From NCBI GenBank assembly GCA_964532385.1, contig CAZHHW010000001.1, positions 27,268 through 91,267 on the forward strand: a DNA stretch of 64,000 bases, in the 5' to 3' direction. Positions 1-64,000 of the stretch are shown here, piece after piece (positions within the stretch are counted from its first letter, which is position 1; each line of letters starts with the position of its first letter). A model generated the notes under the pieces. That model did no database searches and was not told where the DNA came from. It saw only the letters and a program-made list of their open reading frames with translations. Position numbers and translations under genes: made by a program. This DNA is from an uncultured Gammaproteobacteria bacterium. GTDB lineage: Bacteria; Pseudomonadota; Gammaproteobacteria; SG8-11.

Positions 1-1
1 T

Positions 2-1102
2 GCGCTTGTCTATCCCGATGTGTCACTTACCGCGGTTGAATTATCGCAAGGGGCGATCCTCGCGGCACGCGACTGGTTCGCCCCAGTGAACGGCGGCATT
101 GTAAATCGCATGCGCATCGTTCGCGACGATGCGCGCCGTTTTCTGAGCAGCGAAACCGCGCTCTACGACGTGATTATCGGTGACCTGTTTCATCCCGACC
201 TGGCCGGGCGCAGCGCACTTTTGTCAGTGGAGCAATTTGCCCGGGCAAAGGCGCGCTTGCGCGACGGCGGGCTGTTTGTGCAGTGGATCGCATTGAATCA
301 ATTTGATGCGTCAAGTCTTGATATAGTATTGCGCAGTTTCAACCAGACTTTTCCGCATGCCGTGGTGTTCCTCGATCCATTTCGTCTGGCGTTGGTGGGT
401 AGCAAAAATCGCGTCGTGAACGCCCCCGCGGTGTTGGCGAATCTTGCGCGTTTATCCGCTGACACGCAGGACGGTGCAACCGGCGGTGAAGGTGAATGGA
501 CCTGGCTCGGACGTTATTTCGGGCCGATCCAAGCACTGCTGGACGACGGCGGTGATGTGCAGCATGAGATGGCGCCGCGTATTGAATATTTACTGCCCAA
601 GGCGCGTTATCGCGGCGAGCTTGACCTGGCGGCGCTGTTAACCAAATTACTCAAACAACGTCCCGCATGGCAGCGGGCTGCCGAAGAGCTGAGCGTGCCG
701 GCCGAGGCGCGCCCCGGATTCGAAAAAGCCTATGCAGCCACCGAGTTGGCCTTGGCCGGCTGGATCGCTACGCTGCGAGGACAGGGCAGCGAAGGCAGTC
801 GGTTATTGCAACTCGCGTATCAAGCTAATCCGCACGATCGCTGGGTGGGCGTTGCCTTGGTCACGCCGATCTGGACTCAGCTCGAAACCCTGCTGCGCCA
901 AGGTGCACGGGTGCAAGATACCTTCGGTAAAGATACGCGCGATGTATTGACCGCAATTCTGCGTATTCGCCCTGACCATGTGCCTGCATTAAAAATGCTG
1001 CTTGAGCTTGAACGCAGCGCGGATAATAAAGCGCGAGTTGCAGAGTTGCGTGCGCGCTTGATGCAGCTCAGCCCGCTGGATCGTGACAATAAAATTCTTT
1101 AG
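2..1102 (+). CDS. Spermidine-synthase-like (PABS fold) protein with C-terminal TPR-like region. The 5' end is truncated by the window edge.
   Basis: The reading frame is open from position 2 with no in-frame stop upstream of the listed GTG at 20. The 'DVIIGDLFHPD...LFVQW' segment resembles the C-terminal half of the spermidine synthase fold. TPR-like helices follow after residue ~200. Confidence 0.45.
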   Translation, partial: ALVYPDVSLTAVELSQGAILAARDWFAPVNGGIVNRMRIVRDDARRFLSSETALYDVIIGDLFHPDLAGRSALLSVEQFARAKARLRDGGLFVQWIALNQFDASSLDIVLRSFNQTFPHAVVFLDPFRLALVGSKNRVVNAPAVLANLARLSADTQDGATGGEGEWTWLGRYFGPIQALLDDGGDVQHEMAPRIEYLLPKARYRGELDLAALLTKLLKQRPAWQRAAEELSVPAEARPGFEKAYAATELALAGWIATLRGQGSEGSRLLQLAYQANPHDRWVGVALVTPIWTQLETLLRQGARVQDTFGKDTRDVLTAILRIRPDHVPALKMLLELERSADNKARVAELRARLMQLSPLDRDNKIL

Positions 1103-1314
1103 ATCGTCTTAAATTCAAGACCGTGATACCTGCTCAACGTCCGTTGAACGTGCGGGTTATGACATTTTTCATTGTAGTTTCCGGAACGGCTTGATGTAAT
1201 ATGCGCGCCTGACAACTTTGGTGTTTGTAGAGAACGCCTACCTCGGCAGATTTATCGTGCCCCGTTGTACCGATAATAAAGTCACGGGAATAGGCTTAAC
1301 CTCGGGAGTATTCC

Positions 1315-2007
1315 ATGCACAGATTTTCCGATAATTCCGCAGCTCATCCGCATGCCCAGCGTTATCTCGGTGCCGTGCTGGCGACCTTGTATTTGCTCTT
1401 GTCCGTGGGCCTGGCTGACGTCGCACAACGTGAATCGATCAAGACCGATCCGCGGTATCAGGATCCCGCGCTGCTTCAAATCGCGTGGGCGTTACCGGTC
1501 GCAAAAACCTATCGAGAGAGTTTTGAATATCAAGTAAATCCCATGTTTTGTGGACCCGCCACCGCCGTGAATGTGTTGAAATCGCTGGGCATTAAAAATT
1601 TTCAACAATCCAATGTGTTTAATTCCTCGAGCATCACTTATTTCAAAGCGCTCGCCATGGGATTAACGCTCGATGAAATGGCAACCCTGCTACACGACAC
1701 AAGCGGCTGGAAAGTGATCGCGTTGCACGACCTGACCTTGGCGCAGTTCCGTGAGCATCTCAAACGCAGCAATGACCCAGCATTGCGCTACACCATTAAT
1801 TTTCATCGCAAGCCACTGTGGGGATACAGCGCGGGCCACCACTCGCCCATCGGGGGCTATCTGGAAAAAGAAGATCTGGTGTTTGTGCTGGATGTATACG
1901 ATCCATTCAAACCGTTTTTGGTAAGCAGTGAAAGGCTCTTTGAAGCCATGAATACCGTGGATGATGAATCCCATAAAACGCGCGGTTTGCTGTTGCTTTC
2001 ACGCTAA
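1315..2007 (+). CDS. Exported phytochelatin-synthase-like papain-fold protein
   Basis: An N-terminal hydrophobic segment is followed by 'NPMFCGPATAVNVL', a plausible catalytic Cys. The 'GHHSPIGGY' segment matches the PCS catalytic-His signature 'GHFSPIGGY'. A Shine-Dalgarno 'GGGAG' lies upstream. Confidence 0.55.
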   Translation: MHRFSDNSAAHPHAQRYLGAVLATLYLLLSVGLADVAQRESIKTDPRYQDPALLQIAWALPVAKTYRESFEYQVNPMFCGPATAVNVLKSLGIKNFQQSNVFNSSSITYFKALAMGLTLDEMATLLHDTSGWKVIALHDLTLAQFREHLKRSNDPALRYTINFHRKPLWGYSAGHHSPIGGYLEKEDLVFVLDVYDPFKPFLVSSERLFEAMNTVDDESHKTRGLLLLSR

Positions 2008-2136
2008 AAATTCCAAAATTACAGCCCGCCGGAGAATAGTTGTACCTCCGAGACGAATGGCGGGTTTCGCAGATCATGCATACGTTTCTTGTAGATCTGA
2101 AGTGAAAAAAACAGCCGAAAATGCTATTGTGCGCCC

Positions 2137-3459
2137 ATGTCACGTAGCATCAGCTCGCTCAGCAAAATCCCGGTCAGCGTGGTTGCCATCAAGGCCGATA
2201 CCCGCCTGCATTGGCAGCGGCGCGCCGTGCAAATTGCCACCCTCGTGTTGGCTCTATTAATTCCTGTCAGCGGCTTGTTTCGCATCGACCCGGTGGCGGG
2301 AGCATTTACGATTCTCGACCGTCAGGTCTGGTGGGCGGACTTTTTTCTGGTATTCGGTTTCTGGATCATGCTGGCGGCACTGATGGTCACCGTCTATTCG
2401 TTCGTCGGTACCGCATTTTGCGGCTGGTCGTGTCCACAAAATACATTATCGGAGTGGGCCAACCAGCTCACACACAAACTGCTGGGACGCCGCGCCGAAG
2501 TCATCAATCTCAGCACGAGCGGAAAAATGCAGGTGGCGGCGGCGAAAAACAAATGGACGCACTGGCTGCTGCTGGGCGCGATTCTGTTCATCATGTCGGC
2601 AGTGGTCGCTTTGATTCCGCTGTTTTATTTTTATCCACCCAGCGCCGTGTGGGCCTTCGTGACATTTTCCAGTGATGCGCGGCTGGCGAGTTCGCTGCAT
2701 TTTATTTATTTTATTTTCGTGCTGGTGATTCTGCTCGACGTGGCGTTTATCCGCCATTACTGGTGCCGCTTCATGTGTGTGTACAAAGTATGGCAGCATG
2801 GTTTCAAAACCCAGCAAACCTTGCACATCGCCTATGACGCGACGCGCAGCGCCGATTGCGAAGGCTGCAATTATTGTGTCACGTCCTGCTTCATCGATTT
2901 GGACCCGCGTAAAACCGACATGTACGACACCTGCATCAATTGCGGCGAATGTATTACCGCATGCAACAAGATGCATGCAAAATCCGGCACATCGGGTCTG
3001 CTGAAATTCGCCATCGGCGCACGCAGCGGCTCCGGCAAGTTGCGCGCTGTGCTGCGCACCGCCGTGGGTTCATTGTCGCAACGCATGCAAATGACCGTGC
3101 CTATCGCATTGCTTGGCGTGGGGATGTTTGTATGGGGCTTGTGGAGCTATCAGGGTTATCACTTGGCGGTGTATCAGTCCAATACCAATCATGGTGCGCA
3201 AATCAACGATTACCGGGTGGCGGTGTCCAATAAAGTGTATCGCCCCGCGCATTTAGCGATAAGCATCGACGGATTGCCTGCTGAAAGTTATTCCTTGGCG
3301 ACGAGCGATGCGCGCTTCAACGGCACCGGCCGCGTGGATATCAACTTGCACATCGCCGCAGGGCTGGCGCCAGGTATTCACACATTCCTGGTGCGCGTGC
3401 GCGCCGACGATGGTTGGGCAGACAGTTATCGAGTGCAACATTTTGTAGCGCGAGGTTAA
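2137..3459 (+). CDS. FixG/CcoG/RdxA-family polytopic membrane 4Fe-4S ferredoxin with C-terminal Ig-like domain
   Basis: Multiple TM helices are present. Two CxxCxxCxxxC clusters occur ('CEGCNYCVTSC', 'CINCGECITAC'). The C-terminal beta-rich ~100 aa resembles the FixG_C/IPT domain. Confidence 0.6.
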   Translation: MSRSISSLSKIPVSVVAIKADTRLHWQRRAVQIATLVLALLIPVSGLFRIDPVAGAFTILDRQVWWADFFLVFGFWIMLAALMVTVYSFVGTAFCGWSCPQNTLSEWANQLTHKLLGRRAEVINLSTSGKMQVAAAKNKWTHWLLLGAILFIMSAVVALIPLFYFYPPSAVWAFVTFSSDARLASSLHFIYFIFVLVILLDVAFIRHYWCRFMCVYKVWQHGFKTQQTLHIAYDATRSADCEGCNYCVTSCFIDLDPRKTDMYDTCINCGECITACNKMHAKSGTSGLLKFAIGARSGSGKLRAVLRTAVGSLSQRMQMTVPIALLGVGMFVWGLWSYQGYHLAVYQSNTNHGAQINDYRVAVSNKVYRPAHLAISIDGLPAESYSLATSDARFNGTGRVDINLHIAAGLAPGIHTFLVRVRADDGWADSYRVQHFVARG

Positions 3460-3463
3460 AGTT

Positions 3464-3910
3464 ATGAACGATACCGAAAAAAACGAACCCATCGGCCCCG
3501 TGGTTTCGAAAGGCGACTGGGGTGTGATACCGCAAGACAATTTTGGCTATACCTCGAATGAAGAGCGGCGCCAGAAACGCGGCCTCGAGGATTGGGAAAT
3601 GGTCGAAACCATACCTGAATCACAAGAGCGTGTGCCGCCCTGGTTTTTTGCCGTGATTGGCGCAGTGCTGCTCATGGCGATCGGCTTGAGTTTTCCGTTT
3701 TGGGGTGTACGTCCCGGCCATGAACGGCCCTGGCTGGACTGGGGTTTCGGTTTGGCGATTATTTATCTGGTGGTTTTCGGCACTTTTGTTTATTTCATGG
3801 TGAATTTCTACGGCTCCAAACTCGCGGGCCGGCTGGATTCCGATAAAGAAAATACGGACGTGCAGGCACAAGCCTCGGCTGCGAGCGAGAATGTCCCGGA
3901 AAAAAAGTAG
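3464..3910 (+). CDS. Hypothetical 2-TM membrane protein
   Basis: Two hydrophobic helices. The gene is tightly packed after the CcoG-like gene. The 'PPWFF' segment is reminiscent of the CcoP N-terminal PxWW motif, but this is weak. Confidence 0.4.
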   Translation: MNDTEKNEPIGPVVSKGDWGVIPQDNFGYTSNEERRQKRGLEDWEMVETIPESQERVPPWFFAVIGAVLLMAIGLSFPFWGVRPGHERPWLDWGFGLAIIYLVVFGTFVYFMVNFYGSKLAGRLDSDKENTDVQAQASAASENVPEKK

Positions 3911-4187
3911 TCTGCCGTGGATTGCCGCGCTGCTATTAAATGCGTGTAGTGCTCCCTTGCCCACACCGCCGCCGCTGCCCGATGCGGCGTCGCCCGTTGC
4001 GCAATTAATGTCCGACCGCTGCGGGCGCTGCCACGGCGCACCGCATCCCGCGCTGCATTCCGCCAATGAATGGCCAAACGTGGTGTTCCGCATGCAGAAG
4101 CATATGGCGCAAAAAGGTCAGCAAGCCTTGACCCCGGCTGAATATTCCACCGTGCTTGAGTATCTGCAAAAGCACGCGCGGCCATGA
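3891..4187 (+). CDS. Small lipoprotein with a single CXXCH haem-binding motif (putative monohaem c-type cytochrome)
   Basis: Signal peptide with lipobox 'LLNAC'. The 'CGRCH' motif is present. The gene overlaps its neighbours, consistent with an operon. Confidence 0.45.
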   Translation: MSRKKSSLPWIAALLLNACSAPLPTPPPLPDAASPVAQLMSDRCGRCHGAPHPALHSANEWPNVVFRMQKHMAQKGQQALTPAEYSTVLEYLQKHARP

Positions 4188-4564
4188 AGGCCTGGGTGTG
4201 GCTGGTTTTGACTTTTTCGCTGGCGGGATGTTCGAACGATATTCCGATTTACCGGTTCACACCGCAGCAGTGGAACGATGTCGTCATCACCGTTGAAGCC
4301 CGCCCCGGTCCCACGGCGGGGGCAGTCTGCGAGTTTTTGATCATGGCTTCCTTCGCCAACAATACCCCTGCGCACAGCATCATGGTGTCGATCCGCATGA
4401 ATGATCAGGGGCCGTGGAAACAGGCCATTCAGGACGGCATGGTGGGCGTATATCGGCGCTCGGATCGCGTCGATAATCTGGATACCGATGTGTTGTACAT
4501 CCAGATGAAGCGCAAAGACGAAGAGGGAGTGCTGCGCTTTGCGCTAAAAGATCGGCAGATTTAA
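4184..4564 (+). CDS. Hypothetical lipoprotein (position suggests a FixH/CcoH-like role)
   Basis: Lipobox 'LAGCS'. ATGA overlap with the upstream gene. Beta-rich periplasmic domain. Confidence 0.4.
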   Translation: MKAWVWLVLTFSLAGCSNDIPIYRFTPQQWNDVVITVEARPGPTAGAVCEFLIMASFANNTPAHSIMVSIRMNDQGPWKQAIQDGMVGVYRRSDRVDNLDTDVLYIQMKRKDEEGVLRFALKDRQI

Positions 4565-4565
4565 G

Positions 4566-6548
4566 TTACGTCCTAGTGAAACACGCTCCCCGCTTGTCGA
4601 TGTATTGCGAGTGCAGCATTTGCACCGTCAGCACCAGCATCATGATCCATTCCAGCTTCATTAATGCGTAATACGAGCTCATATCGGTGGGTGTTTGCGC
4701 TTGCTCAATGCGCGTGCGCAGTGCGTGCACGTGCCCGGGGTCGAATACACCCGCATCATTCAATGCCTGTCTTGACAAATAAGGTTCGAGCAGCGCGTGT
4801 TGCGCCGGTGTGAAAAACCATGTGCGTATCGGCGTATAAAATGCTTTTTTCTTGAATTGTCCCGGATGCGGCGGCAAATGCGGCAACGCGATTTTTTTCA
4901 ACAGGTATTTTTCATCCATGCCGCGCAGTTTGAGATCGGGCGGGATGCGCGCGGCCAGTTCCACCAGCGGATGATCCAAAAAAGGCACGCGTGCTTCCAC
5001 GCCATGCGCCATGCTCATGCGGTCGCTGCGCCATAGAATCCAGCCCGGCAGGCGCGTCTTGGTTTCGATATACAACGACTGGTTCACGCGATGCCGGCCT
5101 TCGACCTGCGGCTTCATCGCCGCGGCCAGTTCATGTATGGGATCAGTAACGTGCGCAGCTTGCGCGAAATCCGGATTAAACAAACCCGGCAACTGGTCGG
5201 CTGTGATTTGCCAGAAATCTTGCCACGCCGGATAACAGCCGTAGCGATCGATCACCTGGCGCTGTTGTTCCGCTGCATGTTGCGTGTAAAGCATCTGTAT
5301 AAACGGCTCGGAAAAATTTTGCGTGTATTGCGTGAAGTACAGCAGCTCGCGCAGTTGCGGGTCGCGAATCTCGTTACCCCACAAGCGCATGTAATCCTGC
5401 CGGTAGCAGTCGTAACCAGCGAGGATTTCATCCGCTCCGTCGCCGGTATAGACCACCTTGTAACGGTTATTTTGTACCAGGCTTGACAATAAAAAATAAG
5501 GGACGTCCAATGCCATGCGTTGGGGCTGTTCCAGATGGTAAATCGCGGCTTCCAGCTCGTGAACGTAGCCTTCCGCTTTGCCTTCCTCCATCGTGACTTC
5601 GGTATTGCCGACGTTCAAATGCTGCGCGATAGCTCGATAAAGCGGCGATTCATCCAACGTGCTGTCGGCGAAATGCACTGAGAAAGTTTGCACCGGCTTA
5701 CCGTACGACTCGCCCAGCAACCAGGTCAACGCCGACGAGTCGATCCCGCCCGACAGATAAGCGCCGATCGGTACTTCACCGATCGTATGACTGGCCGCCG
5801 CATCTTCCAGCGCAGCGCGAAATTCGCGAGTCCAGAATTGTTCGTCATGCGACTCGTATTCATGTTCGCGCGGAAAATTGAGATCCCAATACTGTGTGAT
5901 TTTTGGCGCTTGTCCCGGATAGGCCATGATATGGCACCCGGGCGGCAATTCCAGCACGCCGGCAAAAGGCGTGTGCGGGCTGATTGCGAATTGATAGGTG
6001 AAATAACTGCGAATCGCGGCCGGGTTAAAACGTGGCTCCAACAACCCGGATGCGAACAACGCCTTGATCTCCGATGCGGCAATCAAGTGCTCACCGCTCC
6101 AGTGATAAAACAGAGGCTTGATGCCCAAGCGGTCACGCGCGATAAACAACGTGTGCGTCAGCGCGTCGTGCACCGCAAAGCTGAACATGCCGCGCAATTT
6201 ATGCACACACTCGGCACCTTCGCGGCGGTACAAATGCAAGATCACTTCGGTATCGGAGGCGCCGGCAAACTGCACGCCGTCGGCCTCCAGCGCGCTACGC
6301 AATTCCCGATAGTTGTAGATCTCGCCGTTAAAAATAATCGCGTGCCGTTGATCCGTGCTCACCATCGGCTGCGCTCCCCCGGCTACGTCAACGATGGAAA
6401 GTCGCGTGTGGCCCAAGGCGGCTTCATCTCGCAGTTCCACCGCATGCGCGTCCGGCCCGCGATGATTGAGCGCACGAGTCATGCGCTCGATCCGTTGCCG
6501 TTCAGGCGTTACGCCGCCACGGTGAAAAATAAGAGCGATGCCGCACAT
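4566..6548 (-). CDS. asnB: Asparagine synthase (glutamine-hydrolysing)
   Basis: The N-terminus 'MCGIALIFH' is the Ntn amidotransferase Cys2 motif. The 'SGGIDSS' PP-loop is present. The tracked ORF extends 19 codons upstream; the internal Met immediately before the Cys is the likely start. Confidence 0.85.
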   Translation of the reverse strand: MCGIALIFHRGGVTPERQRIERMTRALNHRGPDAHAVELRDEAALGHTRLSIVDVAGGAQPMVSTDQRHAIIFNGEIYNYRELRSALEADGVQFAGASDTEVILHLYRREGAECVHKLRGMFSFAVHDALTHTLFIARDRLGIKPLFYHWSGEHLIAASEIKALFASGLLEPRFNPAAIRSYFTYQFAISPHTPFAGVLELPPGCHIMAYPGQAPKITQYWDLNFPREHEYESHDEQFWTREFRAALEDAAASHTIGEVPIGAYLSGGIDSSALTWLLGESYGKPVQTFSVHFADSTLDESPLYRAIAQHLNVGNTEVTMEEGKAEGYVHELEAAIYHLEQPQRMALDVPYFLLSSLVQNNRYKVVYTGDGADEILAGYDCYRQDYMRLWGNEIRDPQLRELLYFTQYTQNFSEPFIQMLYTQHAAEQQRQVIDRYGCYPAWQDFWQITADQLPGLFNPDFAQAAHVTDPIHELAAAMKPQVEGRHRVNQSLYIETKTRLPGWILWRSDRMSMAHGVEARVPFLDHPLVELAARIPPDLKLRGMDEKYLLKKIALPHLPPHPGQFKKKAFYTPIRTWFFTPAQHALLEPYLSRQALNDAGVFDPGHVHALRTRIEQAQTPTDMSSYYALMKLEWIMMLVLTVQMLHSQYIDKRGACFTRT

Positions 6549-6658
6549 GTTGTAGTCGCCGCTGAATGCCGTGGGGTAGTGTAGCGTGGACGTACGCCGA
6601 TACAAACGCGCGGTCGTTGCAACATGGGCTTTGCAAAATCATCGAAAACAGTTGCAGA

Positions 6659-6686
6659 CAAAAAAATGGGCGGCATGTCGCCGCCC
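6659..6686 (-). terminator. Rho-independent terminator for the minus-strand lipoprotein gene
   Basis: The hairpin GGGCGGC-ATGTC-GCCGCCC is preceded on the + strand by an A8 run, which is a U-run on the minus strand. Confidence 0.5.
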
Positions 6687-6708
6687 AAAGCACTCGACCT
6701 CAGGGGAA

Positions 6709-8133
6709 TCAGCTGTCGATTTCGGCAGTATTTGCGGTCAGTACGCCATTGCTGAACAGACCGGTGATTTCAAGCGTGTCGCCCACCTGCACCGACCCCA
6801 TGTTCAGAAGAGCAGACAATTCGACGGTAATTCCGGCAATGGTGACTTGCGTGCCGGAGATTGCAGTCACGGGACCTTGCAATTTCACATCCATGGTGGT
6901 GCCGATATCACCATCATGCTCAAGCTTGGTTGCGACCAGCATGCCGTTCTCGATGGCAATATGCAGGTCGACGCTATCGCCGACCGCCAAGGTGCCAAGC
7001 GAAAAGTCATGCTTGACCTCGTCGTCTTGCTTGCCGATGAGCATGCTCAACGAATTCACGAATACCGTTTGACCCAGCACGGTGATGGTGCCCGCAGTGG
7101 TGTCGATGGCTTCGACATTGGCCCGAATCTTGATGCTCGCTTCATGACGGAATTTAATTTCATCCGCAACCAGCTTGCCATCCGCGTTCAAGGTGCCTTC
7201 AACTTCCAGCTTAGCGTCGACCGTGAGGGCGTCGGCCGTACCATTTTCAAATTCGGTGCCGCTGTCCACCAGCACGGTTTGGCCATTGAGTACAAACTCG
7301 GTTTTATCTGCATTGACCGAGCTCACCACGCCTTCGAGTTCGAACTCGTCGCCGGATTTGCCGTCGACACCTTTTTTGCCGTCGCCTTCAATTTCGACCT
7401 TGGTCGCCATCAACATGTTGTCGGCGGTAGGTGCGGTGTTGCTCTTCACTTCCACGTACAGGCCATTGGCAAGTGTGTGCTCAACTTGCGCGTCGCCGTA
7501 GTGAACCATGAGTGTGCCGAGCATGAAGGTCTGAGCGGTCGTATCCAATTCCGCGATGACGCCTTTCACTTCGATTTCGTCGCCCGCGTCCAGCGCGGCT
7601 TTTTTCACTTCCACGCGCGTGGCGAGAATGGTGCCGGTGCCTGAGGAATAGCCGCTGACTTCTACGATATTGCCTTCTGCGACATCGCCGATACCGGCGA
7701 TCGAGGTGACTTTGCTTTCAAACACCGTCGCCGCATCAATCGTCACGGTTTGACCCATCACAGTTAGTGTGCCGGTTCCATCCGCAGCTATATTTGTGGC
7801 TGTGACAATGCCTTCGAGTTCGTCGGCGTAGTTAATGTGGGTGGCGGTGCCGTGGATACCATCTTTATTCACACTGCCTTCGACAGTGACGACCATGCCG
7901 ATTTTCAGATTGCTGTCCTGGCCGGCAACTCCGTCGAGGATGACGCTGCTGCTGCCGGTTTCATATTCGACACCGTTGACGAACACGCTGCCGAAACCGG
8001 TAATAACACCGGTATGCTTCAGGCCTGTTGTGCTGGCCGCTCCGGTGCTGGAAGATGTGCCGCTGTTGCAGCCGGCAAAAGCCAAGGCTCCGAAAACGGC
8101 CAGCGCGATGGCTTTGTGTTGAAATGGTTTCAT
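6709..8133 (-). CDS. Multi-repeat lipoprotein (DUF5666-like OB/beta repeats), paralog A
   Basis: The signal peptide 'MKPFQHKAIALAVFGALAFAGC' carries a lipobox. About six ~75-aa repeats of the form 'G.I..F.V.G..V.V...T.FE...G..VEV.G' are present. The protein is about 50% identical to the 9198..10568 product. Confidence 0.6.
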   Translation of the reverse strand: MKPFQHKAIALAVFGALAFAGCNSGTSSSTGAASTTGLKHTGVITGFGSVFVNGVEYETGSSSVILDGVAGQDSNLKIGMVVTVEGSVNKDGIHGTATHINYADELEGIVTATNIAADGTGTLTVMGQTVTIDAATVFESKVTSIAGIGDVAEGNIVEVSGYSSGTGTILATRVEVKKAALDAGDEIEVKGVIAELDTTAQTFMLGTLMVHYGDAQVEHTLANGLYVEVKSNTAPTADNMLMATKVEIEGDGKKGVDGKSGDEFELEGVVSSVNADKTEFVLNGQTVLVDSGTEFENGTADALTVDAKLEVEGTLNADGKLVADEIKFRHEASIKIRANVEAIDTTAGTITVLGQTVFVNSLSMLIGKQDDEVKHDFSLGTLAVGDSVDLHIAIENGMLVATKLEHDGDIGTTMDVKLQGPVTAISGTQVTIAGITVELSALLNMGSVQVGDTLEITGLFSNGVLTANTAEIDS

Positions 8134-8193
8134 GATGTGTCTCCAGTGCAAGTCGTTTTAAGGGTGATATTTTCTGTGCGATTTTTGGGAGTT

Positions 8194-8218
8194 TAATCCC
8201 AAAACTGAGTTGGGATTA
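8194..8218. promoter_or_regulatory. Perfect inverted repeat TAATCCCAA-N7-TTGGGATTA in the divergent promoter region. A second site TTGGGA-N6-TCCCAA lies at 8317..8334.
   Basis: Read directly from the sequence. It lies between the divergent lipoprotein and HTH-regulator genes. Confidence 0.4.
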
Positions 8219-8364
8219 TTTTCCCAAAGATGCTTGGGGTCAATAGGGAAAATACCCTAGAATCCATGAAATGCGCATTAGGTCTCGAAACAGGTGTTCT
8301 TGTTCTAAGTCTATTATTGGGAATATAATCCCAACTATTACGGGAAGTACACACGTATAAAACA

Positions 8365-9201
8365 ATGGCCCACGATCAACGCCAACATGCTTTATTTAAT
8401 GCGGTCGCCAAGCTGCTGCGGCCGCTTATTCGCATGTTGTTACGGCATGGCGTTCCCTATGCCGCATTTGCCGATCTTGCAAAACGCGAATATGTAAATG
8501 TGGCTGCGGAAGAATTCGAAGTACCCGGTCGCAAACAAACCAACTCGCGCGTGGCGACGATCACCGGGTTGTCGCGTAAGGAAGTCCAGCGCGTAAAAAC
8601 GCTGGAAGGCATCGGTGATCCCATCGATGCCGTCGAAAAATATCATCGTGCCGCGCGCGTGGTTTCCGGCTGGGTGCATACGCAACAATTTTGCGGCAAA
8701 AATTCAGAGCCCTTGCCGCTACCCTTCGACGGTGGCGACATTAGTTTTAGTGCGCTGGTAAAAATGTTCAGCGGCGATGTGCCGCCGCGCGCCGTGCTTG
8801 ATGAATTAATGCGCAATGGTCTGGTGGAGCGCGACGCCGACGGCCAATTGCGCCTGGTGCAACGCGTCTATATCCCGAAATCCGGTGAGATCGAAAAGCT
8901 CGGCATTCTCGGCACCGATGTCGCGGGATTGATTGCGACCATCGATCACAACATTCAAGTGGGGGCAAAAGACCCATATTTTCAGCGCAAGGTGTACTAC
9001 GACAACCTGTCCGAAGAAGCGGTCGCCGAGTTACGGCTTTTGATCGCCGAGCGCAGTCAGGTGCAGCTCGAATTCATCAATCACTGGATGGCACAGCGTG
9101 ACCGCGACGTGAACCCGCAGGCGGGCGGAACCGGGCGTAAAGCAGCAGGTATCGGCATTTATTACTTCGAAGAGCAGGATTCGCAGGAGAAGAAGTCATG
9201 A
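8365..9201 (+). CDS. Putative HTH transcriptional regulator (uncharacterised family)
   Basis: The 'SRVATITGLSRKEVQRV' segment is helix-turn-helix-like. The gene sits between the two paralogous lipoprotein genes, and its stop overlaps the next start. Confidence 0.45.
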   Translation: MAHDQRQHALFNAVAKLLRPLIRMLLRHGVPYAAFADLAKREYVNVAAEEFEVPGRKQTNSRVATITGLSRKEVQRVKTLEGIGDPIDAVEKYHRAARVVSGWVHTQQFCGKNSEPLPLPFDGGDISFSALVKMFSGDVPPRAVLDELMRNGLVERDADGQLRLVQRVYIPKSGEIEKLGILGTDVAGLIATIDHNIQVGAKDPYFQRKVYYDNLSEEAVAELRLLIAERSQVQLEFINHWMAQRDRDVNPQAGGTGRKAAGIGIYYFEEQDSQEKKS

Positions 9202-10568
9202 GCGTATTTCGTGCAAGCCGCGTTGCCATTCTCGCTTTGTTATTGCACGCCTGTGCGGGCGGTAGCGAAACCGGGACCGGACTGAACAATGGCTCGGGTG
9301 GAAAGGATATGTCGGTGGGAACCATTACCAAATTCGGCAGCGTGTGGGTGAATGGGGTGGAATTTGAGACCACTGCGACGCAGGTTAAGCTGGAAGGCGC
9401 CAGCGCTCCCACCACGGCATTGAAGCTCGGCATGGTGGTTACGGTGAAAGGAAAAATTAATGCGGACGGCATCAGCGGCATTGCCGATACGATTTTGGCG
9501 GAAGAAGTCATCAAGGGGCCGATCAGCGCCATGGGCACCAATTCGTTCACTGTGTTAGGCCAGGACATCGTCGTGAACGAAGCCACCCGTTTCGAAGACA
9601 ATTTAATGCTCAATGCGCTAGCGGCAGGCGATCTGATCGAAGTCAGCGGCATCGTCAAAAGTGCCGGTGTGATTACTGCCACCCGGGTGGAGCGCAAAAC
9701 CGAATTGACGGAATACAAACTCATGGGTGTGGTCAGTTCACTGATGCCCGGTGCGCATACCTTCATGATCGGCGGATTAACCGTGAATTACGCGAATGTG
9801 GAATTACCAAGTGGCGTTCCCGCCGACGGTTCACTGGTGGAAGTAAAAGGCACGCTCGACGGCGGCGCGCTTGTGGCGACCGGGGTCAAGGTCCAGGCTT
9901 TGGAAGTTGCCGATGCGGATAAATTCGAAATCGAAGGCTACATCGATTCCGTGAGCGGAGGTGGGATGTTTACCGTTAATCATGTCAATGTGCAGACCTC
10001 CGCCGCGACGCAATTCAAAGCGGGATTGATCACCGATCTGGTCGCGGGTGCCTTCGTGGAAATCGAAGGCAGCTTGCAAGGCGGCGTCGTCACGGCGACC
10101 AACGTGGAATTTAGAGAGCCTGTGAAGCTGGAGGCGGATGTGGCCACCAACATCGGCAACACGCTGACCCTGGGCGGACTGGACTCACTCGCCGTGACGA
10201 TTAACAGTGAAACCGAATACGAAGGCGAGGTTACCGGCCCGATCGGTATTTTGCCGGGTGTTCACGTCGCGGTGCGCGGCCGATATAACGCCGGCACGCA
10301 TCAAGTGATTGCCACCCGTATCGAGGTGCAGGCCGACAGTGATCCGAAGGTTGTATTGCAGGGTCCGGTTGATGTGTTGGCCAACCCGTCGCTGACGTTG
10401 ATGGGTCTGTCTGTGGATACAACTGGCATAGTGGAATTCGAAGCGGACGGGGTGAATGACAGGGATTCATTCTTCGCCGCGGTGACGGTGGGTGACATCG
10501 TCAATCTCTCAGGCACATTGCCTTTGAGCGGGGTTGTAAATTGGGAAAGCATCGAGTTGGAGAATTAA
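9198..10568 (+). CDS. Multi-repeat lipoprotein (DUF5666-like), paralog B
   Basis: Lipobox 'LLLHAC'. It has the same repeat architecture as the 6709..8133 product. Confidence 0.6.
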   Translation: MSVFRASRVAILALLLHACAGGSETGTGLNNGSGGKDMSVGTITKFGSVWVNGVEFETTATQVKLEGASAPTTALKLGMVVTVKGKINADGISGIADTILAEEVIKGPISAMGTNSFTVLGQDIVVNEATRFEDNLMLNALAAGDLIEVSGIVKSAGVITATRVERKTELTEYKLMGVVSSLMPGAHTFMIGGLTVNYANVELPSGVPADGSLVEVKGTLDGGALVATGVKVQALEVADADKFEIEGYIDSVSGGGMFTVNHVNVQTSAATQFKAGLITDLVAGAFVEIEGSLQGGVVTATNVEFREPVKLEADVATNIGNTLTLGGLDSLAVTINSETEYEGEVTGPIGILPGVHVAVRGRYNAGTHQVIATRIEVQADSDPKVVLQGPVDVLANPSLTLMGLSVDTTGIVEFEADGVNDRDSFFAAVTVGDIVNLSGTLPLSGVVNWESIELEN

Positions 10569-10889
10569 TCACGGCTTCATATCAACTCTGGGTATCTTGA
10601 AGTCAAGCTCTGGCTCAGTCATGCGTGGCGTGAGCTTGCGATTATTTTATCCCTGGCGTCGTTCAACTCCACTACCAGTTATTAACTGAACTCAACCTTG
10701 AGGGCAGCTACGTGACCGCAGGATTAAAGCCGGATTCGACGATGACCCGGATTAATTTTGGATGCACAATATCATGGTGCTGAGCCTTCCTGTTTACCGG
10801 CGCCCGTATGACGAGGTAGTGAGTTCGCCGGCATGCATGCTGTTTGTCGATGTCGCCGATCAAAATGAATCCGTTTTTGAGGAAACCTC

Positions 10890-11426
10890 ATGGCCAACTC
10901 ATTTCAAGACCAATTGCTTAAAGCGGGGTTGGTGGATAGCAACAAGGTAAAAAAGGCCAATCGTGAAAAACATAAGCAAATAAAACAACAGCAGCACGCG
11001 CATGCCGTCACTCCCGATGCCGCCAAGCTTCATGCGCAGCAGGCCAGCGCGCAGAAGGCCGAGCGCGATCGCGAGCTGAATCGCCAGAAAGTGGAGCTGG
11101 AAAATAAAAAAGCGCTGGCCGCGCAAATCAGGCAATTGATAGAAACCCACCGGGTGCCCAAAGACGCGGGCGAGTGCGCCTATAATTTTCAGGACGGCAA
11201 CAAAATACAACGGATGTACATTACGGAATCCATGAGAAAACAAATCATGCGGGGCGAACTGATGATCGTGCGCTTGGGCGGCGATTATGAGCTGGTGTCG
11301 AAAAACATTGCCGATAAGATTGCGCAGCGCGCACCAGATCATGTTTTGACAATTAAAGATTCCTCGCAAGAGCCAACCGCAGGGGAATACGCGCAATACA
11401 AAATACCGGATGATTTGCTCTGGTAA
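10890..11426 (+). CDS. yaiL: YaiL/DUF2058-family nucleoprotein-like protein
   Basis: The N-terminus 'FQDQLLKAGLV' is followed by a K/Q-rich coiled region that is typical of DUF2058. Confidence 0.55.
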   Translation: MANSFQDQLLKAGLVDSNKVKKANREKHKQIKQQQHAHAVTPDAAKLHAQQASAQKAERDRELNRQKVELENKKALAAQIRQLIETHRVPKDAGECAYNFQDGNKIQRMYITESMRKQIMRGELMIVRLGGDYELVSKNIADKIAQRAPDHVLTIKDSSQEPTAGEYAQYKIPDDLLW

Positions 11427-12317
11427 ATGATGGCGCCTCAATCGGAAGCAAAATACGGGTTTCTCGACACCGCCATGGCGTCCTTATCCGCACAGTGGCG
11501 GAGCAGCAAGTTGCGCGATGCAACCTTTGCCGCGTTGTATTTTCTGCACTGGCAGATCCATGCGCACGGTCGGCGGTTTGCCGCACGCCGCTTCAGGTGC
11601 GACGCGCGTCCTGATCCCGCGCAATGGCTGAATGAACTGCGGCAGGTGGACGGCGCGGCGCGGGATGAGCTGTTGATCCGCTACTTCGAGCGTTACCAAT
11701 TTCTCGCCGTCATTCCAAATGTCAACATTGCGCTTGTCCATTGGTTGCAGGGCAGCTGGCCTCTGGTGTTGTGCGAACATGTGCCCTTGCCGGTCGAGGT
11801 GTTGGATTTCCAGGTCCGCGGCCTGCGCCCGGTAACACTCATTTGCGATACGGCACGCGCACGCATGGCGGTGTTGAGCAAGCCGGATGCGTTCGCGTTC
11901 ATGACGCACGACCTGGAACATGCGTACAAATTTTTTCACGCCGCGCGTTTGCATGAATTACAGCGGAATTTTTTTATCGCGCTGCAAGCAGCCCACCAGC
12001 GTAATGCATTTGCGTCCTACGCGTGCGATCCGGAATTTCGCGCGCGCTTCGACTATTTGATCAGCGACATGAACACGCATCCGGTGCACAGCTTGCAGTA
12101 TTTGCGCGCGATTTTGGTGGAGTATCATTTGCGTGCCGAACAGGGCGACATGCATCAAATGCTGTCGCCGGCGGCGCAAAGCGATGTGGCAGACACATTG
12201 CGTAAGCTGGAATTGGGCAGACCCGCGCAAGATGTACTGGAACAGTTGAGCAAGGGCGCGCTGCGCGGACAGGATGCGCGGATAATTGAACAGGCCTTGC
12301 TGAATTCTGCAATATAA
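11427..12317 (+). CDS. Hypothetical protein
   Basis: The ORF directly follows yaiL. It contains no recognisable motif. Confidence 0.4.
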   Translation: MMAPQSEAKYGFLDTAMASLSAQWRSSKLRDATFAALYFLHWQIHAHGRRFAARRFRCDARPDPAQWLNELRQVDGAARDELLIRYFERYQFLAVIPNVNIALVHWLQGSWPLVLCEHVPLPVEVLDFQVRGLRPVTLICDTARARMAVLSKPDAFAFMTHDLEHAYKFFHAARLHELQRNFFIALQAAHQRNAFASYACDPEFRARFDYLISDMNTHPVHSLQYLRAILVEYHLRAEQGDMHQMLSPAAQSDVADTLRKLELGRPAQDVLEQLSKGALRGQDARIIEQALLNSAI

Positions 12318-12367
12318 TGCGGGCAGAAGGCTTTCTTTCCGTACGGCATGTCGATGAGGACCACAAG

Positions 12368-13288
12368 ATGATGCGTTGGCTCTGGCTTGCAATTGCCGTG
12401 ATGTATACGGTGTCGACACAAGCGGCGTTACCCGCGCCCAAGGTGGAAAAACTTTCCGAACGCGTGTACGTCTTGCTTGGCCCTGAAGGATTGCCGGATA
12501 AAACTAACCAGGGTTACATGGTTAACAGTACCGTGATCATCGGCGAGCAGGGCGTGATCCTGATCGACACCGGGTTCAACGATGAAATCGGCACGCACAT
12601 CAAGCAGACCATTGCGAAGCTCACCGCCAAACCGGTCACGCATATTATCAATACCCATCATCACGGCGATCACACGTTGGGCAATAGCGCTTTTCCAGGC
12701 GCGCAGGTGTTCAGTTCACAACAATGCAAAGAACTGCTTGAGAAGGTGGGCTATGACTGGATCAACATCATCCAGACTGTGCTGGAGCGTAAATTCCCCA
12801 ACACCAAGCTGGTGCCGGCGAGCATTACATTGGCCGCCGACAGTACCACGGAGCGCGTCCTCGACGGTGTGAAACTACGTTTTATCGTGCCGTCAGGTTC
12901 CCATACGCCGGGTGATCTGCTGATTGTTCTGCCTGACGAAAAAATCCTGATCGCGGGCGATATCCTGGTCCAGCACATGTCGCCCAGTTTCCGCGATGCG
13001 CATGTCAAGCACTGGATCAATACGCTCGCCAAGATCGAGGCGATGGACATCAAGACCATTGTCCCGGGGCATGGGCCAATAATGCTGCCCGCACAGGTGC
13101 CAGAAATGCGCACGCGCATGTCCAAGCTGTATGCGGCGGTGGAAGCGGGTTATAAAAAAGGACTCACCGACGCCGAAATACGCAACACGCTGGATTTGAG
13201 CGAGTGGCGCAACCTGGTGAGCTTTGAACAATTGATGGGCGGCATCATCAACCGCACCTTTCTTGAAATCGAACAGGATAATTTCTGA
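12368..13288 (+). CDS. Secreted MBL-fold metallo-hydrolase
   Basis: The 'THHHGDH' motif is present. A signal peptide begins at the internal Met 'MMRWLWLAIAV'. Confidence 0.7.
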   Translation: MMRWLWLAIAVMYTVSTQAALPAPKVEKLSERVYVLLGPEGLPDKTNQGYMVNSTVIIGEQGVILIDTGFNDEIGTHIKQTIAKLTAKPVTHIINTHHHGDHTLGNSAFPGAQVFSSQQCKELLEKVGYDWINIIQTVLERKFPNTKLVPASITLAADSTTERVLDGVKLRFIVPSGSHTPGDLLIVLPDEKILIAGDILVQHMSPSFRDAHVKHWINTLAKIEAMDIKTIVPGHGPIMLPAQVPEMRTRMSKLYAAVEAGYKKGLTDAEIRNTLDLSEWRNLVSFEQLMGGIINRTFLEIEQDNF

Positions 13289-13539
13289 TGGACTGCCGTC
13301 CGGGCTGCGGCGCATGTTGCATTGCACCGTCGATTACATCATTCATTCCCGGCATGCCACACGGCAAACCCGCGGGGGTACGGTGTTTTCAGCTCAGTGA
13401 GGATTTTCGCTGCCGATTGTTCGGTTTAGCGGAACGCCCGGCGGTGTGTCGCGGGTTTCGTGCCGCGCCCGATACGTGCGGCATCAGCCCGGCGGACGGT
13501 TTGGCCATACTCACGCGCCTGGAAGCGGACACGCGCTAA
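13288..13539 (+). CDS. YkgJ-family Cys-cluster (Fe-S/Zn) protein
   Basis: The N-terminus carries the Cys pattern 'CGACC' characteristic of the YkgJ family. ATGA overlap with the MBL gene. Confidence 0.5.
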   Translation: MDCRPGCGACCIAPSITSFIPGMPHGKPAGVRCFQLSEDFRCRLFGLAERPAVCRGFRAAPDTCGISPADGLAILTRLEADTR

Positions 13540-13566
13540 ATCGATCATCAGAACAATAAAAGGCAG

Positions 13567-14649
13567 TCAGCGTAACTGCGCGATGATTTTACGGATTGCC
13601 GTTTCATTTTCCTCGATGCGAGCGGTGAGTTGAAACTGCACCCGGGCACGATGCAGGTTCTGACCGGGCGCAGCGATTTTGAAATACACGTTGCCTTCAA
13701 GATGGTCGGCAAGAAATCGCAATCCAAGTTCAAAGGGGAGCAGCCGGATCGCGTCGTACATGAAGTCAAAATCTGGCCCTGTCAGAAAGCCGCGTGCGGC
13801 TTCGACATAGCCGTGCAGAATCGCACCGCATATTTCCAGATCGAATTGCGTTGCTTCCGAGTCGTGCGCGGATTCGCCGCCGCGGTTGCAACACGAGCGC
13901 AGGCAGTCGCCCAAGTCGTAGTGAATCAAGCCGGGTTGCACGGTGTCGAGGTCGATCAGACTCAGCACGCGGTCACTGTCCGCAGCGAATAAAAAATTGT
14001 CAAGTTTTGGATCGCCGTGGGTCGCGCGCAGCCGCAACGCGCCGGAGTTCTTGCCTTGTTCGAGAGTGCCGGCCAGAGCACGCCGGGCCGCGACAAAATC
14101 GCAGGCCGCCGTCGCAGGAGTGTCGATGGCGGTGCGCGCGCACACCGCGTCGAAGTGCGCCAGATAATCCGGCGCGATGTGGAAACCCGGCAGCGTGGTA
14201 TGCAAACGTTCGGCGGGCAAGGTATCGAGCAACGCGTGAAAACTGCCCAGCGCATGACCGATGTGATAGGCCTGCGTTGAGTCGGCGAGCGTTTCGAGTG
14301 CGCGCGTGCCGGCGATGAAATGCAAGGCGCGCCAGTAACAACCCTCGGCATCAAGCACGAAATCGCGTCCGTCGCGAGCGCGATACAGGCCGGGGATCTG
14401 CAACTGGGTGCCGGGTCGTGACGCGGTGTGTTGCGCATGATCAAGCAGGCAGCGCAGGTTTTCCATGATGTGTTGCGGTTGAGGAAAAACCTTGGGATTG
14501 ATACGTTGCAGGATGGCGCTGCGCGCGGGCACGCTGTCGATCACGGCGAGATAGGTATCGTTGATCAGACCGCGTCCGTACTCCTGCACATCGCGCAGCG
14601 GCGCACCGAAGTCGAACTGCCGCGCGATGGCCAACGCGGCGCCGTTCAC
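13567..14649 (-). CDS. APH/ChoK-like phosphotransferase (kinase fold)
   Basis: 'HGDPKLDN' is a Brenner-type catalytic motif and 'IDLD' is the metal-binding Asp. The gene overlaps the upstream M48 gene by 4 nt. Confidence 0.6.
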   Translation of the reverse strand: MNGAALAIARQFDFGAPLRDVQEYGRGLINDTYLAVIDSVPARSAILQRINPKVFPQPQHIMENLRCLLDHAQHTASRPGTQLQIPGLYRARDGRDFVLDAEGCYWRALHFIAGTRALETLADSTQAYHIGHALGSFHALLDTLPAERLHTTLPGFHIAPDYLAHFDAVCARTAIDTPATAACDFVAARRALAGTLEQGKNSGALRLRATHGDPKLDNFLFAADSDRVLSLIDLDTVQPGLIHYDLGDCLRSCCNRGGESAHDSEATQFDLEICGAILHGYVEAARGFLTGPDFDFMYDAIRLLPFELGLRFLADHLEGNVYFKIAAPGQNLHRARVQFQLTARIEENETAIRKIIAQLR

Positions 14650-16271
14650 TCGGCCAGTTCCGCGGAAAATATTTTTACGCTCACGCGTGCCAGATCTTGA
14701 TCCGTGGGCAGCGGGCCGACGCGGGTCGATTCCGTGATGGATTCGCGCGGACTAAGGATGGAGGTTAACGAGAGCGAACCCTGCGCGGCGATTTGACCGG
14801 CTTTATCGAACCAGGCCACGGCAATTTTTAGGTTCTTGATTTTGACCGGCGAACGATTTTGCACGCTCACGGTGATGTAACCCCGCGCATCGCGCGCGGC
14901 ATCCACGCCAATGTATTTTTCCGGATTATCGCTCAGATCCAGACGGGCAAGCTGGAAAGTAGCACGTTTGCCGATCTCGGCGTCGGACTGCGCGGCTTGC
15001 ATGAAATTTTGCTTGGCGTTTTCCTTATCATTACGTTTGAGAGCGTCCTCGCCCAGCGCGAAATGCGCCACGGCGGTGGGTAAAAGCGCTACGCTTTTTT
15101 CCAGATCGGCACGTGCGGCGGGGTCGCGCATTTGTTGTTTGATTAATCCGCGTTGCAAATAAAATTGAAAATAATCGCGGTTACGCGCAATCGCCAGATC
15201 GAAATCCGCCAGTGCCTCAAGCAGGCGTTTTTGCTTGATCCGGGCATCGCCGCGTAAACCGTAAAATAATGCTTCGCGCGGTTCGATTTTGATCGCGGCT
15301 TCGGCCGCCGCCAAGGCAGCATTGGCATTATTTGCGGTCAGTGCTTTACGGCCTTCGTCGAGTTTGTTGTATGCCTCGCGGGTTTTTTTCAGCGAGGCGA
15401 TACGCGCTTGATAAGACTCGGCACCTAAGGTTCCCGATCCGGCCAGAGTCGCCGCGTTGGCCTTGTTGGCTTCCACGCGTTCCTGCGACGGAGGATGGGA
15501 GGCGAATAGGCCTTCCAGCCAGTTGGCTTTTTCGCCTTTGGACAAGCGCACGAAAGTTTCTTGCAGCGTGACGGCCGCACGCGGATCGTAACCCGCGCGG
15601 GCCATCATGGCGGTGCCGTAGCGATCCGACTCCATTTCGGCGTCGCGGCCGTATTTTTTACCGATGAGCTGGGCGCCCAGCGCACCGGCGCCCACCAGTA
15701 ACGCGCCGCCGTCTTTGTCACCCACCGCAACCCCCAAACCCATCACGCCGGCTTGCAATAACATGCCACGCTCCATTGCCTTGGCGCCGTGGCGTGCCGC
15801 GGCATGCACAATTTCGTGGCCCAGTACCGCGGCAAGTTCCGCCTCGTTGTTCAGTTCCAGCAGCAAGCCGCGGTTCACCGCGATTTTTCCGCCCGGCAAC
15901 GCCCATGCATTGGGCACGGAATTATTGAGCACACTGAATTCATAGGGCAGATCGGGTCGCTCGCTGACCGCGGCTAATTTTTTGCCCACATTGCCGACGT
16001 AATCGCCAAGTTCGGGATCGACGTTCCAGTCGCCGCCTTGCGATTGCCGCGAGGCGAGGTAATTTTGCACACCGATTTGGATTTCCTGTTGTTCCGATAC
16101 CAGTTGCAGTTCGGTTTTACCCGTGACCGGATTACGTGCGCAGGCAACCAGAAGGGTCAGGAACAATGCCGCAGTTAGCCCCGGGGCTAACCGAATAACA
16201 GGGCGAAGTACACACATGGACAGGCACAGGATCAGTGAATCAAGGCGCACAGTATATCGTACCCGGCGCAT
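14646..16271 (-). CDS. Periplasmic M48-family Zn-metalloprotease with TPR domain (BepA-like) and extra C-terminal domain
   Basis: HExxH motif 'HEIVH'. N-terminal signal/TM segment. TPR helices follow the protease domain. Confidence 0.7.
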   Translation of the reverse strand: MRRVRYTVRLDSLILCLSMCVLRPVIRLAPGLTAALFLTLLVACARNPVTGKTELQLVSEQQEIQIGVQNYLASRQSQGGDWNVDPELGDYVGNVGKKLAAVSERPDLPYEFSVLNNSVPNAWALPGGKIAVNRGLLLELNNEAELAAVLGHEIVHAAARHGAKAMERGMLLQAGVMGLGVAVGDKDGGALLVGAGALGAQLIGKKYGRDAEMESDRYGTAMMARAGYDPRAAVTLQETFVRLSKGEKANWLEGLFASHPPSQERVEANKANAATLAGSGTLGAESYQARIASLKKTREAYNKLDEGRKALTANNANAALAAAEAAIKIEPREALFYGLRGDARIKQKRLLEALADFDLAIARNRDYFQFYLQRGLIKQQMRDPAARADLEKSVALLPTAVAHFALGEDALKRNDKENAKQNFMQAAQSDAEIGKRATFQLARLDLSDNPEKYIGVDAARDARGYITVSVQNRSPVKIKNLKIAVAWFDKAGQIAAQGSLSLTSILSPRESITESTRVGPLPTDQDLARVSVKIFSAELAE

Positions 16272-16283
16272 GTTTTACCGCGA

Positions 16284-17936
16284 TTAGGGGGATTTCGCGC
16301 TGGGGGCAGGGGTTGCCCGCACAGTTTTTTCGGTGAGGTTGCGGTAGCTGAGCAGCACTTTCTGATAACGCTCATTGGCCGGTGCGATGTGCATGACGCG
16401 GGCGAGGAACACTTCGGTTTGTTGCGCCGCTTTATTGTTCACGCCGGTTTTCTGCATGAGCGCGATCAACGACAAGGCCGCATTGAGATTGATAGTGATG
16501 TTTTCCGGCATGGCGCGCGCCGCCTGCAGAAACAGTTCGATGGATTCTTCCAGCTTGCCCTGCTTCACCAGTTCCACGCCCTTGTTGTTGGTGCCCACGA
16601 CTTCCTGGCGGGTTATTTCCAGCATGTCGGCCAGACCCGCCTGCCCGCTGGACTCGCAGATGGCTTTGACTTTATCGAGCATTTTGCTGTCTTCGTGATT
16701 ATTGCGAATCACATGTTTGAGCAGTTCATTCCCGTGTTGACTTTTTCCCAGGGCGAGGCAGGCTTCCGCCAGCTCCAGTGCGGTCGTGGTGGGTAGATTG
16801 CCGGGATTTTGCGCATACAGCGACATAACCTGCTCCAAGGCCTTTTCACTTTCCGCCGTTTTGCCGGTTTCCTTGTACACCAGCGACTGAATCACCGCCG
16901 ATTGCAATTGCACCGCGCCGCCGCTTTTCTGGAATTCGCTGGTCATCGCCCCGACAATTTTTTCCGCTTCGCCGGGCGCATCTTTTTTCAGATACACCTT
17001 GGCCAGGCCGCCGAATTCGGCGGGGCTGCGATGCACGGAATTCCGGCCTTCGCGCACCACATGTTTGAATGACTGTTCGGCGGTGGCCAGATCATTGTTC
17101 TCGAGTGCAATCTCACCCAGCGACTTCTGCCGCAAAATCGCCTTGGGTGAAATCCGGATGGCATCCTCCAGCGCTTCTTGAGCGCTGTTATTGTCACCCA
17201 GCGCCTTGTGCACTTTGGCCAGCCAATCGTAGGCCAGCACATACTTACTGTTTAAGTTGATCAGGTCTTCGAAACTGGTGCGCGCCTGCGCATAATGCCC
17301 GAGGTGAAAGTAGGTTTGCCCCAGGCCAAAGCGCGCCCAGGAAAAATCGCGCGTCTCCAAGGCTTTTTCATAAATGCGTTTGGCCGCTTCGAAATCGCCG
17401 ATGCGCTGCAACAGATCGCCCTTAAGTCTGGTCAGCTCCAAGGTGTTTTTGGAAGCGGCGGCGATTTGCGCATCGCACAGCTCGATGGCGTTGTGATATT
17501 TTTTTTCGTCGAGCGCGCGTGCGATATCGTGCAAGCCCTGCTTACGTTCCTGCAATTTAGCCAGGCGCGTCTGCAGAACCAACTTGGTGAACGGCTTCAC
17601 CAGATAATCGTCGGGCTGATATTCAACCGCCCCCATGACCATGTTCGAAGTATTTTCCGCCGTAACCAAAATAAAGATGGAGGAGTACGGCAGCAGGTTG
17701 CGTTCCTTGGCTTCTTCCAGCACCTGCTGCCCGTCCTTGCCTTCGCCCAGGCTGTAGTCGCACAACACGATCTGCATGGTTTGCTTGTGCATCGCCTCGA
17801 CTGCTTCGTCGCCGTTGCGCACCTCGGTGAGTTTGTTCGCACCAAACGGAACCAGCATCGAGCGCATCATGGAGCGCATTTCGGGAAAATCGTCCACGAT
17901 CAGGATATTCAGATCTTTGAGGGTCCACAGGGCCAT
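16284..17936 (-). CDS. Response regulator (REC domain) fused to a long TPR domain
   Basis: 'ILIVDD...' is followed by the phospho-acceptor region 'LCD' and the 'KP' motif. The remaining ~400 aa are TPR-like. Confidence 0.7.
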   Translation of the reverse strand: MALWTLKDLNILIVDDFPEMRSMMRSMLVPFGANKLTEVRNGDEAVEAMHKQTMQIVLCDYSLGEGKDGQQVLEEAKERNLLPYSSIFILVTAENTSNMVMGAVEYQPDDYLVKPFTKLVLQTRLAKLQERKQGLHDIARALDEKKYHNAIELCDAQIAAASKNTLELTRLKGDLLQRIGDFEAAKRIYEKALETRDFSWARFGLGQTYFHLGHYAQARTSFEDLINLNSKYVLAYDWLAKVHKALGDNNSAQEALEDAIRISPKAILRQKSLGEIALENNDLATAEQSFKHVVREGRNSVHRSPAEFGGLAKVYLKKDAPGEAEKIVGAMTSEFQKSGGAVQLQSAVIQSLVYKETGKTAESEKALEQVMSLYAQNPGNLPTTTALELAEACLALGKSQHGNELLKHVIRNNHEDSKMLDKVKAICESSGQAGLADMLEITRQEVVGTNNKGVELVKQGKLEESIELFLQAARAMPENITINLNAALSLIALMQKTGVNNKAAQQTEVFLARVMHIAPANERYQKVLLSYRNLTEKTVRATPAPSAKSP

Positions 17937-18056
17937 AAGCTAGGCATCTCGATTGGTTGCCTGATGCGTATCGGCAGCGGCGCTGCCGTCTTTATAGAAA
18001 CCAGCGTGCGCGCCGTTAATGTAGCGGCGAACAATTCAAGTTTTCGAGGTCCAACG

Positions 18057-18743
18057 ATGAGCGGCGGCGATCCATTAAATTTCTCCATGATTCTGGCCAG
18101 TGGCGTGCACGACATGAAGAATTCCCTGAGCATGCTGCTGGGTACGCTGGATCAGTTGGGCGGCGAATGCGCGCAAACCTGTCCGGCGGGAGATAAAATC
18201 AATCAGCTGCGTTATCAGGGCCAGCGTCTGAACAGCGACTTGGTGCAGTTATTGTCAATTTACAAAATCGAGCACCAGCAATATTCGCCGAATATCGAAG
18301 AGCATGATTTAAGCGATTTTTTGCAGGAATGCGTCAACACCCATGAACCCCTGCTGACTCCGCGCGGTATCGTTATCGAATCCGTATGCGCCGCCGGGCT
18401 GACCGGATATTTCGACCGCGAAATGGTGGCGGGAGTAATCAACAATGTGGTCAACAACGCCTACAAATACTCGAAGGACAAGATTCGCCTGAGTGCCGCG
18501 AGCGACGGCGGCTATGTGACGCTCTCGGTGGCCGATAACGGCCGCGGTTACCCGCCCAGCATGGTGCGTACCGGCGGTGTGCAGGCCGGTCCCACGGATT
18601 TCAAGTCGGGCAGTACTTCGCTGGGATTGTATTTCGCGTCGTTGATTGCCCACATGCACAGTAACAAAGGCAAGCACGGCTATATCCGCTGCGCTAACGA
18701 GGGAATTGATGGCGGCGGAAATTTTTCGATCATGCTACCTTGA
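18057..18743 (+). CDS. Cytoplasmic sensor-less histidine kinase (HisKA-like H-box + HATPase_c)
   Basis: 'HDMKNSL' is the H-box, and 'NNVVNNAYKYS' with 'DNGRG' are the N and G boxes. A Shine-Dalgarno GAGG lies 9 nt upstream of the ATG. The tracked ORF extension to 17295 overlaps the response regulator antisense and is rejected. Confidence 0.6.
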   Translation: MSGGDPLNFSMILASGVHDMKNSLSMLLGTLDQLGGECAQTCPAGDKINQLRYQGQRLNSDLVQLLSIYKIEHQQYSPNIEEHDLSDFLQECVNTHEPLLTPRGIVIESVCAAGLTGYFDREMVAGVINNVVNNAYKYSKDKIRLSAASDGGYVTLSVADNGRGYPPSMVRTGGVQAGPTDFKSGSTSLGLYFASLIAHMHSNKGKHGYIRCANEGIDGGGNFSIMLP

Positions 18744-18826
18744 TTTCGAGGTTGAGCATGCCATGCCGGTAATCGCCCCATTTGAAATAGGAAAAAGCCC
18801 CGCGCGCTACGCTGGAGAGCATTTTT

Positions 18827-19474
18827 ATGCCGGATAAGCGCCGCACCTCGGGCTCGCACAGCGACGAACGGAATTTTTTCCGCATCGACGATGAAGTGTA
18901 TCTGGAGTTCCGGGTATTGACTGAAGTGCCGCGCGATAAAAGCAAAATGCCCGCATCGCGCAAGGATGCGCGCACTCAGGATGTCCTATCCGACCTGACC
19001 GCGGTGAATGCGCAAATCCATCCCCTGATTGAAAGCATCCGACAGACCAGCCCGGCGGTCGCGCGTTGTCTTGAAGCCATCAATAAAAAGGTGGATGTGC
19101 TGGCGAAGGCCGTGTCGAAAAGCGGCGAACCGTTCAAAGCGGTCAAGCCGAATAAAAAAGTCAACCTCAGCGCCGGCGGCGTGTCGTTTAACGTCGGCAC
19201 CGAATTGCTCGCGGGTACGCCGGTGGAAGTGCGTCTGGCGGTGATTTCATCGAATCTGATCGTGACCGCTTACGGCGAAGTCACGCACTGCGAGCGTGAA
19301 GGACGCGACGCCGAGCAACCGTTTCGAGTCGGCATTAAATTTCCCTCGCTGACGGTCACCGAGCGGCAAGCCTTGTTTGCCCATGTGCTGGGCCGTCACA
19401 CCGAAAAGCTGCGCGGCGCCAATCGCAGCAGCGAAGAAAATGCCGCCGGCACAAATCCGGCGCCGAAAAAATAG
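18827..19474 (+). CDS. PilZ-domain c-di-GMP-binding protein
   Basis: N-terminal 'RNFFRID' is RxxxR-like, and 'NLSAGGVSF' is the D/NxSxxG motif. Confidence 0.6.
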   Translation: MPDKRRTSGSHSDERNFFRIDDEVYLEFRVLTEVPRDKSKMPASRKDARTQDVLSDLTAVNAQIHPLIESIRQTSPAVARCLEAINKKVDVLAKAVSKSGEPFKAVKPNKKVNLSAGGVSFNVGTELLAGTPVEVRLAVISSNLIVTAYGEVTHCEREGRDAEQPFRVGIKFPSLTVTERQALFAHVLGRHTEKLRGANRSSEENAAGTNPAPKK

Positions 19475-19521
19475 CTGCGGAACGGCCACGCTGCGCTTCG
19501 CGCCCTCGTGCAAATCAGCAA

Positions 19522-20913
19522 CTAAACGATGTATCGATCCCAGCCCGCGTAGGTATCCTTGACCGGCCCGCGCGGAATCGCCAGCGCAATCAAGGCCAGC
19601 CCGCATATCACGCTGTTCCAGACCGCCGGCGGTGCCGTGATGCCGTCGAGCAGCCAAGGCGCGGCGGTGAGCCAGGCACCGAACAGAATGTTGATAAAGC
19701 GCACGCTGCGCGCGACTTCCGCCCACGCCATAATGGAAAATGTCACGACCAGGGAGCCGACAAGATGATCGCTGTTCGCCATGGCGCCGCCGCTGTCGAA
19801 GGCGAGGCGTGTAAACATCAGCCAGATTCCAAGGGCGGTGCTCAGTATCAAGGTGATGGGAAAGGTCGCTCCACGCACGCCTTCCGGTATATTGCCGGCG
19901 GGCTCGGAAGCATCGGCGCGGCCGCCTTCCATCGCATCGCCCATCCAGAAAGTGCGCCAGAAAGGTTTATGTTTCTTGTATGCATCGACCAGAAATTGCC
20001 CGCTGGCGACGACTTCATCAAGCGAGTAGGGCACCATCAATGCCATCGCCAGCGCGGCGATCAGGCACAGCGTGCACCAGGTGCCGATCAAGATCGGCTG
20101 AATGATGATGAAGAATATGCTCACGCCGCCCAACGGCACGATCAATATGCCAAGACCCAGCACCATCCACGGCATGGTACGCCAGCGGTTCTTGCCGCCC
20201 ATTAAAGTCATCAGCACCTCGAGCATGTAGGCGACGGCGCCAAGACCGGCATCGGCGACCGGCCAGGCACGGGAGATATCCGAAGTGATGATGGTCATGG
20301 TGCCGTCACCGAAGAAGGGATCCCACGCACGATCCAGATGCCCGAGCTGGTAAGCGGCCATATAGCTTGCGATGAAAAATCCGATTAATCCCAACACGGC
20401 GATTGGCAGGCGTTGCGGCCAGCTTGCCGGCGAATAATTCCAGCCCGGTGGGATGTCCGGCCCGCCCATCATGCCGGCCACACTCATGCCCGGCATGGGC
20501 GGAATCAGCAGCGCTAAAGCGATCACCAGCGAACCGATCAGTGTGGAGTTGATGTAGGCCTGCGGCAGCGGTGTCCAGAACACCAGGGGTGCGAATAACA
20601 GCCACACCCCCACCGTGGCATTAGCCCATTGCGCCCACGGGAAACGGCGTGCCGGTGAAGCCGAAAGCGTGCTGAAAATCACCACCAGTATGCCGCTGAG
20701 CATGTCGCTCCACAGCATCGCGCGATTGCGCATTTCTATCGAAGGCAGGTCGCGCTCGCCCATTACGCGCAGCACATTGGCATCGGGAATCAATTCGTGC
20801 ATGTAGCCCAATACCCAGGGGCTTGCCAGCAGCCAGCTTCCTAATATCCAGTTCGCATAATGCGGCCAGCGTATTTTGCGATGCTGTTGTACCAGCCAGC
20901 CGTGCTCATTCAT
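19522..20913 (-). CDS. Polytopic membrane protein with SPW-repeat-like segments and a VKOR-like CxxC core
   Basis: 'SPWVLGY' and 'AAPWLLDG' are SPW-like. 'CTLC' lies within a TM helix. Confidence 0.4.
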   Translation of the reverse strand: MNEHGWLVQQHRKIRWPHYANWILGSWLLASPWVLGYMHELIPDANVLRVMGERDLPSIEMRNRAMLWSDMLSGILVVIFSTLSASPARRFPWAQWANATVGVWLLFAPLVFWTPLPQAYINSTLIGSLVIALALLIPPMPGMSVAGMMGGPDIPPGWNYSPASWPQRLPIAVLGLIGFFIASYMAAYQLGHLDRAWDPFFGDGTMTIITSDISRAWPVADAGLGAVAYMLEVLMTLMGGKNRWRTMPWMVLGLGILIVPLGGVSIFFIIIQPILIGTWCTLCLIAALAMALMVPYSLDEVVASGQFLVDAYKKHKPFWRTFWMGDAMEGGRADASEPAGNIPEGVRGATFPITLILSTALGIWLMFTRLAFDSGGAMANSDHLVGSLVVTFSIMAWAEVARSVRFINILFGAWLTAAPWLLDGITAPPAVWNSVICGLALIALAIPRGPVKDTYAGWDRYIV

Positions 20914-22031
20914 CGCGAGAAACGGTTTTCCCGCCTTGTATCATGTCTTGACATGTGCAGAGGTGCCGGTAAGTCGGCAGGCGGGTCCAGGTTATTGGTT
21001 TCATACCAGCCGTGCGGATCTTCTTTAAGGGCGTCAATCATGGCGGGAAGCGCCGCCAGCAAGCGATGTTGGGGTTGCCAGTTCAAGTCAAAGCGCGCGC
21101 GGCGGATATTGAGCGCGTAATGATCGTCGGCCAGATCGATCATCCAGGGTTTGATGAAGGGCTCTTCCTCTTTGGGCAAGGCCACCTGTTCCAGCCACGC
21201 GCCCGTCTTGGCGATGACTTTAGGAATCTCGCGCGTCTCCCATTCCTCGCCGTGGATCAAACGCGCTATTTCATGCTGCAAGTCCGCATAACTGGGGATA
21301 TCGGTTTCACCCAGCAGCAGGGTATGACGCGAGGGTAATTCATGCCGCTTGGCGATGAGTGTGGTCATGGCCTCGACCAAATCGTCCATATGGATCGCTG
21401 CCTGACCATGGCGGCTATCGCCCGGAAACACGTGGCTGATCAAGCGGCGCTCGTAAATGCGGGCAATCTGCTGAGCAAGTGCCGGGAGATGACATAAGTC
21501 ATCGTAAACGCCTGCGATTCGCAAAATAGTGAATGGAATGTGCCCGTGTTCGCGCCGAATGATTTTTTCGGCAGCCAGTTTCGATTGTGGATAATCCCAT
21601 TTGGGTTGCAGCGGCGAGTCTTCGTTGATCAGCTTGCCGGGAAGTTGCGGCGCATGCACCAGCATCGAACTGGAATAAATAAACCGCTCCACCTGGAACG
21701 ATTGCAAGCCCCGCAGCAGCCGCTGCGTGCCCAGCACATTGACCGTTTGATATTTAGGACTGGGTTCGCCGTCGAAACTGTAATACGCCGCCAGATGCAA
21801 GAATGCGGCAATGCGTTCGCCATGATCGGCGCGCACCTGAGCGAGCGCCTGTTGAACGCTGGTTTCGGATTCAAGATCAAGCTGGACAGAATGCACAGAC
21901 GACCGGAAATGCGGCGCCTTCCCAGCGTCTAAACCGACGATTGTATAATGCGGCGCCAACCGCTGAATCAAGGCACTCCCGATATGGCCGCTGCTGCCGC
22001 TGATGACAATGAGTTCTTGGCTGGCCGTCAT
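20910..22031 (-). CDS. NAD-dependent epimerase/dehydratase (SDR) family protein
   Basis: N-terminal Rossmann motif 'ISGSSGHIGSAL'. The gene overlaps its downstream neighbour by 4 nt. Confidence 0.7.
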   Translation of the reverse strand: MTASQELIVISGSSGHIGSALIQRLAPHYTIVGLDAGKAPHFRSSVHSVQLDLESETSVQQALAQVRADHGERIAAFLHLAAYYSFDGEPSPKYQTVNVLGTQRLLRGLQSFQVERFIYSSSMLVHAPQLPGKLINEDSPLQPKWDYPQSKLAAEKIIRREHGHIPFTILRIAGVYDDLCHLPALAQQIARIYERRLISHVFPGDSRHGQAAIHMDDLVEAMTTLIAKRHELPSRHTLLLGETDIPSYADLQHEIARLIHGEEWETREIPKVIAKTGAWLEQVALPKEEEPFIKPWMIDLADDHYALNIRRARFDLNWQPQHRLLAALPAMIDALKEDPHGWYETNNLDPPADLPAPLHMSRHDTRRENRFSR

Positions 22032-22228
22032 TGCGCTTCTCCAAAACGTGGTGAAGACTCTGGTCCATCATGCATGGATGCAAATCAGAAAATCTGGATA
22101 AGACAGCGGATGAATATTTAAAATTCCGATGAATAAAAATTACGCGCCCTGCAAAATCGTTTCTGGGCGGTATCGTACGCAAAGCAGGAGTAAAACAATC
22201 GCGTGCCGACTACGGCGGGAAATGAAGG

Positions 22229-22615
22229 TTAAATCAGCGCGGCCAGCGCGGCGATGACTGCCACAATAACAGCACCCGCCAGCCATAAAATTTTTGTGCG
22301 GTTCGCCTCGACATGCTTGATCAGTTGCGCGTTCTGATCCGCCAGTGCCTTAATCAATTCAGTGGAAGCGAGCATCTGCTCGTGCAAGTCCGCTACTTGG
22401 GCTTCAATCTGCGCGAGCTGCGCCTGGAGGGTCGCGATGGTGAGCGCTTCGGCCGAGAGTTCGGTCGGTGTGTTTTCATCCGGCAGGTTCGATGCCGGAG
22501 TTTTTTTTCCGACCGCATTCCACAACTTCTTCGCGCCATCGGCGACCTGCGGAGCATTACGTATGATCTCCGTCCAGGGAAGCAACCGCAGTACAGCGAG
22601 CCAGCCGATAGCCAT
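22229..22615 (-). CDS. Hypothetical coiled-coil protein with C-terminal TM anchor
   Basis: Judged from composition only. Confidence 0.35.
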   Translation of the reverse strand: MAIGWLAVLRLLPWTEIIRNAPQVADGAKKLWNAVGKKTPASNLPDENTPTELSAEALTIATLQAQLAQIEAQVADLHEQMLASTELIKALADQNAQLIKHVEANRTKILWLAGAVIVAVIAALAALI

Positions 22616-22911
22616 GCAATAAGCCTTGTGCGAAATGTGGAGTCGTGTAAAAAATCTCTGCTGAATTGTAGGCGCCGTCCTTCCTATGCAGACGGGAATC
22701 CAGTAGCGGATTTTTACAACGGTAATCTTAATCTACAACGACCGCGGGCTGATTGTCTGTTTGGCAAGTCCCGCTGCTGATGAATGCTAAAGAACCACCG
22801 ATTTATTCATTTTCCTGGGAGCGCGAGCGTCCCGCTCGCTATTTTGCGGGCAAGATGCCCACGCTCCACAACCGAGCTTCGGCCTGAACGGATTAATCTA
22901 ATCGGCGTTTC

Positions 22912-23346
22912 CTAGGGCAGTTTCGTTCCGTCGAGCTGTAGCGCAGCCAGGTCAAACGTATATGTCGCTTCGTAGGTTTCATTCTTGTCGCGTGCGATCA
23001 TCTTTGCTTTGTTAACGATCAGCGCATCGGCAAGGTCTGCCGTCTTGACACCATTTCCCGTCTTAATGTCCTTCGCCCCAACAAAATCATTCAGGGCGGA
23101 CCAAATGGCTTGTTGATTTTCAAATACAATATGGCTCTCTTCTAAAAGGCTCATTACCAAAGCTTGGATATCCTGCTTCGTTGCGCCGTAGCGCTTCCCT
23201 TTTAGGGTCCATATTGTTTCTGTTAAAACGACGTCGGTGATCAGAACATGACTTCCGCTTTCAAACACCTTTTTGGCTTTCGCTGTTTGCTGTTCATCAT
23301 CGTTAAGAACCCGTCGCAGCAAGACATTCGTGTCAACAGCAATCAC
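22912..23346 (-). CDS. vapC: PIN-domain toxin VapC
   Basis: 'IAVDTNVLLR' is the PIN N-terminus with an acidic Asp. The locally lower GC content and the 4-nt overlap with the upstream antitoxin gene support the call. Confidence 0.75.
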   Translation of the reverse strand: MIAVDTNVLLRRVLNDDEQQTAKAKKVFESGSHVLITDVVLTETIWTLKGKRYGATKQDIQALVMSLLEESHIVFENQQAIWSALNDFVGAKDIKTGNGVKTADLADALIVNKAKMIARDKNETYEATYTFDLAALQLDGTKLP

Positions 23347-23597
23347 GCGGCGCGCCTCTTGTTCTTTGTCGACGGCCGCCGCGTTGCAATGGTATCGAGC
23401 AAGGATTCCTCGTCGCTATAGCGACGATCGGCTTTCAGATGTTTTAGCACTCCAGCGCTCGCACCTTTGCGCTTTTTAAGCAGAGTGACCCGGCCTTCGT
23501 GCTCGACAAAATCAATCTCGTCACCGGGCTGGACATCAAGCCGGTCACACAATTCTTTTGGTATCGTAATTTGCCGCTTCGGGCTCAGCAGGGGCAT
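23343..23597 (-). CDS. vapB: AbrB/MazE/SpoVT-type antitoxin VapB
   Basis: The N-terminal swapped-hairpin region 'ITIPKELCDRLDVQPGDEIDF' is characteristic. Confidence 0.7.
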   Translation of the reverse strand: MPLLSPKRQITIPKELCDRLDVQPGDEIDFVEHEGRVTLLKKRKGASAGVLKHLKADRRYSDEESLLDTIATRRPSTKNKRRAA

Positions 23598-23641
23598 GAC
23601 TTTTCCTTTTTACATTGTAGATTTGGTAAGAATAAAACAAT

Positions 23642-23666
23642 CTTTACCATTTCGTAAATGGTAAAG
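23642..23666. promoter_or_regulatory. Perfect 11-bp inverted repeat CTTTACCATTT-cgt-AAATGGTAAAG upstream of vapB (candidate autoregulatory operator)
   Basis: Read directly. It lies 45-70 nt upstream of the vapB start. Confidence 0.4.
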
Positions 23667-23678
23667 ACGTCGTTGCAG

Positions 23679-24029
23679 TTACAGCAATTCAATGCCGAAG
23701 CGGCGCACGACAAGGGCGAACAGGCCGAAACAAACGGCAGTGATGAGGATGCATGCCAGCAGGGTCGGCCAGAAACCGAGGCGCGGAAGCAGCGCAGGGA
23801 AGATCAGAAACATCGGCAGAGTGGGCACGACATACCAGAACGTATACCAGGCATGGTTCGCGATTTTTTCTTGCGGCTGGTTTTCGAGCTGGAGCCAGAT
23901 CAGCGCCAGCAACGTCACCAGCGGCAGCGCGGCAACCAAACCACCGAGTTTGTCGCTGCGTTTCGCCAGCTCCGACACCAGCACCACCACGGCGGCAGTC
24001 AGAATATATTTCGTTACGATCCAGGTCAT
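23679..24029 (-). CDS. DUF3147-like small membrane protein
   Basis: Three to four TM helices with a characteristic composition. Confidence 0.45.
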   Translation of the reverse strand: MTWIVTKYILTAAVVVLVSELAKRSDKLGGLVAALPLVTLLALIWLQLENQPQEKIANHAWYTFWYVVPTLPMFLIFPALLPRLGFWPTLLACILITAVCFGLFALVVRRFGIELL

Positions 24030-24091
24030 GAGCGCTTTCGATTACCCGGTTAGCGTGCGCGGTTATTTTTTGTCGAGTTATATGCGTAGCT

Positions 24092-25180
24092 TTATGCGCC
24101 GGCCGTCGCGGCACCTGTGCCGCAGCTCGGACAGTAATGAAAAAAAGCATTTTTGCGCGTCGTGCAGTGGCGGCATTGGTCGAACAGTTTCATGCCGCAA
24201 TGCACGCAGAAGTTGCTCGCGGTGTCGGTGTTGACTGATGGGGCGGCCGGGGTCCCGGAAGCGGCCGCCATGGAGACGATGGCGCGTTCGCAGCCGGGGC
24301 AAATATTGGCGGCCATTTTTTTCAGCGCATCTTCGTAGCCCAGCGCCTGGCGGCGTTGCGTCTCGGTTTGGGCTTCGGCTTCCTGACGTTTGGCCAGGTA
24401 AAGGCGCATCGCCTTGATGACGTAGTGGCCGGCGATGGCGGTCAGTACGATACCGGCCGCATAGCGCACGTAACCGCCGTAGCTGGGCAGGTAGGGCACC
24501 AGCTCAAAGAAGAAGGTGAACAGCGCAAACAGCACGAAGCCGCGCATCAGCGGCCAGTAGTCGCTCTTGCGCTTGCGCGCGATCAGCCAGCCCGCAATCG
24601 CCAGCAACGGCAAAGTGATCGCGAGCCGCAAGCCGAACACGCGCATTTCCTGTTTGAACAGCGCGTTGTGATAGGCGCCTTCGGCGGCACTGGTAATTTC
24701 AATTTCGGCGCGGCGTTGCTGATTCAGCGCCTGCGACGTGTTCAGTTCCTCCTGATCGATTTGTTCGACTGCGATCTGCGCCTTGCGCTCGGCGTCCTTT
24801 AAATTGTCAAGATCATGTGTGCGTTTGACGACTTCGGGATCCTGGGCCGGATCGGTGGTGGCGGTGCGGGTGCGAATCCAGTTGTTGTAGGCTTCGCGCG
24901 CCGATGCGTAGGCATGCCCCGCGGATGTTTGTGCCTGTTGAGCTTGCGCGTGTCGATCCGCAAGTTCTTGTTGGGTACGATTGAGTTTGCGAATTTCCGC
25001 TCGGGCGGAGCTCAGCGCATTGGCATCGGCGAACTGCTCGATGCCGAGACTGTGTTCCAGACGCGGCAGGTCGGCCACTACTTTGCCGCCCAGACCGATC
25101 AGAAAACCGGCGAAGATGAACGACACCAGCCACATCACAAAAACGAACAGTTTTTCCGGAACACGCAGGCTTTTGAACAT
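24092..25180 (-). CDS. Membrane protein with coiled-coil and C-terminal double zinc-ribbon
   Basis: Four C-terminal Cys pairs: 'CPGC...CVHCG...CRHC...CPSCG'. Confidence 0.45.
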
Positions 25181-25272
25181 GCGGGAGGGGCTCCAAAGGA
25201 GTGGGTCAAGACTTCTGCTTGAGTGCGGCTGACGGCAAAGTATAGGACAAAGCCATGCGCGGCGTGCGTAGC

Positions 25273-25944
25273 TTACCCGGGTTGAAATCTACCGCTGATT
25301 AATACATGCCGGTCCGAGATCGCGCGCAGCGCCAGATTTTGCAGGCCGGCGTGTTGCAGTTGCGCGTGGATTTCGCCGGTGTCGAAAGCGGCCAGCAGCG
25401 AGTTGAAAAAGTCACGCTTAAGAATATCGGGTTCGGCGCCCGCGTATTGCGCGACTAACGCGTGGGCCGCCGTGACGCTTGCCGGGCGTAATAAATCCAA
25501 AATAAAAATCGCACAGCCCGCCCGTGCGTGGTCTTTGATCGCATTCCACAACACGCTCGGCTCATGCAGATGATGCAGCAGACTGTTGCTGATGATGGCA
25601 TCGTAGCTGCGTCGCGGCAGTTGCGTTGCGGGCAGGCATTGGTGCAGCAGGCGGATGCGTTCTTGCATGCCCGCCGCCGCAATTCTTTGCTGCGCGTGCG
25701 TGAGCATCGCTGCCGCGCCATCGACCGCATCGATTGCGCAATGCGGGAAAGCGCGCGCGAATCGCAGCGTTACATCGGCGGCGCCGCAGCCCAAATCCAG
25801 CACGCGGCCGCGTAAATCCAGACTGGGAAATTCTTCCGCAAACAAGCTGACGAAACGCTGGTGCGGCTCGGAAAAATCCGCGTGCGCGTAGGCGTGCGCC
25901 TGCGCGGGATCGTCCATCAATTCAGGTTCAGGGAGGCGGTTCAT
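25273..25944 (-). CDS. Class I SAM-dependent methyltransferase
   Basis: '[11 protein letters not shown]' is motif I. The start is set at the internal Met '[11 protein letters not shown]'. Confidence 0.7.
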
Positions 25945-26000
25945 GACTTTTATCCGGGCGTGCCAAATGACTTGATTCAAATACCGGTAAGTGGAGTGCC

Positions 26001-26023
26001 CCTTCCCCCTGTAAGGGGGAAGG
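26001..26023. repeat. REP-like GC hairpin CCTTCCCCC-tgtaa-GGGGGAAGG
   Basis: Read directly. It lies in an intergenic region. Confidence 0.6.
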
Positions 26024-26092
26024 CTGGGGATGGGGGTGAGTGAACTATGCTGCAGGACGCCCACATCTACAACTGCTCTTGCGAAACACTCC

Positions 26093-26113
26093 CTCTCCCT
26101 TGCAAGGGAAGGG
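26093..26113. repeat. REP-like hairpin, second copy (CTCCCTTGCAAGGGAAG core)
   Basis: Read directly. Confidence 0.5.
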
Positions 26114-26178
26114 GATATTTTGCAGGCAGGGTTCTAGTCTTTACAATTCTTGAATCCTGCTGATTACAGCACGGCACA

Positions 26179-27429
26179 TTATATCGGCAGCACGCTTTCG
26201 CCGGTCATCAATTCCGCCACGGTTTCGCGGCGGCGGACGACATGCACGCGCCCGCCGTCGACCAGCAACTCGGCGGCGCGCGGGCGCGAGTTGTAGTTGG
26301 AGCTCATCGCAAAACCATAGGCGCCCGCGGAGCACACGGCGAGAACGTCACCGGGCGCGAGATTCAATTCGCGTTGCTTGCCCAGGAAATCGCCGGTTTC
26401 GCACACCGGGCCGACAATGTCGTAGGTCTGCGTGCCGCCCAGGGCGCGTGGGACCAGCGGTACGATGTTCTGCCAGGCGCCATACAGCGCGGGGCGGATG
26501 AGGTCGTTCATCGCGGCGTCGACGATGGCGAAATTTTTGTGCGCGGTGTGTTTGAGGTAGGTGACCTGGGTCAGCAATACACCTGCGTTGCCGACGATGG
26601 CGCGCCCGGGCTCGACAATTAGTTTGTAGTTGCGGCCGCGTAATTGCGCCAGCACGGCTTGCGCGTAATCGGCTGGGGCGGGAGCGATTTCGTTTTGATA
26701 TTGAATGCCCAGGCCGCCGCCCAGGTCGAGGTGTTGCAGATGAATGCCCTCGGCTTCGAGTTGTTGCACCAGCGTCAACACGCGGCTCAACGCGTCGCGA
26801 AACGGCGTGAGTTCGGTGAGCTGCGAACCGATGTGGCAATCCACACCGATCACCTGCAGGTAGGGCAGGCGCGCCGCCTGCGCATAAATGCGTGGAGCAT
26901 CCTGGATGTCGATGCCGAATTTGTTTTCTTTGAGCCCGGTCGAAATGTACGGATGGGTACCGGCGTCGACATCCGGATTGATGCGCAGCGACACCGGTGC
27001 CGGGATGCGCAGCTCGGTCGCGAGGCGGCTGATCTCGTGTAATTCGGCTTCGGACTCGACATTAAAGCAGTGGATACCGGTGTGCAGCGCGACGACGATT
27101 TCCGCAGCGCTCTTGCCCACGCCGGAGAACACCACCTTGCGCGGATCGCCGCCGGCCTTGAGCACGCGCTCCAGTTCGCCGCGCGATACAATGTCAAAAC
27201 CTGAGCCCAGGCGCGCGAGGAGGTTCAATAGGCCGATGTTGGAGTTGGCCTTGACCGCGTAGCACACCAGGTGATCGTGCCCGGCGAAGGCGTCGTCGAA
27301 CGCGCGCCAGCGGCTTTCAAGCGCGGCGCGCGAATAAACGTAACAGGGCGTGCCAAACTGGGAGGCGATCTGGGTGAGATCGACATCTTCGGCGTGCAGG
27401 CTGCCGTTGCGGTAGTCAAAAAAATTCAT
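26179..27429 (-). CDS. lysA: Diaminopimelate decarboxylase
   Basis: The N-terminal region shows the PLP-dependent 'AVKAN' Lys motif and a LysA-like overall sequence. The internal Met 'MNFFDYRNG' is taken as the start. Confidence 0.9.
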   Translation of the reverse strand: MNFFDYRNGSLHAEDVDLTQIASQFGTPCYVYSRAALESRWRAFDDAFAGHDHLVCYAVKANSNIGLLNLLARLGSGFDIVSRGELERVLKAGGDPRKVVFSGVGKSAAEIVVALHTGIHCFNVESEAELHEISRLATELRIPAPVSLRINPDVDAGTHPYISTGLKENKFGIDIQDAPRIYAQAARLPYLQVIGVDCHIGSQLTELTPFRDALSRVLTLVQQLEAEGIHLQHLDLGGGLGIQYQNEIAPAPADYAQAVLAQLRGRNYKLIVEPGRAIVGNAGVLLTQVTYLKHTAHKNFAIVDAAMNDLIRPALYGAWQNIVPLVPRALGGTQTYDIVGPVCETGDFLGKQRELNLAPGDVLAVCSAGAYGFAMSSNYNSRPRAAELLVDGGRVHVVRRRETVAELMTGESVLPI

Positions 27430-27560
27430 GGGGCGTGACTCGATGTGGCGGCGGGTGCCGGAGGGGGCGGCGGCAATATCAAATCGCCTTTTTTGCCGCA
27501 GGCGCCCAGCGCAAACAATCCGGCCGCAAGCCATAAAGCGAGATAGAATTTATTGAACAT
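27426..27560 (-). CDS. Small lipoprotein (44 aa) upstream of lysA. Resembles LppL/LptM (YifL).
   Basis: Translated by hand as MFNKFYLALWLAAGLFALGACGKKGDLILPPPPPAPAATSSHAP. Lipobox LGAC. Its TGA overlaps the lysA ATG (ATGA). The ORF is not in the supplied track because it is shorter than 60 aa. Confidence 0.55.
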   Translation of the reverse strand: MFNKFYLALWLAAGLFALGACGKKGDLILPPPPPAPAATSSHAP

Positions 27561-27672
27561 AGCCGACCCGTGGAAAAGCGTGAGCCGCGAATTATAACGA
27601 CCTTCCCGGGTTTACCGAACTGATTTTCGATACAGCGATGCGTTAAGGTAGGCAGCCAATCAGCCTCAAGGC

Positions 27673-27726
27673 GTAGGGGCTCGATTTATCGAGCCCGAGC
27701 GCGGGCGTAATAAATTGCGCCCCTAC
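27673..27726. repeat. Nested palindrome GTAGGGGC...GGCTCGATTTATCGAGCC...GCCCCTAC
   Basis: Read directly. It is intergenic between lppL-like and the esterase gene. Confidence 0.5.
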
Positions 27727-27761
27727 AAAACACGGCGTAACCATCAAGGAGATCCATACGC

Positions 27762-28448
27762 ATGACCCCGCCGCTCGAAACCATCGTGGTCGAACCCGCC
27801 GCACCGGCCAATGCTGCCGTGATCTGGATGCATGGTCTGGGCGCGGACGGCCATGATTTTGAACCCGTGGTGCCGGAATTTGACTTTCCACCGCCGCTGC
27901 GCGTGCGGTTTATTTTTCCGCATGCGCCCTACCGGCCGATCACCATCAATGCGGGCCAGGTGATGCGCGGCTGGTACGACATCATCGAATTGGGCTCGCT
28001 GCGACAAGAAGATGCGCCGGGTATCAACGCCTCCGCGCAGGCGATCGAAGCCTTGATTGCCCGGCAGGCAGGCTTAGGTATTCCCGCGCAGCGTATCGTG
28101 CTGGCCGGATTTTCCCAGGGCGCGGCCCTCGCGCTGCACACGGGGTTGCGCCATGCGCAACCGCTCGCGGGCATCGTGGCGCTGTCGGGTTATCTGCCGC
28201 TGGCGGCGTCCCTGGCCGCCGAGGCGCATGCGGCCAATGCGTTCACGCCGGTGTTTCTGGCGCACGGCACCATGGACAATGTCGTGCCGCTGCGGCTGGG
28301 TGAAATCACACGGGCGTTGTTGGAAAAAAATAATTATGCCGTGACCTGGCACACTTACCCCATGCCGCATAGCGTGTGCGCACAGGAAATCGCGGACATC
28401 GCCGGGTTCCTGCGCGCCCAGTTGCGCGCGCAAGAAGTGGATAAATAA
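27762..28448 (+). CDS. Carboxylesterase/phospholipase family alpha/beta hydrolase
   Basis: 'GFSQGAA' nucleophile elbow. 'IWMHGLGADG'. Confidence 0.7.
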   Translation: MTPPLETIVVEPAAPANAAVIWMHGLGADGHDFEPVVPEFDFPPPLRVRFIFPHAPYRPITINAGQVMRGWYDIIELGSLRQEDAPGINASAQAIEALIARQAGLGIPAQRIVLAGFSQGAALALHTGLRHAQPLAGIVALSGYLPLAASLAAEAHAANAFTPVFLAHGTMDNVVPLRLGEITRALLEKNNYAVTWHTYPMPHSVCAQEIADIAGFLRAQLRAQEVDK

Positions 28449-28468
28449 GCCGCGTAAAGCTACGACCG

Positions 28469-31306
28469 CTACAGCTTTTCCAGTTCCTGGTTCAAGCGTT
28501 CTTCGATGCGCTTTTTATAATTCAGGAAATTCACGATCTGCCATGGGTTGGGGGATTTGCCGCTGATGGCGCTGGGCGGCAAATCGATGTCGGTGATAAA
28601 AATCGGATAACGCAAACCGCTGCGCCGCTGCGAGATCACGAATTTGGCCACTTCGCGGAATAAATCCGCGCCGTATTCGAACGAGGCGAATTCCTTTTCG
28701 TCGCAAAATACCGTGAAAGCGTTATTGACGTCGTTAGGCGCGCTGATCACCTGCACGTTAAAATAACGGCGCGGCGCGAATTCACGCGTGCTGTGCCGGG
28801 TCTTGAGTTCAAAGCCGCCTTTGCGGTTGCCTGCGATTTCATAAAATTCAATACGCATATCCCCGTTTCTGGGGGTGGCGTCTTTCGCGGAAAAATTGAT
28901 TCGCTGCAGTGCCGATTCGAAAAACTGATCGAAATGATTGATCAGCGTGACTTCTTCGTAATAGGGCATGCGGTGCGTAAACAGCGAGCCCTGTTCATCG
29001 GCCACGTAAATGTCGACGTTCTTGCCCTGGATTTGGTAGAAAAATTGAATCGCGCCCGGGCGATTCGCGTTGAATATTGCGGGCAATGCCGTGTCGAGCA
29101 AGGCGTTGCGGTCGATGTGGGTCACTGCGAAGCCCGCGTGCGGTTCGGCCAGAAAACGCAGCAGTTCGCCGTAATTCTCTTTGCGTGTGTAAACAAAATT
29201 GCTGTTGTCGCGATGCACGATGAAATAGGACTGCTCGCATTGCAGAATGTAGCGGGCGTCCTCATGCGAGGCTTCGCCATAAAACGCTGCCAAGGTATCG
29301 GCAAACAATTCTTCGATGCGCTTGGCGATCGAGGGGCCATGATTGGATGAAAAACTATAGGCGCGCACCGGCGGCGGCGCAATCCGGCGCGTCTCGCCGG
29401 AGCGGCCCCATTGCAGGTATTGGCACAAGCAGTCCATGAGGCCTTGGATATGCTGGTGGCTGAAATGCAGCACTTCCTGCCAGCTCGTGACCAGCAACTG
29501 GTCGAAACTCAGCGCAAGATTCATCGCAAAACCGCTGTAATTAAGCACATCGGTGCGATTGCTGATAATGTCCGAGCCTATGCGGCTGCCGCGCGCCATG
29601 GGGTCGATACCGATGTTGACAAATATAATGGAGCTCAATATTTCCGGCGGGCTGGACAGGGCTTCCATGTTGGTGCCGGGGAGCTCGCCGCCGGGATAGC
29701 TTTGTTCCAGGCACGCGGTGATGGCGCGGAACTCCTTGACGTCGAGCTCGCTGTTTTGCGCGCGCACCGTCAATACGGTTTGCGCGCTCATGAGTTTATT
29801 GAAATGCAGCCACGCAATCAGCCCCAGCGGGCGGGTGGCGCGTTTGAGCACGGTTTCGGCCTTTTGCGCCGAGAGTTCCGCGCCGTGACTTAATGTCCAG
29901 GTGTCCTGGCCGTCGGCGCCCGCGATCTCTTGCAGCGCCAAGTGGGTTTCGATCAGGTCGGGCGCGATACCCCGGTTGACGATCTCGACTTTTCCGGCCT
30001 TGCGTTCGAAGGCCGCATACAGTTTGCGTCCCAGCACGGTCAGATCGCGTTGGCTGATTTGCGCCAGACGCGCCGTGCGGCGCGCGAAATCGGAAAGAAA
30101 CAAATAACTGTTGGTCAATTCGTCGACCAGGACTTTGCGTTCCTTCAGAACCCGGTTGATCTTCCAGGTATTGCGCGAATCCAGAATGACAAGGTGGGTG
30201 TTGTTCCAGCCCCAGCGTTCCGCCAGCTTATCCATCAATTCGCGCTGCCAGGTGAGGTGTTTGGCCTGCGCCGGGGTGCTCAGCGGCAGATTGACCTTGA
30301 AATAAAAGCAGCGCTGCACCAGCTCCAGCCGCTCCTGTTCCGCGCGCTGGTTTAAATACTGTTCGAGTTTCTCGATGAGCATGACGTAGGGATCGAGTCT
30401 GTCGAGAGAAATTTCTCCGCCATAAATTGCTTTCTTGAAGCGCGCGCATAGCAGATCGATGTTGGGAAATTCCTGCGCATAGGTTTCCATCAACATGATC
30501 TTGAGCACCGACTTGTAAGGCGAATCGATGCCTTTATAAACCTGCCACAATGCCGCGCCGAAAAATTCCTGCGGCGGAATGGTGCTTAAGCCGCCGAAGT
30601 CGATAATCTCATTGGCATTGACGAAACGCCGCGTGATCAGGCCATTCAAATAATTGTCATAGTCCGCCTCGTGTTCCGGCGGCACCAGCCACCACGCCGG
30701 ATAACGTCCGGCCACCAGCAGTCCGGTGCGGTAAAATTCCTCGAGCAATAAATGATGCTGGGCGGTGCCGCTGCTTTCGCTGCTGAGATTCAGGACTTCG
30801 CCGCTTTTGAATAGATCCGCATTCATCAAAAATATATGCACTTCAAGTCCCAGCGCCGCTGTCCACTGCTCGATCGCCGCGGCCTTTTTACTCAGCTCTT
30901 CGATCTGCGCGCGATTCAACGTGGGGCGATGACACAGCCACAGATCGAAATCGCTTTTTTCCGAATAGGCCACGGTGCCGCTGGAGCCCATTAAAAAAAT
31001 CGCGTGGATATCATGAGTGCGTAACGCGCGTTTTTTAAATTCAAACGTTTTGGAAAGACGCTTGGCGGCTTCCAGGCTTTTTTGGTTGGGCATGTAGTCG
31101 GCAATGCCGCTGGGCGCTTCCTTGGAAATATAGCCGGGCAGCATCGGATGATTCAGGTGGAACAACAACGGCAGCAATTCCAGAAAATCGCGCTGTTTCC
31201 AGCGTAACGCTTCCTGCACACGCAACAAGCGTTCGCGATTTAGCATGAAAAAGCGTTGCTTGATGGCGCGAATTTCCGTATTCGCGCTTAAAGGTTTGAG
31301 CTGCAT
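28469..31306 (-). CDS. cyaA: Class I adenylate cyclase
   Basis: The length (945 aa) and the N-terminal 'LLPLLFHLNHPMLPGY' match the enterobacterial CyaA 'LLPTLLHYHHPLMPGY' region. Confidence 0.85.
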   Translation of the reverse strand: MQLKPLSANTEIRAIKQRFFMLNRERLLRVQEALRWKQRDFLELLPLLFHLNHPMLPGYISKEAPSGIADYMPNQKSLEAAKRLSKTFEFKKRALRTHDIHAIFLMGSSGTVAYSEKSDFDLWLCHRPTLNRAQIEELSKKAAAIEQWTAALGLEVHIFLMNADLFKSGEVLNLSSESSGTAQHHLLLEEFYRTGLLVAGRYPAWWLVPPEHEADYDNYLNGLITRRFVNANEIIDFGGLSTIPPQEFFGAALWQVYKGIDSPYKSVLKIMLMETYAQEFPNIDLLCARFKKAIYGGEISLDRLDPYVMLIEKLEQYLNQRAEQERLELVQRCFYFKVNLPLSTPAQAKHLTWQRELMDKLAERWGWNNTHLVILDSRNTWKINRVLKERKVLVDELTNSYLFLSDFARRTARLAQISQRDLTVLGRKLYAAFERKAGKVEIVNRGIAPDLIETHLALQEIAGADGQDTWTLSHGAELSAQKAETVLKRATRPLGLIAWLHFNKLMSAQTVLTVRAQNSELDVKEFRAITACLEQSYPGGELPGTNMEALSSPPEILSSIIFVNIGIDPMARGSRIGSDIISNRTDVLNYSGFAMNLALSFDQLLVTSWQEVLHFSHQHIQGLMDCLCQYLQWGRSGETRRIAPPPVRAYSFSSNHGPSIAKRIEELFADTLAAFYGEASHEDARYILQCEQSYFIVHRDNSNFVYTRKENYGELLRFLAEPHAGFAVTHIDRNALLDTALPAIFNANRPGAIQFFYQIQGKNVDIYVADEQGSLFTHRMPYYEEVTLINHFDQFFESALQRINFSAKDATPRNGDMRIEFYEIAGNRKGGFELKTRHSTREFAPRRYFNVQVISAPNDVNNAFTVFCDEKEFASFEYGADLFREVAKFVISQRRSGLRYPIFITDIDLPPSAISGKSPNPWQIVNFLNYKKRIEERLNQELEKL

Positions 31307-31493
31307 AAGATTCCAGCGCTAATGTTTACCGGCGATGCATTGACTACACTGAGCCGGTCATCGTATGGCGTTTCATCGGGCGAAAGCGCGAATACTTAAG
31401 CCTTGGGACAGGTGGTGCCGATACATTGTTGTCCGTTTTTTTGCGTAATTTGCCGCGGACTTCCATTAAGGATTTTGAACCGGGAGAACAACC

Positions 31494-32309
31494 ATGCAGT
31501 TGATGAATCTGAATCAAGCGACGCAAGCGCTGCACTACGCGCCTATGGCGGTTTTGTTACTCGATCAGGAACGCCAGATCACTTGGGCGAACGAAGCATG
31601 TCATGTCTTTTTCGGCATACCGGCCGGAGAGCTGGCGGGCAAGAGTTTCAGCCAGATTACCGGCAATGTGTTGCAGCGCGTGGTGGGGCAGGAAGGTATT
31701 TACTATATCGCCGCCACCGGCGAACGCGCCGAGCGCTGGCTGCAATGCCGCGATCAGTCCGTGGAAAAAGGCGAGGCTAAATATTTTACCGACGTCACCG
31801 AGCTGCGGCGCGTGCAGGCACAGCAGGAACGCATCGCGCAGCAATTGCAGGAATTGGCAACAGTTGACCCCAAGACAGGTTTGTATACGCCGCGCGCGTT
31901 GATGCAAAACCTCGAGCCGCTGGTATCGCGCAGCCGCCGTTACAGCAATCCGCTCTCGATCGTGGTGATGTCGGTGGCGGGTCTTGCGGAATACGATCAT
32001 CTGCCGCAAGGTCCCGGCGCGCAGCAGGTGTTGCTGGCGGTGGGCCATTTACTTAAGGATCAGTTGCGCTGGGCGGACATCATCAGCCGTTCGTCGAATC
32101 ATGAGTTTGTGATGGTGCTGCCCGAGACGTCGACCGAGGCCACGCAAAAGCTGATCGACAAAATCCGTTCGCGTCTGGGCAGCCTGGTGGTGCCCGAAGG
32201 GCCGGAAAAAGGCTATGCGATCGATGCCCGCTTTGGGGTGGCAAGCTGGCAAAAAGGCGATGACGCGCAGCAGTTGTTGCAGCGCGCCTATAACGCAGGC
32301 GCCCGGTAA
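31494..32309 (+). CDS. PAS domain protein with degenerate GGDEF domain that retains the I-site
   Basis: 'RWADIISRSSNHEFVMVLPETS' aligns to the canonical 'RxxD-xxx-RYGGEEF...LP.T'. The active-site GG(D/E)EF is replaced by SNHEF while the RxxD I-site is retained. Confidence 0.65.
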   Translation: MQLMNLNQATQALHYAPMAVLLLDQERQITWANEACHVFFGIPAGELAGKSFSQITGNVLQRVVGQEGIYYIAATGERAERWLQCRDQSVEKGEAKYFTDVTELRRVQAQQERIAQQLQELATVDPKTGLYTPRALMQNLEPLVSRSRRYSNPLSIVVMSVAGLAEYDHLPQGPGAQQVLLAVGHLLKDQLRWADIISRSSNHEFVMVLPETSTEATQKLIDKIRSRLGSLVVPEGPEKGYAIDARFGVASWQKGDDAQQLLQRAYNAGAR

Positions 32310-32434
32310 GAATCGCGGACATAAAACGGCGTCTTTTGCCGCAATGCGGCGTTAGGGCTAGGTCTCGTCATTGCACCTTGCTCTGCGCCAAAACCCGTCC
32401 GTTATATTTGTTCCGATATGGGCGACGCAGACCT

Positions 32435-33025
32435 CTAACCGGAGCTGCGCGGCTTCAACACCAGGGCCGCCAGCCCGGCGAGCGCGCCGAATAAATGCGC
32501 ATCCACCACGACTTCGCCCCCCGCCAGGCTCGCGGTGCCCGGCATGGCGCCGTGCCATTGCTCCCATGCAAGTTTGAGTGTAATCAAGCCCAGCAGCCAC
32601 CAGCCTTCGCGTAACTTAAGCCGGATCTCCGCCATGCAACCGGCCACGAAGTAGCCGTGCAGCGCGCCGGACAAACCCACGTACCAGCCCACTTCGGGTG
32701 TGAGCAGCAACAGCCCCGCGCCGGTGGCCAAGGACGTCACCAGCACGATGACGAGCCATTGCACGTGGGTGAACCGCGCGCCGAAAAACATCCAGATCAA
32801 CAGCAGGCCGGCCAGATTCAGTAGCAGATGCGTGAAGCCCAGATGCAGGAAGTTGCCGCTCAGCAAGCGCCAGACTTCGCCGTTCAGGATCGCCTCGCGG
32901 TCGTAGCGCAACAGCTGCTGGACACGATCGCCGCCTAATTGCCCGGCAATGGCCAGCGCCGCGACGCTCAGCGGCACCACATACAGTTTCGATTGTCGAA
33001 GCAGGGAGTGCAGAGGCATGGGCAT
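32435..33025 (-). CDS. Short rhomboid-family intramembrane serine protease (rhombosortase-like)
   Basis: 196 aa with six TM helices. The catalytic 'GLSGALHG' is the GxSG motif. The TM6 His lies in 'DAHLFGALAG'. The size fits rhombosortase rather than GlpG. Confidence 0.55.
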   Translation of the reverse strand: MPMPLHSLLRQSKLYVVPLSVAALAIAGQLGGDRVQQLLRYDREAILNGEVWRLLSGNFLHLGFTHLLLNLAGLLLIWMFFGARFTHVQWLVIVLVTSLATGAGLLLLTPEVGWYVGLSGALHGYFVAGCMAEIRLKLREGWWLLGLITLKLAWEQWHGAMPGTASLAGGEVVVDAHLFGALAGLAALVLKPRSSG

Positions 33026-33160
33026 TCACGCGTGGATGGGGCAAGTAGTATAGGAACGGCGGACGGGCCGATCAAACCGCAATTGCATTTGTTATAGTAG
33101 GCCGCCCGTGGAGGCTTGCCGGGGAAACGGTTTGGCAATTAATTTTCGAGGAATCAATTT

Positions 33161-33604
33161 ATGCCGCAGTTCGTAAGCAAAACGCGTATGCGCGGTTTTA
33201 CCCTGATTGAAATCATGGTCGTGGTGGTGATCCTGGGCATCCTCGCCGCGATCGTGGTGCCCAAAGTGATGGACCGTCCGGATACGGCGCGCATCGCCAA
33301 GGCCAAACAGGACGTGCGCGCGCTGGAAAGCGCGTTGAATCTCTACAAGCTCGACAATTTTGTGTATCCGACCACGGATCAAGGGCTGGAAGCGCTGGTG
33401 CAAAAACCCAGCGGCAGCCCGGAACCCAAGAACTGGAAGGAAGGCGGCTACATTCCGCGCATGCCCAAGGACCCGTGGGGTAATCCGTACCAGTATCTCA
33501 ATCCCGGCACGCACGGCGCGGTGGATATTTATTCGCTGGGCGCGGACAACCAGGTCGGCGGAGAAGGGGCCAGTGCGGACATTGGTAACTGGAACATCGA
33601 ATAA
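33161..33604 (+). CDS. gspG: Type II secretion major pseudopilin GspG
   Basis: '[22 protein letters not shown]' is a prepilin leader plus N-methyl-Phe site. The C-terminal 'GNPY' region is characteristic. Confidence 0.9.
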
Positions 33605-33665
33605 GCCCTCTCCTCCGCCGCACAGGAATGTGCAACGCGAAGCGCAGGGATGCGCGAGAGCGGCT

Positions 33666-33724
33666 TCGAAAATAAGGTGGGGAGGAAAGGCAGCAGTTCA
33701 CCCCTCCTCATTTTCGAGGAGGGG
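33666..33724. repeat. REP-like nested hairpin (CCCCTCCTC-attttc-GAGGAGGGG core) in the gspG-gspH spacer
   Basis: Read directly. Confidence 0.55.
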
Positions 33725-33790
33725 TGGACGCGCAGCGGACGGGGTGGTGGGGTGGGTATACCCAGCACTGCCACGGTCTCAAAGTAGCCC

Positions 33791-34477
33791 TTGAACAGCT
33801 TCCCACTCGAGTCAATGGACGTGAAAACTAAATTATCTTGCTGTGGCACGACCGAGGGGAGATTTCAGCGCCGCTGTGCGGGCTTTACCCTGATCGAGCT
33901 GATGGTGGTGATTTTCATCATCGGCATCATTGCGGGCTACGCCACCTTGTCGGTGGGGCAAAGTCATACGCGCGTGCTGCAAGACGAAATCAAGCGTTTA
34001 CAAAGTCTGCTGACGCTGGCCGGCGACGAAGCGGTGTTGCAGTCCGAGGAGCTTGCGATCGAGGTCTACCGCAACGGGTATCGCTTCATGCATCTGGAGC
34101 AGGTGGAGCAGGAATGGGAATGGCAGCCGGTGCTGGACAATGCGATTTTTCGCGTGCGCTGTTTCCCGGAGGGCATTGAACTGGGTGCGCAGATCGAAGG
34201 CACCCCCGCCGTGCTGGAACAATTGGATTGCGCTGCCGAGGCGGCCAAGAGCGACAAAGAAAAAAATCCCGACGGGATTAAAGATGAAAAGTCGGTAACC
34301 AATAAATCCACGAAACCCGAAGATATTCCACCGCGCATTTTTCTGCTGTCGAGCGGTGAAATGACGCCGTTCGAATTGACCTTGTCGCTGCCCGATAAAA
34401 GCAGCTTGCGCCTGGCCGGTGATTTGACCGGCAAACTCACACAGCCGGTACCGGGCGATGCAAAGAAACAGTCCTAA
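33791..34477 (+). CDS. gspH: Type II secretion minor pseudopilin GspH
   Basis: 'AGFTLIELMVVIFIIGIIAG' is present. An alternative start at the Met at 33815 is possible. Confidence 0.7.
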   Translation: MNSFPLESMDVKTKLSCCGTTEGRFQRRCAGFTLIELMVVIFIIGIIAGYATLSVGQSHTRVLQDEIKRLQSLLTLAGDEAVLQSEELAIEVYRNGYRFMHLEQVEQEWEWQPVLDNAIFRVRCFPEGIELGAQIEGTPAVLEQLDCAAEAAKSDKEKNPDGIKDEKSVTNKSTKPEDIPPRIFLLSSGEMTPFELTLSLPDKSSLRLAGDLTGKLTQPVPGDAKKQS

Positions 34478-34838
34478 TGCGCGCGGGTTCACCTTGCTGG
34501 AAGTGCTGGTCGCGCTCGCCATCCTGGCGCTGGCGCTGGCGGCGGGCATCAAAACAGCCGGGTCAAATATCGACAATGCCGCTTATCTGCGCGACCGCAC
34601 GCTGGCGCATTGGGTGGCCATGAACAAACTCACTGAAATGCAGGTGTTCAATAAATTTCCCAGTGCCGGGAGCAGCGAGCATGGCTCTTTGTTGCTGGCG
34701 GGGTCGGAGTGGTATTGGACGGTGCAAACCACCGTCAACAAGTCGATCCCAACCTATGAATTTGGTGTGGCCAACATCGAAGTACGCCACACCGAAGATG
34801 CGAAACAGCCGTTGGCCACATTGAGCGCGGCGTACTAG
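34458..34838 (+). CDS. gspI: Type II secretion minor pseudopilin GspI
   Basis: 'RGFTLLEVLVALAILALAL' is present. The protein is small (126 aa). Confidence 0.8.
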   Translation: MQRNSPNARGFTLLEVLVALAILALALAAGIKTAGSNIDNAAYLRDRTLAHWVAMNKLTEMQVFNKFPSAGSSEHGSLLLAGSEWYWTVQTTVNKSIPTYEFGVANIEVRHTEDAKQPLATLSAAY

Positions 34839-34839
34839 C

Positions 34840-35556
34840 GTGGTTCGCCTGCCTATGCCTATCAGGAATTTTTTGAGACGCGACATGATGGATCAAACAA
34901 TGCACTCCTTCCCCCTGCAAGGGAGAAGGAGTGCGTTGAGTCGTGGAGCGAATTTTTCGGGCGGGTTCACCCTGATCGAGTTGATCGTCGCGATGGCGGT
35001 GTTCGCGGTTATGGCGACCATGGCGTACAGCGGTTTGCAATCGGTGCTGGATGCGCGCGCGCGCACCGAGCAGCATGCGCAGCAACTCGCTGCGTTGCAA
35101 ACCGCATTTTTCTGGCTGGGCAAAGATATCGAACAAGCGGTGCCGCGCGGCGTGCGCGATCCCTATGGCGAACCGGTCAAAGCGCTGCTGGCCGAGCCCA
35201 CGGCGGAATACGGCCTGGAGTTGACACATGCCGGCTGGAGCAATCCGTTTGCCAGCGGCAAACGCCAGCGCAGCATGCTGCAACGCGTTGCCTACGGTGT
35301 GCATGAAAAGAAATTGCTGCGTAAATACTGGTTCGATCTGGACCGTGAACACAACAGCGCGGTGTTTGAGACCGTGTTGCTCGAAGGCGTGAGCGCGCTG
35401 GAAATGCGTTACGTCGACCATAATCTTCAGTGGCAAACCCAATGGCCGCCGCTGGGCAGCAAAGAGGTTCTGCCCGTGGCAGTGGAGATCAGTCTTGACA
35501 TTGAAGGCTTCGGCAAAATCGCGCGCCTGTTTCGGGTGCCGGAGGGACCGGCGTGA
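34840..35556 (+). CDS. gspJ: Type II secretion minor pseudopilin GspJ. The start is ambiguous: ATG at 34840 or 34900, or TTG at 34936.
   Basis: 'GGFTLIELIVAMAVFAVMA' is present. A REP-like hairpin (34902..34934) sits inside the 5' region of the longest ORF. Confidence 0.75.
   Translation: MVRLPMPIRNFLRRDMMDQTMHSFPLQGRRSALSRGANFSGGFTLIELIVAMAVFAVMATMAYSGLQSVLDARARTEQHAQQLAALQTAFFWLGKDIEQAVPRGVRDPYGEPVKALLAEPTAEYGLELTHAGWSNPFASGKRQRSMLQRVAYGVHEKKLLRKYWFDLDREHNSAVFETVLLEGVSALEMRYVDHNLQWQTQWPPLGSKEVLPVAVEISLDIEGFGKIARLFRVPEGPA
34902..34934. repeat. REP-like hairpin GCACTCCTTC-CCCCTGCAAGGGA-GAAGGAGTGC
   Basis: Read directly. The arm is a 10-bp perfect inverted repeat. Confidence 0.55.
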
Positions 35557-36629
35557 CGGTGCATGATCCTACGCAGCGCGGTGTCGCGTTGATCACCGCT
35601 TTGCTGGTGATTGCGCTGGTGGCGGCGGCGGCCGTGGCGATGTCGTCGCGTCAGCAACTCGATATCCGTCGCACGGCGAATATCCTGCAACGCGATCAGG
35701 CCTACGTGTACGCGGAGGGCGCGGAGATGATGGCGCGCGCGGTGTTGGCAAAAGACAATCCTGCGGAAGATGACAAAGAAGAAGATTGGGGCAAAAGCGG
35801 CGTGAGCATTCCGTTCCAGGGCGGCTTGCTGACCGGCGCGCTGGAAGATTTACAGGGGCGTTTCAATTTGAACAATGTCGTGAAAGGCGGTGTGGTGTAT
35901 GCGCCGGATGTCGGCCGCTTGACCCGTTTATTGACAATTTTGAGAGGTAAGAACCCTGACGAGGATGTGTGGAAAAACGCCGAGCCCGCTGATTTGGCCC
36001 ATGCCGTGGTGGACTGGATTGATACCGACAGCAACGTGACGACGCCGGGCGGCGCGGAGGACAGCGACTATCTCCAGACCGAACGCCCCTACCGCGCCGC
36101 CAACACGCCGATGGCATCCAGCAGCGAGCTGCTTTTGGTGCGCGGATTCACGCCCGCAATTTATCGTGAAGTGGCGCCTTATGTGACCACGCTGGCGGAG
36201 CACACCTTGATCAACGTCAACACAGCAAAACTGGAAGTGCTGCGCACGCTTGATGAAGACATCAATTGCATCGATGTGACCAAGCTGGGGCGTGACTCGG
36301 AGGTACTGACGGCGAGTACGAATGATACGTCTACTGAAGTTAAGCCGAAGATTTTCAAGGATGCAGAAGAGTTTCTGGTAGCAGCCGGTGCCGGATGCCA
36401 ATTAGTCGGGTTTGCCAAAACACCGAAACCAGGCAGCACACCCCCACCCGCCGGGGCAACGCAAGAACAACCTGCCGCAGTCCTCAGCGTTAACACCAAT
36501 TACTTCCAGGTGAACGCTTATGCCGAAGTGGGTCCGGAAGATCATCGGGTCAAAGTGAAGTTATATAGCGTGCTACAGCGCAAGGCAGGTAAAATCGCCA
36601 CGCTCTCGCGCGCGCAAGGATTTGAGTAA
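35553..36629 (+). CDS. gspK: Type II secretion minor pseudopilin GspK
   Basis: 'RGVALITALLVIALVAA' N-terminus. Size and position after gspJ with a 4-nt overlap. Confidence 0.8.
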   Translation: MTVHDPTQRGVALITALLVIALVAAAAVAMSSRQQLDIRRTANILQRDQAYVYAEGAEMMARAVLAKDNPAEDDKEEDWGKSGVSIPFQGGLLTGALEDLQGRFNLNNVVKGGVVYAPDVGRLTRLLTILRGKNPDEDVWKNAEPADLAHAVVDWIDTDSNVTTPGGAEDSDYLQTERPYRAANTPMASSSELLLVRGFTPAIYREVAPYVTTLAEHTLINVNTAKLEVLRTLDEDINCIDVTKLGRDSEVLTASTNDTSTEVKPKIFKDAEEFLVAAGAGCQLVGFAKTPKPGSTPPPAGATQEQPAAVLSVNTNYFQVNAYAEVGPEDHRVKVKLYSVLQRKAGKIATLSRAQGFE

Positions 36630-37868
36630 GTGGCCAAAAAACTTTTGATTCGTTTTCCCCCGCTGTCCCCGGGTGCCGATCCGGCCCTGGTGGATTGGAT
36701 GCGGACCAGCGGCGACGGCGTGCAGGAAGATATCCGGCGAGGTTCGCTCGACGAGGTGGGCGCGCAGATTCATGGCAGCCGCGTGATCGTGCTGGTGCCC
36801 GGCATTGACGTTTTGTTGCTGAACGCGCAGGTGCCGACGCAAAATCGCCAGCGTTTGCTCAAGGCCATGCCGTTTCTGCTTGAAGAGCAGCTGGCCAGCG
36901 ACATCGAAGACCTGCACTTCGCGCCCGGCGAACGGCGCGGCGACGGTACCGTGCCGTGCGCGGTGGTCGCGCGCGCGCGCATGGACGAGTGGCTGGCGCG
37001 TCTGCATGAATTCCATATCCAGCCGGATGTGCTGGCGGTGGACTTTCTCGCCCTGGCGTACGAGCCGGGGGTATGGACGTTGTACAAAGATGCCAACGGC
37101 GTGTCGATGCGCAGCGGTTTGCAGTCGGGTCTGTTCGTGGAGCTGGACAATCTGGTGCCGATGCTGGAAGTCGCCTTCGAGCAGGCCGGTGCGCAACGCC
37201 CGGCGCGTTTGCGGATCCTCGACGCCGACCCGCAAACCGCGCTGCCGGACCTTACCGCGCTTAACATCGAATTCACGCACGAACCCTACGACGCGCAGGC
37301 GTTTCTGCAACTGGCGCACGACATCGACCGCACCAATACCATCAATCTGTTGCAAGGCGACTACAGCCGCCGCGAACAAATGGGCAAGCTCTGGCGCCCC
37401 TGGCTGCCGGTGGCGGCGCTCGCCGGGGCCTTCATCGTGTTGCATTTGAGTCTGAGCGCGATGGATTACCTGCGTTATAAAAAACAGGTTCAAGAACTTC
37501 AGGCCGGGATCGAGAAAGTGTATCTGGAGACCTTTCCGAACGAGAAGCGGGTACCGAATGCGAAGGTGCAGATGGAGCAGCACCTCAAAGAACTGCGCGG
37601 CGGCACTAAAGGCGGCGGCGCCGGGTTCCTCGGTTTGCTGGGTGCGACCGCAAACATATTAAAGAACACGCCGGGACTGGAATTGCGCAGCGTGCGTTAC
37701 AAGGAAGGCAAGCTTGACATTGACATGACGGTGCGCGATTTGCAGATTCTGGATAAATTGAAACAGTTGCTCACGCAACAGGCTGCGGTGGATGTGGAGA
37801 TTGTGTCGGCCAATGCGCGCGGTGACATTGTCGAGAGCCGCTTGCAAATACGGGGGCACGGTTCATGA
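36630..37868 (+). CDS. gspL: Type II secretion inner-membrane protein GspL (GTG start)
   Basis: The cytoplasmic actin-like N-terminal domain, a single TM helix near residue 255 and operon position support the call. Confidence 0.8.
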   Translation: MAKKLLIRFPPLSPGADPALVDWMRTSGDGVQEDIRRGSLDEVGAQIHGSRVIVLVPGIDVLLLNAQVPTQNRQRLLKAMPFLLEEQLASDIEDLHFAPGERRGDGTVPCAVVARARMDEWLARLHEFHIQPDVLAVDFLALAYEPGVWTLYKDANGVSMRSGLQSGLFVELDNLVPMLEVAFEQAGAQRPARLRILDADPQTALPDLTALNIEFTHEPYDAQAFLQLAHDIDRTNTINLLQGDYSRREQMGKLWRPWLPVAALAGAFIVLHLSLSAMDYLRYKKQVQELQAGIEKVYLETFPNEKRVPNAKVQMEQHLKELRGGTKGGGAGFLGLLGATANILKNTPGLELRSVRYKEGKLDIDMTVRDLQILDKLKQLLTQQAAVDVEIVSANARGDIVESRLQIRGHGS

Positions 37869-38359
37869 AAGCTTGGTTTGCGGAACTGCAACCGCGCGAG
37901 CGGACGATGGTCATTGCCGGCGCGATCGCGTTGGGCATCCTGATTTTTTACGCCGCCATTTGGGATCCCTTGACCAGCGGCGCGAGCAACAAGGCGGCCG
38001 CGGTGGAAGAGCAGCAGAAATTGCTGCAATGGATGCAAAAATCGGCGGAAGACGTGAAGCGTCTGCGCCCGGCCGGCGCCGTCACCGCGCAATTACCGCC
38101 CGGGCAGAGTTTGCTGGGCGTGATCGACCAGACCTCGAAGGGCGCCAATCTGGGCGGAGCGGTCAAGCGCGTCAAACCCGAAGGTGAAAATAAAGTCAGC
38201 GTATGGCTGGAAGACGCGGGCTTCGACGACACCATGCAATGGCTCGAGAATTTGCATCGGACCTACGGCGTGGAAGTTGACAATATTGTGGTCGACCGGA
38301 AGAACAATCCCGGCAAGGTGGATGCGCGCATTGAGTTCACCGGTGGTGCGCATGCGTAA
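37865..38359 (+). CDS. gspM: Type II secretion protein GspM
   Basis: N-terminal TM helix, ~160 aa, ATGA overlap with gspL. Confidence 0.75.
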   Translation: MKAWFAELQPRERTMVIAGAIALGILIFYAAIWDPLTSGASNKAAAVEEQQKLLQWMQKSAEDVKRLRPAGAVTAQLPPGQSLLGVIDQTSKGANLGGAVKRVKPEGENKVSVWLEDAGFDDTMQWLENLHRTYGVEVDNIVVDRKNNPGKVDARIEFTGGAHA

Positions 38360-39155
38360 ATGGCAGATGGCCGCGCTGGGCGCGGGTCTATATCTGGTGT
38401 TTTTGATCGTGACGATTCCCGCGCCTCTGGCGTATGGCGTCGTCAAAAAGAAACTGGGCCCCGAAACGTCGCTTTTGCTGGGCAGCGTGTCCGGTACCTT
38501 GTGGTCGGGACGCGCCTCGCCGGCCCTGATCGGCGGCCAGCGCGTCGATTCGCTGACCTGGAAAATTCAGCCGCTCGCCTTGCTCATCGGCCGGGTTCAG
38601 TCTCAGATCGAATTCCGCTACGGCGACAGTTATGGAAAAGCGCAGGCGGCGCGCGGGTTCACCGGAAAAATTTACGCTAAAGACATCGAGGCGCGTATCG
38701 ATTTGCAACGCATGCGCTTGCTGTCGAAACTTTTACCACTGGGTATGGAAGGCTCGCTGTTAGTGAATATGAAGGAGCTCGATGTCGATCGCCGCTCGAT
38801 CGTCAGCGCGGAGGGTGTGCTGGCCTGGGATGCGGCGGTCATTACGGTGCCGTCGCGTACCGAATTCGGCAATCTGCGCGTAACCGTCACCACGGACAAC
38901 GACGGTGTGAAAGCGGCTCTCACCGATGGGGGCGGGCCTTTACAGGCGGAAGGTTTATTTAACGTAACGCGCGAGGGCAATTACAAATTCACCGGGGCGT
39001 TCGCCGCGCGCGATCCCAATCAACGCATGCTGGTGCAAGGTTTGCAAATGCTCGGCCGCCAAGGTGCCGACGGGAAAGTCAGTATTGCGGCCAACGGCGC
39101 CTTGGCGCAGCTGTTTGGTTATTTCGAAAAACCGGAAGCCGCGCCGGCCAAGTAG
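38352..39155 (+). CDS. gspN: Type II secretion protein GspN
   Basis: The 'MRKWQMAALGAGLYLVFLIV' start overlaps the gspM stop. The signal-anchor plus beta-rich periplasmic domain is typical of GspN. Confidence 0.65.
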   Translation: MRKWQMAALGAGLYLVFLIVTIPAPLAYGVVKKKLGPETSLLLGSVSGTLWSGRASPALIGGQRVDSLTWKIQPLALLIGRVQSQIEFRYGDSYGKAQAARGFTGKIYAKDIEARIDLQRMRLLSKLLPLGMEGSLLVNMKELDVDRRSIVSAEGVLAWDAAVITVPSRTEFGNLRVTVTTDNDGVKAALTDGGGPLQAEGLFNVTREGNYKFTGAFAARDPNQRMLVQGLQMLGRQGADGKVSIAANGALAQLFGYFEKPEAAPAK

Positions 39156-39168
39156 TTTGAATAAATTC

Positions 39169-39192
39169 TCTCCCGCCGCCGCGGCGGCGGGA
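39169..39192. terminator. Perfect 24-nt palindrome TCTCCCGCCGCC/GGCGGCGGGAGA between convergent genes (bidirectional terminator candidate)
   Basis: Read directly. Both flanks are AT-rich. Confidence 0.5.
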
Positions 39193-39203
39193 GAAGGTTA
39201 AAA

Positions 39204-39596
39204 CTAAAAGTTATGCGACACGATATTGGTGTTGCCGGCGATGGTGACCTGGGTATAAAGATTGGACAGCTTTAAGCGCGCATAGATTTCGTCGGTACCC
39301 AGATCTTCATTCAGCAGACCTTCGCCTACCGTGGCTTCGAATGCGATATTCTCGGAAGCGCTGGGCGTGCCGTCCGGAAAAAATTTTGCGCTTGGAATGG
39401 TGTACAGGAAATCATCCGCGCCCGTCAGTCCCGAGTCGTCGCCCCATAACTGACACACCAGTTTGAATTGAAGACCCTGTTTCATCTGCGCCATTTCAAA
39501 CGCGGTGAAATTGGCTTTGCAAGTGACCATGACTTTTGCCGACTTGGCGGTGTGATTGTGATTGATAGTCAAATTGCGGTGGGTGATCGTTGCCAT
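39204..39596 (-). CDS. Hypothetical cytoplasmic protein in a locally low-GC stretch
   Basis: No signal peptide and no recognisable motif. GC content is visibly lower than in the flanks. Confidence 0.4.
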   Translation of the reverse strand: MATITHRNLTINHNHTAKSAKVMVTCKANFTAFEMAQMKQGLQFKLVCQLWGDDSGLTGADDFLYTIPSAKFFPDGTPSASENIAFEATVGEGLLNEDLGTDEIYARLKLSNLYTQVTIAGNTNIVSHNF

Positions 39597-39835
39597 GAGA
39601 CGTTCTCCTGTGTTGAGTGAATGTTTTAAAACACATACCCTCTCGCTGAACGCATCATTGTCGATATGCGAAGAAATGTTTCAATACGTACTTTCCCGAT
39701 GGACGCACGCCGCCTGCACCAAGTAGGGCGCGTAATTCGCATCGGTCTGGATGCATCTATAAATTGTCTCGTCACGACCCCTAAATGCAAATACACAACC
39801 TGGCGCGGCATTGAGTTCTGGTAACGGCAGAAAAT

Positions 39836-40681
39836 ATGTCCGCAGATCAACTTCGCCGGAGTGCCTGGTGTGTGCTGGGATCGTCTTTGGCGTTTGCGCT
39901 GATGGCCGCTCAGGTCAAGCATCTTTCGAACAGTATGCCGATCGAAATGATGGTGTTCTTTCGCAATTTATTCGGCTTGCTTGCGCTCACTCCGTTGCTA
40001 TTGCACAGCGGCATGTCATTGCGAACCGGGAATCTGCGCTGGCATTTTAGCCGCGCTTTGTTCGGTTTGAGCGCGATGTATTGTTTCTTTTATGCATTGG
40101 GCAAGTTGCCGCTCGCCGATGCCGTGCTGCTCACCTATACCGCCCCCATCTTTACGCCGCTGATTGCGTTGCTGTGGCTGCATGAGCGCGTCCCGGTCAA
40201 TGTTCGCTGGGCGATAGCCGTGGGGTTCGCAGGCATTCTGTTAATTCTCAAGCCCGGGCACGATTTGTTTACTCCCGTCACCTTAGTGGGTGTGGCATCG
40301 GGTTTTTTCGCCGCCTTCGCGATGACCTCGATCCGGCGTATGGCGCAAACCGAACCCGCGCTGCGGATTGTGTTTTATTTTGCCGCGCTGGCCACGGCAG
40401 TGTCGGCGCTGCCGTTGTTGTGGGTTTGGCACAAGGTGGCATGGGCCGATCTTGTGCCGCTCGCCGGGTTGGGTGTGCTTGCCAGCATCGGCCAGTTATT
40501 TTTAACCAAAGCCTATACGCTCGCTCCGGCGGCGCGCGTGGGCGCATTGACCTATGCAACGGTGGTGTTTGCAGCGCTGCTGGGCTGGATGTTCTGGGGC
40601 GAGACGCTCGACGGATTTTCATTCGCCGGCGCGTTGCTGGCCGCTGCCGGTGGCGCTATGGCGATACGGCGGTTTTTTTAG
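39836..40681 (+). CDS. DMT-superfamily (EamA-like) transporter
   Basis: Ten TM helices with twofold EamA-like repeats. Confidence 0.7.
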   Translation: MSADQLRRSAWCVLGSSLAFALMAAQVKHLSNSMPIEMMVFFRNLFGLLALTPLLLHSGMSLRTGNLRWHFSRALFGLSAMYCFFYALGKLPLADAVLLTYTAPIFTPLIALLWLHERVPVNVRWAIAVGFAGILLILKPGHDLFTPVTLVGVASGFFAAFAMTSIRRMAQTEPALRIVFYFAALATAVSALPLLWVWHKVAWADLVPLAGLGVLASIGQLFLTKAYTLAPAARVGALTYATVVFAALLGWMFWGETLDGFSFAGALLAAAGGAMAIRRFF

Positions 40682-41463
40682 GCCGCCGGTGGTGCGGGAC
40701 GGGTGCTTAAATACAGCAGCGAGCACAAGGTCATGCACAAGCGCGTGTATATGGTGTAGGTGGTCAGCGCCGACACCGCAAACAGGACCATCGGTATGGC
40801 CAATACGATCAGGATGTGTTCGCCGATATTGCCGCCACCCCGAGCGTAACTGGTGAGCGCGACACCCAGGAAGATCATGGAGGCGGAAACCGCGCGGCTG
40901 GTGCGCCACAGGCGGAGTTGTTCCTGCAATTGTTCCAGGCTTGCGCCGGGCGCATTGAAAAAGAGATAGGTGCAAATGAAGGAATGCAGGCGGTTATAGC
41001 GTCCGCGCTGTGCCAGCCAGCGCCCCGGTTTCCACCAGGACAACGGTGAATCATTAACGAATTGCTGGTAGTCGTCATCCAGCAGGTCGTGGTGAGTTCG
41101 CATCAAGTCACCGATCCAGGCGTAGTCCTTGCGTGCGAGCCAGCGTCTGAAGGCGAGGATTTCAAATACGGTGAAAAGCAACGGCGCGGTCAAATCCAGC
41201 AGCAAACCGGTGCAGAAAATCAGGATCACCGACAGCGTCGCGATGATGGTGCTGAGCACCGGTTCCAGCAGCTTGTTGTCCGCAAACGGCGCGGTGACGC
41301 TGGCGAAGCGCTCCGCCCAGTGTTGCCAAAGTGAAATGACCTGTGGAAAGGTAATGTCAAGATTGGCTATTTGCAACGTCAGCAGCGTTGCAAAAATAAA
41401 CAGATTAAGCAGCAACACGCTGCCGGTAACGCCATAGTCCGTGAGCAGAGCAAACGGCTTCAT
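40678..41463 (-). CDS. Hypothetical polytopic membrane protein
   Basis: The start is set at 'MKPFALLTDYG', whose ATG overlaps the stop of the upstream small ORF (ATGA). The tracked 5' extension is R/G-rich and judged to be non-coding. Confidence 0.45.
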   Translation of the reverse strand: MKPFALLTDYGVTGSVLLLNLFIFATLLTLQIANLDITFPQVISLWQHWAERFASVTAPFADNKLLEPVLSTIIATLSVILIFCTGLLLDLTAPLLFTVFEILAFRRWLARKDYAWIGDLMRTHHDLLDDDYQQFVNDSPLSWWKPGRWLAQRGRYNRLHSFICTYLFFNAPGASLEQLQEQLRLWRTSRAVSASMIFLGVALTSYARGGGNIGEHILIVLAIPMVLFAVSALTTYTIYTRLCMTLCSLLYLSTRPAPPAA

Positions 41464-41735
41464 CGTGCGGAGGGCCGCCGCATCCACCATATCGACACGC
41501 CGCCGGCGATGCAGCCGATGATGTTGCCCAGGCCCGGCAACACGGTGCCCAGGGCCGCGCCGCCCAAACAGCCTGCGCTGGCGTCGATCCAGGTATGCGT
41601 CTCGGCTTTTTGCGCTTCTCCCACAGGCAGCAGCGCCACCGCTGTGGGGTTGGGTGAATTGTCCATGGCCATAACGGCCGGGCTGCTGAGTAAGCAGCAC
41701 ATCAGAAAACAGGTATTTGCAGTCGCGGTATGCAT
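41460..41735 (-). CDS. Small exported glycine-zipper protein (91 aa precursor)
   Basis: The Shine-Dalgarno GAGGGAG lies 7 nt before ATG 'MHTATANTCFLMCCLLSSPAVMA|MD', which has a Sec signal with an AxA cleavage site. The mature part 'SAGCLGGAALGTVLPGLGNIIGCIAGGVSIW' is a GxxxG zipper. Third codon positions are GC-biased. Confidence 0.45.
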   Translation of the reverse strand: MHTATANTCFLMCCLLSSPAVMAMDNSPNPTAVALLPVGEAQKAETHTWIDASAGCLGGAALGTVLPGLGNIIGCIAGGVSIWWMRRPSAR

Positions 41736-41908
41736 GAGCTGACTCCCTCGGGTGACAGGCATTTACGGCGACAGCAGGTTCGCCGGTTTTTTAGATGTAG
41801 GTATTATAGCTGGTGAGTGCGCGGGCGAGAGTGGTCGAATCAGTGCTGCGCGCGGTGCGATATTCACCTTTGCCCGGGTGCCGCGCGTTTGAGCGTAGAA
41901 TCCTGCCG

Positions 41909-42931
41909 ATGAAAACCCAGCCAACCTCCTTGACGCTGAACCTGGTGATCCCCGTGCTGTGTAATCCCGGGCTCGACGACGCGAGCGCAACGCAGCTTCC
42001 TGCCGCGGCGCCGGCGCTGGAGTTATTGTTAACGCGCGCGCAGCGCAGCGCGGCCGCGGCCGATCTGGATACGCTGCTGTGTCATTTGTTTGATGTCACG
42101 CTGCGGCCCGATGCCGACGTGCCCATCGCGCCCATCACCTGCATGATGGATTGCGGCGAAGCGCCGCAGGGTTATTGCCTGCGCGCGGACCCGGTGCATG
42201 CGGTGGCCGACCGCGATGTGTTGCGCGTGATGGAGCCCGGCGCATTACCGGTTTCGCTTGCCGAAGCGCAGGAGCTGGTCACGACATTAAATACCCACTT
42301 CGCGCAGGATGGCTTGCAGTTTATCGCGCCTCACCCCAACCGCTGGTATTTGATACTGCCGGCCGATCCGTCCCTGCGCACCCATCCGCTGGCGCACATT
42401 GCGGGCGCATCGCTACACGACTATTTGCCGTTCGGTGAACACGGCAAGCGCTGGCATGGCATTCTCAATGAGATTCAAATGCTGCTGCACGACCATCCGG
42501 TCAACACGGCGCGCGAGGCGCGCGGCGAACCGCCGGTCAACAGCGTATGGTTTTGGGGCGGTGGTTACCTGCCGCCGCTTGCGCAAAAAAAATGGACCCA
42601 GGTGTGGAGCGATGCGATCGTGACACAAGGCTTAGCCAAGTTGTCGCAGGTGCCCAGCGTCAGCGTGCCCGGCAATGCCCAGCGCTGGCTGAATGCCGCG
42701 TCTGCGTCCGGAGATCATCTGCTGCTGCTGCCCGCCGTAACCTGCGCGGGTTTGGCAGCGCTGGATGCCCACTGGTTTGCGCCTTTGTATGACGCGTTAA
42801 AAAGCCGGCGCTTACAACGTCTGACGCTGCATCTTTTGAAGGGGGCAGCTTATCGTATTGATGCGGCGGCGCTTAGGCGCTGGTGGGTGCGGCGCCGGCC
42901 GCTTGCCGAGTTTTGCGCTGCGCTGTTGTGA
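41909..42931 (+). CDS. Hypothetical protein upstream of recJ, possibly a metalloenzyme/ApgM-like fold
   Basis: 'NSVWFWGGG' resembles a motif of cofactor-independent phosphoglycerate-mutase-like proteins. The start is taken at the internal Met 'MKTQPTSL'. This is a weak call. Confidence 0.35.
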   Translation: MKTQPTSLTLNLVIPVLCNPGLDDASATQLPAAAPALELLLTRAQRSAAAADLDTLLCHLFDVTLRPDADVPIAPITCMMDCGEAPQGYCLRADPVHAVADRDVLRVMEPGALPVSLAEAQELVTTLNTHFAQDGLQFIAPHPNRWYLILPADPSLRTHPLAHIAGASLHDYLPFGEHGKRWHGILNEIQMLLHDHPVNTAREARGEPPVNSVWFWGGGYLPPLAQKKWTQVWSDAIVTQGLAKLSQVPSVSVPGNAQRWLNAASASGDHLLLLPAVTCAGLAALDAHWFAPLYDALKSRRLQRLTLHLLKGAAYRIDAAALRRWWVRRRPLAEFCAALL

Positions 42932-42981
42932 ATGTCGAGACCAGAAATAAACATTAATCGCTTGTAAACAGGAGTCTTGTA

Positions 42982-44766
42982 GTGACAATTAATATCCACC
43001 GCCGCCTCCCCGTTGCGCATCAGTTGCCCGGCGACTTGCATCCGGTGCTGGCGCGCATCTACGCCGCGCGCAGTGTGACCGCGCCTGCGCATCTGGAGCA
43101 CGCGCTCGAACATCTTTTGCCGTATCACGGGTTGATGGGAATCGAGCAGGCGGCAATTCTGCTGGCCGAAGCCGTCATGGCCCAACAGCGGATTCTGATT
43201 CTCGGCGACTTCGACGCCGACGGCGCCACCAGTTGCGCGTTGGCGGTGCGTGCGTTGCGCCTGCTGGGTGCGGGCCAGGTCGACTATCTGGTGCCCAACC
43301 GTTTTGAATATGGTTATGGCCTGACCCCTGAGATCGTGGCGGTCGCCGCGCAGCGTCAACCCAGCTTGCTGATTACGGTCGACAATGGCATTTCCAGCGT
43401 GGAAGGCGTGCGCGCCGCGAAAGCCGCCGGCATGCGCGTGGTGGTGACCGATCACCATTTGCCGGGAGAGCAATTACCCGCTGCCGATGCCATCGTGAAT
43501 CCCAATCAGCGCGGCGATAGCTTTGCGAGTAAAAATCTCGCCGGGGTGGGGGTGATTTTCTACGTGATGCTGGCGCTGCGGGCGCAACTGCGGGAACGCG
43601 GCTGGTTCGCGCGACCGCCGGGGATGGCGGCAGGGCAGGAAACGCAGGAGCAGCAGTTTTCCCGTCAGTGCAAGCGGGACGAACCCAATCTTGCCCGCCT
43701 GCTCGATTTGGTAACACTCGGCACCGTCGCCGATGTGGTGCCGCTGGATTACAACAACCGCATTCTGGTTCAGCAAGGTCTGGCACGTTTGCGCCAGGGA
43801 CAATGCTGCGCCGGAATTCGCGCCTTGCTGCAAGTGAGTCAGCGCCACTGCGCACGTGTGGTGGCCGCCGATCTTGCGTTTGCGGTGGCTCCGCGTCTCA
43901 ATGCCGCCGGGCGGCTGGAGGACATGTCGCTGGGCATCGAATGCCTGCTCACCGACGATGAAGATCATGCCTTGGCACTTGCACAACGCCTCGACGAACT
44001 CAATCGCGACCGCCGCGAAATCGAAACGCAAATGAAGGATCAGGCGTTGACGGCATTAAGCAGTTTGCAATTGCATGAAGACAACCGCGACATGCCGGTG
44101 GGGTTGTGCCTGTTCGATCCGCAATGGCATCAAGGCGTCATCGGGTTGCTGGCCGCGCGCGTGAAAGAAAAATTTCATCGCCCGGTGATCGCATTCGCGC
44201 CGTCGAGCCATGATGAGATCAAAGGCTCGGCGCGTTCGGTGGGCGGCTTACATATCCGCGATGCCTTGGACGCAGTGGCTGCCCGCCATCCCGGCCTGGT
44301 GCAAAAATTCGGCGGGCATGCGATGGCGGCGGGTCTTACGCTGCGCCGCGCGGATTATGAAGCGTTCAGCCGCGCGTTCGACCTCGAAGTGCGCCGTCAT
44401 TTACAGCCCGCTGATCTGCACGGCGTGATTCACAGTGACGGCGAACTGCATCCCGATGATATGAATCTCGACCTGGCACATCTGTTGCGCTATGCCGCGC
44501 CTTGGGGGCAGGCTTTTCCCGAGCCGATGTTCGATGGCTCTTTTGAGCTGGTACAGCACCGCGTGGTCGGCACGCGGCATTTAAAAATGGTCCTGCGCGC
44601 GCCGGGACAAAAACGTGTGATCGATGCCATTGCTTTCAACACCAGTGCGGCGGCCTGGCCGGACACCACGCGCAGCGTCAACGCCGCATATCGAATCGAT
44701 ATCAACGAATATCAAGGCAAGCAGAGCGTGCAGCTTATTGTCGAGCACGTGGAACCTGTGGTGTAG
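42982..44766 (+). CDS. recJ: Single-stranded-DNA-specific exonuclease RecJ
   Basis: DHH motifs 'GDFDADG' and 'DHH', together with the DHHA1 region, are present. Confidence 0.9.
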   Translation: MTINIHRRLPVAHQLPGDLHPVLARIYAARSVTAPAHLEHALEHLLPYHGLMGIEQAAILLAEAVMAQQRILILGDFDADGATSCALAVRALRLLGAGQVDYLVPNRFEYGYGLTPEIVAVAAQRQPSLLITVDNGISSVEGVRAAKAAGMRVVVTDHHLPGEQLPAADAIVNPNQRGDSFASKNLAGVGVIFYVMLALRAQLRERGWFARPPGMAAGQETQEQQFSRQCKRDEPNLARLLDLVTLGTVADVVPLDYNNRILVQQGLARLRQGQCCAGIRALLQVSQRHCARVVAADLAFAVAPRLNAAGRLEDMSLGIECLLTDDEDHALALAQRLDELNRDRREIETQMKDQALTALSSLQLHEDNRDMPVGLCLFDPQWHQGVIGLLAARVKEKFHRPVIAFAPSSHDEIKGSARSVGGLHIRDALDAVAARHPGLVQKFGGHAMAAGLTLRRADYEAFSRAFDLEVRRHLQPADLHGVIHSDGELHPDDMNLDLAHLLRYAAPWGQAFPEPMFDGSFELVQHRVVGTRHLKMVLRAPGQKRVIDAIAFNTSAAAWPDTTRSVNAAYRIDINEYQGKQSVQLIVEHVEPVV

Positions 44767-44782
44767 TTTCGCACCGAACGGA

Positions 44783-45244
44783 TCATTTTTTGACTTCGTC
44801 GACCCAGCGCGTTAGCCGGTTGATGCGGGGGATGCGTTGCAGCGTTAAAAAAACAATGACCGAACCCACCGCAACCAGAATCAAGTCCAGGGCCACGCCG
44901 CCGGTAAAGGTTTCAATCTTGGACTGGGCCAAGAAAATCAGCCCGAATGAGGCCATTACGCCGCCAAACCCGGCGCCGAGAATGTGAAAGGTAAAATCCA
45001 CCGTGGAGAGCTTCGGATGCGTAAAGTTTTTGAGCGCGACCGCATGGACCACGTTGTTATGCAATTCACCGCCGATCAATACCTCATCGCCCGCATTCGC
45101 GGCGGTGGATAAATCGCGATGCAGGCGCACCGCCATTTCGCCCACGCGGCAGACCACGCGGCCTCTTTCATCGGCTGGCTTTAGATCGGCGACGACACCG
45201 CGCACTAGTTTCAATTCCACATGAGCCTCCGTTAATTTAGTCAA
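44783..45244 (-). CDS. Hypothetical membrane protein (N-terminal beta domain plus two TM helices)
   Basis: Judged from composition only. Confidence 0.4.
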   Translation of the reverse strand: MTKLTEAHVELKLVRGVVADLKPADERGRVVCRVGEMAVRLHRDLSTAANAGDEVLIGGELHNNVVHAVALKNFTHPKLSTVDFTFHILGAGFGGVMASFGLIFLAQSKIETFTGGVALDLILVAVGSVIVFLTLQRIPRINRLTRWVDEVKK

Positions 45245-45445
45245 AACATATTTCCAACATCTTGGTATTCCGGGTGAGTTTTCGATGAGCTATTGATGAA
45301 GCGCCGATACTAACCGGTATTGGCAAAGTCACCGGGCATAAATCGTCTAAACAATGATCATGTCGCGCTTGTAACTTCACATATAATGTTAAGGCGTGGT
45401 TAAACGAAACATCTCAAACTGCCTGCTTTTAGATCATGGATAGGT

Positions 45446-46594
45446 ATGGAAAAGGATTTCTACTCCCATAGTCGTGCGATAAATCCGCCCGAAATTCGAG
45501 CAGTTCACACTCCAATTGGCAAAATCCCGGTACATTGCGTCACACCTTTTGAAAAAGAAGTAAGTGGCATGAAGAGTCAGTTAACTGTCATTGTCCCCGC
45601 GTATAACGAGGCCGACAGCATTGCTGATACGGTGCGTAGCATTCAGAACCAGACCCTGGCGCCGGACGAGATCATCGTGGTTGACGATGGCTCGACCGAC
45701 GGTACCGGCGAGGTGGCGCGAAAATGCGGGGTGACGGTGATTCGGCCGCCGCTCAACACAGGTTCGAAAGCCGGGGCGCAAAATTTCGCATTAAGGCAGG
45801 TGACCACCGAATTCACCATGGCGATCGACGCCGACACCATGCTGGCGCCCAACGCCATCGAGTTATTGATGGCATCGCTGGCCGTTCCCAATGTGGTGGC
45901 CGCGTGCGGATTCGTACTGCCGAGGTTTGTAAAAACCCTGTGGGAGCGGGGCCGCTACATTGAATATTTGCTGGCGTTCAGCTGGTACAAGCCGATTCAG
46001 GATTTTTACCAGAAGCCGCTGATTTCTTCGGGCTGTTTTTCCGCCTATCGAACTGGGGTGCTGAAATCGGTGGGGGGATGGAACACGCGCACCATGGCGG
46101 AAGACATGGATCTGACCTGGACCTTTTATCAAAAAGGACATGATGTGCGTTTTATTCCTAAAGCGCTGTGCTATCCGATTGAACCGCATAATTTTCATTT
46201 TATGGGTAAGCAACTGAAGCGCTGGTCGCATGGCTTCATCCAGAATGTTTCGCTGCATTGGCGTGCCAATTTGCATATCCCTTACCTGCGCGAAATTATT
46301 GCGGTGGCGCTGTGGGATGCCATTGTCGCCTCCGTAGTGTATTTAGTCGTGATTCCCATATTGGCTATTGTGCTCAATGAACCGCTGTTTTTATTGGCTT
46401 ATCTGATCGATCTACCCGCCATTGTGGTGCCGGTGCTTTTCACTTCCGAAGGGCGGCGCCATCCGTTGCGGGTGCTGGCAAGTTTGCCCGCGTTTTTCGT
46501 GCTGCGCACGGTAAATGGTTATTTTATTGTCAAGGCGATCTGGGAAGAGTGGGTTATGCGGCGGCGTTTGAATGTTTACGAGAAAGGACACTAA
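45446..46594 (+). CDS. Processive family-2 glycosyltransferase (PgaC/IcaA/NodC-like synthase) with C-terminal TM helices
   Basis: 'VIVPAYNE', 'VVDDGSTDGT', 'DADT' and the 'QLKRW' Q(Q/R)xRW motif are present. There are three to four C-terminal TM helices. An alternative start at 45569 (MKSQL) is possible. Confidence 0.75.
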   Translation: MEKDFYSHSRAINPPEIRAVHTPIGKIPVHCVTPFEKEVSGMKSQLTVIVPAYNEADSIADTVRSIQNQTLAPDEIIVVDDGSTDGTGEVARKCGVTVIRPPLNTGSKAGAQNFALRQVTTEFTMAIDADTMLAPNAIELLMASLAVPNVVAACGFVLPRFVKTLWERGRYIEYLLAFSWYKPIQDFYQKPLISSGCFSAYRTGVLKSVGGWNTRTMAEDMDLTWTFYQKGHDVRFIPKALCYPIEPHNFHFMGKQLKRWSHGFIQNVSLHWRANLHIPYLREIIAVALWDAIVASVVYLVVIPILAIVLNEPLFLLAYLIDLPAIVVPVLFTSEGRRHPLRVLASLPAFFVLRTVNGYFIVKAIWEEWVMRRRLNVYEKGH

Positions 46595-46596
46595 TT

Positions 46597-47007
46597 ATGA
46601 ACGCGGGATTACCAGGGACAGGAATTGGCGGAATTTTTTATCTCTTGTCGGCATTGCTGATGCCGCTCTTTGAAGTGGTGAACACACTGCGGGGCAGAAG
46701 TAGCTGGTCGCGCTGGGGTTTGCTTTTCAAGCAGCTCGCCATGGCGGGCGGAATCATCGCTGGAATGTGGGCACTGGGATTATTGCTGGGTTTGCTGCTG
46801 GACGCGCGTCCGGAGTACGAGTTCATGCGAGTTATTAACGGGCATATCACCGGACAACTCGATCAGATTATTGGACAGCTTGATATGGCGTCAAAAATCA
46901 ATGTCTTTCATATCGCTCCAGTTATCATGTCGATGGTGACCCTGATGGTTATCATTACCACCACCAATGTGCTGCGTATCTTTTATCGACCCACTGATTC
47001 TCAATAA
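46597..47007 (+). CDS. Small membrane protein (137 aa) directly after the GT2 gene. It is PgaD/IcaD-like by size and position only.
   Basis: The ATG lies 3 nt after the GT2 stop, with a GAAAGGA Shine-Dalgarno. Two to three TM helices. Confidence 0.45.
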   Translation: MNAGLPGTGIGGIFYLLSALLMPLFEVVNTLRGRSSWSRWGLLFKQLAMAGGIIAGMWALGLLLGLLLDARPEYEFMRVINGHITGQLDQIIGQLDMASKINVFHIAPVIMSMVTLMVIITTTNVLRIFYRPTDSQ

Positions 47008-48610
47008 CGTCCCACCCGCGTCAGCCGGGCGGCGGCGACTGCCGTACGTCCTCACGCTTCTGCTGTGCCTCAACAGTTTGGATGCGGGCGCCGCGCAATC
47101 CAATGAACAGACCCTGTACCAGGAAGCGCATGCGGCCTACCGCGCGCGCGCCATTGCGGCCGGGCGCGCACGTAACGAGAAAGTCGTCGCCGATAATTTT
47201 TTCGAAGCTGGAAATCCGGAACAAGCCGCGAAGTTATACCTGCATGCGCTTGCGGTTGCGCCCGACGCGTTTTATTACGACGAAAAAAAACAGATCGCCA
47301 CACGGCTGGCCAGTGCGAACCATAAACCTGAAGCCATTGAAATTCTGGAAGAGTTGCTGACGGAACGCAGTAACGATGAGAAGGCCAAAGCCGAGATCAC
47401 GAAGTTAATAATCACGCTGCGGCCGCGTACAATTTCGATTGCGGAAGCCGATGCGGTTTTGAAGCAGGACAGCCGCAACAAGTACGCACTCTTGACCAAA
47501 GCCGATGCACTGCGGAAACGGAAAAAATTCAGCGATTCCCTGCTTTTGTATCGCCGCATTCTTGAGCAGGGCAATGACTTCGATGCGCGTCTGGGCTTGA
47601 TCTACAGTTTGCTTGCCATCGGCGCGAAGGCCGACGCGAAGCAGGAATTCAAGCTCCTGCGCGGCGAGGAAGGCGGCGCGCAGGAAGAACAGTACTACGA
47701 GCTCGCCAGCGTTCTGAATGCCAGTACGCGGCCCAGTGTCGACCTGCTGCAAAATTATTACTCCGATTCGGATAAAAATCGCACGGTTGAACACGGTGCG
47801 ATTATCCGGATGGTCTTCGGGAATCTGGATTGGATTGCCGATGTTCGCGAGAAAACCGCCGAAGCACCGGACACTGCGCCTGCATCTGCAAAAACTTATT
47901 CGCTGGGCATCGTCACCAACATCACCGGCCGCTATAAAGTGACGGGCATTTATGGGCGTGCCGACTTGCGGGGTGACAAGCGCGTATTTGTCAACACAGG
48001 CCAGTTTAAAGTCGATGTCAATACCGGCTCCGGTATCTTGAGCGCTAATCTTACCCGGGATGCGCTTAACGCGACCACAGCATCGATTAACAGTGCGATT
48101 CAGGTTTCCAGTAAGGCGCTCGAATTAGCGCAGCCGCTTACGGAACGGTTCAGAACCAATCTGTTTTATGCCTATAAGAATTACTCCGACGGAAATGCCG
48201 CGAATGATTTTCGCGCCTCGGCCAACTATGTGCTTTATCAAGGCGTGCCGCTGATCACCGTGGGGTATGGATATCACCGCATGAACTACAAAAATCCGCC
48301 GGGTCTTGGGCCAAGTTACACTTACTCGGCTCTGCAAAATTTTAGCTCTCATCAAACCATGGTCACGGCGTACTACGAGAGCCGATACTTTTACCTCAAT
48401 CTGGATGTCGAGTTCGGACGTGAAGCCTACGAAAAAAACCAATCTTCGCTGAAAGATACATTTCATTATTACGTGGGCAGCATTGGTTACAAGGCGACGC
48501 CTAAATTGACCTTTGAACTCAATACCGAAATCAGCAAGGCTGCAACGGCTGAAGTGGCGGATATCTTTAAAGAGTCCGTGACCGGTGCACGGCTCTCGTA
48601 TTTATTCTGA
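46967..48610 (+). CDS. Outer-membrane TPR + beta-barrel protein (PgaA/BcsC-like exporter but only ~547 aa)
   Basis: The signal-like 'RRRLPYVLTLLLCLNSLDAGAAQ' is followed by TPR-like helices. The C-terminal half has alternating-hydrophobic beta strands ending in 'RLSYLF', a terminal Phe typical of OMPs. The start codon is uncertain. Confidence 0.5.
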   Translation: MCCVSFIDPLILNNVPPASAGRRRLPYVLTLLLCLNSLDAGAAQSNEQTLYQEAHAAYRARAIAAGRARNEKVVADNFFEAGNPEQAAKLYLHALAVAPDAFYYDEKKQIATRLASANHKPEAIEILEELLTERSNDEKAKAEITKLIITLRPRTISIAEADAVLKQDSRNKYALLTKADALRKRKKFSDSLLLYRRILEQGNDFDARLGLIYSLLAIGAKADAKQEFKLLRGEEGGAQEEQYYELASVLNASTRPSVDLLQNYYSDSDKNRTVEHGAIIRMVFGNLDWIADVREKTAEAPDTAPASAKTYSLGIVTNITGRYKVTGIYGRADLRGDKRVFVNTGQFKVDVNTGSGILSANLTRDALNATTASINSAIQVSSKALELAQPLTERFRTNLFYAYKNYSDGNAANDFRASANYVLYQGVPLITVGYGYHRMNYKNPPGLGPSYTYSALQNFSSHQTMVTAYYESRYFYLNLDVEFGREAYEKNQSSLKDTFHYYVGSIGYKATPKLTFELNTEISKAATAEVADIFKESVTGARLSYLF

Positions 48611-48620
48611 AGTTCAGAAA

Positions 48621-49643
48621 CTATGGCGCCGCATCCGGCGGCAAACGCGGCGGTGCGATTTTCGGCAGGGCGCCGGTCAGGCTGTGCAGAAACGCGACCA
48701 GATCGGCGACTTGTTGTTCCGACAGGTCTTTCTTCAATTGCACTTTGGCCATGATGCGCACCGCGTCTTCGAGCGTGGCGGCCGAGCCGTTGTGAAAATA
48801 CGGCGCGGTCAGCGCGATGTTGCGCAGCGGCGGCACGCGCCACAGACGCTGATGTGCCGGGTCGTGATCAAATTCGAATACTCCCAGGTCGTCGGCGATG
48901 CGATGCGAGGCGTCGTAGCTGCTGCCCGTGTGATTGGGAAATAGTTCGTAAAATCCATCGCCCATGTGCAGGGCCGGGCCGGGGGCCGGGCCCGCGAAGT
49001 TCACGCCGAAGTGGCAGGACAAACATTCCACCGTGCGAAATTCTTCTTTGCCGCGCAGTTCTTGCGCGTTCAAGGCTTTTTTGTCGCCGCGCATATAACG
49101 GTCGAAACGGCTGTTAGGGGTGACCAGACTGCGTTCGAAGCTGGCGATCGCTTGCGCGGCATTGCTGGCGGTGATGTTGCTTGCGAACACGGCTTTAAAT
49201 TCGGCGACGTAACCTGGAATCGAGCGCAAGCGCGTGATTAATTCGCCAATGTCCTCATAGCCGGTGATCTGCGCGTCGGCGCCGTGTTGCAGGAACTGCT
49301 CTTCCAGGCTTTTTGCGCGCCCGTCCCAAAACAACACGGTTTGAAATCCGATATTCCATAACGCCGGCGCATTCCGGCGGGTCGGTTGCCCGTTGACACC
49401 GGGAGAAAGCGCAAGCCGGTCGGCCCCACCGGTTTTGACATTATGGCAAGTATTGCAGCTGTGCGTGTTTTGCCGCGACAGGCGCGCATCGAAAAAGAGT
49501 TTTTTGCCCAATGCGATTTTGGCTTTGGTCAAGGGATTGTCTTTTGGGACCGGAACCTGCCTGGGCAGCGGTTGAAAATAATCGAAGGCGTGTGTGGTCA
49601 ACGGGAACCAGGGCAGGGTGATCAAAAGCAGGCGTATGAACAT
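48621..49643 (-). CDS. ccp: Di-haem cytochrome c peroxidase (CCP/MauG family)
   Basis: Two CXXCH motifs ('CNTCH', 'CLSCH'). A signal peptide is present and the protein is 340 aa. Confidence 0.85.
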   Translation of the reverse strand: MFIRLLLITLPWFPLTTHAFDYFQPLPRQVPVPKDNPLTKAKIALGKKLFFDARLSRQNTHSCNTCHNVKTGGADRLALSPGVNGQPTRRNAPALWNIGFQTVLFWDGRAKSLEEQFLQHGADAQITGYEDIGELITRLRSIPGYVAEFKAVFASNITASNAAQAIASFERSLVTPNSRFDRYMRGDKKALNAQELRGKEEFRTVECLSCHFGVNFAGPAPGPALHMGDGFYELFPNHTGSSYDASHRIADDLGVFEFDHDPAHQRLWRVPPLRNIALTAPYFHNGSAATLEDAVRIMAKVQLKKDLSEQQVADLVAFLHSLTGALPKIAPPRLPPDAAP

Positions 49644-49783
49644 GGCGCGAACTGCATTTCCTTGAATGGGGTGTCAACTTTCCGGCTGTCCCGGCGGAAT
49701 AAGGCTTGTCAAAGCGTCGCCACCGTCTACAAACAGCGAACGTAAGCATCCGATTTTAAAGACTTAATCAATAATCCGTCCAC

Positions 49784-49799
49784 TGGCATATGAATTGCT
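49784..49799 (+). promoter_or_regulatory. Sigma54-type promoter TGGCAT-N5-TTGCT upstream of fliL
   Basis: The GG and GC elements have the consensus 12-nt register. It lies ~50 nt upstream of the fliL ATG. Confidence 0.5.
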
Positions 49800-49847
49800 C
49801 TTTGCATTCGCAGAGTATTACACGTTCTTCTTCAGAGGCGCACCACG

Positions 49848-50480
49848 ATGGCAAAGCCAGCAGCAAAAGAAAGTAAAGACAAAGGCGAAGAAAAAGAAGA
49901 CGTCGAAGTCGAAGAAGGCGACGAAAAACCACGCAAGAAAAAGCCCTGGCTCATGATCGGTGTGATTGCGGTGTCGTCGATTCTGGTGTTGTCGGCGGGA
50001 ATCGGCGGCGCACTCTATTTTACCGGCGGCAAACATAAATCGGCGGAGACTTCCGCGAAAGCGAAAGGCGGCAAAGCGGCCAAGGCCGACGCCGATGCCG
50101 AAGAAAATGCCGATGCGCCCGACGCGGCGGAAGCGGACAGCGAAAAAAGCGACAAGCCTGCGCCGGCCAACTACGTCTCTTTAGAACCGCCCTTTGTTGT
50201 CAATTTCGAGGGCAATAGCTCCGCGCGGTTTTTACAGATCAGCGTCGAAGTCATGTCGCGCAACGCGGAATATATCGACCACATCAAAAAGCACATGCCT
50301 GTGATTCGCAATAATCTGGTGCTGTTGTTTGGCAGCCAGACCTACGACAAGGTCAACACCCTCAAAGGCAAGGAAGACCTGCGTCAAAGAGCGCTGACCG
50401 AGGTGCAAAAAATTCTCGAAGAGGAAACCGGCGATGCCGGTGTGGAAGCGTTGTACTTCACCAGTTTTGTAATGCAATAA
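49848..50480 (+). CDS. fliL: Flagellar basal-body-associated protein FliL
   Basis: Charged N-terminus, single TM helix, and position before fliM. Confidence 0.8.
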   Translation: MAKPAAKESKDKGEEKEDVEVEEGDEKPRKKKPWLMIGVIAVSSILVLSAGIGGALYFTGGKHKSAETSAKAKGGKAAKADADAEENADAPDAAEADSEKSDKPAPANYVSLEPPFVVNFEGNSSARFLQISVEVMSRNAEYIDHIKKHMPVIRNNLVLLFGSQTYDKVNTLKGKEDLRQRALTEVQKILEEETGDAGVEALYFTSFVMQ

Positions 50481-50489
50481 GGCGCCGAC

Positions 50490-51491
50490 ATGTCTGTCTC
50501 CGACTTACTTTCACAGGATGAAATCGACGCCCTGCTGCACGGGGTCTCCAGCGGCGATGTCGATACCGATGCCGCGGCGGATGACGGCCCTGACGGCATC
50601 CGCGGCTATGACTTCACCAGCCAGGACCGCATCGTGCGCGGGCGTATGCCCACGCTGGAAATGGTCAACGAACGCTTTGCGCGTTATTTCCGTATCAGCT
50701 TGTTCAACATGCTGCGGCGCACGCCGGAAATCGCCGTGGGCGGTGTGCAGATGCTCAAATTCGCCGAATACGTGCACAGCCTGTTTGTGCCCACCAGCCT
50801 GAACATGGTGCGGGTGTTGCCATTACGCGGCACCGCGTTGCTGGTGTTCGACCCCAAGCTGGTGTTCATCGTGGTGGATAATTTTTTCGGCGGCGACGGA
50901 CGCTTTCACGCCAAGATCGAAGGCCGCGAGTTCACGCCGACCGAGCTGCGCGTCATCAATATGCTGATGCTGCAGTGCTTCAAGGACATGAAAGAAGCCT
51001 GGACGCCGGTGATGAACGTGGATTTTGAATACATCAACTCCGAAGTGAATCCGCATTTTGCCAACATCGTCAGCCCCACCGAAGTGGTGGTGGTGAGTAC
51101 CTTCCACATCGAGCTGGAAGGCGGCAGCGGCGACCTGCACGTGACCATGCCGTATTCCATGCTCGAGCCGATTCGCGATGTGCTCGACGCCGGGGTGCAA
51201 AGCGATCGTTCGGAGCGCGACGAACGCTGGATCGTCGCGCTGCGCGAGGAAATGCAATCCGCCAAAATCGAGCTGAGCGTCAGTCTGGGAACCGCCGAAT
51301 TGCCGCTGCGCGACATGCTGACCTTGAAGGCGGGCGACATTATTCCATTTGAATTGCCGCCGCTGGTCACCGTGCGCGCGGAAGATGTGCCGGTGTTTCG
51401 CGGCGTATACGGCATAGCCAACGGCAATGCCGCGGTGCAAACGGTGGAGATGATTACCAACCACCAGAAACGCAGTTTGGTAGTGGTCTAG
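50490..51491 (+). CDS. fliM: Flagellar motor switch protein FliM
   Basis: 'LSQDEIDALL' N-terminus, length 333 aa. Confidence 0.9.
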   Translation: MSVSDLLSQDEIDALLHGVSSGDVDTDAAADDGPDGIRGYDFTSQDRIVRGRMPTLEMVNERFARYFRISLFNMLRRTPEIAVGGVQMLKFAEYVHSLFVPTSLNMVRVLPLRGTALLVFDPKLVFIVVDNFFGGDGRFHAKIEGREFTPTELRVINMLMLQCFKDMKEAWTPVMNVDFEYINSEVNPHFANIVSPTEVVVVSTFHIELEGGSGDLHVTMPYSMLEPIRDVLDAGVQSDRSERDERWIVALREEMQSAKIELSVSLGTAELPLRDMLTLKAGDIIPFELPPLVTVRAEDVPVFRGVYGIANGNAAVQTVEMITNHQKRSLVVV

Positions 51492-51507
51492 TGACAGGAG
51501 TAATGCA

Positions 51508-51915
51508 ATGAACGACACACCGACACAAACGGGCGAAGCGGCGGCCGGCGACGATTGGGCCGCGGCCTTACAGGAACAGGCGGATGTTGAGTCGAACGTC
51601 GCCAAGGCGGAACTAAAAAATCTAGTTCCGAACGAACATGGACCGACCATGGAGGAGTCGAGTCTCGACGTCATTCTGGATATTCCCGTCACCATCTCGA
51701 TGGAGGTGGGGCGTACCCACATCAGCATCCGCAATTTGCTGCAACTAAATCAGGGATCGGTGGTCGAGCTGGACCGCCTCGCCGGCGAGCCGCTGGATGT
51801 CATGGTCAATGGAATGCTGGTGGCGCACGGCGAAGTGGTGGTGGTCAACGAAAAGTTCGGTATTCGCCTGACCGATGTCATCAGTCCCAGCGAACGTATC
51901 AAGAAACTTAAATGA
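51508..51915 (+). CDS. fliN: Flagellar motor switch protein FliN
   Basis: SpoA-like C-terminal '[14 protein letters not shown]'. Confidence 0.9.
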
Positions 51916-52331
51916 CAACACGCGCGTATCTTGCTGTCCTCCTGGTTATGCCGCAGACGGTATTCGCCAAGCTGGGCGACGCGGCCCCCGAAGCCGTGAC
52001 GGCGGGCAGCATCGTGCAAATGATCGCAGGTCTGGCGATTGTGCTGGCGATACTCATCGGCGGCGCGCTGCTGGTGCGGCGCCTGGGAAAATTTCCGGCC
52101 GTGGCGGATTCGCCGCTAAAAGTAATTACGGGTTTGTCATTGAGTCCGCGCGACCGGCTGGTGGTGGTGCAGGTCGGCGACAAGCAACTGCTGCTGGGTC
52201 TGTCGCCCGGACGCATCCAGACCTTGCATGTTTTGGAAGAACCGCTGGACATGAGCAACACCTCCGCGACGGGTTTAAATGCGCTGACGCAACGGTTCAG
52301 CGCATTGCTGCAAAGCCAGATGAAAAAATGA
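51912..52331 (+). CDS. fliO: Flagellar biosynthesis protein FliO
   Basis: Small protein with a single TM helix, lying between fliN and fliP. Confidence 0.7.
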
Positions 52332-53095
52332 TCATGAATCTGCCGCGCGGTAAGTCTCTTGCTCTCTGTCTATTAACATTCGTGGTCTTGCTATTCATGC
52401 CGCTGTGGGCGAATGCCGCCGACATCGGCATTCCCGCGTTCACTGTGACCAACAACGCGCAAGGGCAGCAGGTCTATTCATTAAGCATCCAAGTATTGAT
52501 TTTAATGACCGCGCTGTCGTTCCTGCCGGCGGCGTTGATCATGATGACATCGTTCACGCGCATCGTGATCGTGCTGGCGATTTTGCGCCAGGCGATGGGC
52601 TTGCCGCAGACGCCGCCGACCCAGGTGCTGGTGGGTCTCGCCTTGTTTCTGACGTTTTTCATTATGTCGCCGGTGTTCGAAGAGGCTTACCGCGACGGCG
52701 CGCAACCCTATCTAAACGACAAGATGCCCGCGCAGGAGGCGTTGGACAAAAGTCTCGTGCCGTTCAAGAAATTCATGCTCAATCAAACCCGCACACCGGA
52801 TATCGAGCTGTTCGCCAACATCGCGCGCCTCGATAACGTGGATGCCGATCATGTGCCGCTCACCATCTTGTTGCCCGCCTTCGTCACCAGCGAATTGAAG
52901 ACCGCGTTCCAGATGGGGTTCCTGCTGTTCATTCCGTTTCTGATTATCGATTTGGTGGTGGCCAGCATCCTGATGGCGATGGGCATGATGATGTTGTCGC
53001 CGATGATTATTTCGCTGCCGTTCAAAATCATGCTGTTCGTGTTAATCGACGGCTGGTCCCTGATCATGGGGACGCTGGCGGCGAGTTTTTTTTAG
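52328..53095 (+). CDS. fliP: Flagellar export apparatus protein FliP
   Basis: Signal peptide followed by a conserved FliP core. The start 'MIMNLPRG' overlaps the fliO stop. Confidence 0.9.
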
Positions 53096-53113
53096 TGTCG
53101 AGACGAGGTCGAT

Positions 53114-53383
53114 ATGACGCCTGAATCCGTAATGACCATCGGCAAGGAAGCCATCGAAGTTTCCATTTTGTTGCTCGCGGTGATCCTGCTGCCGGTGCTG
53201 GGCATCGGTTTGCTCGTCAGCATGTTTCAGGCGGCGACGCAGATTAATGAAATGACGTTGAGCTTCGTACCCAAACTGGTGGTGATGTTTGTGACAATCC
53301 TGTTTGCAGGCGGCTGGATGCTGGGAATCCTGATGGATTACACCAGCCGGTTGATTGAAAGCATTCCCACGATGATCGGATGA
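53114..53383 (+). CDS. fliQ: Flagellar export apparatus protein FliQ
   Basis: 89 aa with two TM helices. Confidence 0.9.
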   Translation: MTPESVMTIGKEAIEVSILLLAVILLPVLGIGLLVSMFQAATQINEMTLSFVPKLVVMFVTILFAGGWMLGILMDYTSRLIESIPTMIG

Positions 53384-53391
53384 AGACTTAG

Positions 53392-54171
53392 ATGAATTTC
53401 ACCGCGACACAAATCAATGCATGGGTGAGCGGCTATATGTGGCCGCTGTTCCGCATTGCCGCGATTGTCGCAACCGCGCCGGTACTGGGTGCCCGATATG
53501 TTCCAGGTCGCGTCAAAATATATATCGCCCTGGCGCTGACTCTTATCATCGCGCCGAACGTTCCGGAAGTGCCCGCTGTTGACCCGATCAGTCTGCCCGC
53601 GCTGGCCATCATCGCCCAGCAGCTCGTCATCGGTGCCGCCACCGGCTTGCTGATGGCCATGGTGTTCAGCGCATTCGTGATCGGCGGTGAAATCATCGCC
53701 ACCAAAATCGGTTTGGGATTTGCTTCCGTGGTCGACCCGCAGATGGGTGTGCAGACGCCGGTCATCAGTCAGTTTTACGTGGTGTTGCTGTCGCTGGTGT
53801 TCGTGTCGCTGAATGGCCATCTGGTGATCATCCGTGAACTCGCCGACAGCTTTACGACCATGCCGATCTCCATACAGGGCATCGATCGTGAGGTTTTCTG
53901 GAATCTTGCGTCCTGGGCGGATCAGATGTTCAAAAGCGCGGTGCTGATGGCGCTGCCCGCCATCACGACCTTGCTTATCGTGAACGTCGCGCTGGGTATC
54001 ATCATGCGCGCCGCGCCGCAGTTCAATATTCTAAGCGTCGGATTTCCCGTCACGCTGATGGTCGGTTTTGTGGTGATGTTGGTGACGCTGCCGGTGGTCG
54101 TGCCGCAATTCGTGCAGGCGCTTGAAACCGGCATCGAAGGCGTGCGCCAGATTCTCAACGGGACGTTTTGA
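53392..54171 (+). CDS. fliR: Flagellar export apparatus protein FliR
   Basis: 259 aa polytopic protein. Confidence 0.85.
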   Translation: MNFTATQINAWVSGYMWPLFRIAAIVATAPVLGARYVPGRVKIYIALALTLIIAPNVPEVPAVDPISLPALAIIAQQLVIGAATGLLMAMVFSAFVIGGEIIATKIGLGFASVVDPQMGVQTPVISQFYVVLLSLVFVSLNGHLVIIRELADSFTTMPISIQGIDREVFWNLASWADQMFKSAVLMALPAITTLLIVNVALGIIMRAAPQFNILSVGFPVTLMVGFVVMLVTLPVVVPQFVQALETGIEGVRQILNGTF

Positions 54172-55307
54172 CCATGGCCGCGAACGAAGGTCAGGAACGC
54201 ACTGAACAGGCGACTCCCAAGCGCCGCGAAGATGCCCGTAAAAAAGGCCAGGTGCCACGTTCTAAGGAATTAAATGCCACCATGATGCTGGTGGGCGCCG
54301 CCGCGATGATGTTGATGTTCGGCGGTCAATTCATGGGTTCGTTGGCGGAACTGTTACGCACCGGCTTTACCTTGACGCGTGCGCAAATCTTCGACCCCGG
54401 CGCCATGACGCATGCACTGCGCAGTTTATTTCAAGACGGATTTTATGCCGCATTGCCCTTGCTGGCGGTTACGGTGGTGATCGCGCTGGCGGCGCCGATG
54501 TTGCTCAGCGGCTGGACCTTCAGCGCCGAGCAAATCTCGATGAAGTTCAGCCGGCTTAATCCCATCACCGGCTTCGCACGCATGTTCTCCTGGCGCGGTT
54601 TACTGGAATTATTCAAAGCGCTGATTAAATTCGCGTTCATTCTCACCGTCGCGGTGATTGTGTTATGGAACGAGGTCGACAGCGTGCTGGGCCTGGGCAG
54701 CGAGTCTTTACATAGCGCCGCCAGCCATGCCGCGCATCTCGCCGCGTGGACGTTCCTGCTGTTGAGCTGCGCGCTGGTAGTGTTGCCTCTGATTGATGTG
54801 CCGTTCCAGCTCTGGGACCACACCCGTCAGTTGCGCATGACCCATCAGGAAATACGCGACGAAAATAAATTGTCCGAAGGCAGTCCCGAAGTGAAAGCGC
54901 GAATTCGCCAATTGCAGCGCGATGTCGCGCGCCGCCGCATGATGAAGGCGGTGCCGCAAGCCGACGTTATTGTCACGAACCCCACCCATTATTCGGTCGC
55001 GCTACGTTACGACCAGGGCAAGGCGCGTGCGCCGGTGGTGGTGGCCAAGGGTATGGATTTGATCGCGCTGCACATCCGCAGCGTGGCCGCCGAACACCGG
55101 GTGCCGGTGATCGAAGCGCCGCCGCTGGCACGCGCCCTTTACTACAGTACCAAGCTTGACAAGGAAATACCGATGGGACTTTACCTGGCGGTCGCGAAAT
55201 TGCTGGCCTATGTCTACCAGTTGAAACACCGCGAGCCCGGGCAGGACGAGACCGCATCGCAGATTCCGGATTTTCCGATTCCGGAACAGTTCGTGAAGGA
55301 TGTGTAA
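54168..55307 (+). CDS. flhB: Flagellar export switch protein FlhB
   Basis: The 'NPTH' autocleavage site is present in 'VIVTNPTHYSVAL'. Confidence 0.9.
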   Translation: MTMAANEGQERTEQATPKRREDARKKGQVPRSKELNATMMLVGAAAMMLMFGGQFMGSLAELLRTGFTLTRAQIFDPGAMTHALRSLFQDGFYAALPLLAVTVVIALAAPMLLSGWTFSAEQISMKFSRLNPITGFARMFSWRGLLELFKALIKFAFILTVAVIVLWNEVDSVLGLGSESLHSAASHAAHLAAWTFLLLSCALVVLPLIDVPFQLWDHTRQLRMTHQEIRDENKLSEGSPEVKARIRQLQRDVARRRMMKAVPQADVIVTNPTHYSVALRYDQGKARAPVVVAKGMDLIALHIRSVAAEHRVPVIEAPPLARALYYSTKLDKEIPMGLYLAVAKLLAYVYQLKHREPGQDETASQIPDFPIPEQFVKDV

Positions 55308-55314
55308 TTAAAGT

Positions 55315-55363
55315 GGAGCGCGGCCGTCTCGGCCGCAACTGGCGGGCGGGACGCCCGCGCTCC
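55315..55363. repeat. 49-bp structured repeat, copy 1 (GGAGCGCGGCC...GGCCGCAA...GCGGGC...CGCCCGCGCTCC)
   Basis: Read directly. It contains nested inverted repeats and is near-identical to 57499..57547. Confidence 0.6.
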
Positions 55364-55389
55364 AAGAAAATTTGTAACCGAGGTAGGAC

Positions 55390-57477
55390 ATGAACGATCC
55401 GTTAGCAGTGCTCAAGCGTCTGGCGTCCAATGGGCTGGGCGTGCCATTGATGATGATGTTGATGTTGTCGATGATGGTGGTGCCGCTGCCGCCGTTGCTG
55501 CTGGATGTTTTGTTCACCTTCAATATTGCGCTCGCCTTGATCGTGCTGCTGGTCAGCATTTACGCGATCAAGCCGCTGAGTTTTTCCGTGTTCCCGGTGG
55601 TGCTGTTGTTGACAACCTTGTTGCGGCTGAGTCTCAACATCGCTTCGACGCGCGTGATTTTGCTCAATGGCCAGAACGGCACCGATGCGGCCGGCAAAGT
55701 GGTGCAGGCGTTCGGCGAGTTCGTCGTCGGCGGTAACTACGCGGTGGGTATCGTCGTGTTTGCGATTCTGGTCGTGATCAATTTCGTGGTCGTGACCAAG
55801 GGCGCCGGGCGTATCTCGGAAGTCACCGCGCGCTTCACCCTGGATTCGATGCCGGGTAAGCAGATGGCCATCGACGCGGATTTAAACGCGGGCCAGATTA
55901 CACACGAGCAAGCCAACGAGCGCCGCAAGGAAGTGGTGCGCGAAGCCGACTTTTACGGGTCGATGGACGGCGCCAGCAAGTTTGTGCGCGGCGATGCGGT
56001 CGCGGGTATTATCATTATGCTGGTGTGCGTGATCGGCGGCCTGGCCATCGGCGTGTTCCAGCACAATATGCCCATCGGGCAGGCGCTGCAGAACTACACC
56101 TTGCTGACGATCGGCGACGGTCTGGTGGCGCAAATCCCGGCGCTGGTGTTGTCGACCGCCGCGGGCATTATCGTGACGCGCGCCTCCACCTCCGAGGAGC
56201 TTGGCGACCAGATCATTACGCAGTTGTTCACCGATCCGCGCGCGCTGGGCACCACCGCCGCGGTCATCGGCATCATGGGTTTGATTCCCGGCATGCCCAA
56301 CCTCGCTTTTCTCACGCTGGCGGGTGTGGCCGGCGCGGGCGCTTATTATCAGGCGAAGAAAAAACACAGGGTGGTGGAAGCCCCTGCCGCCGAAGTGCTC
56401 GCGCCGCTGCAACTGCCCGAAAATAAAGATTTGAGCTGGGACGATGTGCAGCCGGTCGACTTGCTGGGCCTGGAAGTCGGGTACCGGCTGATTCCGCTGG
56501 TCGACAAAAATCAGGGTGGCCAGTTGATGGCGCGTATTAAAGGCGTGCGCAAGAAAAATTCTCAGGACCTGGGTTTTCTCGTGCCCGCGGTGCACATCCG
56601 TGACAATTTGGATTTGCCGCCCACCGCGTATCGCATCACGCTGATGGGCGTGATCGCCGGCGAGTCGGAAATTTTTCCGGAACGCGAAATGGCCATCAAT
56701 CCCGGGCAGGTGTTCGGGCAATTGCAGGGCGTCAAAACCAAGGACCCCGCGTTTGGACTGGACGCGGTGTGGATCGATCCCAATCAGCGCGAACATGCGC
56801 AAGGTCTGGGTTACACCGTGGTCGATGCCAGCACGGTGGTCGCCACTCATCTCAGTCAGATCGTGCAGGATCATGCCCACGAACTGCTGGGACGCGAAGA
56901 AGTGCAGCAATTGATCGACAAGCTGACCAAGCTGGCGCCCAAACTCGCCGAGGAACTTGTGCCCAAGGCCTTGCCGCTGGGTGTGGTGGTAAAAGTGTTT
57001 CAGAATCTGCTGGAAGAAAAGATCCCGCTGCGCGATGTGCGTTCGATCGCCGAAACCCTGGCGGATCATGCCCCGCGCAGTCAAGACCCGGGTGTTTTAA
57101 CCGCGGCCGTACGCGCGGCGCTGGGTCGTTCGATCGTGCAGCAGATTAATGGACTGGGTGCCGAGCTTGCGGTCATGACGTTGGAGCCGTCGCTCGAGCA
57201 ATTATTGCAGAAGTCGATTCAACCGGCGCAGTCGAGCGAAGAATGGTCCGGTTTCGAACCGGGGCTGGCGGAACGCTTGCATCGCGCGTTGCGTGCGCAA
57301 GCGCAACGCCAGGAAGTCGCGGGTCAACCCGCCGTGTTGCTGGTGCCGGCCGCATTGCGCACCTTGTTGGCGCGCTTTGTACGGCACACGATACCCGGGT
57401 TGCGGGTATTGTCATTTAATGAAGTTCCGGACGACAAGCAGATTAAAGTCATCGCCACCGTGGGTGGTGCCGCGTAG
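55390..57477 (+). CDS. flhA: Flagellar export apparatus protein FlhA
   Basis: 695 aa with the FHIPEP region. Confidence 0.95.
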   Translation: MNDPLAVLKRLASNGLGVPLMMMLMLSMMVVPLPPLLLDVLFTFNIALALIVLLVSIYAIKPLSFSVFPVVLLLTTLLRLSLNIASTRVILLNGQNGTDAAGKVVQAFGEFVVGGNYAVGIVVFAILVVINFVVVTKGAGRISEVTARFTLDSMPGKQMAIDADLNAGQITHEQANERRKEVVREADFYGSMDGASKFVRGDAVAGIIIMLVCVIGGLAIGVFQHNMPIGQALQNYTLLTIGDGLVAQIPALVLSTAAGIIVTRASTSEELGDQIITQLFTDPRALGTTAAVIGIMGLIPGMPNLAFLTLAGVAGAGAYYQAKKKHRVVEAPAAEVLAPLQLPENKDLSWDDVQPVDLLGLEVGYRLIPLVDKNQGGQLMARIKGVRKKNSQDLGFLVPAVHIRDNLDLPPTAYRITLMGVIAGESEIFPEREMAINPGQVFGQLQGVKTKDPAFGLDAVWIDPNQREHAQGLGYTVVDASTVVATHLSQIVQDHAHELLGREEVQQLIDKLTKLAPKLAEELVPKALPLGVVVKVFQNLLEEKIPLRDVRSIAETLADHAPRSQDPGVLTAAVRAALGRSIVQQINGLGAELAVMTLEPSLEQLLQKSIQPAQSSEEWSGFEPGLAERLHRALRAQAQRQEVAGQPAVLLVPAALRTLLARFVRHTIPGLRVLSFNEVPDDKQIKVIATVGGAA

Positions 57478-57498
57478 ATAGGAGAGGAGCGCGGCATA

Positions 57499-57547
57499 GG
57501 AGCGCGGCCATCCTGGCCGCAAGTAGCGGGCAGGACGCCCGCGCTCC
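57499..57547. repeat. 49-bp structured repeat, copy 2 (a partial third copy lies at 57486..57495)
   Basis: Read directly. It is in the same orientation as copy 1. Confidence 0.6.
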
Positions 57548-57560
57548 GTAAGCAGTTTCG

Positions 57561-60167
57561 TTAGCGATGCATTAGCCGCAAGGGGGCTAACTTCGGTACA
57601 GGTACAGGTACAGGGCGCGCAGGCGGGGGTTGTGCGGCGACAAATTGCGGGTAAGTCGTTTTCCACCATTGCTGTAGATCGGCGGCGGACACGGGACGGC
57701 TGATGTGGTAGCCCTGAGCGTAATCGCAGCCCAGCATCGCGAGCAAATTGAGAATCTCCTGATTTTCCACGCCCTCGGCGACCACGTGCATTCCTAAATT
57801 ATGCGCAAGTTCGATGGTGGAACGAACAATCACAGCGTTGCTTTCGTCGTCAAGCATCTCCATGACAAACGAGCGATCAATTTTGATCTCTTTAATGGGC
57901 AACCGCTTTAAATAGGCAAGCGACGAAAAACCGGTTCCGTAGTCATCCACGGAAATGCTGATGCCCTTGTCCGCAAATCGGGTGAGCACTTCAATTGACT
58001 TTACCGGGTCCGCCATCATGGCGCTTTCAGTGACTTCAAGAACCAAGCGTGACGGCGGGAGAGCGTTACGGGTAAACCACTGATTAATCCAGTCCATCAG
58101 CTGTTGATCCAGAATGCAGTTCGCGGATAGATTCACCGCCACGCTGATGTTCATGCCATTTTGCCGCCACATTTCGCACTGCCGCAGCGCGGTGTCCAGA
58201 ACCCAGCGAGTGAGCGGACGAATCAGGCCGGTTTGCTCCGCCATGGGAATAATTTGGTCGGGCGAAATCCGGCCATGGGTTGGATGGGTCCAGCGCAATA
58301 GCGCCTCCACGCCCACGAATTGCGACGTTGCGATCGCAAGTTTGGGTTGATAGTGCAGCTCGAGACTGCCGCTTTCGATGGCCTCCCGCAATTCACCCAC
58401 AAGTGAAAGTTGCCGTACGCTGTGTTGGTCGCTGACAGGGTTGTAGAAGGCATGGCCGGCCCGATTTCTTTTCGCCTCATACATGGCCACATCGGCGTGC
58501 TGCATTAGCGTCTGAACATCCTCTCCGTTCTGCGGATAGAGCGCGATGCCCACGCTGGCCCCGACAAGCAGTTGGTGATGGTCGACTTCGATAACACGGT
58601 CGAGTTGCTTGATGACAAGATCCGCCACTTCGCCGGCCGCGAGCTCCGTGGTATTGGGAATGACCATGCAGAATTCGTCGCCGCCAAAACGCGCGACATT
58701 TTCCTCGTGCCGCGACATGGCCGACAGGCGCTGCGCGATAGTCTGCAATAATTTGTCGCCGATGGAATGGCCGAGCGTATCGTTTACTTCCTTAAAGCGA
58801 TCCAGATCGATCATCAGCAGGGCAAAGGATTGTGTTGATGCTTGAGCCGCAGCAATGTTATGTGAAAGCATATTTTCCAGCATCGCGCGGTTGGGAAGCC
58901 CGGTCAGCTGGTCATGCAACGTTTGATATTCAAGCTCAGAACGGCGGGTGTGGACTTGCACCCGCATGCTGTCGAATGCGTTCAGCAATTCTTGGGTTTC
59001 CGATACTCCGCTTACGGCAAGTGGCTCCAGTATTTCACCGTTGGCCTCGGCATTTAACGCGCGTGAGACCCGCGATAGCGGGGTCAACACGGCACGGTCC
59101 AGTGCAACATAAGCACCGACGATGAAAAGGATGCACAGCGCAGTTACAGACCAGAAAATATTTTCTTGGGTGTTGGTCGCCACCGTTAGCGTGGCGATAT
59201 CGCTGTCGGAACCTGCCTCAATCGACGCGTCGATGGTAATCAATCCATTCCAGATGTTCGCAAATAGCGGTTCAATGGACTCTTTCAATTGTTTCGCGTC
59301 CGCGCGCCAGGCATCGGAGGAATGCAGCCAAAGTACGCGACGGAAATTGTCGAGCCACTGCTCCGATGCACTTTGCAGAATTGCAATGGAGTCTTCAGTT
59401 TGAATACCGAGCTGATGCTGACGCTGTAGCTCCTGCAAATGATCAATTTCAACCATCAATTGGGCATGCAACGCGGTGACGTCCTGTTCCTGCGTTAGCA
59501 AGGTATCTTCACGAAACGATCCCATGCGGTTCGCCAGATAGATGCGGAAGTTCGAAATCATTTGCGTCCACAAATGGCGGGCGCGCAGGAGTGTCATGTA
59601 GGCTTCCGATTTCGGGCGGCGTGCGTCTTGCGTGTCGGTTTCATCCAGGGCCAGCGTCACAGCGGTGAAGAACGTCTGGTTCAAAGGCTGCATGTTTTCC
59701 TGTGCCAGCGCCATGGATGGATACTGAGTCAGCGCGTTTAGCCGGGTGGTGATGATTTTTTCTATTGCGACGTCGAGTGTTTCCATGGTCGCGCGGATAT
59801 CGCTGATGACAGGCAACTGGTTAGGGATGATGTCGTGGGCAAGTTCCTGCAATTGTTCGAGGTTGCGGCGCGTGCGCTCCATTTCCACATGCACCGGATT
59901 ACGGTATTCGCCACGGTAAGGATCAAGTAGAAACGAAGCCAGCAATTGACGTGTTTGCCACGCTGAATCGCGAATCTGGCGGCTGTTCATCAGCAATTGT
60001 TTGCGATCGCCGATGTGAGAGGTTGTGAGATGCCGCAACTGCGTCACGTAGCTATTTGCCACGATCATTGCGAGCAAAATGAAGGCGATGAGCAGGGCCG
60101 AAAGCAACGAATAACGCCCGCGCAGACTGCTTAATTGTAATATTTTAATATTCACGCAGCGGTACAC
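57561..60167 (-). CDS. Membrane sensor GGDEF-EAL protein (c-di-GMP synthesis/hydrolysis)
   Basis: N-terminal TM and sensor region. 'RFGGDEFCMV' is an intact GGDEF motif. EAL motifs 'ELHYQP' and 'DDYGTG' are present. Confidence 0.8.
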   Translation of the reverse strand: MYRCVNIKILQLSSLRGRYSLLSALLIAFILLAMIVANSYVTQLRHLTTSHIGDRKQLLMNSRQIRDSAWQTRQLLASFLLDPYRGEYRNPVHVEMERTRRNLEQLQELAHDIIPNQLPVISDIRATMETLDVAIEKIITTRLNALTQYPSMALAQENMQPLNQTFFTAVTLALDETDTQDARRPKSEAYMTLLRARHLWTQMISNFRIYLANRMGSFREDTLLTQEQDVTALHAQLMVEIDHLQELQRQHQLGIQTEDSIAILQSASEQWLDNFRRVLWLHSSDAWRADAKQLKESIEPLFANIWNGLITIDASIEAGSDSDIATLTVATNTQENIFWSVTALCILFIVGAYVALDRAVLTPLSRVSRALNAEANGEILEPLAVSGVSETQELLNAFDSMRVQVHTRRSELEYQTLHDQLTGLPNRAMLENMLSHNIAAAQASTQSFALLMIDLDRFKEVNDTLGHSIGDKLLQTIAQRLSAMSRHEENVARFGGDEFCMVIPNTTELAAGEVADLVIKQLDRVIEVDHHQLLVGASVGIALYPQNGEDVQTLMQHADVAMYEAKRNRAGHAFYNPVSDQHSVRQLSLVGELREAIESGSLELHYQPKLAIATSQFVGVEALLRWTHPTHGRISPDQIIPMAEQTGLIRPLTRWVLDTALRQCEMWRQNGMNISVAVNLSANCILDQQLMDWINQWFTRNALPPSRLVLEVTESAMMADPVKSIEVLTRFADKGISISVDDYGTGFSSLAYLKRLPIKEIKIDRSFVMEMLDDESNAVIVRSTIELAHNLGMHVVAEGVENQEILNLLAMLGCDYAQGYHISRPVSAADLQQWWKTTYPQFVAAQPPPARPVPVPVPKLAPLRLMHR

Positions 60168-60349
60168 CGGGGGGCAAAATCACCTAGTGGTTGCGTCTAT
60201 TCCACGGGAATACATCACACATGAATTGCCAAACTGTGAATCCGGTCTCAGGCTATGGAGTCAATAATTGTGTCTGGGCATGTTGTTGTCATTACCTGAC
60301 GTAACACACCGTAAACGCGGGTGTATTCATTAAAACGGAGTCGACGTTA

Positions 60350-61618
60350 ATGGATGTTTCAGGCTGGCTGATTCCCAGGAGATATCGCACGCTGGTTGCA
60401 ATCATCTGCTTTGTTGCGCTTGGAGTTTTCACTGGCCACAACATGGCTTCCACCACCACCGGCACCTTCGTGCCGGCATACCCGCTACCTGCAGCCGGTC
60501 AAGCTGTGGCGCTGGGCAAGCACACCGCCCAGGAAGTTCGTCCCGCGCAATTTGATGCCGCTTCCTGGCAGTACTCTTTGTTCGACGCTTACGGCGGCGG
60601 CGTGTTTGTATCCTCGTATTCGCAGGCCGGTGCGTATGTGATTGCAGGCACGGGTGGGCATGGAGCTCCCGAACACAGCGGCGGTGTCGCGTTCGATTTC
60701 ACAACCGGCACCTGGCAATTGCTGCCGGACGCCTCGGGCACACCGGCGCGCTCGCAGGTGTATGGAAAGGACGAAACCAATGGTGCGCCGGAATACGAAA
60801 TCGCCTTAAGTCCGACACTCCCCAACGCGGTGCCTGCGCCTGCGCATCCCTACATGAATCTGATGCCGCTGCCCACCGAGCTGGGCGGAGGGCCGCGCGG
60901 CTCGGTGGTGTATGCGATCCAGTCCGCGCAGTGCGCGGAGTCGGTGACCAGCACGCGCGCGCACCGCTTTGATCTGGCGTCGCGCACCTGGTCGCGTTAC
61001 ACCTCGAACCACCTCAATGACCTGGGCGGTACCAGTTTCTCGTTCGATGCGCCGTCGGTTTACGATCCGGGCGCGCGGCGCATCTGGCAACTGCCGAACC
61101 AGATTCATGCGCGGCAGAACCTCGGCTACATCGATCTCACTGAAACCCGGCCGAAGTGGCGGCTGAGCGCTTCCTGGGCTTGGCCGCCCAGCTGGGATGC
61201 AACCACCTCCGCATGGCTTGATGACACCCGGCGCCTCATCCTCATGCAAACTCAGGCGCGCCTGATCGCGCTGGATCTTAACCGCCTGAACGCCGGGCCG
61301 CGGTTACTCAACTTCAGCGGTTCTTTGCCGCCGCCGGGAAATCGCTGGGAATACTACCCGCCCGACGGCAGCTTCTATAACAAGAGTAATACCGGAAATG
61401 TGTTGTGGAAGCTGACGCCGCCCGCCGGGAATGCGCTGACCGGCACCTGGGTCATCACGCAGTTTACGGTGGCCGGGGCTCCCTTGCCGGATATCCAAGC
61501 CGCCGCTCAACAGTCCGGAGCCCGCCATTTCACGCGCTTTTTCTATGTACCGGCGCTTAAAGCCTTCGCTTGGATTGCCGGCGCGGCCAGTCCAGTGATG
61601 TTAATTCGCCCTTTTTGA
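60350..61618 (+). CDS. Hypothetical exported/anchored protein, Trp- and Gly-rich and probably beta-rich
   Basis: N-terminal signal anchor. No recognisable motif. Confidence 0.4.
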   Translation: MDVSGWLIPRRYRTLVAIICFVALGVFTGHNMASTTTGTFVPAYPLPAAGQAVALGKHTAQEVRPAQFDAASWQYSLFDAYGGGVFVSSYSQAGAYVIAGTGGHGAPEHSGGVAFDFTTGTWQLLPDASGTPARSQVYGKDETNGAPEYEIALSPTLPNAVPAPAHPYMNLMPLPTELGGGPRGSVVYAIQSAQCAESVTSTRAHRFDLASRTWSRYTSNHLNDLGGTSFSFDAPSVYDPGARRIWQLPNQIHARQNLGYIDLTETRPKWRLSASWAWPPSWDATTSAWLDDTRRLILMQTQARLIALDLNRLNAGPRLLNFSGSLPPPGNRWEYYPPDGSFYNKSNTGNVLWKLTPPAGNALTGTWVITQFTVAGAPLPDIQAAAQQSGARHFTRFFYVPALKAFAWIAGAASPVMLIRPF

Positions 61619-61798
61619 GAAGCGGCCCTCTGAACCGCCCCCGCAGACGGGCAGCCTGCGCTTTATAGCCGAAACTTTGGCGGAACAGGCGCTCCGCAGT
61701 CAGGACCCCGGCGTATTCCTACGCTAATTTTTAGTTCAACTGAGTAATTCATCAATGAACTGGCGGGGGCAGAGCCATGAAACTCCGAGAACCGTTAC

Positions 61799-61814
61799 TG
61801 GAACGGTAGTTGCA
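61799..61814 (+). promoter_or_regulatory. Sigma54-type promoter TGGAAC-N5-TTGCA upstream of flhF
   Basis: GG/GC register matches the consensus. It lies ~35 nt upstream of the flhF ATG. Confidence 0.5.
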
Positions 61815-61847
61815 GAAGTCAGCGCAATCCCGTCAACGTAGCGTGCC

Positions 61848-63071
61848 ATGCAAATAAAACGATTTTTCGCTGAAGACATGCGTCAAGCCATCCGTAAAGT
61901 CGAGCGCGAACTCGGTCCTGAGGCGGTCATCTTGTCAAACAAGAAAGTTCCCGGCGGTGTAGAAATCGTCGCGGCCATGGATGTTGAGGGCGCGTTGTTG
62001 TCTAAAGAGTCCGGCGGCCAGGTTGCTCCCGCTCTGCCGCAGCTCAAGCAGCAGTCGGTGGTTGCCGCCCCCGGCAAGGAAAATCCTGTACCGCAGGCGC
62101 CACCGCGCGATGCTAATTACTGGTCGCAGGAACCGTCTATGGTCCAGATTCGCAGCGAGCTCGCGGGCTTGCGCAATCTGCTCGAACATCAGATGAGCGG
62201 GTTGGCCTGGGGGGATGAAGCGCGCCGGCATCCGACCCGCGCGAAAATAATCCGCGATTTAATGGGGCTGGGTATTGACGCCACTCTGAGCCGCTCGATT
62301 GCGAGCCGTGTGCCCGACGATTTGAGCGCCCAACATGGCTGGATCAAGGCGATTGAAACCCTGGTGGCCGATGTGGCGGTGGCGAATGACGACGTTCTGG
62401 AGCGTGGCGGGGTCGTCGCGCTGGTCGGTCCCACCGGCGTGGGCAAGACCACCACCATCGCCAAGCTGGCGGCACGCTATGCGTTGCGCCACGGCCGCAA
62501 GCGCGTGGCGATGGTAACGATCGATAACTACCGCATCGGGGCACATGAACAATTACGCACTTATGGCCGCATCATGGATGTGCCGGTCTACACCGTTAAA
62601 AGCGCGGAAGAGATGCGCGGCACGCTCGACGATTTGGTCGACAAGGACCTGGTGTTGATCGACACCGCAGGCATGAGCCATCGCGACAAGCGCATTCAGG
62701 ATCAATTCTCGCTGCTGGCCGCCGCGCAGCCGAACATCAAAACCTACCTGGTGCTGGCCGCGACCACTCAATTCAGCGGGCTGACCGAGATCGCGCAGGT
62801 ATTCAAGAGCCTGACTTTACAAGGCTGTGTAATGACCAAGCTCGACGAAACCACCCAACTGGGCGGTGCGTTGTCGGCCGTCATTACGCAGCGTCTGCCG
62901 CTGCTGTATTTAAGCGACGGGCAACGGGTACCGGAGGATCTGCATGTGGCGCGCGCCAAGAATCTGGTTTATCGCGCCGTGAACTTGCAGCGTCAGGCCG
63001 GGCAGGCCGTGATTAATGAAGAATCCTTGGAGTCGGCGTTTAGGGGGGCGGTAGTCAATGCTAATGTCTGA
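61848..63071 (+). CDS. flhF: Flagellar SRP-like GTPase FlhF
   Basis: 'GPTGVGKTTTIAKLA' P-loop and 'DTAG'. Confidence 0.85.
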   Translation: MQIKRFFAEDMRQAIRKVERELGPEAVILSNKKVPGGVEIVAAMDVEGALLSKESGGQVAPALPQLKQQSVVAAPGKENPVPQAPPRDANYWSQEPSMVQIRSELAGLRNLLEHQMSGLAWGDEARRHPTRAKIIRDLMGLGIDATLSRSIASRVPDDLSAQHGWIKAIETLVADVAVANDDVLERGGVVALVGPTGVGKTTTIAKLAARYALRHGRKRVAMVTIDNYRIGAHEQLRTYGRIMDVPVYTVKSAEEMRGTLDDLVDKDLVLIDTAGMSHRDKRIQDQFSLLAAAQPNIKTYLVLAATTQFSGLTEIAQVFKSLTLQGCVMTKLDETTQLGGALSAVITQRLPLLYLSDGQRVPEDLHVARAKNLVYRAVNLQRQAGQAVINEESLESAFRGAVVNANV

Positions 63072-63945
63072 TGTCACTATCGATCAGGCGGCGGGTTTGC
63101 GCCGTATTGTCAAGCCACGGCCCGTGCGTGTCATCGCGGTCACCAGCGGCAAAGGCGGTGTCGGCAAAACCAATATCTCGGTCAACCTCGGGATTGCGCT
63201 TGCGCAGGAAGGCAAAGAAGTCATGCTGATGGACGCCGACTTCGGTTTGGCCAACGTCGATGTCATGCTGGGCTTGCATCCCGCCTATAACCTTTCGCAT
63301 GTAATCAATGGCGAGCGTACACTCGAAGAGGTGATTGTCACCGGCCCTTCCGGTCTGCGCGTAGTACCGGCGTCTTCCGGAGTCAAGAAGATGGCCGAGC
63401 TGGACGTCACCCAGCACGCCGGCGTCATCCGCGCGTTCAGCGAACTGAGCCATGAGCTGGATGTGCTGATCATCGATACGGCGGCGGGAATTTCCGAAAG
63501 CGTAGTGAGCTACGCGCGCGCCGCGCAGGAAGTCGTGGTGGTGGTGTGCGACGAGCCCGCATCGATCACCGATGCTTACGCGCTGATCAAATTGCTCAAC
63601 CGCGATTATGGAATCAATCGCTTTCGCATTCTCGCGAACATGGTATTAAGCGCCCAGGAAGGCCGCAATCTGTTTCAAAAACTGACGGCCGTTACCGACC
63701 GTTATCTGGATCTCGCCATGGATTTCATGGGGGCAATTCCGCACGACGACTATCTGAAGAAAGCAGTTCAGAAGCAGCGTGCCGTAGTAGACGCATACCC
63801 GCGCAGCAAGGCGGCCTTAGCATTCAAGAAACTCGCGCAAAAGACAGACCACTGGCCACTGCCATCCAGCGCGGGCGGACATCTTGAGTTTTTTGTGGAA
63901 CGGTTAATCATGGCCAGTCAACATGTGGGGAGTGAACTTCGATGA
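63058..63945 (+). CDS. fleN: MinD-like flagellar number regulator FleN/FlhG
   Basis: Deviant Walker A 'SGKGGVGKT'. Confidence 0.85.
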   Translation: MLMSDVTIDQAAGLRRIVKPRPVRVIAVTSGKGGVGKTNISVNLGIALAQEGKEVMLMDADFGLANVDVMLGLHPAYNLSHVINGERTLEEVIVTGPSGLRVVPASSGVKKMAELDVTQHAGVIRAFSELSHELDVLIIDTAAGISESVVSYARAAQEVVVVVCDEPASITDAYALIKLLNRDYGINRFRILANMVLSAQEGRNLFQKLTAVTDRYLDLAMDFMGAIPHDDYLKKAVQKQRAVVDAYPRSKAALAFKKLAQKTDHWPLPSSAGGHLEFFVERLIMASQHVGSELR

Positions 63946-64000
63946 GCGCCGCTGCGAAGTATGTAAAGACCCAGACTCAAATCAGCAAGAAAAGTAAAAA
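63942..64000 (+). CDS. Start of the next gene, plausibly the flagellar sigma factor FliA. The 3' end is truncated.
   Basis: ATGA overlap with fleN. Only 19 codons are visible. The assignment rests on conserved gene order only. Confidence 0.3.
   Translation, partial: MSAAAKYVKTQTQISKKSK

What the first reader, a model, noticed from the sequence alone, without database searches (positions are those of the whole stretch)
1315..4564. Cluster of an exported phytochelatin-synthase-like enzyme, a FixG/CcoG-like Fe-S membrane protein, a CXXCH lipoprotein and a lipoprotein (periplasmic metal/redox module?)
CcoG/FixG homologues are normally found in ccoGHIS next to the cbb3 oxidase genes, and CcoG has been shown to act as a cupric reductase. 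Here the CcoG-like gene stands alone, with no ccoNOQP or ccoIS. It is followed by a two-TM protein, a tiny monohaem-like lipoprotein (CGRCH) and a second lipoprotein, all with overlapping stop/start codons. It is preceded by a secreted PCS-like papain-fold enzyme, a glutathione-processing fold associated with metal handling. Together this looks like an uncharacterised envelope electron-transfer and metal-handling unit.
Basis: partly seen in the sequence, partly recalled or inferred. Interest (0 to 1): 0.5.

Follow-up and report, generated by a model that had tools for sequence, protein, structure and literature searches.

The report
Tail of a divergent cbb3-oxidase cluster
The "stand-alone" CcoG-like gene and its three small neighbours are the conserved last genes of a large cluster for an unusual cbb3-type oxidase that the window edge cuts off; the cluster has been noted before in iron-oxidising and electrode-feeding bacteria, and the phytochelatin-synthase-like gene is a recent insertion found only in this lineage.

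Summary
All five ORFs exist as described: a PCS-like enzyme with an intact catalytic triad, a CcoG-like polyferredoxin, a 2-TM protein, a CXXCH lipoprotein and a second lipoprotein. The claim that CcoG "stands alone" is an artefact of the window edge. Position 1 falls inside a fused MFS/spermidine-synthase-like gene. In close relatives with the same local gene order, and in 52 of 55 relatives with enough upstream flank, that gene is preceded by a fixed set. The set is a divergent CcoN-like/CcoO-like oxidase, a haem-less CcoP-anchor-like protein, a CcoS-like protein, a monohaem cytochrome and an FGE-sulfatase-like protein.

Downstream of the polyferredoxin, the 2-TM protein is present in 79/79 loci, the second lipoprotein in 77/79 and the cytochrome lipoprotein in 56/79. 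The PCS-like gene occurs only in the 83-89% identity clade.

The polyferredoxin is a distant, full-length CcoG homologue with all four Cys motifs and a FixG-like C-terminal Ig domain. The 2-TM protein is a paralogue of the gene that follows ccoO. The second lipoprotein has a CopC/CrdA/P19-type fold but no conserved soft metal ligands.

The region is already described, but uncharacterised, in Tenderia and iron-oxidiser papers. My best reading is a copper-maturation and accessory module of that oxidase. Interest is modest.

The parts
2..1102 (+). C-terminal ~360 aa of a fused MFS/spermidine-synthase-like protein (about 875-880 aa in relatives). The gene is cut by the window start and is the conserved gene immediately upstream of the polyferredoxin.
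   Evidence: NCBIfam NF037959 scores 42.7 bits against a cut-off of 40, and Pfam Spermine_synth gives E=4.6e-4. The ORF is open from position 2 and scores 523 bits against the family HMM. The gene is present upstream in 63/67 loci. blastn shows co-linearity with L005 7288-8387.
1315..2007 (+). Exported half-size phytochelatin-synthase-like papain-fold enzyme (NsPCS/Alr0975 type). It is a lineage-specific insertion between the MFS/SpdSyn gene and the polyferredoxin gene.
   Evidence: Pfam PF05023 E=1.6e-31. It aligns to Alr0975 (2btw, 6th5) at E~2e-15 with the Cys/His/Asp triad conserved. It is present only in the window, L005/L054, L006, L009 and L089, and absent from about 80 other loci. GC is 0.505 against 0.55-0.58 for the neighbours.
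2137..3459 (+). CcoG/FixG-family membrane polyferredoxin. It has five TM helices, two CX3C motifs, two CX2CX2CX3C [4Fe-4S] motifs and a C-terminal periplasmic Ig-like domain.
3464..3910 (+). Two-TM hairpin protein with a highly conserved charged N-terminal segment. It is a paralogue of the 207-aa haem-less protein encoded directly after the ccoO-like gene in relatives (CcoP N-terminal anchor-like).
   Evidence: Present in 79/79 loci. BLASTP against p207 gives E=2e-5, and hhalign of the two family alignments gives 90% probability, E=1.5e-6, over 55 columns. p207 matches FixP_N at E=0.0018. 9/38 TM148 members match FixP_N weakly.
3891..4187 (+). Monohaem c-type cytochrome lipoprotein, with predicted His/Met ligation.
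   Evidence: CXXCH (C44, C47, H48), R67-M68 and W61 are invariant, and the lipobox Cys19 is nearly invariant, in 26 homologues. Pfam DHC scores 29.6 bits and Cytochrome_CBB3 gives E=1.9e-4. The gene is present in 56/79 loci. It is absent from the Gallionellaceae/Nitrosomonadales-type loci, where the preceding and following genes abut.
4184..4564 (+). Lipoprotein with a periplasmic Greek-key beta-sandwich of the CopC/CrdA and P19/FtrA type. It belongs to an unannotated family.

Best explanation
Genes 2137-4564 are the conserved 3' module of a 16-18-gene, co-directional cluster. In relatives the cluster begins with a divergent C-family (cbb3-like) haem-copper oxygen reductase. Its order is: CcoN-like, 316-aa CcoO-like, haem-less CcoP-anchor-like p207, a 44-aa peptide, small membrane proteins including a CcoS-like one, a monohaem cytochrome c, an FGE-sulfatase-like protein, and a fused MFS/spermidine-synthase-like protein. 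The window starts inside that last gene, so the oxidase genes are inferred, not seen, to lie about 6-8 kb upstream of position 1.

The polyferredoxin is a distant but full-length CcoG homologue. By homology to R. capsulatus CcoG, it most likely uses two cytoplasm-facing [4Fe-4S] clusters and two CX3C sites to reduce Cu(II) to Cu(I) for assembly of the CuB centre of the linked oxidase. This function is inferred.

Its three fixed partners most likely form the periplasm-facing part of the same maturation or accessory sub-complex, docking it to the oxidase. The partners are a hairpin protein paralogous to the oxidase's own CcoP-anchor-like subunit, a monohaem lipoprotein, and a CopC/P19-fold lipoprotein. 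This role is also inferred.

The PCS-like gene is a recent insertion specific to this lineage. It is a probably active, exported glutathione-cleaving enzyme and is not a core component.
For: Context:
- The window is co-linear with L005 (about 81% nt identity over the module, 75-83% elsewhere) and shares the SpdSyn-PCS-polyFd-148-126-|AsnSyn order with L089. Both carry the full oxidase cluster upstream.
- Across non-redundant loci, a CcoN-like gene lies upstream in 52/55, MFS/SpdSyn in 63/67, TM148 in 79/79, lipo126 in 77/79 and cyt c in 56/79.

The oxidase:
- The CcoN-like protein keeps His60, His207, Tyr251, His257/258 and His345/347 of P. stutzeri CcoN.
- It scores 219 bits against the 583-bit ccoN cut-off.
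- The 91-92-aa protein matches FixS at 23.2 bits against a cut-off of 23.1.

CcoG likeness:
- The best family hit is TIGR02745, covering model positions 29-381 of 435.
- All Cys motifs are invariant.
- FixG_C is detected in 15/89 members.
- Every listed tblastn hit with an annotated feature under the match is annotated CcoG/FixG.

Literature:
- CcoG is a cupric reductase with two [4Fe-4S] clusters, two Cu sites, an Ig-like periplasmic domain and an unknown electron donor (PMC7558416).
- The Tenderiales preprint lists the same gene order, including 'CcoG cbb3 maturation protein', a monohaem cytochrome and a truncated CcoN. It also notes that canonical FixG is missing from most Tenderiales although FixHIS are present.
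- The polyferredoxin plus three hypotheticals, Tel_00495-00510, were noted in Ca. Tenderia electrophaga. The three hypotheticals respond to electrode potential (PMC5371394).
Against: - The upstream oxidase genes are inferred by synteny and are not present in the window.
- The polyferredoxin scores far below the CcoG equivalog cut-off and is only 23-25% identical to annotated CcoG.
- No CcoI (Cu-ATPase), CcoH or Sco/PCuAC homologue was detected in the cluster.
- The lipoprotein family has no conserved His/Met/Cys ligands that would mark a Cu chaperone.
- In 3/55 loci (for example Tenderia L043) the module is detached from the oxidase genes, so it can be encoded separately.
- The cytochrome lipoprotein is dispensable in betaproteobacterial versions.
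- No biochemical data exist for any member.
Confidence: 0.6

Rival explanations
1. This is an electron-transfer module rather than a maturation module. TM148 (a FixP_N-like anchor) plus the monohaem lipoprotein act as a split, CcoP-like electron-entry subunit of the variant oxidase (the 'alternative complex IV'). The polyferredoxin is a NapH/NosH-type membrane redox partner that keeps periplasmic centres reduced or links them to a cytoplasmic or quinol donor.
For: TM148 is a paralogue of p207, the gene sitting where ccoP would be. p207 has a weak FixP_N match and no haem motif. The lipoprotein gives a Cytochrome_CBB3 hit at E=1.9e-4. NapH/MauN is the second-best family for the polyferredoxin, E=1.5e-12. 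In Tenderia the three small genes are regulated by electrode potential and cluster in expression with ATP synthase and an oxidase. The preprint authors read the region as a membrane complex, 'a sort of alternative complex IV'.
Against: The polyferredoxin has no haem b or quinone-site signature to carry electrons across the membrane. The CcoG family hit is 20 orders of magnitude better than NapH. The Ig-like C-terminal domain is a CcoG feature that smaller homologues such as E. coli YccM lack (PMC7558416). The cytochrome is missing from 23/79 loci while the rest of the module persists. The FixP_N matches for TM148 are weak (best E=0.04).
Confidence: 0.25
2. This is the first reader's model: a self-contained periplasmic metal-handling and detoxification unit (Cu/Cd), made of the PCS-like enzyme plus an orphan CcoG-like reductase and small redox proteins, and independent of any oxidase.
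For: The PCS-like triad is intact and the protein looks exported. The lipoprotein has a CopC/CrdA/P19-like fold. CcoG loss or overproduction changes Cu tolerance in R. capsulatus. CcoG homologues do occur away from cco genes in other bacteria, for example C. jejuni. In 3/55 loci the module is detached from the oxidase genes.
Against: PCS is present in only five closely related loci out of about 85. In 52/55 loci the module follows the oxidase genes in one orientation with short gaps. No metal-resistance genes (CopA, Cus, Czc) lie next to it in the window.
Confidence: 0.07
3. Periplasmic glutathione cleavage is a real accessory function of this cluster. The PCS-like enzyme in this lineage would replace the gamma-glutamyltranspeptidase found at the distal end of the cluster in other lineages, supplying a thiol (Cys-Gly or gamma-Glu-Cys) for Cu(I) or haem handling. 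This is compatible with the best explanation.
For: GGT sits at a fixed position just beyond the truncated-CcoN unit in 17/60 loci with enough flank, across several lineages. The window's clade lacks GGT there (no GGT in the 64-kb window or in L089) and instead carries the PCS-like gene inside the cluster.
Against: GGT is a common housekeeping gene, and its position could simply be inherited synteny. It is absent from most loci. No biochemical link is known. PCS and GGT release different products.
Confidence: 0.15

Closest known systems
CcoG/FixG (RdxB) cupric reductase of the ccoGHIS cbb3-oxidase assembly operon (R. capsulatus; TIGR02745; Pfam Fer4_5 + Fer4_18 + FixG_C)
   Same: The membrane architecture is the same. 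Two CX3C(P) motifs, two CX2CX2CX3C [4Fe-4S] motifs, a TM helix and then a periplasmic Ig-like domain are all present. The gene is encoded downstream of C-family oxidase genes in relatives.
   Different: Identity is only 23-25%, and the score is 112 bits against a 317-bit equivalog cut-off. The gene is followed by a FixP_N-like hairpin protein, a monohaem lipoprotein and a CopC-fold lipoprotein rather than by ccoH-ccoI-ccoS. It is preceded by a fused MFS/spermidine-synthase-like gene, and the linked oxidase is itself divergent.
The conserved 'cbb3-1/cbb3-2' region of Ca. Tenderia electrophaga and Tenderiales (Tel_00495-00510; ALP51739-51742), said there to be shared with freshwater iron oxidisers (PMC5371394; bioRxiv 10.1101/2022.05.06.490989). 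Possibly also the 20-gene ES-1/PV-1 suite of PMC3770913.
   Same: The gene order is the same: CcoN, CcoO, small proteins, monohaem cytochrome, ..., CcoG-like, hypothetical, monohaem cytochrome, hypothetical. Tenderia MAG loci (L036, L043, L044) share 54-56% identity with the window's polyferredoxin and the same downstream genes.
   Different: The window's clade has a PCS-like gene inserted before the polyferredoxin. It lacks the truncated-CcoN/Bact_hydrolase/35-aa (plus GGT) unit that follows on the opposite strand in 62/71 loci; an asparagine-synthase gene sits there instead. I did not verify by sequence that the Emerson 2013 suite is this same cluster.
NapH/MauN/NosH-type membrane polyferredoxins
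   Same: They share the Fer4_5 CX3CP membrane motifs and two cytoplasmic [4Fe-4S] motifs.
   Different: The score is much weaker (E=1.5e-12). No C-terminal Ig-like domain was looked for in NapH itself here; among CcoG homologues the shorter YccM type lacks it (PMC7558416). No Nap, Mau or Nos genes lie nearby.
Nostoc Alr0975 (NsPCS), the prokaryotic half-size phytochelatin-synthase-like enzyme
   Same: The papain-like fold family is the same. The Cys/His/Asp triad is conserved, there is no C-terminal Cys-rich domain, and there is an N-terminal export-like signal.
   Different: Similarity is low (E~2e-15). Here the gene is inserted into a respiratory oxidase cluster.
CopC/PcoC/CrdA and P19/FtrA/Tp34 periplasmic Cu/Fe-binding beta-sandwich proteins
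   Different: It has none of the Met-rich loop, His or Cys ligands that define those metal sites. Sequence identity is 6-12%.
CcoP (FixP) of cbb3 oxidases
   Same: TM148 and p207 share an N-terminal motif followed by a TM helix that resembles FixP_N. A c-type cytochrome gene follows TM148.
   Different: The anchor and the haem domain are separate genes. There is one haem rather than two. The FixP_N matches are weak.

Membership tests
CcoG/FixG | Two CX3C(P) motifs associated with the membrane helices (putative Cu sites) | tested here: met
   C95-x3-C99-P100 and C210-x3-C214 are invariant in 89 homologues. Fer4_5 E=5.5e-11.
CcoG/FixG | Two ferredoxin-type CX2CX2CX3C motifs for two [4Fe-4S] clusters | tested here: met
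   C241/244/247/251 and C266/269/272/276 are invariant. Fer4_18 E=4.2e-10.
CcoG/FixG | C-terminal periplasmic Ig-like domain (FixG_C) after a last TM helix | tested here: met
CcoG/FixG | Score at or above the NCBIfam equivalog cut-off (TIGR02745, 316.7 bits) | tested here: not met
   111.9 bits, E=3.6e-32. Identity to annotated CcoG/FixG is 23-25%. It is a divergent subfamily, not an equivalog.
CcoG/FixG | Encoded in ccoGHIS next to ccoNOQP | tested here: inconclusive
   It is linked to divergent ccoN/ccoO-like genes and a CcoS-like gene in 52/55 relatives. No ccoH, ccoI, ccoP or ccoQ was detected by Pfam or NCBIfam. The window itself lacks the upstream part.
CcoG/FixG | Cu(II)-specific reductase activity | not testable with these tools
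   This needs purified protein and a BCS/BCA Cu(I) assay.
Canonical cbb3 oxidase (CcoNOQP), applied to the linked oxidase in relatives | CcoN haem b/b3 and CuB histidines plus the cross-linked tyrosine | tested here: met
   The alignment to 3mk7_A conserves His60, His207, Tyr251, His257/258 and His345/347.
Canonical cbb3 oxidase (CcoNOQP), applied to the linked oxidase in relatives | Equivalog-level CcoN and CcoO, and a dihaem CcoP | tested here: not met
   ccoN scores 219 bits against 583, and ccoO 66 against 201. The gene in the ccoP position (p207) has no CXXCH and only a weak FixP_N match.
Phytochelatin synthase-like (PF05023, NsPCS type) | Pfam gathering score and the Cys-His-Asp catalytic triad | tested here: met
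   109.6 bits against a cut-off of 24.9. The triad aligns with Alr0975. The gamma-Glu-Cys transpeptidase or hydrolase activity was not tested.
Class I c-type cytochrome (lipoprotein) | A CXXCH haem-attachment motif, a distal Met and an export signal | tested here: met
   C44, C47, H48 and M68 are invariant and the lipobox Cys19 is nearly invariant. Covalent haem itself cannot be tested here. Pfam 'DHC' is a dihaem family, but only one CXXCH is present.
CopC/CrdA or P19/FtrA periplasmic metal-binding proteins (126-aa lipoprotein) | Greek-key beta-sandwich fold | tested here: met
CopC/CrdA or P19/FtrA periplasmic metal-binding proteins (126-aa lipoprotein) | Met-rich Cu(I) loop and/or His Cu(II) site (CopC/CrdA) | tested here: not met
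   The family-invariant residues are W30, P41, E50, P62, R71, W78, Q80, I82, D84, G85, G88, R91, L117 and F119, apart from the lipobox Cys16. There is no conserved His, non-lipobox Cys or Met cluster. CrdA's MMXEMPGMXXMXEM motif (PMC9182242) is absent.
FixH/YtkA-like (126-aa lipoprotein) | Pfam FixH or YtkA match | tested here: inconclusive
   YtkA matches 4/30 members (best E=0.034) and FixH 1/30 (E=0.064). All are below the cut-offs.
CcoP N-terminal anchor (FixP_N), applied to the 148-aa protein | Pfam FixP_N match | tested here: inconclusive
   9/38 members match at E>=0.04, among other random TM hits. The paralogue p207 gives E=0.0018. Profile-profile comparison of TM148 with p207 gives 90% probability, E=1.5e-6.

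The most novel reading that the evidence does not exclude
The CcoG-type polyferredoxin, a FixP_N-like hairpin protein, a monohaem lipoprotein and a CopC/P19-fold lipoprotein form a dedicated four-component machine. This machine would couple a periplasmic c-type haem to a CcoG-type reductase. It would therefore reveal the still unknown physiological redox partner of CcoG enzymes and deliver metal to an 'alternative complex IV' specific to Fe(II)- and electrode-oxidising bacteria. Periplasmic glutathione cleavage, by the PCS-like enzyme here and by GGT elsewhere, would supply the thiol ligand.
Probability: 0.15. Interest if true: 0.65.

Novelty: new member of a known kind. Interest (0 to 1): 0.35.

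Why it matters
The finding itself becomes ordinary once the missing upstream genes are taken into account: it is a CcoG-type gene next to a cbb3-type oxidase.

The whole cluster remains biochemically uncharacterised, although it is widespread. It was found in 312 species-level genomes in one scan and in more than 900 protein clusters in metagenomes. In Ca. Tenderia electrophaga one of the alternative complex IV gene sets (IV-2) is among the most highly expressed genes; I did not check that this set is the oxidase of this cluster. The cluster is concentrated in lineages that live on Fe(II) or electrodes, such as Tenderia, Gallionellaceae and Sideroxydans.

Three points from this analysis give concrete handles for experiments on how this variant oxidase is assembled and fed:
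- The gene after the polyferredoxin is a paralogue of the oxidase's CcoP-anchor-like subunit.
- The last lipoprotein has a copper/iron-chaperone fold without the usual ligands.
- Glutathione-cleaving enzymes recur at the cluster.

Tried and rejected
- gNOR/nNOR-type nitric-oxide reductase. I considered this for the linked oxidase and rejected it. [quoted passage not shown] The CcoN-like protein here keeps the O2-reductase tyrosine and all three CuB histidines.
- CcoA-like Cu importer role for the MFS part of the upstream gene. No conserved MxxxM/HxxxM-type motif appears among residues that are at least 95% conserved. Left open.
- Sequence search of the lipoprotein profile against the PDB. Nothing significant was found (best E=1.3).
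- Pfam scans of the TM148 and lipoprotein families gave only weak or ambiguous hits.
- Exact-sequence look-up of the window's polyferredoxin: not on record.
- The AlphaFold-DB fold library was unavailable, so the polyferredoxin model was compared only with the PDB.
- Rfam and tRNA scans of the window found nothing.
- The promoter/terminator scan of 900-4800 found no more sites than shuffled controls and no terminator in the intergenic gaps.
- The GC content of the PCS-like gene is only slightly lower than that of its neighbours, which is weak evidence for recent transfer.
- The Marckmann 2019 CcoG paper is not held, so CcoG properties are cited from reviews.
- The reference list of the Tenderiales preprint is not held, so I could not confirm that its 'ref 34' is Emerson 2013.

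Full report
OBSERVATION.
- The 230-aa protein (1315-2007) matches Pfam Phytochelatin at E=1.6e-31. It aligns to Nostoc Alr0975 with the Cys/His/Asp triad intact and has an N-terminal hydrophobic signal-like segment.
- The 440-aa protein (2137-3459) has Fer4_5 and Fer4_18 domains. Its best NCBIfam family is ccoG_rdxA_fixG, E=3.6e-32, covering almost the whole model, but it scores 112 bits against a 317-bit equivalog cut-off.
- The 148-aa protein (3464-3910) is a two-TM hairpin.
- The 98-aa protein (3891-4187) is a lipoprotein with a single CGRCH motif.
- The 126-aa protein (4184-4564) is a lipoprotein with an LAGC lipobox.
- Two of the three junctions overlap, by 20 nt and 4 nt. The polyferredoxin/TM148 junction has a 4-nt gap.
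- No cco-like ORF lies elsewhere in the 64-kb window. The other large ORFs I scanned are ordinary chromosomal genes: flagellar export, type II secretion, class I adenylate cyclase, RecJ and others.

THE WINDOW EDGE CUTS THE CLUSTER. The ORF at 2-1102 is open at the window start. It is the C-terminal 360 aa of a fused MFS/spermidine-synthase-like protein that is 872-881 aa long in relatives.
- The polyferredoxin has more than 900 homologues in metagenomes.
- For six homologues I fetched genomic context.
- A scan of one genome per species found 312 further loci, of which 80 were fetched.
- The window is co-linear at about 81% nt identity over the module (75-83% elsewhere) with L005, a Gammaproteobacteria MAG.
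- The window has the same local order, SpdSyn-PCS-polyFd-148-(cyt c)-126-|AsnSyn, as L089, a 244-kb contig.
- Upstream in both relatives the order is: CcoN-like (468 aa), CcoO-like (316 aa), 207 aa, 44 aa, about 100 aa, 92 aa, cytochrome c (168 aa), about 156 aa, FGE-sulfatase-like (353 aa), two small ORFs, then the MFS/SpdSyn gene.
- By synteny with L089, the ccoO-like gene would end about 5.8 kb upstream of window position 1 and the ccoN-like gene would start about 8 kb upstream. This is inferred, not seen.

CO-CONSERVATION. I called ORFs in all loci and classified them with iterated HMMs built from the cluster proteins. Counts are over non-redundant loci with enough flank.
- CcoN-like gene upstream on the same strand: 52/55.
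- MFS/SpdSyn directly upstream: 63/67.
- TM148: 79/79.
- The 126-aa lipoprotein: 77/79.
- The cytochrome lipoprotein: 56/79. It is missing mostly from Gallionellaceae/Nitrosomonadales-type loci, where TM148 abuts the lipoprotein gene.
- A truncated-CcoN/Bact_hydrolase/35-aa unit on the opposite strand downstream: 62/71. The window's clade lacks it and has an asparagine-synthase gene there.
- The PCS-like gene occurs only in the window, L005/L054, L006, L009 and L089, that is, in the 83-89% identity clade. L005/L006 also have a GNAT gene there. PCS is therefore a lineage-specific insertion and not part of a conserved five-gene unit.
- In three loci (for example Tenderia L043, where TPR proteins and a sigma-54 regulator lie upstream) the four-gene module is detached from the oxidase genes.

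THE LINKED OXIDASE.
- The CcoN-like protein's best PDB matches are cbb3 CcoN chains, E=2e-60.
- The alignment conserves His60, His207, Tyr251, His257/258 and His345/347 of P. stutzeri CcoN.
- It is therefore predicted to be an O2 reductase of the C family, not an NO reductase (compare PMC11214002).
- It is divergent, scoring 219 bits against a 583-bit cut-off. The CcoO-like protein carries a ~160-aa N-terminal extension.
- The gene in the ccoP position (p207) has no CXXCH and only a weak FixP_N match.
- A 91-92-aa protein just reaches the FixS (CcoS) gathering score.
- No CcoH, CcoI or CcoQ was detected.

THE FOUR MODULE PROTEINS.

(i) Polyferredoxin.
- All sixteen Cys of the two CX3C and two CX2CX2CX3C motifs are invariant in 89 homologues.
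- The AF2 model (pLDDT 79) has five TM helices. From that model I infer a cytoplasmic ferredoxin domain, modelled at low confidence.
- FixG_C is weakly detectable by sequence in 15/89 members.
- Against plasmid-borne genes it is 23-25% identical over about 85% of its length; every listed hit with an annotated feature is annotated CcoG/FixG.
- It is a distant, full-length member of the CcoG family, not an equivalog.

(ii) TM148.
- It has a very conserved N-terminal segment (WGE.P.DNFGYASDEERRAKRGLEDWE..IPESQ..VP.WF) followed by FPFWG.RPG.
- It is a paralogue of p207: BLASTP E=2e-5, and hhalign 90% probability, E=1.5e-6.
- The shared segment resembles the CcoP N-terminal anchor, but only weakly.

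(iii) The cytochrome.
- CXXCH, R67-M68 and W61 are invariant, and the lipobox Cys is nearly so.
- It is a credible His/Met monohaem lipoprotein.

(iv) The 126-aa lipoprotein.
- It belongs to a family of at least 1242 unnamed proteins without a Pfam domain.
- The AF2 model (pLDDT 91) is a Greek-key beta-sandwich.
- The family's invariant residues (W30, E50, W78, Q80, D84, G85, G88, R91 and others) include none of the Met-rich or His ligands that define CopC/CrdA sites.
- The fold is suggestive. Metal binding is not shown.

WHAT IS ALREADY KNOWN.
[quoted passage not shown] Tenderia electrophaga, within a region syntenic with Mariprofundus contigs. The three hypotheticals were more highly expressed at the lower electrode potential (PMC5371394).
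- The Tenderiales preprint draws the same order: CcoN, CcoO, ..., monohaem cytochrome, ..., 'CcoG cbb3 maturation protein', hypothetical, monohaem cytochrome, hypothetical, ..., truncated CcoN.
- That preprint calls the region 'a sort of alternative complex IV' and says it was previously seen in freshwater iron oxidisers. It also notes that canonical FixG is absent from most Tenderiales although FixHIS are present.
- Emerson et al. 2013 describe a 20-gene redox suite shared by Sideroxydans ES-1 and Mariprofundus PV-1. I did not verify by sequence that it is this cluster. Sideroxydans, Gallionella and Tenderia MAGs are among my loci.
- CcoG is an established Cu(II) reductase with two [4Fe-4S] clusters, two Cu sites, an Ig-like periplasmic domain of unknown role and an unknown electron donor (PMC7558416).
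- ccoG genes scattered away from ccoNOQP are known, for example in C. jejuni.

MECHANISM.

Shown:
- Gene content.
- Architecture and conservation.
- Linkage in relatives.

Inferred:
- This window's upstream region carries the oxidase genes.
- The polyferredoxin reduces Cu(II) to Cu(I) for CuB assembly of that oxidase.
- TM148, the cytochrome and the lipoprotein are its periplasm-facing partners.

Main rival: TM148 plus the cytochrome are a split CcoP-like electron-entry subunit, and the polyferredoxin is a NapH/NosH-like redox partner. Support comes from the paralogy with p207 and the potential-dependent expression. Against it are the much better CcoG match, the lack of any transmembrane haem or quinone signature, and the dispensability of the cytochrome in 23/79 loci.

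A side observation keeps a functional role for PCS alive.
- A gamma-glutamyltranspeptidase sits at a fixed position at the distal end of the cluster in 17/60 loci.
- The window's clade lacks a GGT there.
- That clade instead carries another exported glutathione-cleaving enzyme inside the cluster.

VERDICT.
- The 'orphan CcoG' reading is an edge artefact.
- The object is a new member of a gene cluster that has been noticed but not characterised, and it carries a lineage-specific insertion.
- Interest is modest (0.35), because a CcoG-type gene next to a C-family oxidase is expected.
- What remains of interest is that the whole variant-oxidase system and its three small partner families are unstudied.

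Noticed in passing
L004:14008-15699(-), L007:14041-15720(-), L043:13898-15652(-) and 14 further loci; absent from window 1-64000 and from L089: A gamma-glutamyltranspeptidase gene sits at a fixed position just beyond the truncated-CcoN unit in 17/60 loci with enough flank. The window's clade lacks it but carries the PCS-like gene, another periplasmic glutathione-cleaving enzyme, inside the cluster. This could be functional replacement or mere synteny.
   Followed up: partly
L001:19718-20985(-), and the equivalent position in 62/71 loci; absent from the window: A unit made of a Bact_hydrolase-domain protein, a truncated CcoN (169-186 aa, Pfam COX1) and a ~35-aa peptide lies on the opposite strand right after the module in most relatives. 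In the window's clade it is replaced by a convergent asparagine-synthase gene. Gallionella-type loci carry two truncated-CcoN copies plus a cytochrome.
   Followed up: no
window 4566-6605 (-): A glutamine-hydrolysing asparagine synthase homologue has its stop codon one base from the lipoprotein's stop (convergent genes). It scores 434 bits against the XrtA/PEP-CTERM amidotransferase model, well below that model's 817-bit cut-off.
   Followed up: no
window 6709-8151 (-), 8365-9201 (+), 9198-10568 (+): Two large DUF5666-repeat proteins flank a DUF6502 protein. The first of the two begins with a lipoprotein-like signal. The three families are uncharacterised and the set is not present at this position in L005 or L089.
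   Followed up: no
L038, L045, L051, L055, L063, L066, L076, L078, L080-L084, L086, L088 (betaproteobacterial-type loci): In these loci the monohaem lipoprotein gene is absent and the TM148 gene abuts the 126-aa lipoprotein gene. The cytochrome is therefore not an obligatory part of the module.
   Followed up: partly
L004 (GCA_975961635.1, contig CDLTCG010000049.1): This contig is labelled 'Kaarinaea lacus', which is a heterocytous cyanobacterium (PMC12281834). Yet it carries the gammaproteobacterial-type cluster at 62% identity, so it is probably a co-cultured bacterium binned into that assembly.
   Followed up: no
window 19522-20913 (-): A 463-aa protein combines a VKOR (vitamin K epoxide reductase) domain with SPW-repeat membrane domains. 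It lies next to an NAD-dependent epimerase/dehydratase gene.
   Followed up: no
L005:8619-9233(+) and L005:12499-12969(-); L006: The nearest relative has two GNAT acetyltransferase genes that the window lacks. One lies between MFS/SpdSyn and PCS, and the other between the lipoprotein gene and the asparagine-synthase gene. The borders of the module are therefore hotspots for small insertions in this clade.
   Followed up: no

Follow-up and report, generated by a model that had tools for sequence, protein, structure and literature searches.

A rhombosortase gene divergently paired with gspGHIJKLMN in an uncultured gammaproteobacterium and in related loci

Introduction

The biochemistry of rhombosortase cleavage and attachment has been established only for VesB of Vibrio cholerae. 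[quoted passage not shown] 2018, PMC6219818). The functional link between rhombosortase and the T2SS has so far rested on these V. cholerae experiments, comparative genomics having previously tied rhombosortase to no particular T2SS. In the survey of Haft & Varghese (2011, PMC3237569), adjacency of the rhombosortase gene rrtA was reported only with single-copy GlyGly-CTERM targets, and the authors could link rhombosortase to no subclass of T2SS. The survey also named gammaproteobacteria that have rhombosortase without detectable GlyGly-CTERM proteins, HTCC5015 and Thioalkalivibrio sulfidophilus HL-EbGr7, a list that leaves a small door open for non-canonical substrates. In Acinetobacter and Klebsiella a further T2SS protein, GspN, has recently been shown to be needed specifically when the T2SS cargo is lipid-anchored (PMC12802150).

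We analysed an rrtA gene that stands head to head with gspGHIJKLMN in a 64-kb stretch of DNA from an uncultured gammaproteobacterium (the window). Like RrtA/RssP of V. cholerae (VC1981), its product belongs to the TIGR03902 family and has the short six-helix architecture and the Ser/His dyad; by analogy, the same role would be expected here, the cutting of GlyGly-CTERM tails before T2SS-dependent surface localisation. The two differ in that the head-to-head pairing with gspG-N is a feature of the window, none having been described for Vibrio. With GlpG of Escherichia coli and Haemophilus the window protein shares the rhomboid fold (TM-score 0.6-0.7, ~23% identity), the serine of TM4, the histidine of TM6 and the H..N pattern of TM2. 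Unlike GlpG, it fails both GlpG equivalog models, is without the N-terminal cytoplasmic domain, and carries a loop 5 motif, KLxWEQ..G..PG, and a block, AGG.V.VDAHL, that are rhombosortase-specific. Dedicated rhombosortase systems, in which rrtA lies beside a single GlyGly-CTERM target, resemble this locus in that the neighbourhood reflects a partnership of the sorting enzyme; there the neighbour is the substrate, whereas here it is the gspG-N machine, and a substrate was present in only one of the related loci described below. Split T2SS loci with GspN, such as those of Acinetobacter, are similar in that the T2SS genes do not form one operon and gspN is present. The window differs from these in where the split falls, gspG-N against gspC-F and gspO, and in the attachment of rrtA to the G-N half.

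Identity and predicted structure of RrtA

The initial annotation had described a 196-aa rhomboid protease with six transmembrane segments, a GxSG serine and a TM6 histidine, and had taken it for a rhombosortase rather than GlpG. The gene and its possible starts are as follows.

32435-33025, minus strand: rrtA (rhombosortase), intact ORF of 196 aa
33019, minus strand: alternative start of rrtA, giving 194 aa

The second ATG is the start used in the gene calls of a 99%-identical metagenomic relative, which yields the 194-aa form. In an NCBIfam HMM search, the check that the annotation had proposed, the product scored 161.3 bits on the rhombosortase equivalog TIGR03902, against a cut-off of 84, with a match spanning residues 37-188, or positions 2-153 of the 154 in the model. 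An identity as GlpG was rejected by both GlpG models (TIGR04239, 26.2 bits against a cut-off of 250; NF008155, 22.1 against 335). The score on the Pfam Rhomboid family was 52.2 bits. The catalytic residues were checked in the sequence: Ser119, in the G-L-S-G of TM4, is encoded at 32671-32669; His177, in the D-A-H-L-F-G of TM6, at 32497-32495; and His66 and Asn70 of TM2 within 32830-32816. All four residues were invariant in an alignment of the window protein with 23 homologues at 40-82% identity, as were the blocks WYVGLSG.LH and GG.V.V..H that are typical of rhombosortases.

An AlphaFold2 model built on this 24-sequence alignment (mean pLDDT 94.7, pTM 0.89) contained six long helices, at residues 5-30, 64-84, 87-108, 119-135, 139-158 and 174-189, and no GlpG-type N-terminal cytoplasmic domain. 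RrtA is thus modelled as a compact six-transmembrane rhomboid core that has no extra domains and falls within the class size of ~190-210 aa. When the model was searched against the PDB with Foldseek, the top matches were GlpG rhomboid cores only, at the TM-scores and identity given above. By sequence, the PDB returned no rhombosortase structure; GlpG was the sole match, with weak E-values.

Both claims of the annotation were borne out, and we regard the gene at 32435-33025 on the minus strand as almost certainly a rhombosortase; the 196-aa ORF should be called that and not a generic rhomboid. Both NCBI and JGI already annotate homologues of RrtA as rhombosortases, and the protein itself is an ordinary member of a curated, already known family.

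The gspG-N operon and its flanks

The genes beside rrtA, and the elements between and around them, are listed in order along the window.

28469-31306: class I adenylate cyclase (cyaA), next after the PAS-GGDEF gene (Pfam/NCBIfam)
31494-32309: PAS-GGDEF gene, convergent with rrtA (Pfam/NCBIfam)
33026-33160: divergent region common to rrtA and gspG, 135 bp (141 bp with the alternative rrtA start)
33047-33075, minus strand: sigma-70-like candidate promoter for rrtA, TTGATC-17 nt-TATACT, a consensus match
33090-33098, plus strand: extended -10-like element for gspG, TGtTATAGT, seen by eye
33161-33604, plus strand: gspG, major pseudopilin with a prepilin leader ending before FTLIE (TIGR01710, 199.9 bits against 88.85)
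33791-34477, plus strand: gspH, minor pseudopilin (TIGR01708, 105 bits against 80)
34458-34838, plus strand: gspI (TIGR01707, 85.1 bits against 44.35)
34840-35556, plus strand: gspJ (TIGR01711, 141.1 bits against 64.85)
35553-36629, plus strand: gspK (NF037980, 240.5 bits against 130)
36630-37868, plus strand: gspL (TIGR01709, 268.3 bits against 65)
37865-38359, plus strand: gspM, assigned on position and size and on an orthologue with Pfam T2SSM
38352-39155, plus strand: gspN, 267 aa (Pfam T2SSN, 124.5 bits against 29.6)
39170-39198: GC-rich hairpin between the gspN stop and the convergent ORF130 stop, seen by eye
39204-39596, minus strand: ORF130, 130 aa and without a signal peptide, between gspN and an EamA gene

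The run gspG-H-I-J-K-L-M-N occupies 33161-39155 on the plus strand. The product of gspM gave GspM-family matches of 51.5 and 20 bits, under the NCBIfam cut-offs; its 164-aa orthologue in a close relative (locus L082) has the Pfam T2SSM domain. The HMM matches of GspH and GspJ start at residues 30 and 41, respectively, and the true starts of both genes are probably internal to the ORFs listed. For gspN, the most likely start is the ATG at 38352, which overlaps the end of gspM. The hairpin at 39170-39198 likely marks the end of the operon.

The remainder of the T2SS was not encountered. Pfam scans of the ~50 larger ORFs of the window yielded no secretin, T2SSE or T2SSF domain, the GspE Walker-A motif was absent from all six frames of the 64 kb, and none of the scanned ORFs encoded GspD, GspE, GspF, GspC or the prepilin peptidase GspO, so that a complete T2SS is not present in the window. 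The earlier statement that gspGHIJKLMN is split from gspCDEF therefore stands, and gspC, gspD, gspE, gspF and gspO are presumably elsewhere in the genome.

Within the operon, the gspG-gspH spacer (33605-33790) is predicted to form a highly structured RNA (-93.8 kcal/mol; z = -4.5 against shuffled sequences) and holds a perfect 14-bp hairpin near 33696-33729. Judged from its sequence, this spacer could be a partial terminator or a stabilising element inside the operon, with the effect of lifting GspG above the minor pseudopilins. Scanned from end to end against Rfam and for tRNA genes, the window gave no match, and the Rfam result takes in this spacer. Outside the operon, the PAS-GGDEF and cyaA neighbours are retained in two close relatives (L082 and L084), and genes for second messengers are dense around the locus (18827-19474, 28469-32309 and 57561-60167), encoding a PilZ protein, the class I adenylate cyclase, the PAS-GGDEF protein and a GGDEF-EAL protein. 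The genome GCA_016200445.1, with an RrtA 83% identical to that of the window, shares the neighbourhood of this locus. ORF130 had no Pfam, NCBIfam or PDB sequence match; it is missing from another close relative (L001), in which the EamA gene abuts gspN.

The 135-bp divergent region

The spacer had been given as 135 bp, head to head, and this is exact, with gspG starting at 33161. In a consensus scan of 32200-33900, the candidate rrtA promoter was the sole promoter-like match; its position suits rrtA, and that of the -10-like element on the plus strand suits gspG. Its -10 and -35 blocks are kept in L084, L001 and L082, the RrtA proteins of which are 81-99% identical to that of the window. The -35 position of gspG overlaps that of rrtA, and the two -10 hexamers, if both are real, lie back to back, ~46 bp apart. 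When the spacer was aligned with those of four relatives (99, 83, 81 and 70% RrtA identity), the gspG block TTTG(T/C)TATA(G/T)T and the ribosome-binding site GAGGA were invariant throughout this 70-99% range, and the sequence between the promoter and ribosome-binding blocks diverged. No CRP or sigma-54 site was seen by eye in the spacer. A compact spacer with conserved blocks of this kind fits coordinated transcription of rrtA and gspG-N.

The gspG leader also contains a 33-bp insert on the plus strand (33113-33145) with a hairpin at 33116-33138, in single copy in the window. It is present in the 99% relative (L084) and absent from L001 and L082, and is thus lineage-specific.

Conservation of the gene pair among relatives

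Relatives were collected by a pattern and tblastn scan with the rhombosortase alignment, taking one genome per GTDB species, and gene order was assigned by tblastn with the window proteins in the best 80 of at least 575 relatives. The divergent arrangement of rrtA and gspG, followed by gspH-M, was found in 47 of these 80 loci, or 47 of the 77 that could be assessed, since three had too little upstream sequence to judge. The linked loci carry the labels Woeseiaceae/Woeseia, Granulosicoccaceae/Granulosicoccus, Steroidobacteraceae, Ectothiorhodospiraceae, Thiohalomonadales, Chromatiales and unclassified Gammaproteobacteria; identity to the window ranges from 42 to 81% for RrtA and from 54 to 95% for GspG. 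An iterative HMM search placed a GspN homologue directly after gspM in 39 of the 40 linked loci that reach gspM, the single exception being cut by a contig end. To our reading of the searchable literature, which returned no published report of rrtA-gsp synteny, the conserved gene order is what is new here; the T2SS dependence of rhombosortase substrates is already published.

The surroundings of this block vary. Among the linked loci, the position directly downstream of rrtA is occupied by at least 13 different genes, including fabD-fabG-fabF-pabB-mltG in Woeseiaceae-type loci, GNAT-like and recG-like genes (both by eye), and the GGDEF gene in the lineage of the window, and several different genes lie beyond gspN. 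The variety downstream of rrtA indicates that the nine-gene block persists while its surroundings change. In two types of locus a candidate for an additional conserved operon member beyond gspN was considered and rejected, a CysQ/inositol-monophosphatase-type housekeeping gene (by eye) in loci labelled Granulosicoccaceae and an AddA-like helicase in Woeseiaceae-type loci. No conserved cargo gene was found among the linked loci.

The pairing is not universal. In about 30 of the 77 assessable relatives, rrtA lies away from the gsp genes, after rpsB/map/glnD. A neighbour-joining tree of 81 RrtA sequences, rooted at its midpoint and built without outgroup or support values, placed the linked state on deep branches on both sides of the root and the unlinked loci in two nested clades, in the larger of which rrtA follows rpsB, map and glnD. 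This distribution suggests that the linkage of rrtA with gspG is old and was lost at least twice. The coupling of rrtA to the pseudopilus operon that had been proposed at the outset thus holds as gene linkage, with 47 of 80 related loci and conserved promoter-like elements in the close relatives behind it, and with the exceptions just described.

Two gene neighbourhoods deserve separate mention. In Woeseiaceae-type loci (for example L028, 10541-17337), the lipid-synthesis genes fabD, fabG and fabF, and then pabB and mltG, come after rrtA on its own strand; in the unlinked clade (L081 and L002), rrtA after rpsB/map/glnD is close to cdsA and rseP. The proximity of rrtA to phospholipid genes may be coincidence.

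The persistence of the pair over several families, with RrtA identity falling to ~42% and both outer flanks reshuffled, counts against a reading in which a true rhombosortase lies beside gspG through inherited gene order, under independent regulation and with no functional consequence. A spacer that stays short (median ~115 bp over the 47 linked loci) and the conservation of both promoter-like blocks in close relatives weigh in the same direction. That reading does account for the ~30 relatives with rrtA in a housekeeping context, and for the outcome of a k-mer search of the 47 linked spacers, in which no universal motif was found and the enriched k-mers were confined to 12-13 loci of one related subgroup. 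It is also helped by V. cholerae, in which the partnership works without linkage: rssP lies at a distance from the eps operon, which means that function does not depend on linkage. We consider this reading unlikely, and it is the one that survives best among the alternatives to a functional pairing of RrtA with gspG-N.

GlyGly-CTERM substrates

No GlyGly-CTERM tail was found in any ORF of the window by two pattern scans and a reading of the C-termini, in agreement with the first inspection, which had seen no substrate there. The one candidate that was followed up, at 41460-41762 on the minus strand, had no TIGR03501 match and was rejected. The same scans were extended to the 80 related loci (~1.3 Mb), each of which represents ~0.5% of a genome. 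Over the window and these loci, what the patterns picked up was mostly the C-terminus of RrtA itself or of an EamA transporter, and a candidate in L050 (16043-16552) had no match to TIGR03501.

One protein in the 80 loci was convincing. The gene at 1576-3150 on the minus strand of L077 encodes a 524-aa product with a signal-peptide-like N-terminus, the tail of which reads ...TGGSGGGAFNPLFLSLFALAGLVRNRGRKSA and which ends in GGSGGGAFNPLFLSLFALAGLVRNRGRK; with TIGR03501 the tail scored 15.5 bits, a value equal to the curated cut-off. In L077, rrtA is head to head with gspG, and the cargo gene shares the strand of gspN and lies ~1 kb downstream of it. Because of this protein, at least one organism with the linked architecture can be said to have a classical cargo. 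Elsewhere the scarcity of matches says little, few being expected when each locus samples only ~0.5% of a genome. As a separate observation, a GspE/PilB-type Walker-A signature was found in a single ORF of the 80 loci, and this too belongs to L077: it encodes 753 aa and lies at 12096-14357 on the minus strand, ~2 kb downstream of rrtA.

Could RrtA instead act on a non-classical substrate, one with a divergent C-terminal signal or a bitopic part of the T2SS such as GspL, GspM, GspN or GspC? The physical linkage to machine genes and not to cargo genes would suit this idea, as would the lack of GlyGly-CTERM proteins in the window and in nearly all related flanks and the two rhombosortase-bearing species, HTCC5015 and T. 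sulfidophilus HL-EbGr7, in which none was detected (Haft & Varghese 2011). Yet the flanks cover so little of each genome that few matches would be expected in any case, a linked locus (L077) has a canonical GlyGly-CTERM protein, and RrtA is an ordinary full-length match to TIGR03902. GspG-N were themselves considered as substrates and rejected, as none of these proteins has at its C-terminus the tripartite tail, made up of a Gly-rich motif, then a transmembrane helix, then a cluster of basic residues. We think a non-classical substrate improbable, clearly more so than inherited gene order, and return to a canonical RrtA working with classical cargo.

A model for RrtA and the gspG-N half of the T2SS

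Building on what was observed, namely the family and fold of the protein, its catalytic residues, and the order of the genes with its conservation, we favour as the probable explanation a canonical RrtA, encoded divergently from gspG-N and probably made together with it, the cargo of which would be encoded elsewhere in the genome. A canonical function is the most likely one for RrtA by analogy with its characterised counterpart, and the biochemical steps that follow are taken from V. cholerae. RrtA would cleave the C-terminal GlyGly-CTERM anchor of Sec-exported cargo after the second Gly; the new C-terminus would receive a glycerophosphoethanolamine-containing moiety; and the T2SS would then move the processed protein to the cell surface. 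Expression of rrtA and of gspGHIJKLMN, the genes for the pseudopilus, for the platform proteins L and M of the inner membrane and for GspN, would start from closely spaced back-to-back promoters in the 135-bp spacer, and because of these promoters the enzyme and the G-N half of the machine are probably made together. Co-expression is here a prediction from the layout and conservation of the spacer. The GlyGly-CTERM cargo genes predicted for this genome, and gspC/D/E/F/O, would lie outside the window.

As a speculation, GspN may plausibly have a part in handling lipidated products of rhombosortase, given that gspN is constantly present in the linked block. The requirement of GspN for lipid-anchored cargo in other bacteria raises the question of whether it also handles rhombosortase products, and we found no study in which a role of GspN with rhombosortase cargo was tested. 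A more ambitious reading would see in rrtA and gspGHIJKLMN a module of nine genes that is ancestral and has been kept by selection in a large group of Gammaproteobacteria from the sea and from sediments, most of them uncultured (Woeseiaceae, Granulosicoccaceae, Steroidobacteraceae, Thiohalomonadales and relatives). The module would mark a rhombosortase-associated T2SS subclass in which the pseudopilus, GspL/M and a lipid-shielding GspN are co-expressed with RrtA, in a pathway dedicated to displaying C-terminally lipidated proteins on the surface. We put this forward tentatively, as a possibility that we are more inclined to doubt than to accept; if true, it would be the T2SS subclass that Haft & Varghese (2011) sought and did not find.

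There is finally the notion that RrtA is an ordinary housekeeping rhomboid, a fragment or a GlpG-like quality-control protease set next to gspG by chance, which is hardly credible: membership of Pfam Rhomboid and the standing of GlpG as the nearest solved structure are what it can draw on, and it is refuted by the HMM scores on the GlpG models and on TIGR03902, by a complete ORF with six helices and no GlpG-type N-terminal domain, and by the conserved synteny with gsp genes.

The conserved pairing in many environmental gammaproteobacteria lends independent genomic-context support to the partnership of rhombosortase with the T2SS, and it directs attention to tractable isolates, such as those of Granulosicoccus and Woeseia. 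Complete genomes of the linked type include Granulosicoccus OZ245050.1 and Granulosicoccus sp. 3-233. The result is a coherent one, of use in annotation and in choosing model organisms, and will be no surprise to the specialist.

Other features of the window

Several further features were recorded along the 64 kb. Two DUF5666 proteins with lipoprotein-like N-termini, encoded at 6709-8151 on the minus strand and 9198-10568 on the plus strand, flank a DUF6502 gene (8365-9201). A PIN-domain toxin and MazE/AbrB-type antitoxin pair is located at 22912-23597 on the minus strand, where third-position GC is locally lower. Genes for flagellar export and the flagellar switch are clustered at 49848-63945: fliL, fliM, fliN, a FliP-family ORF, fliR, flhB, flhA, a 422-aa ORF, and genes for an flhF-like SRP GTPase and for an flhG/MinD-like ATPase; the ORF with the FliP-family domain is unusually long, at 406 aa.
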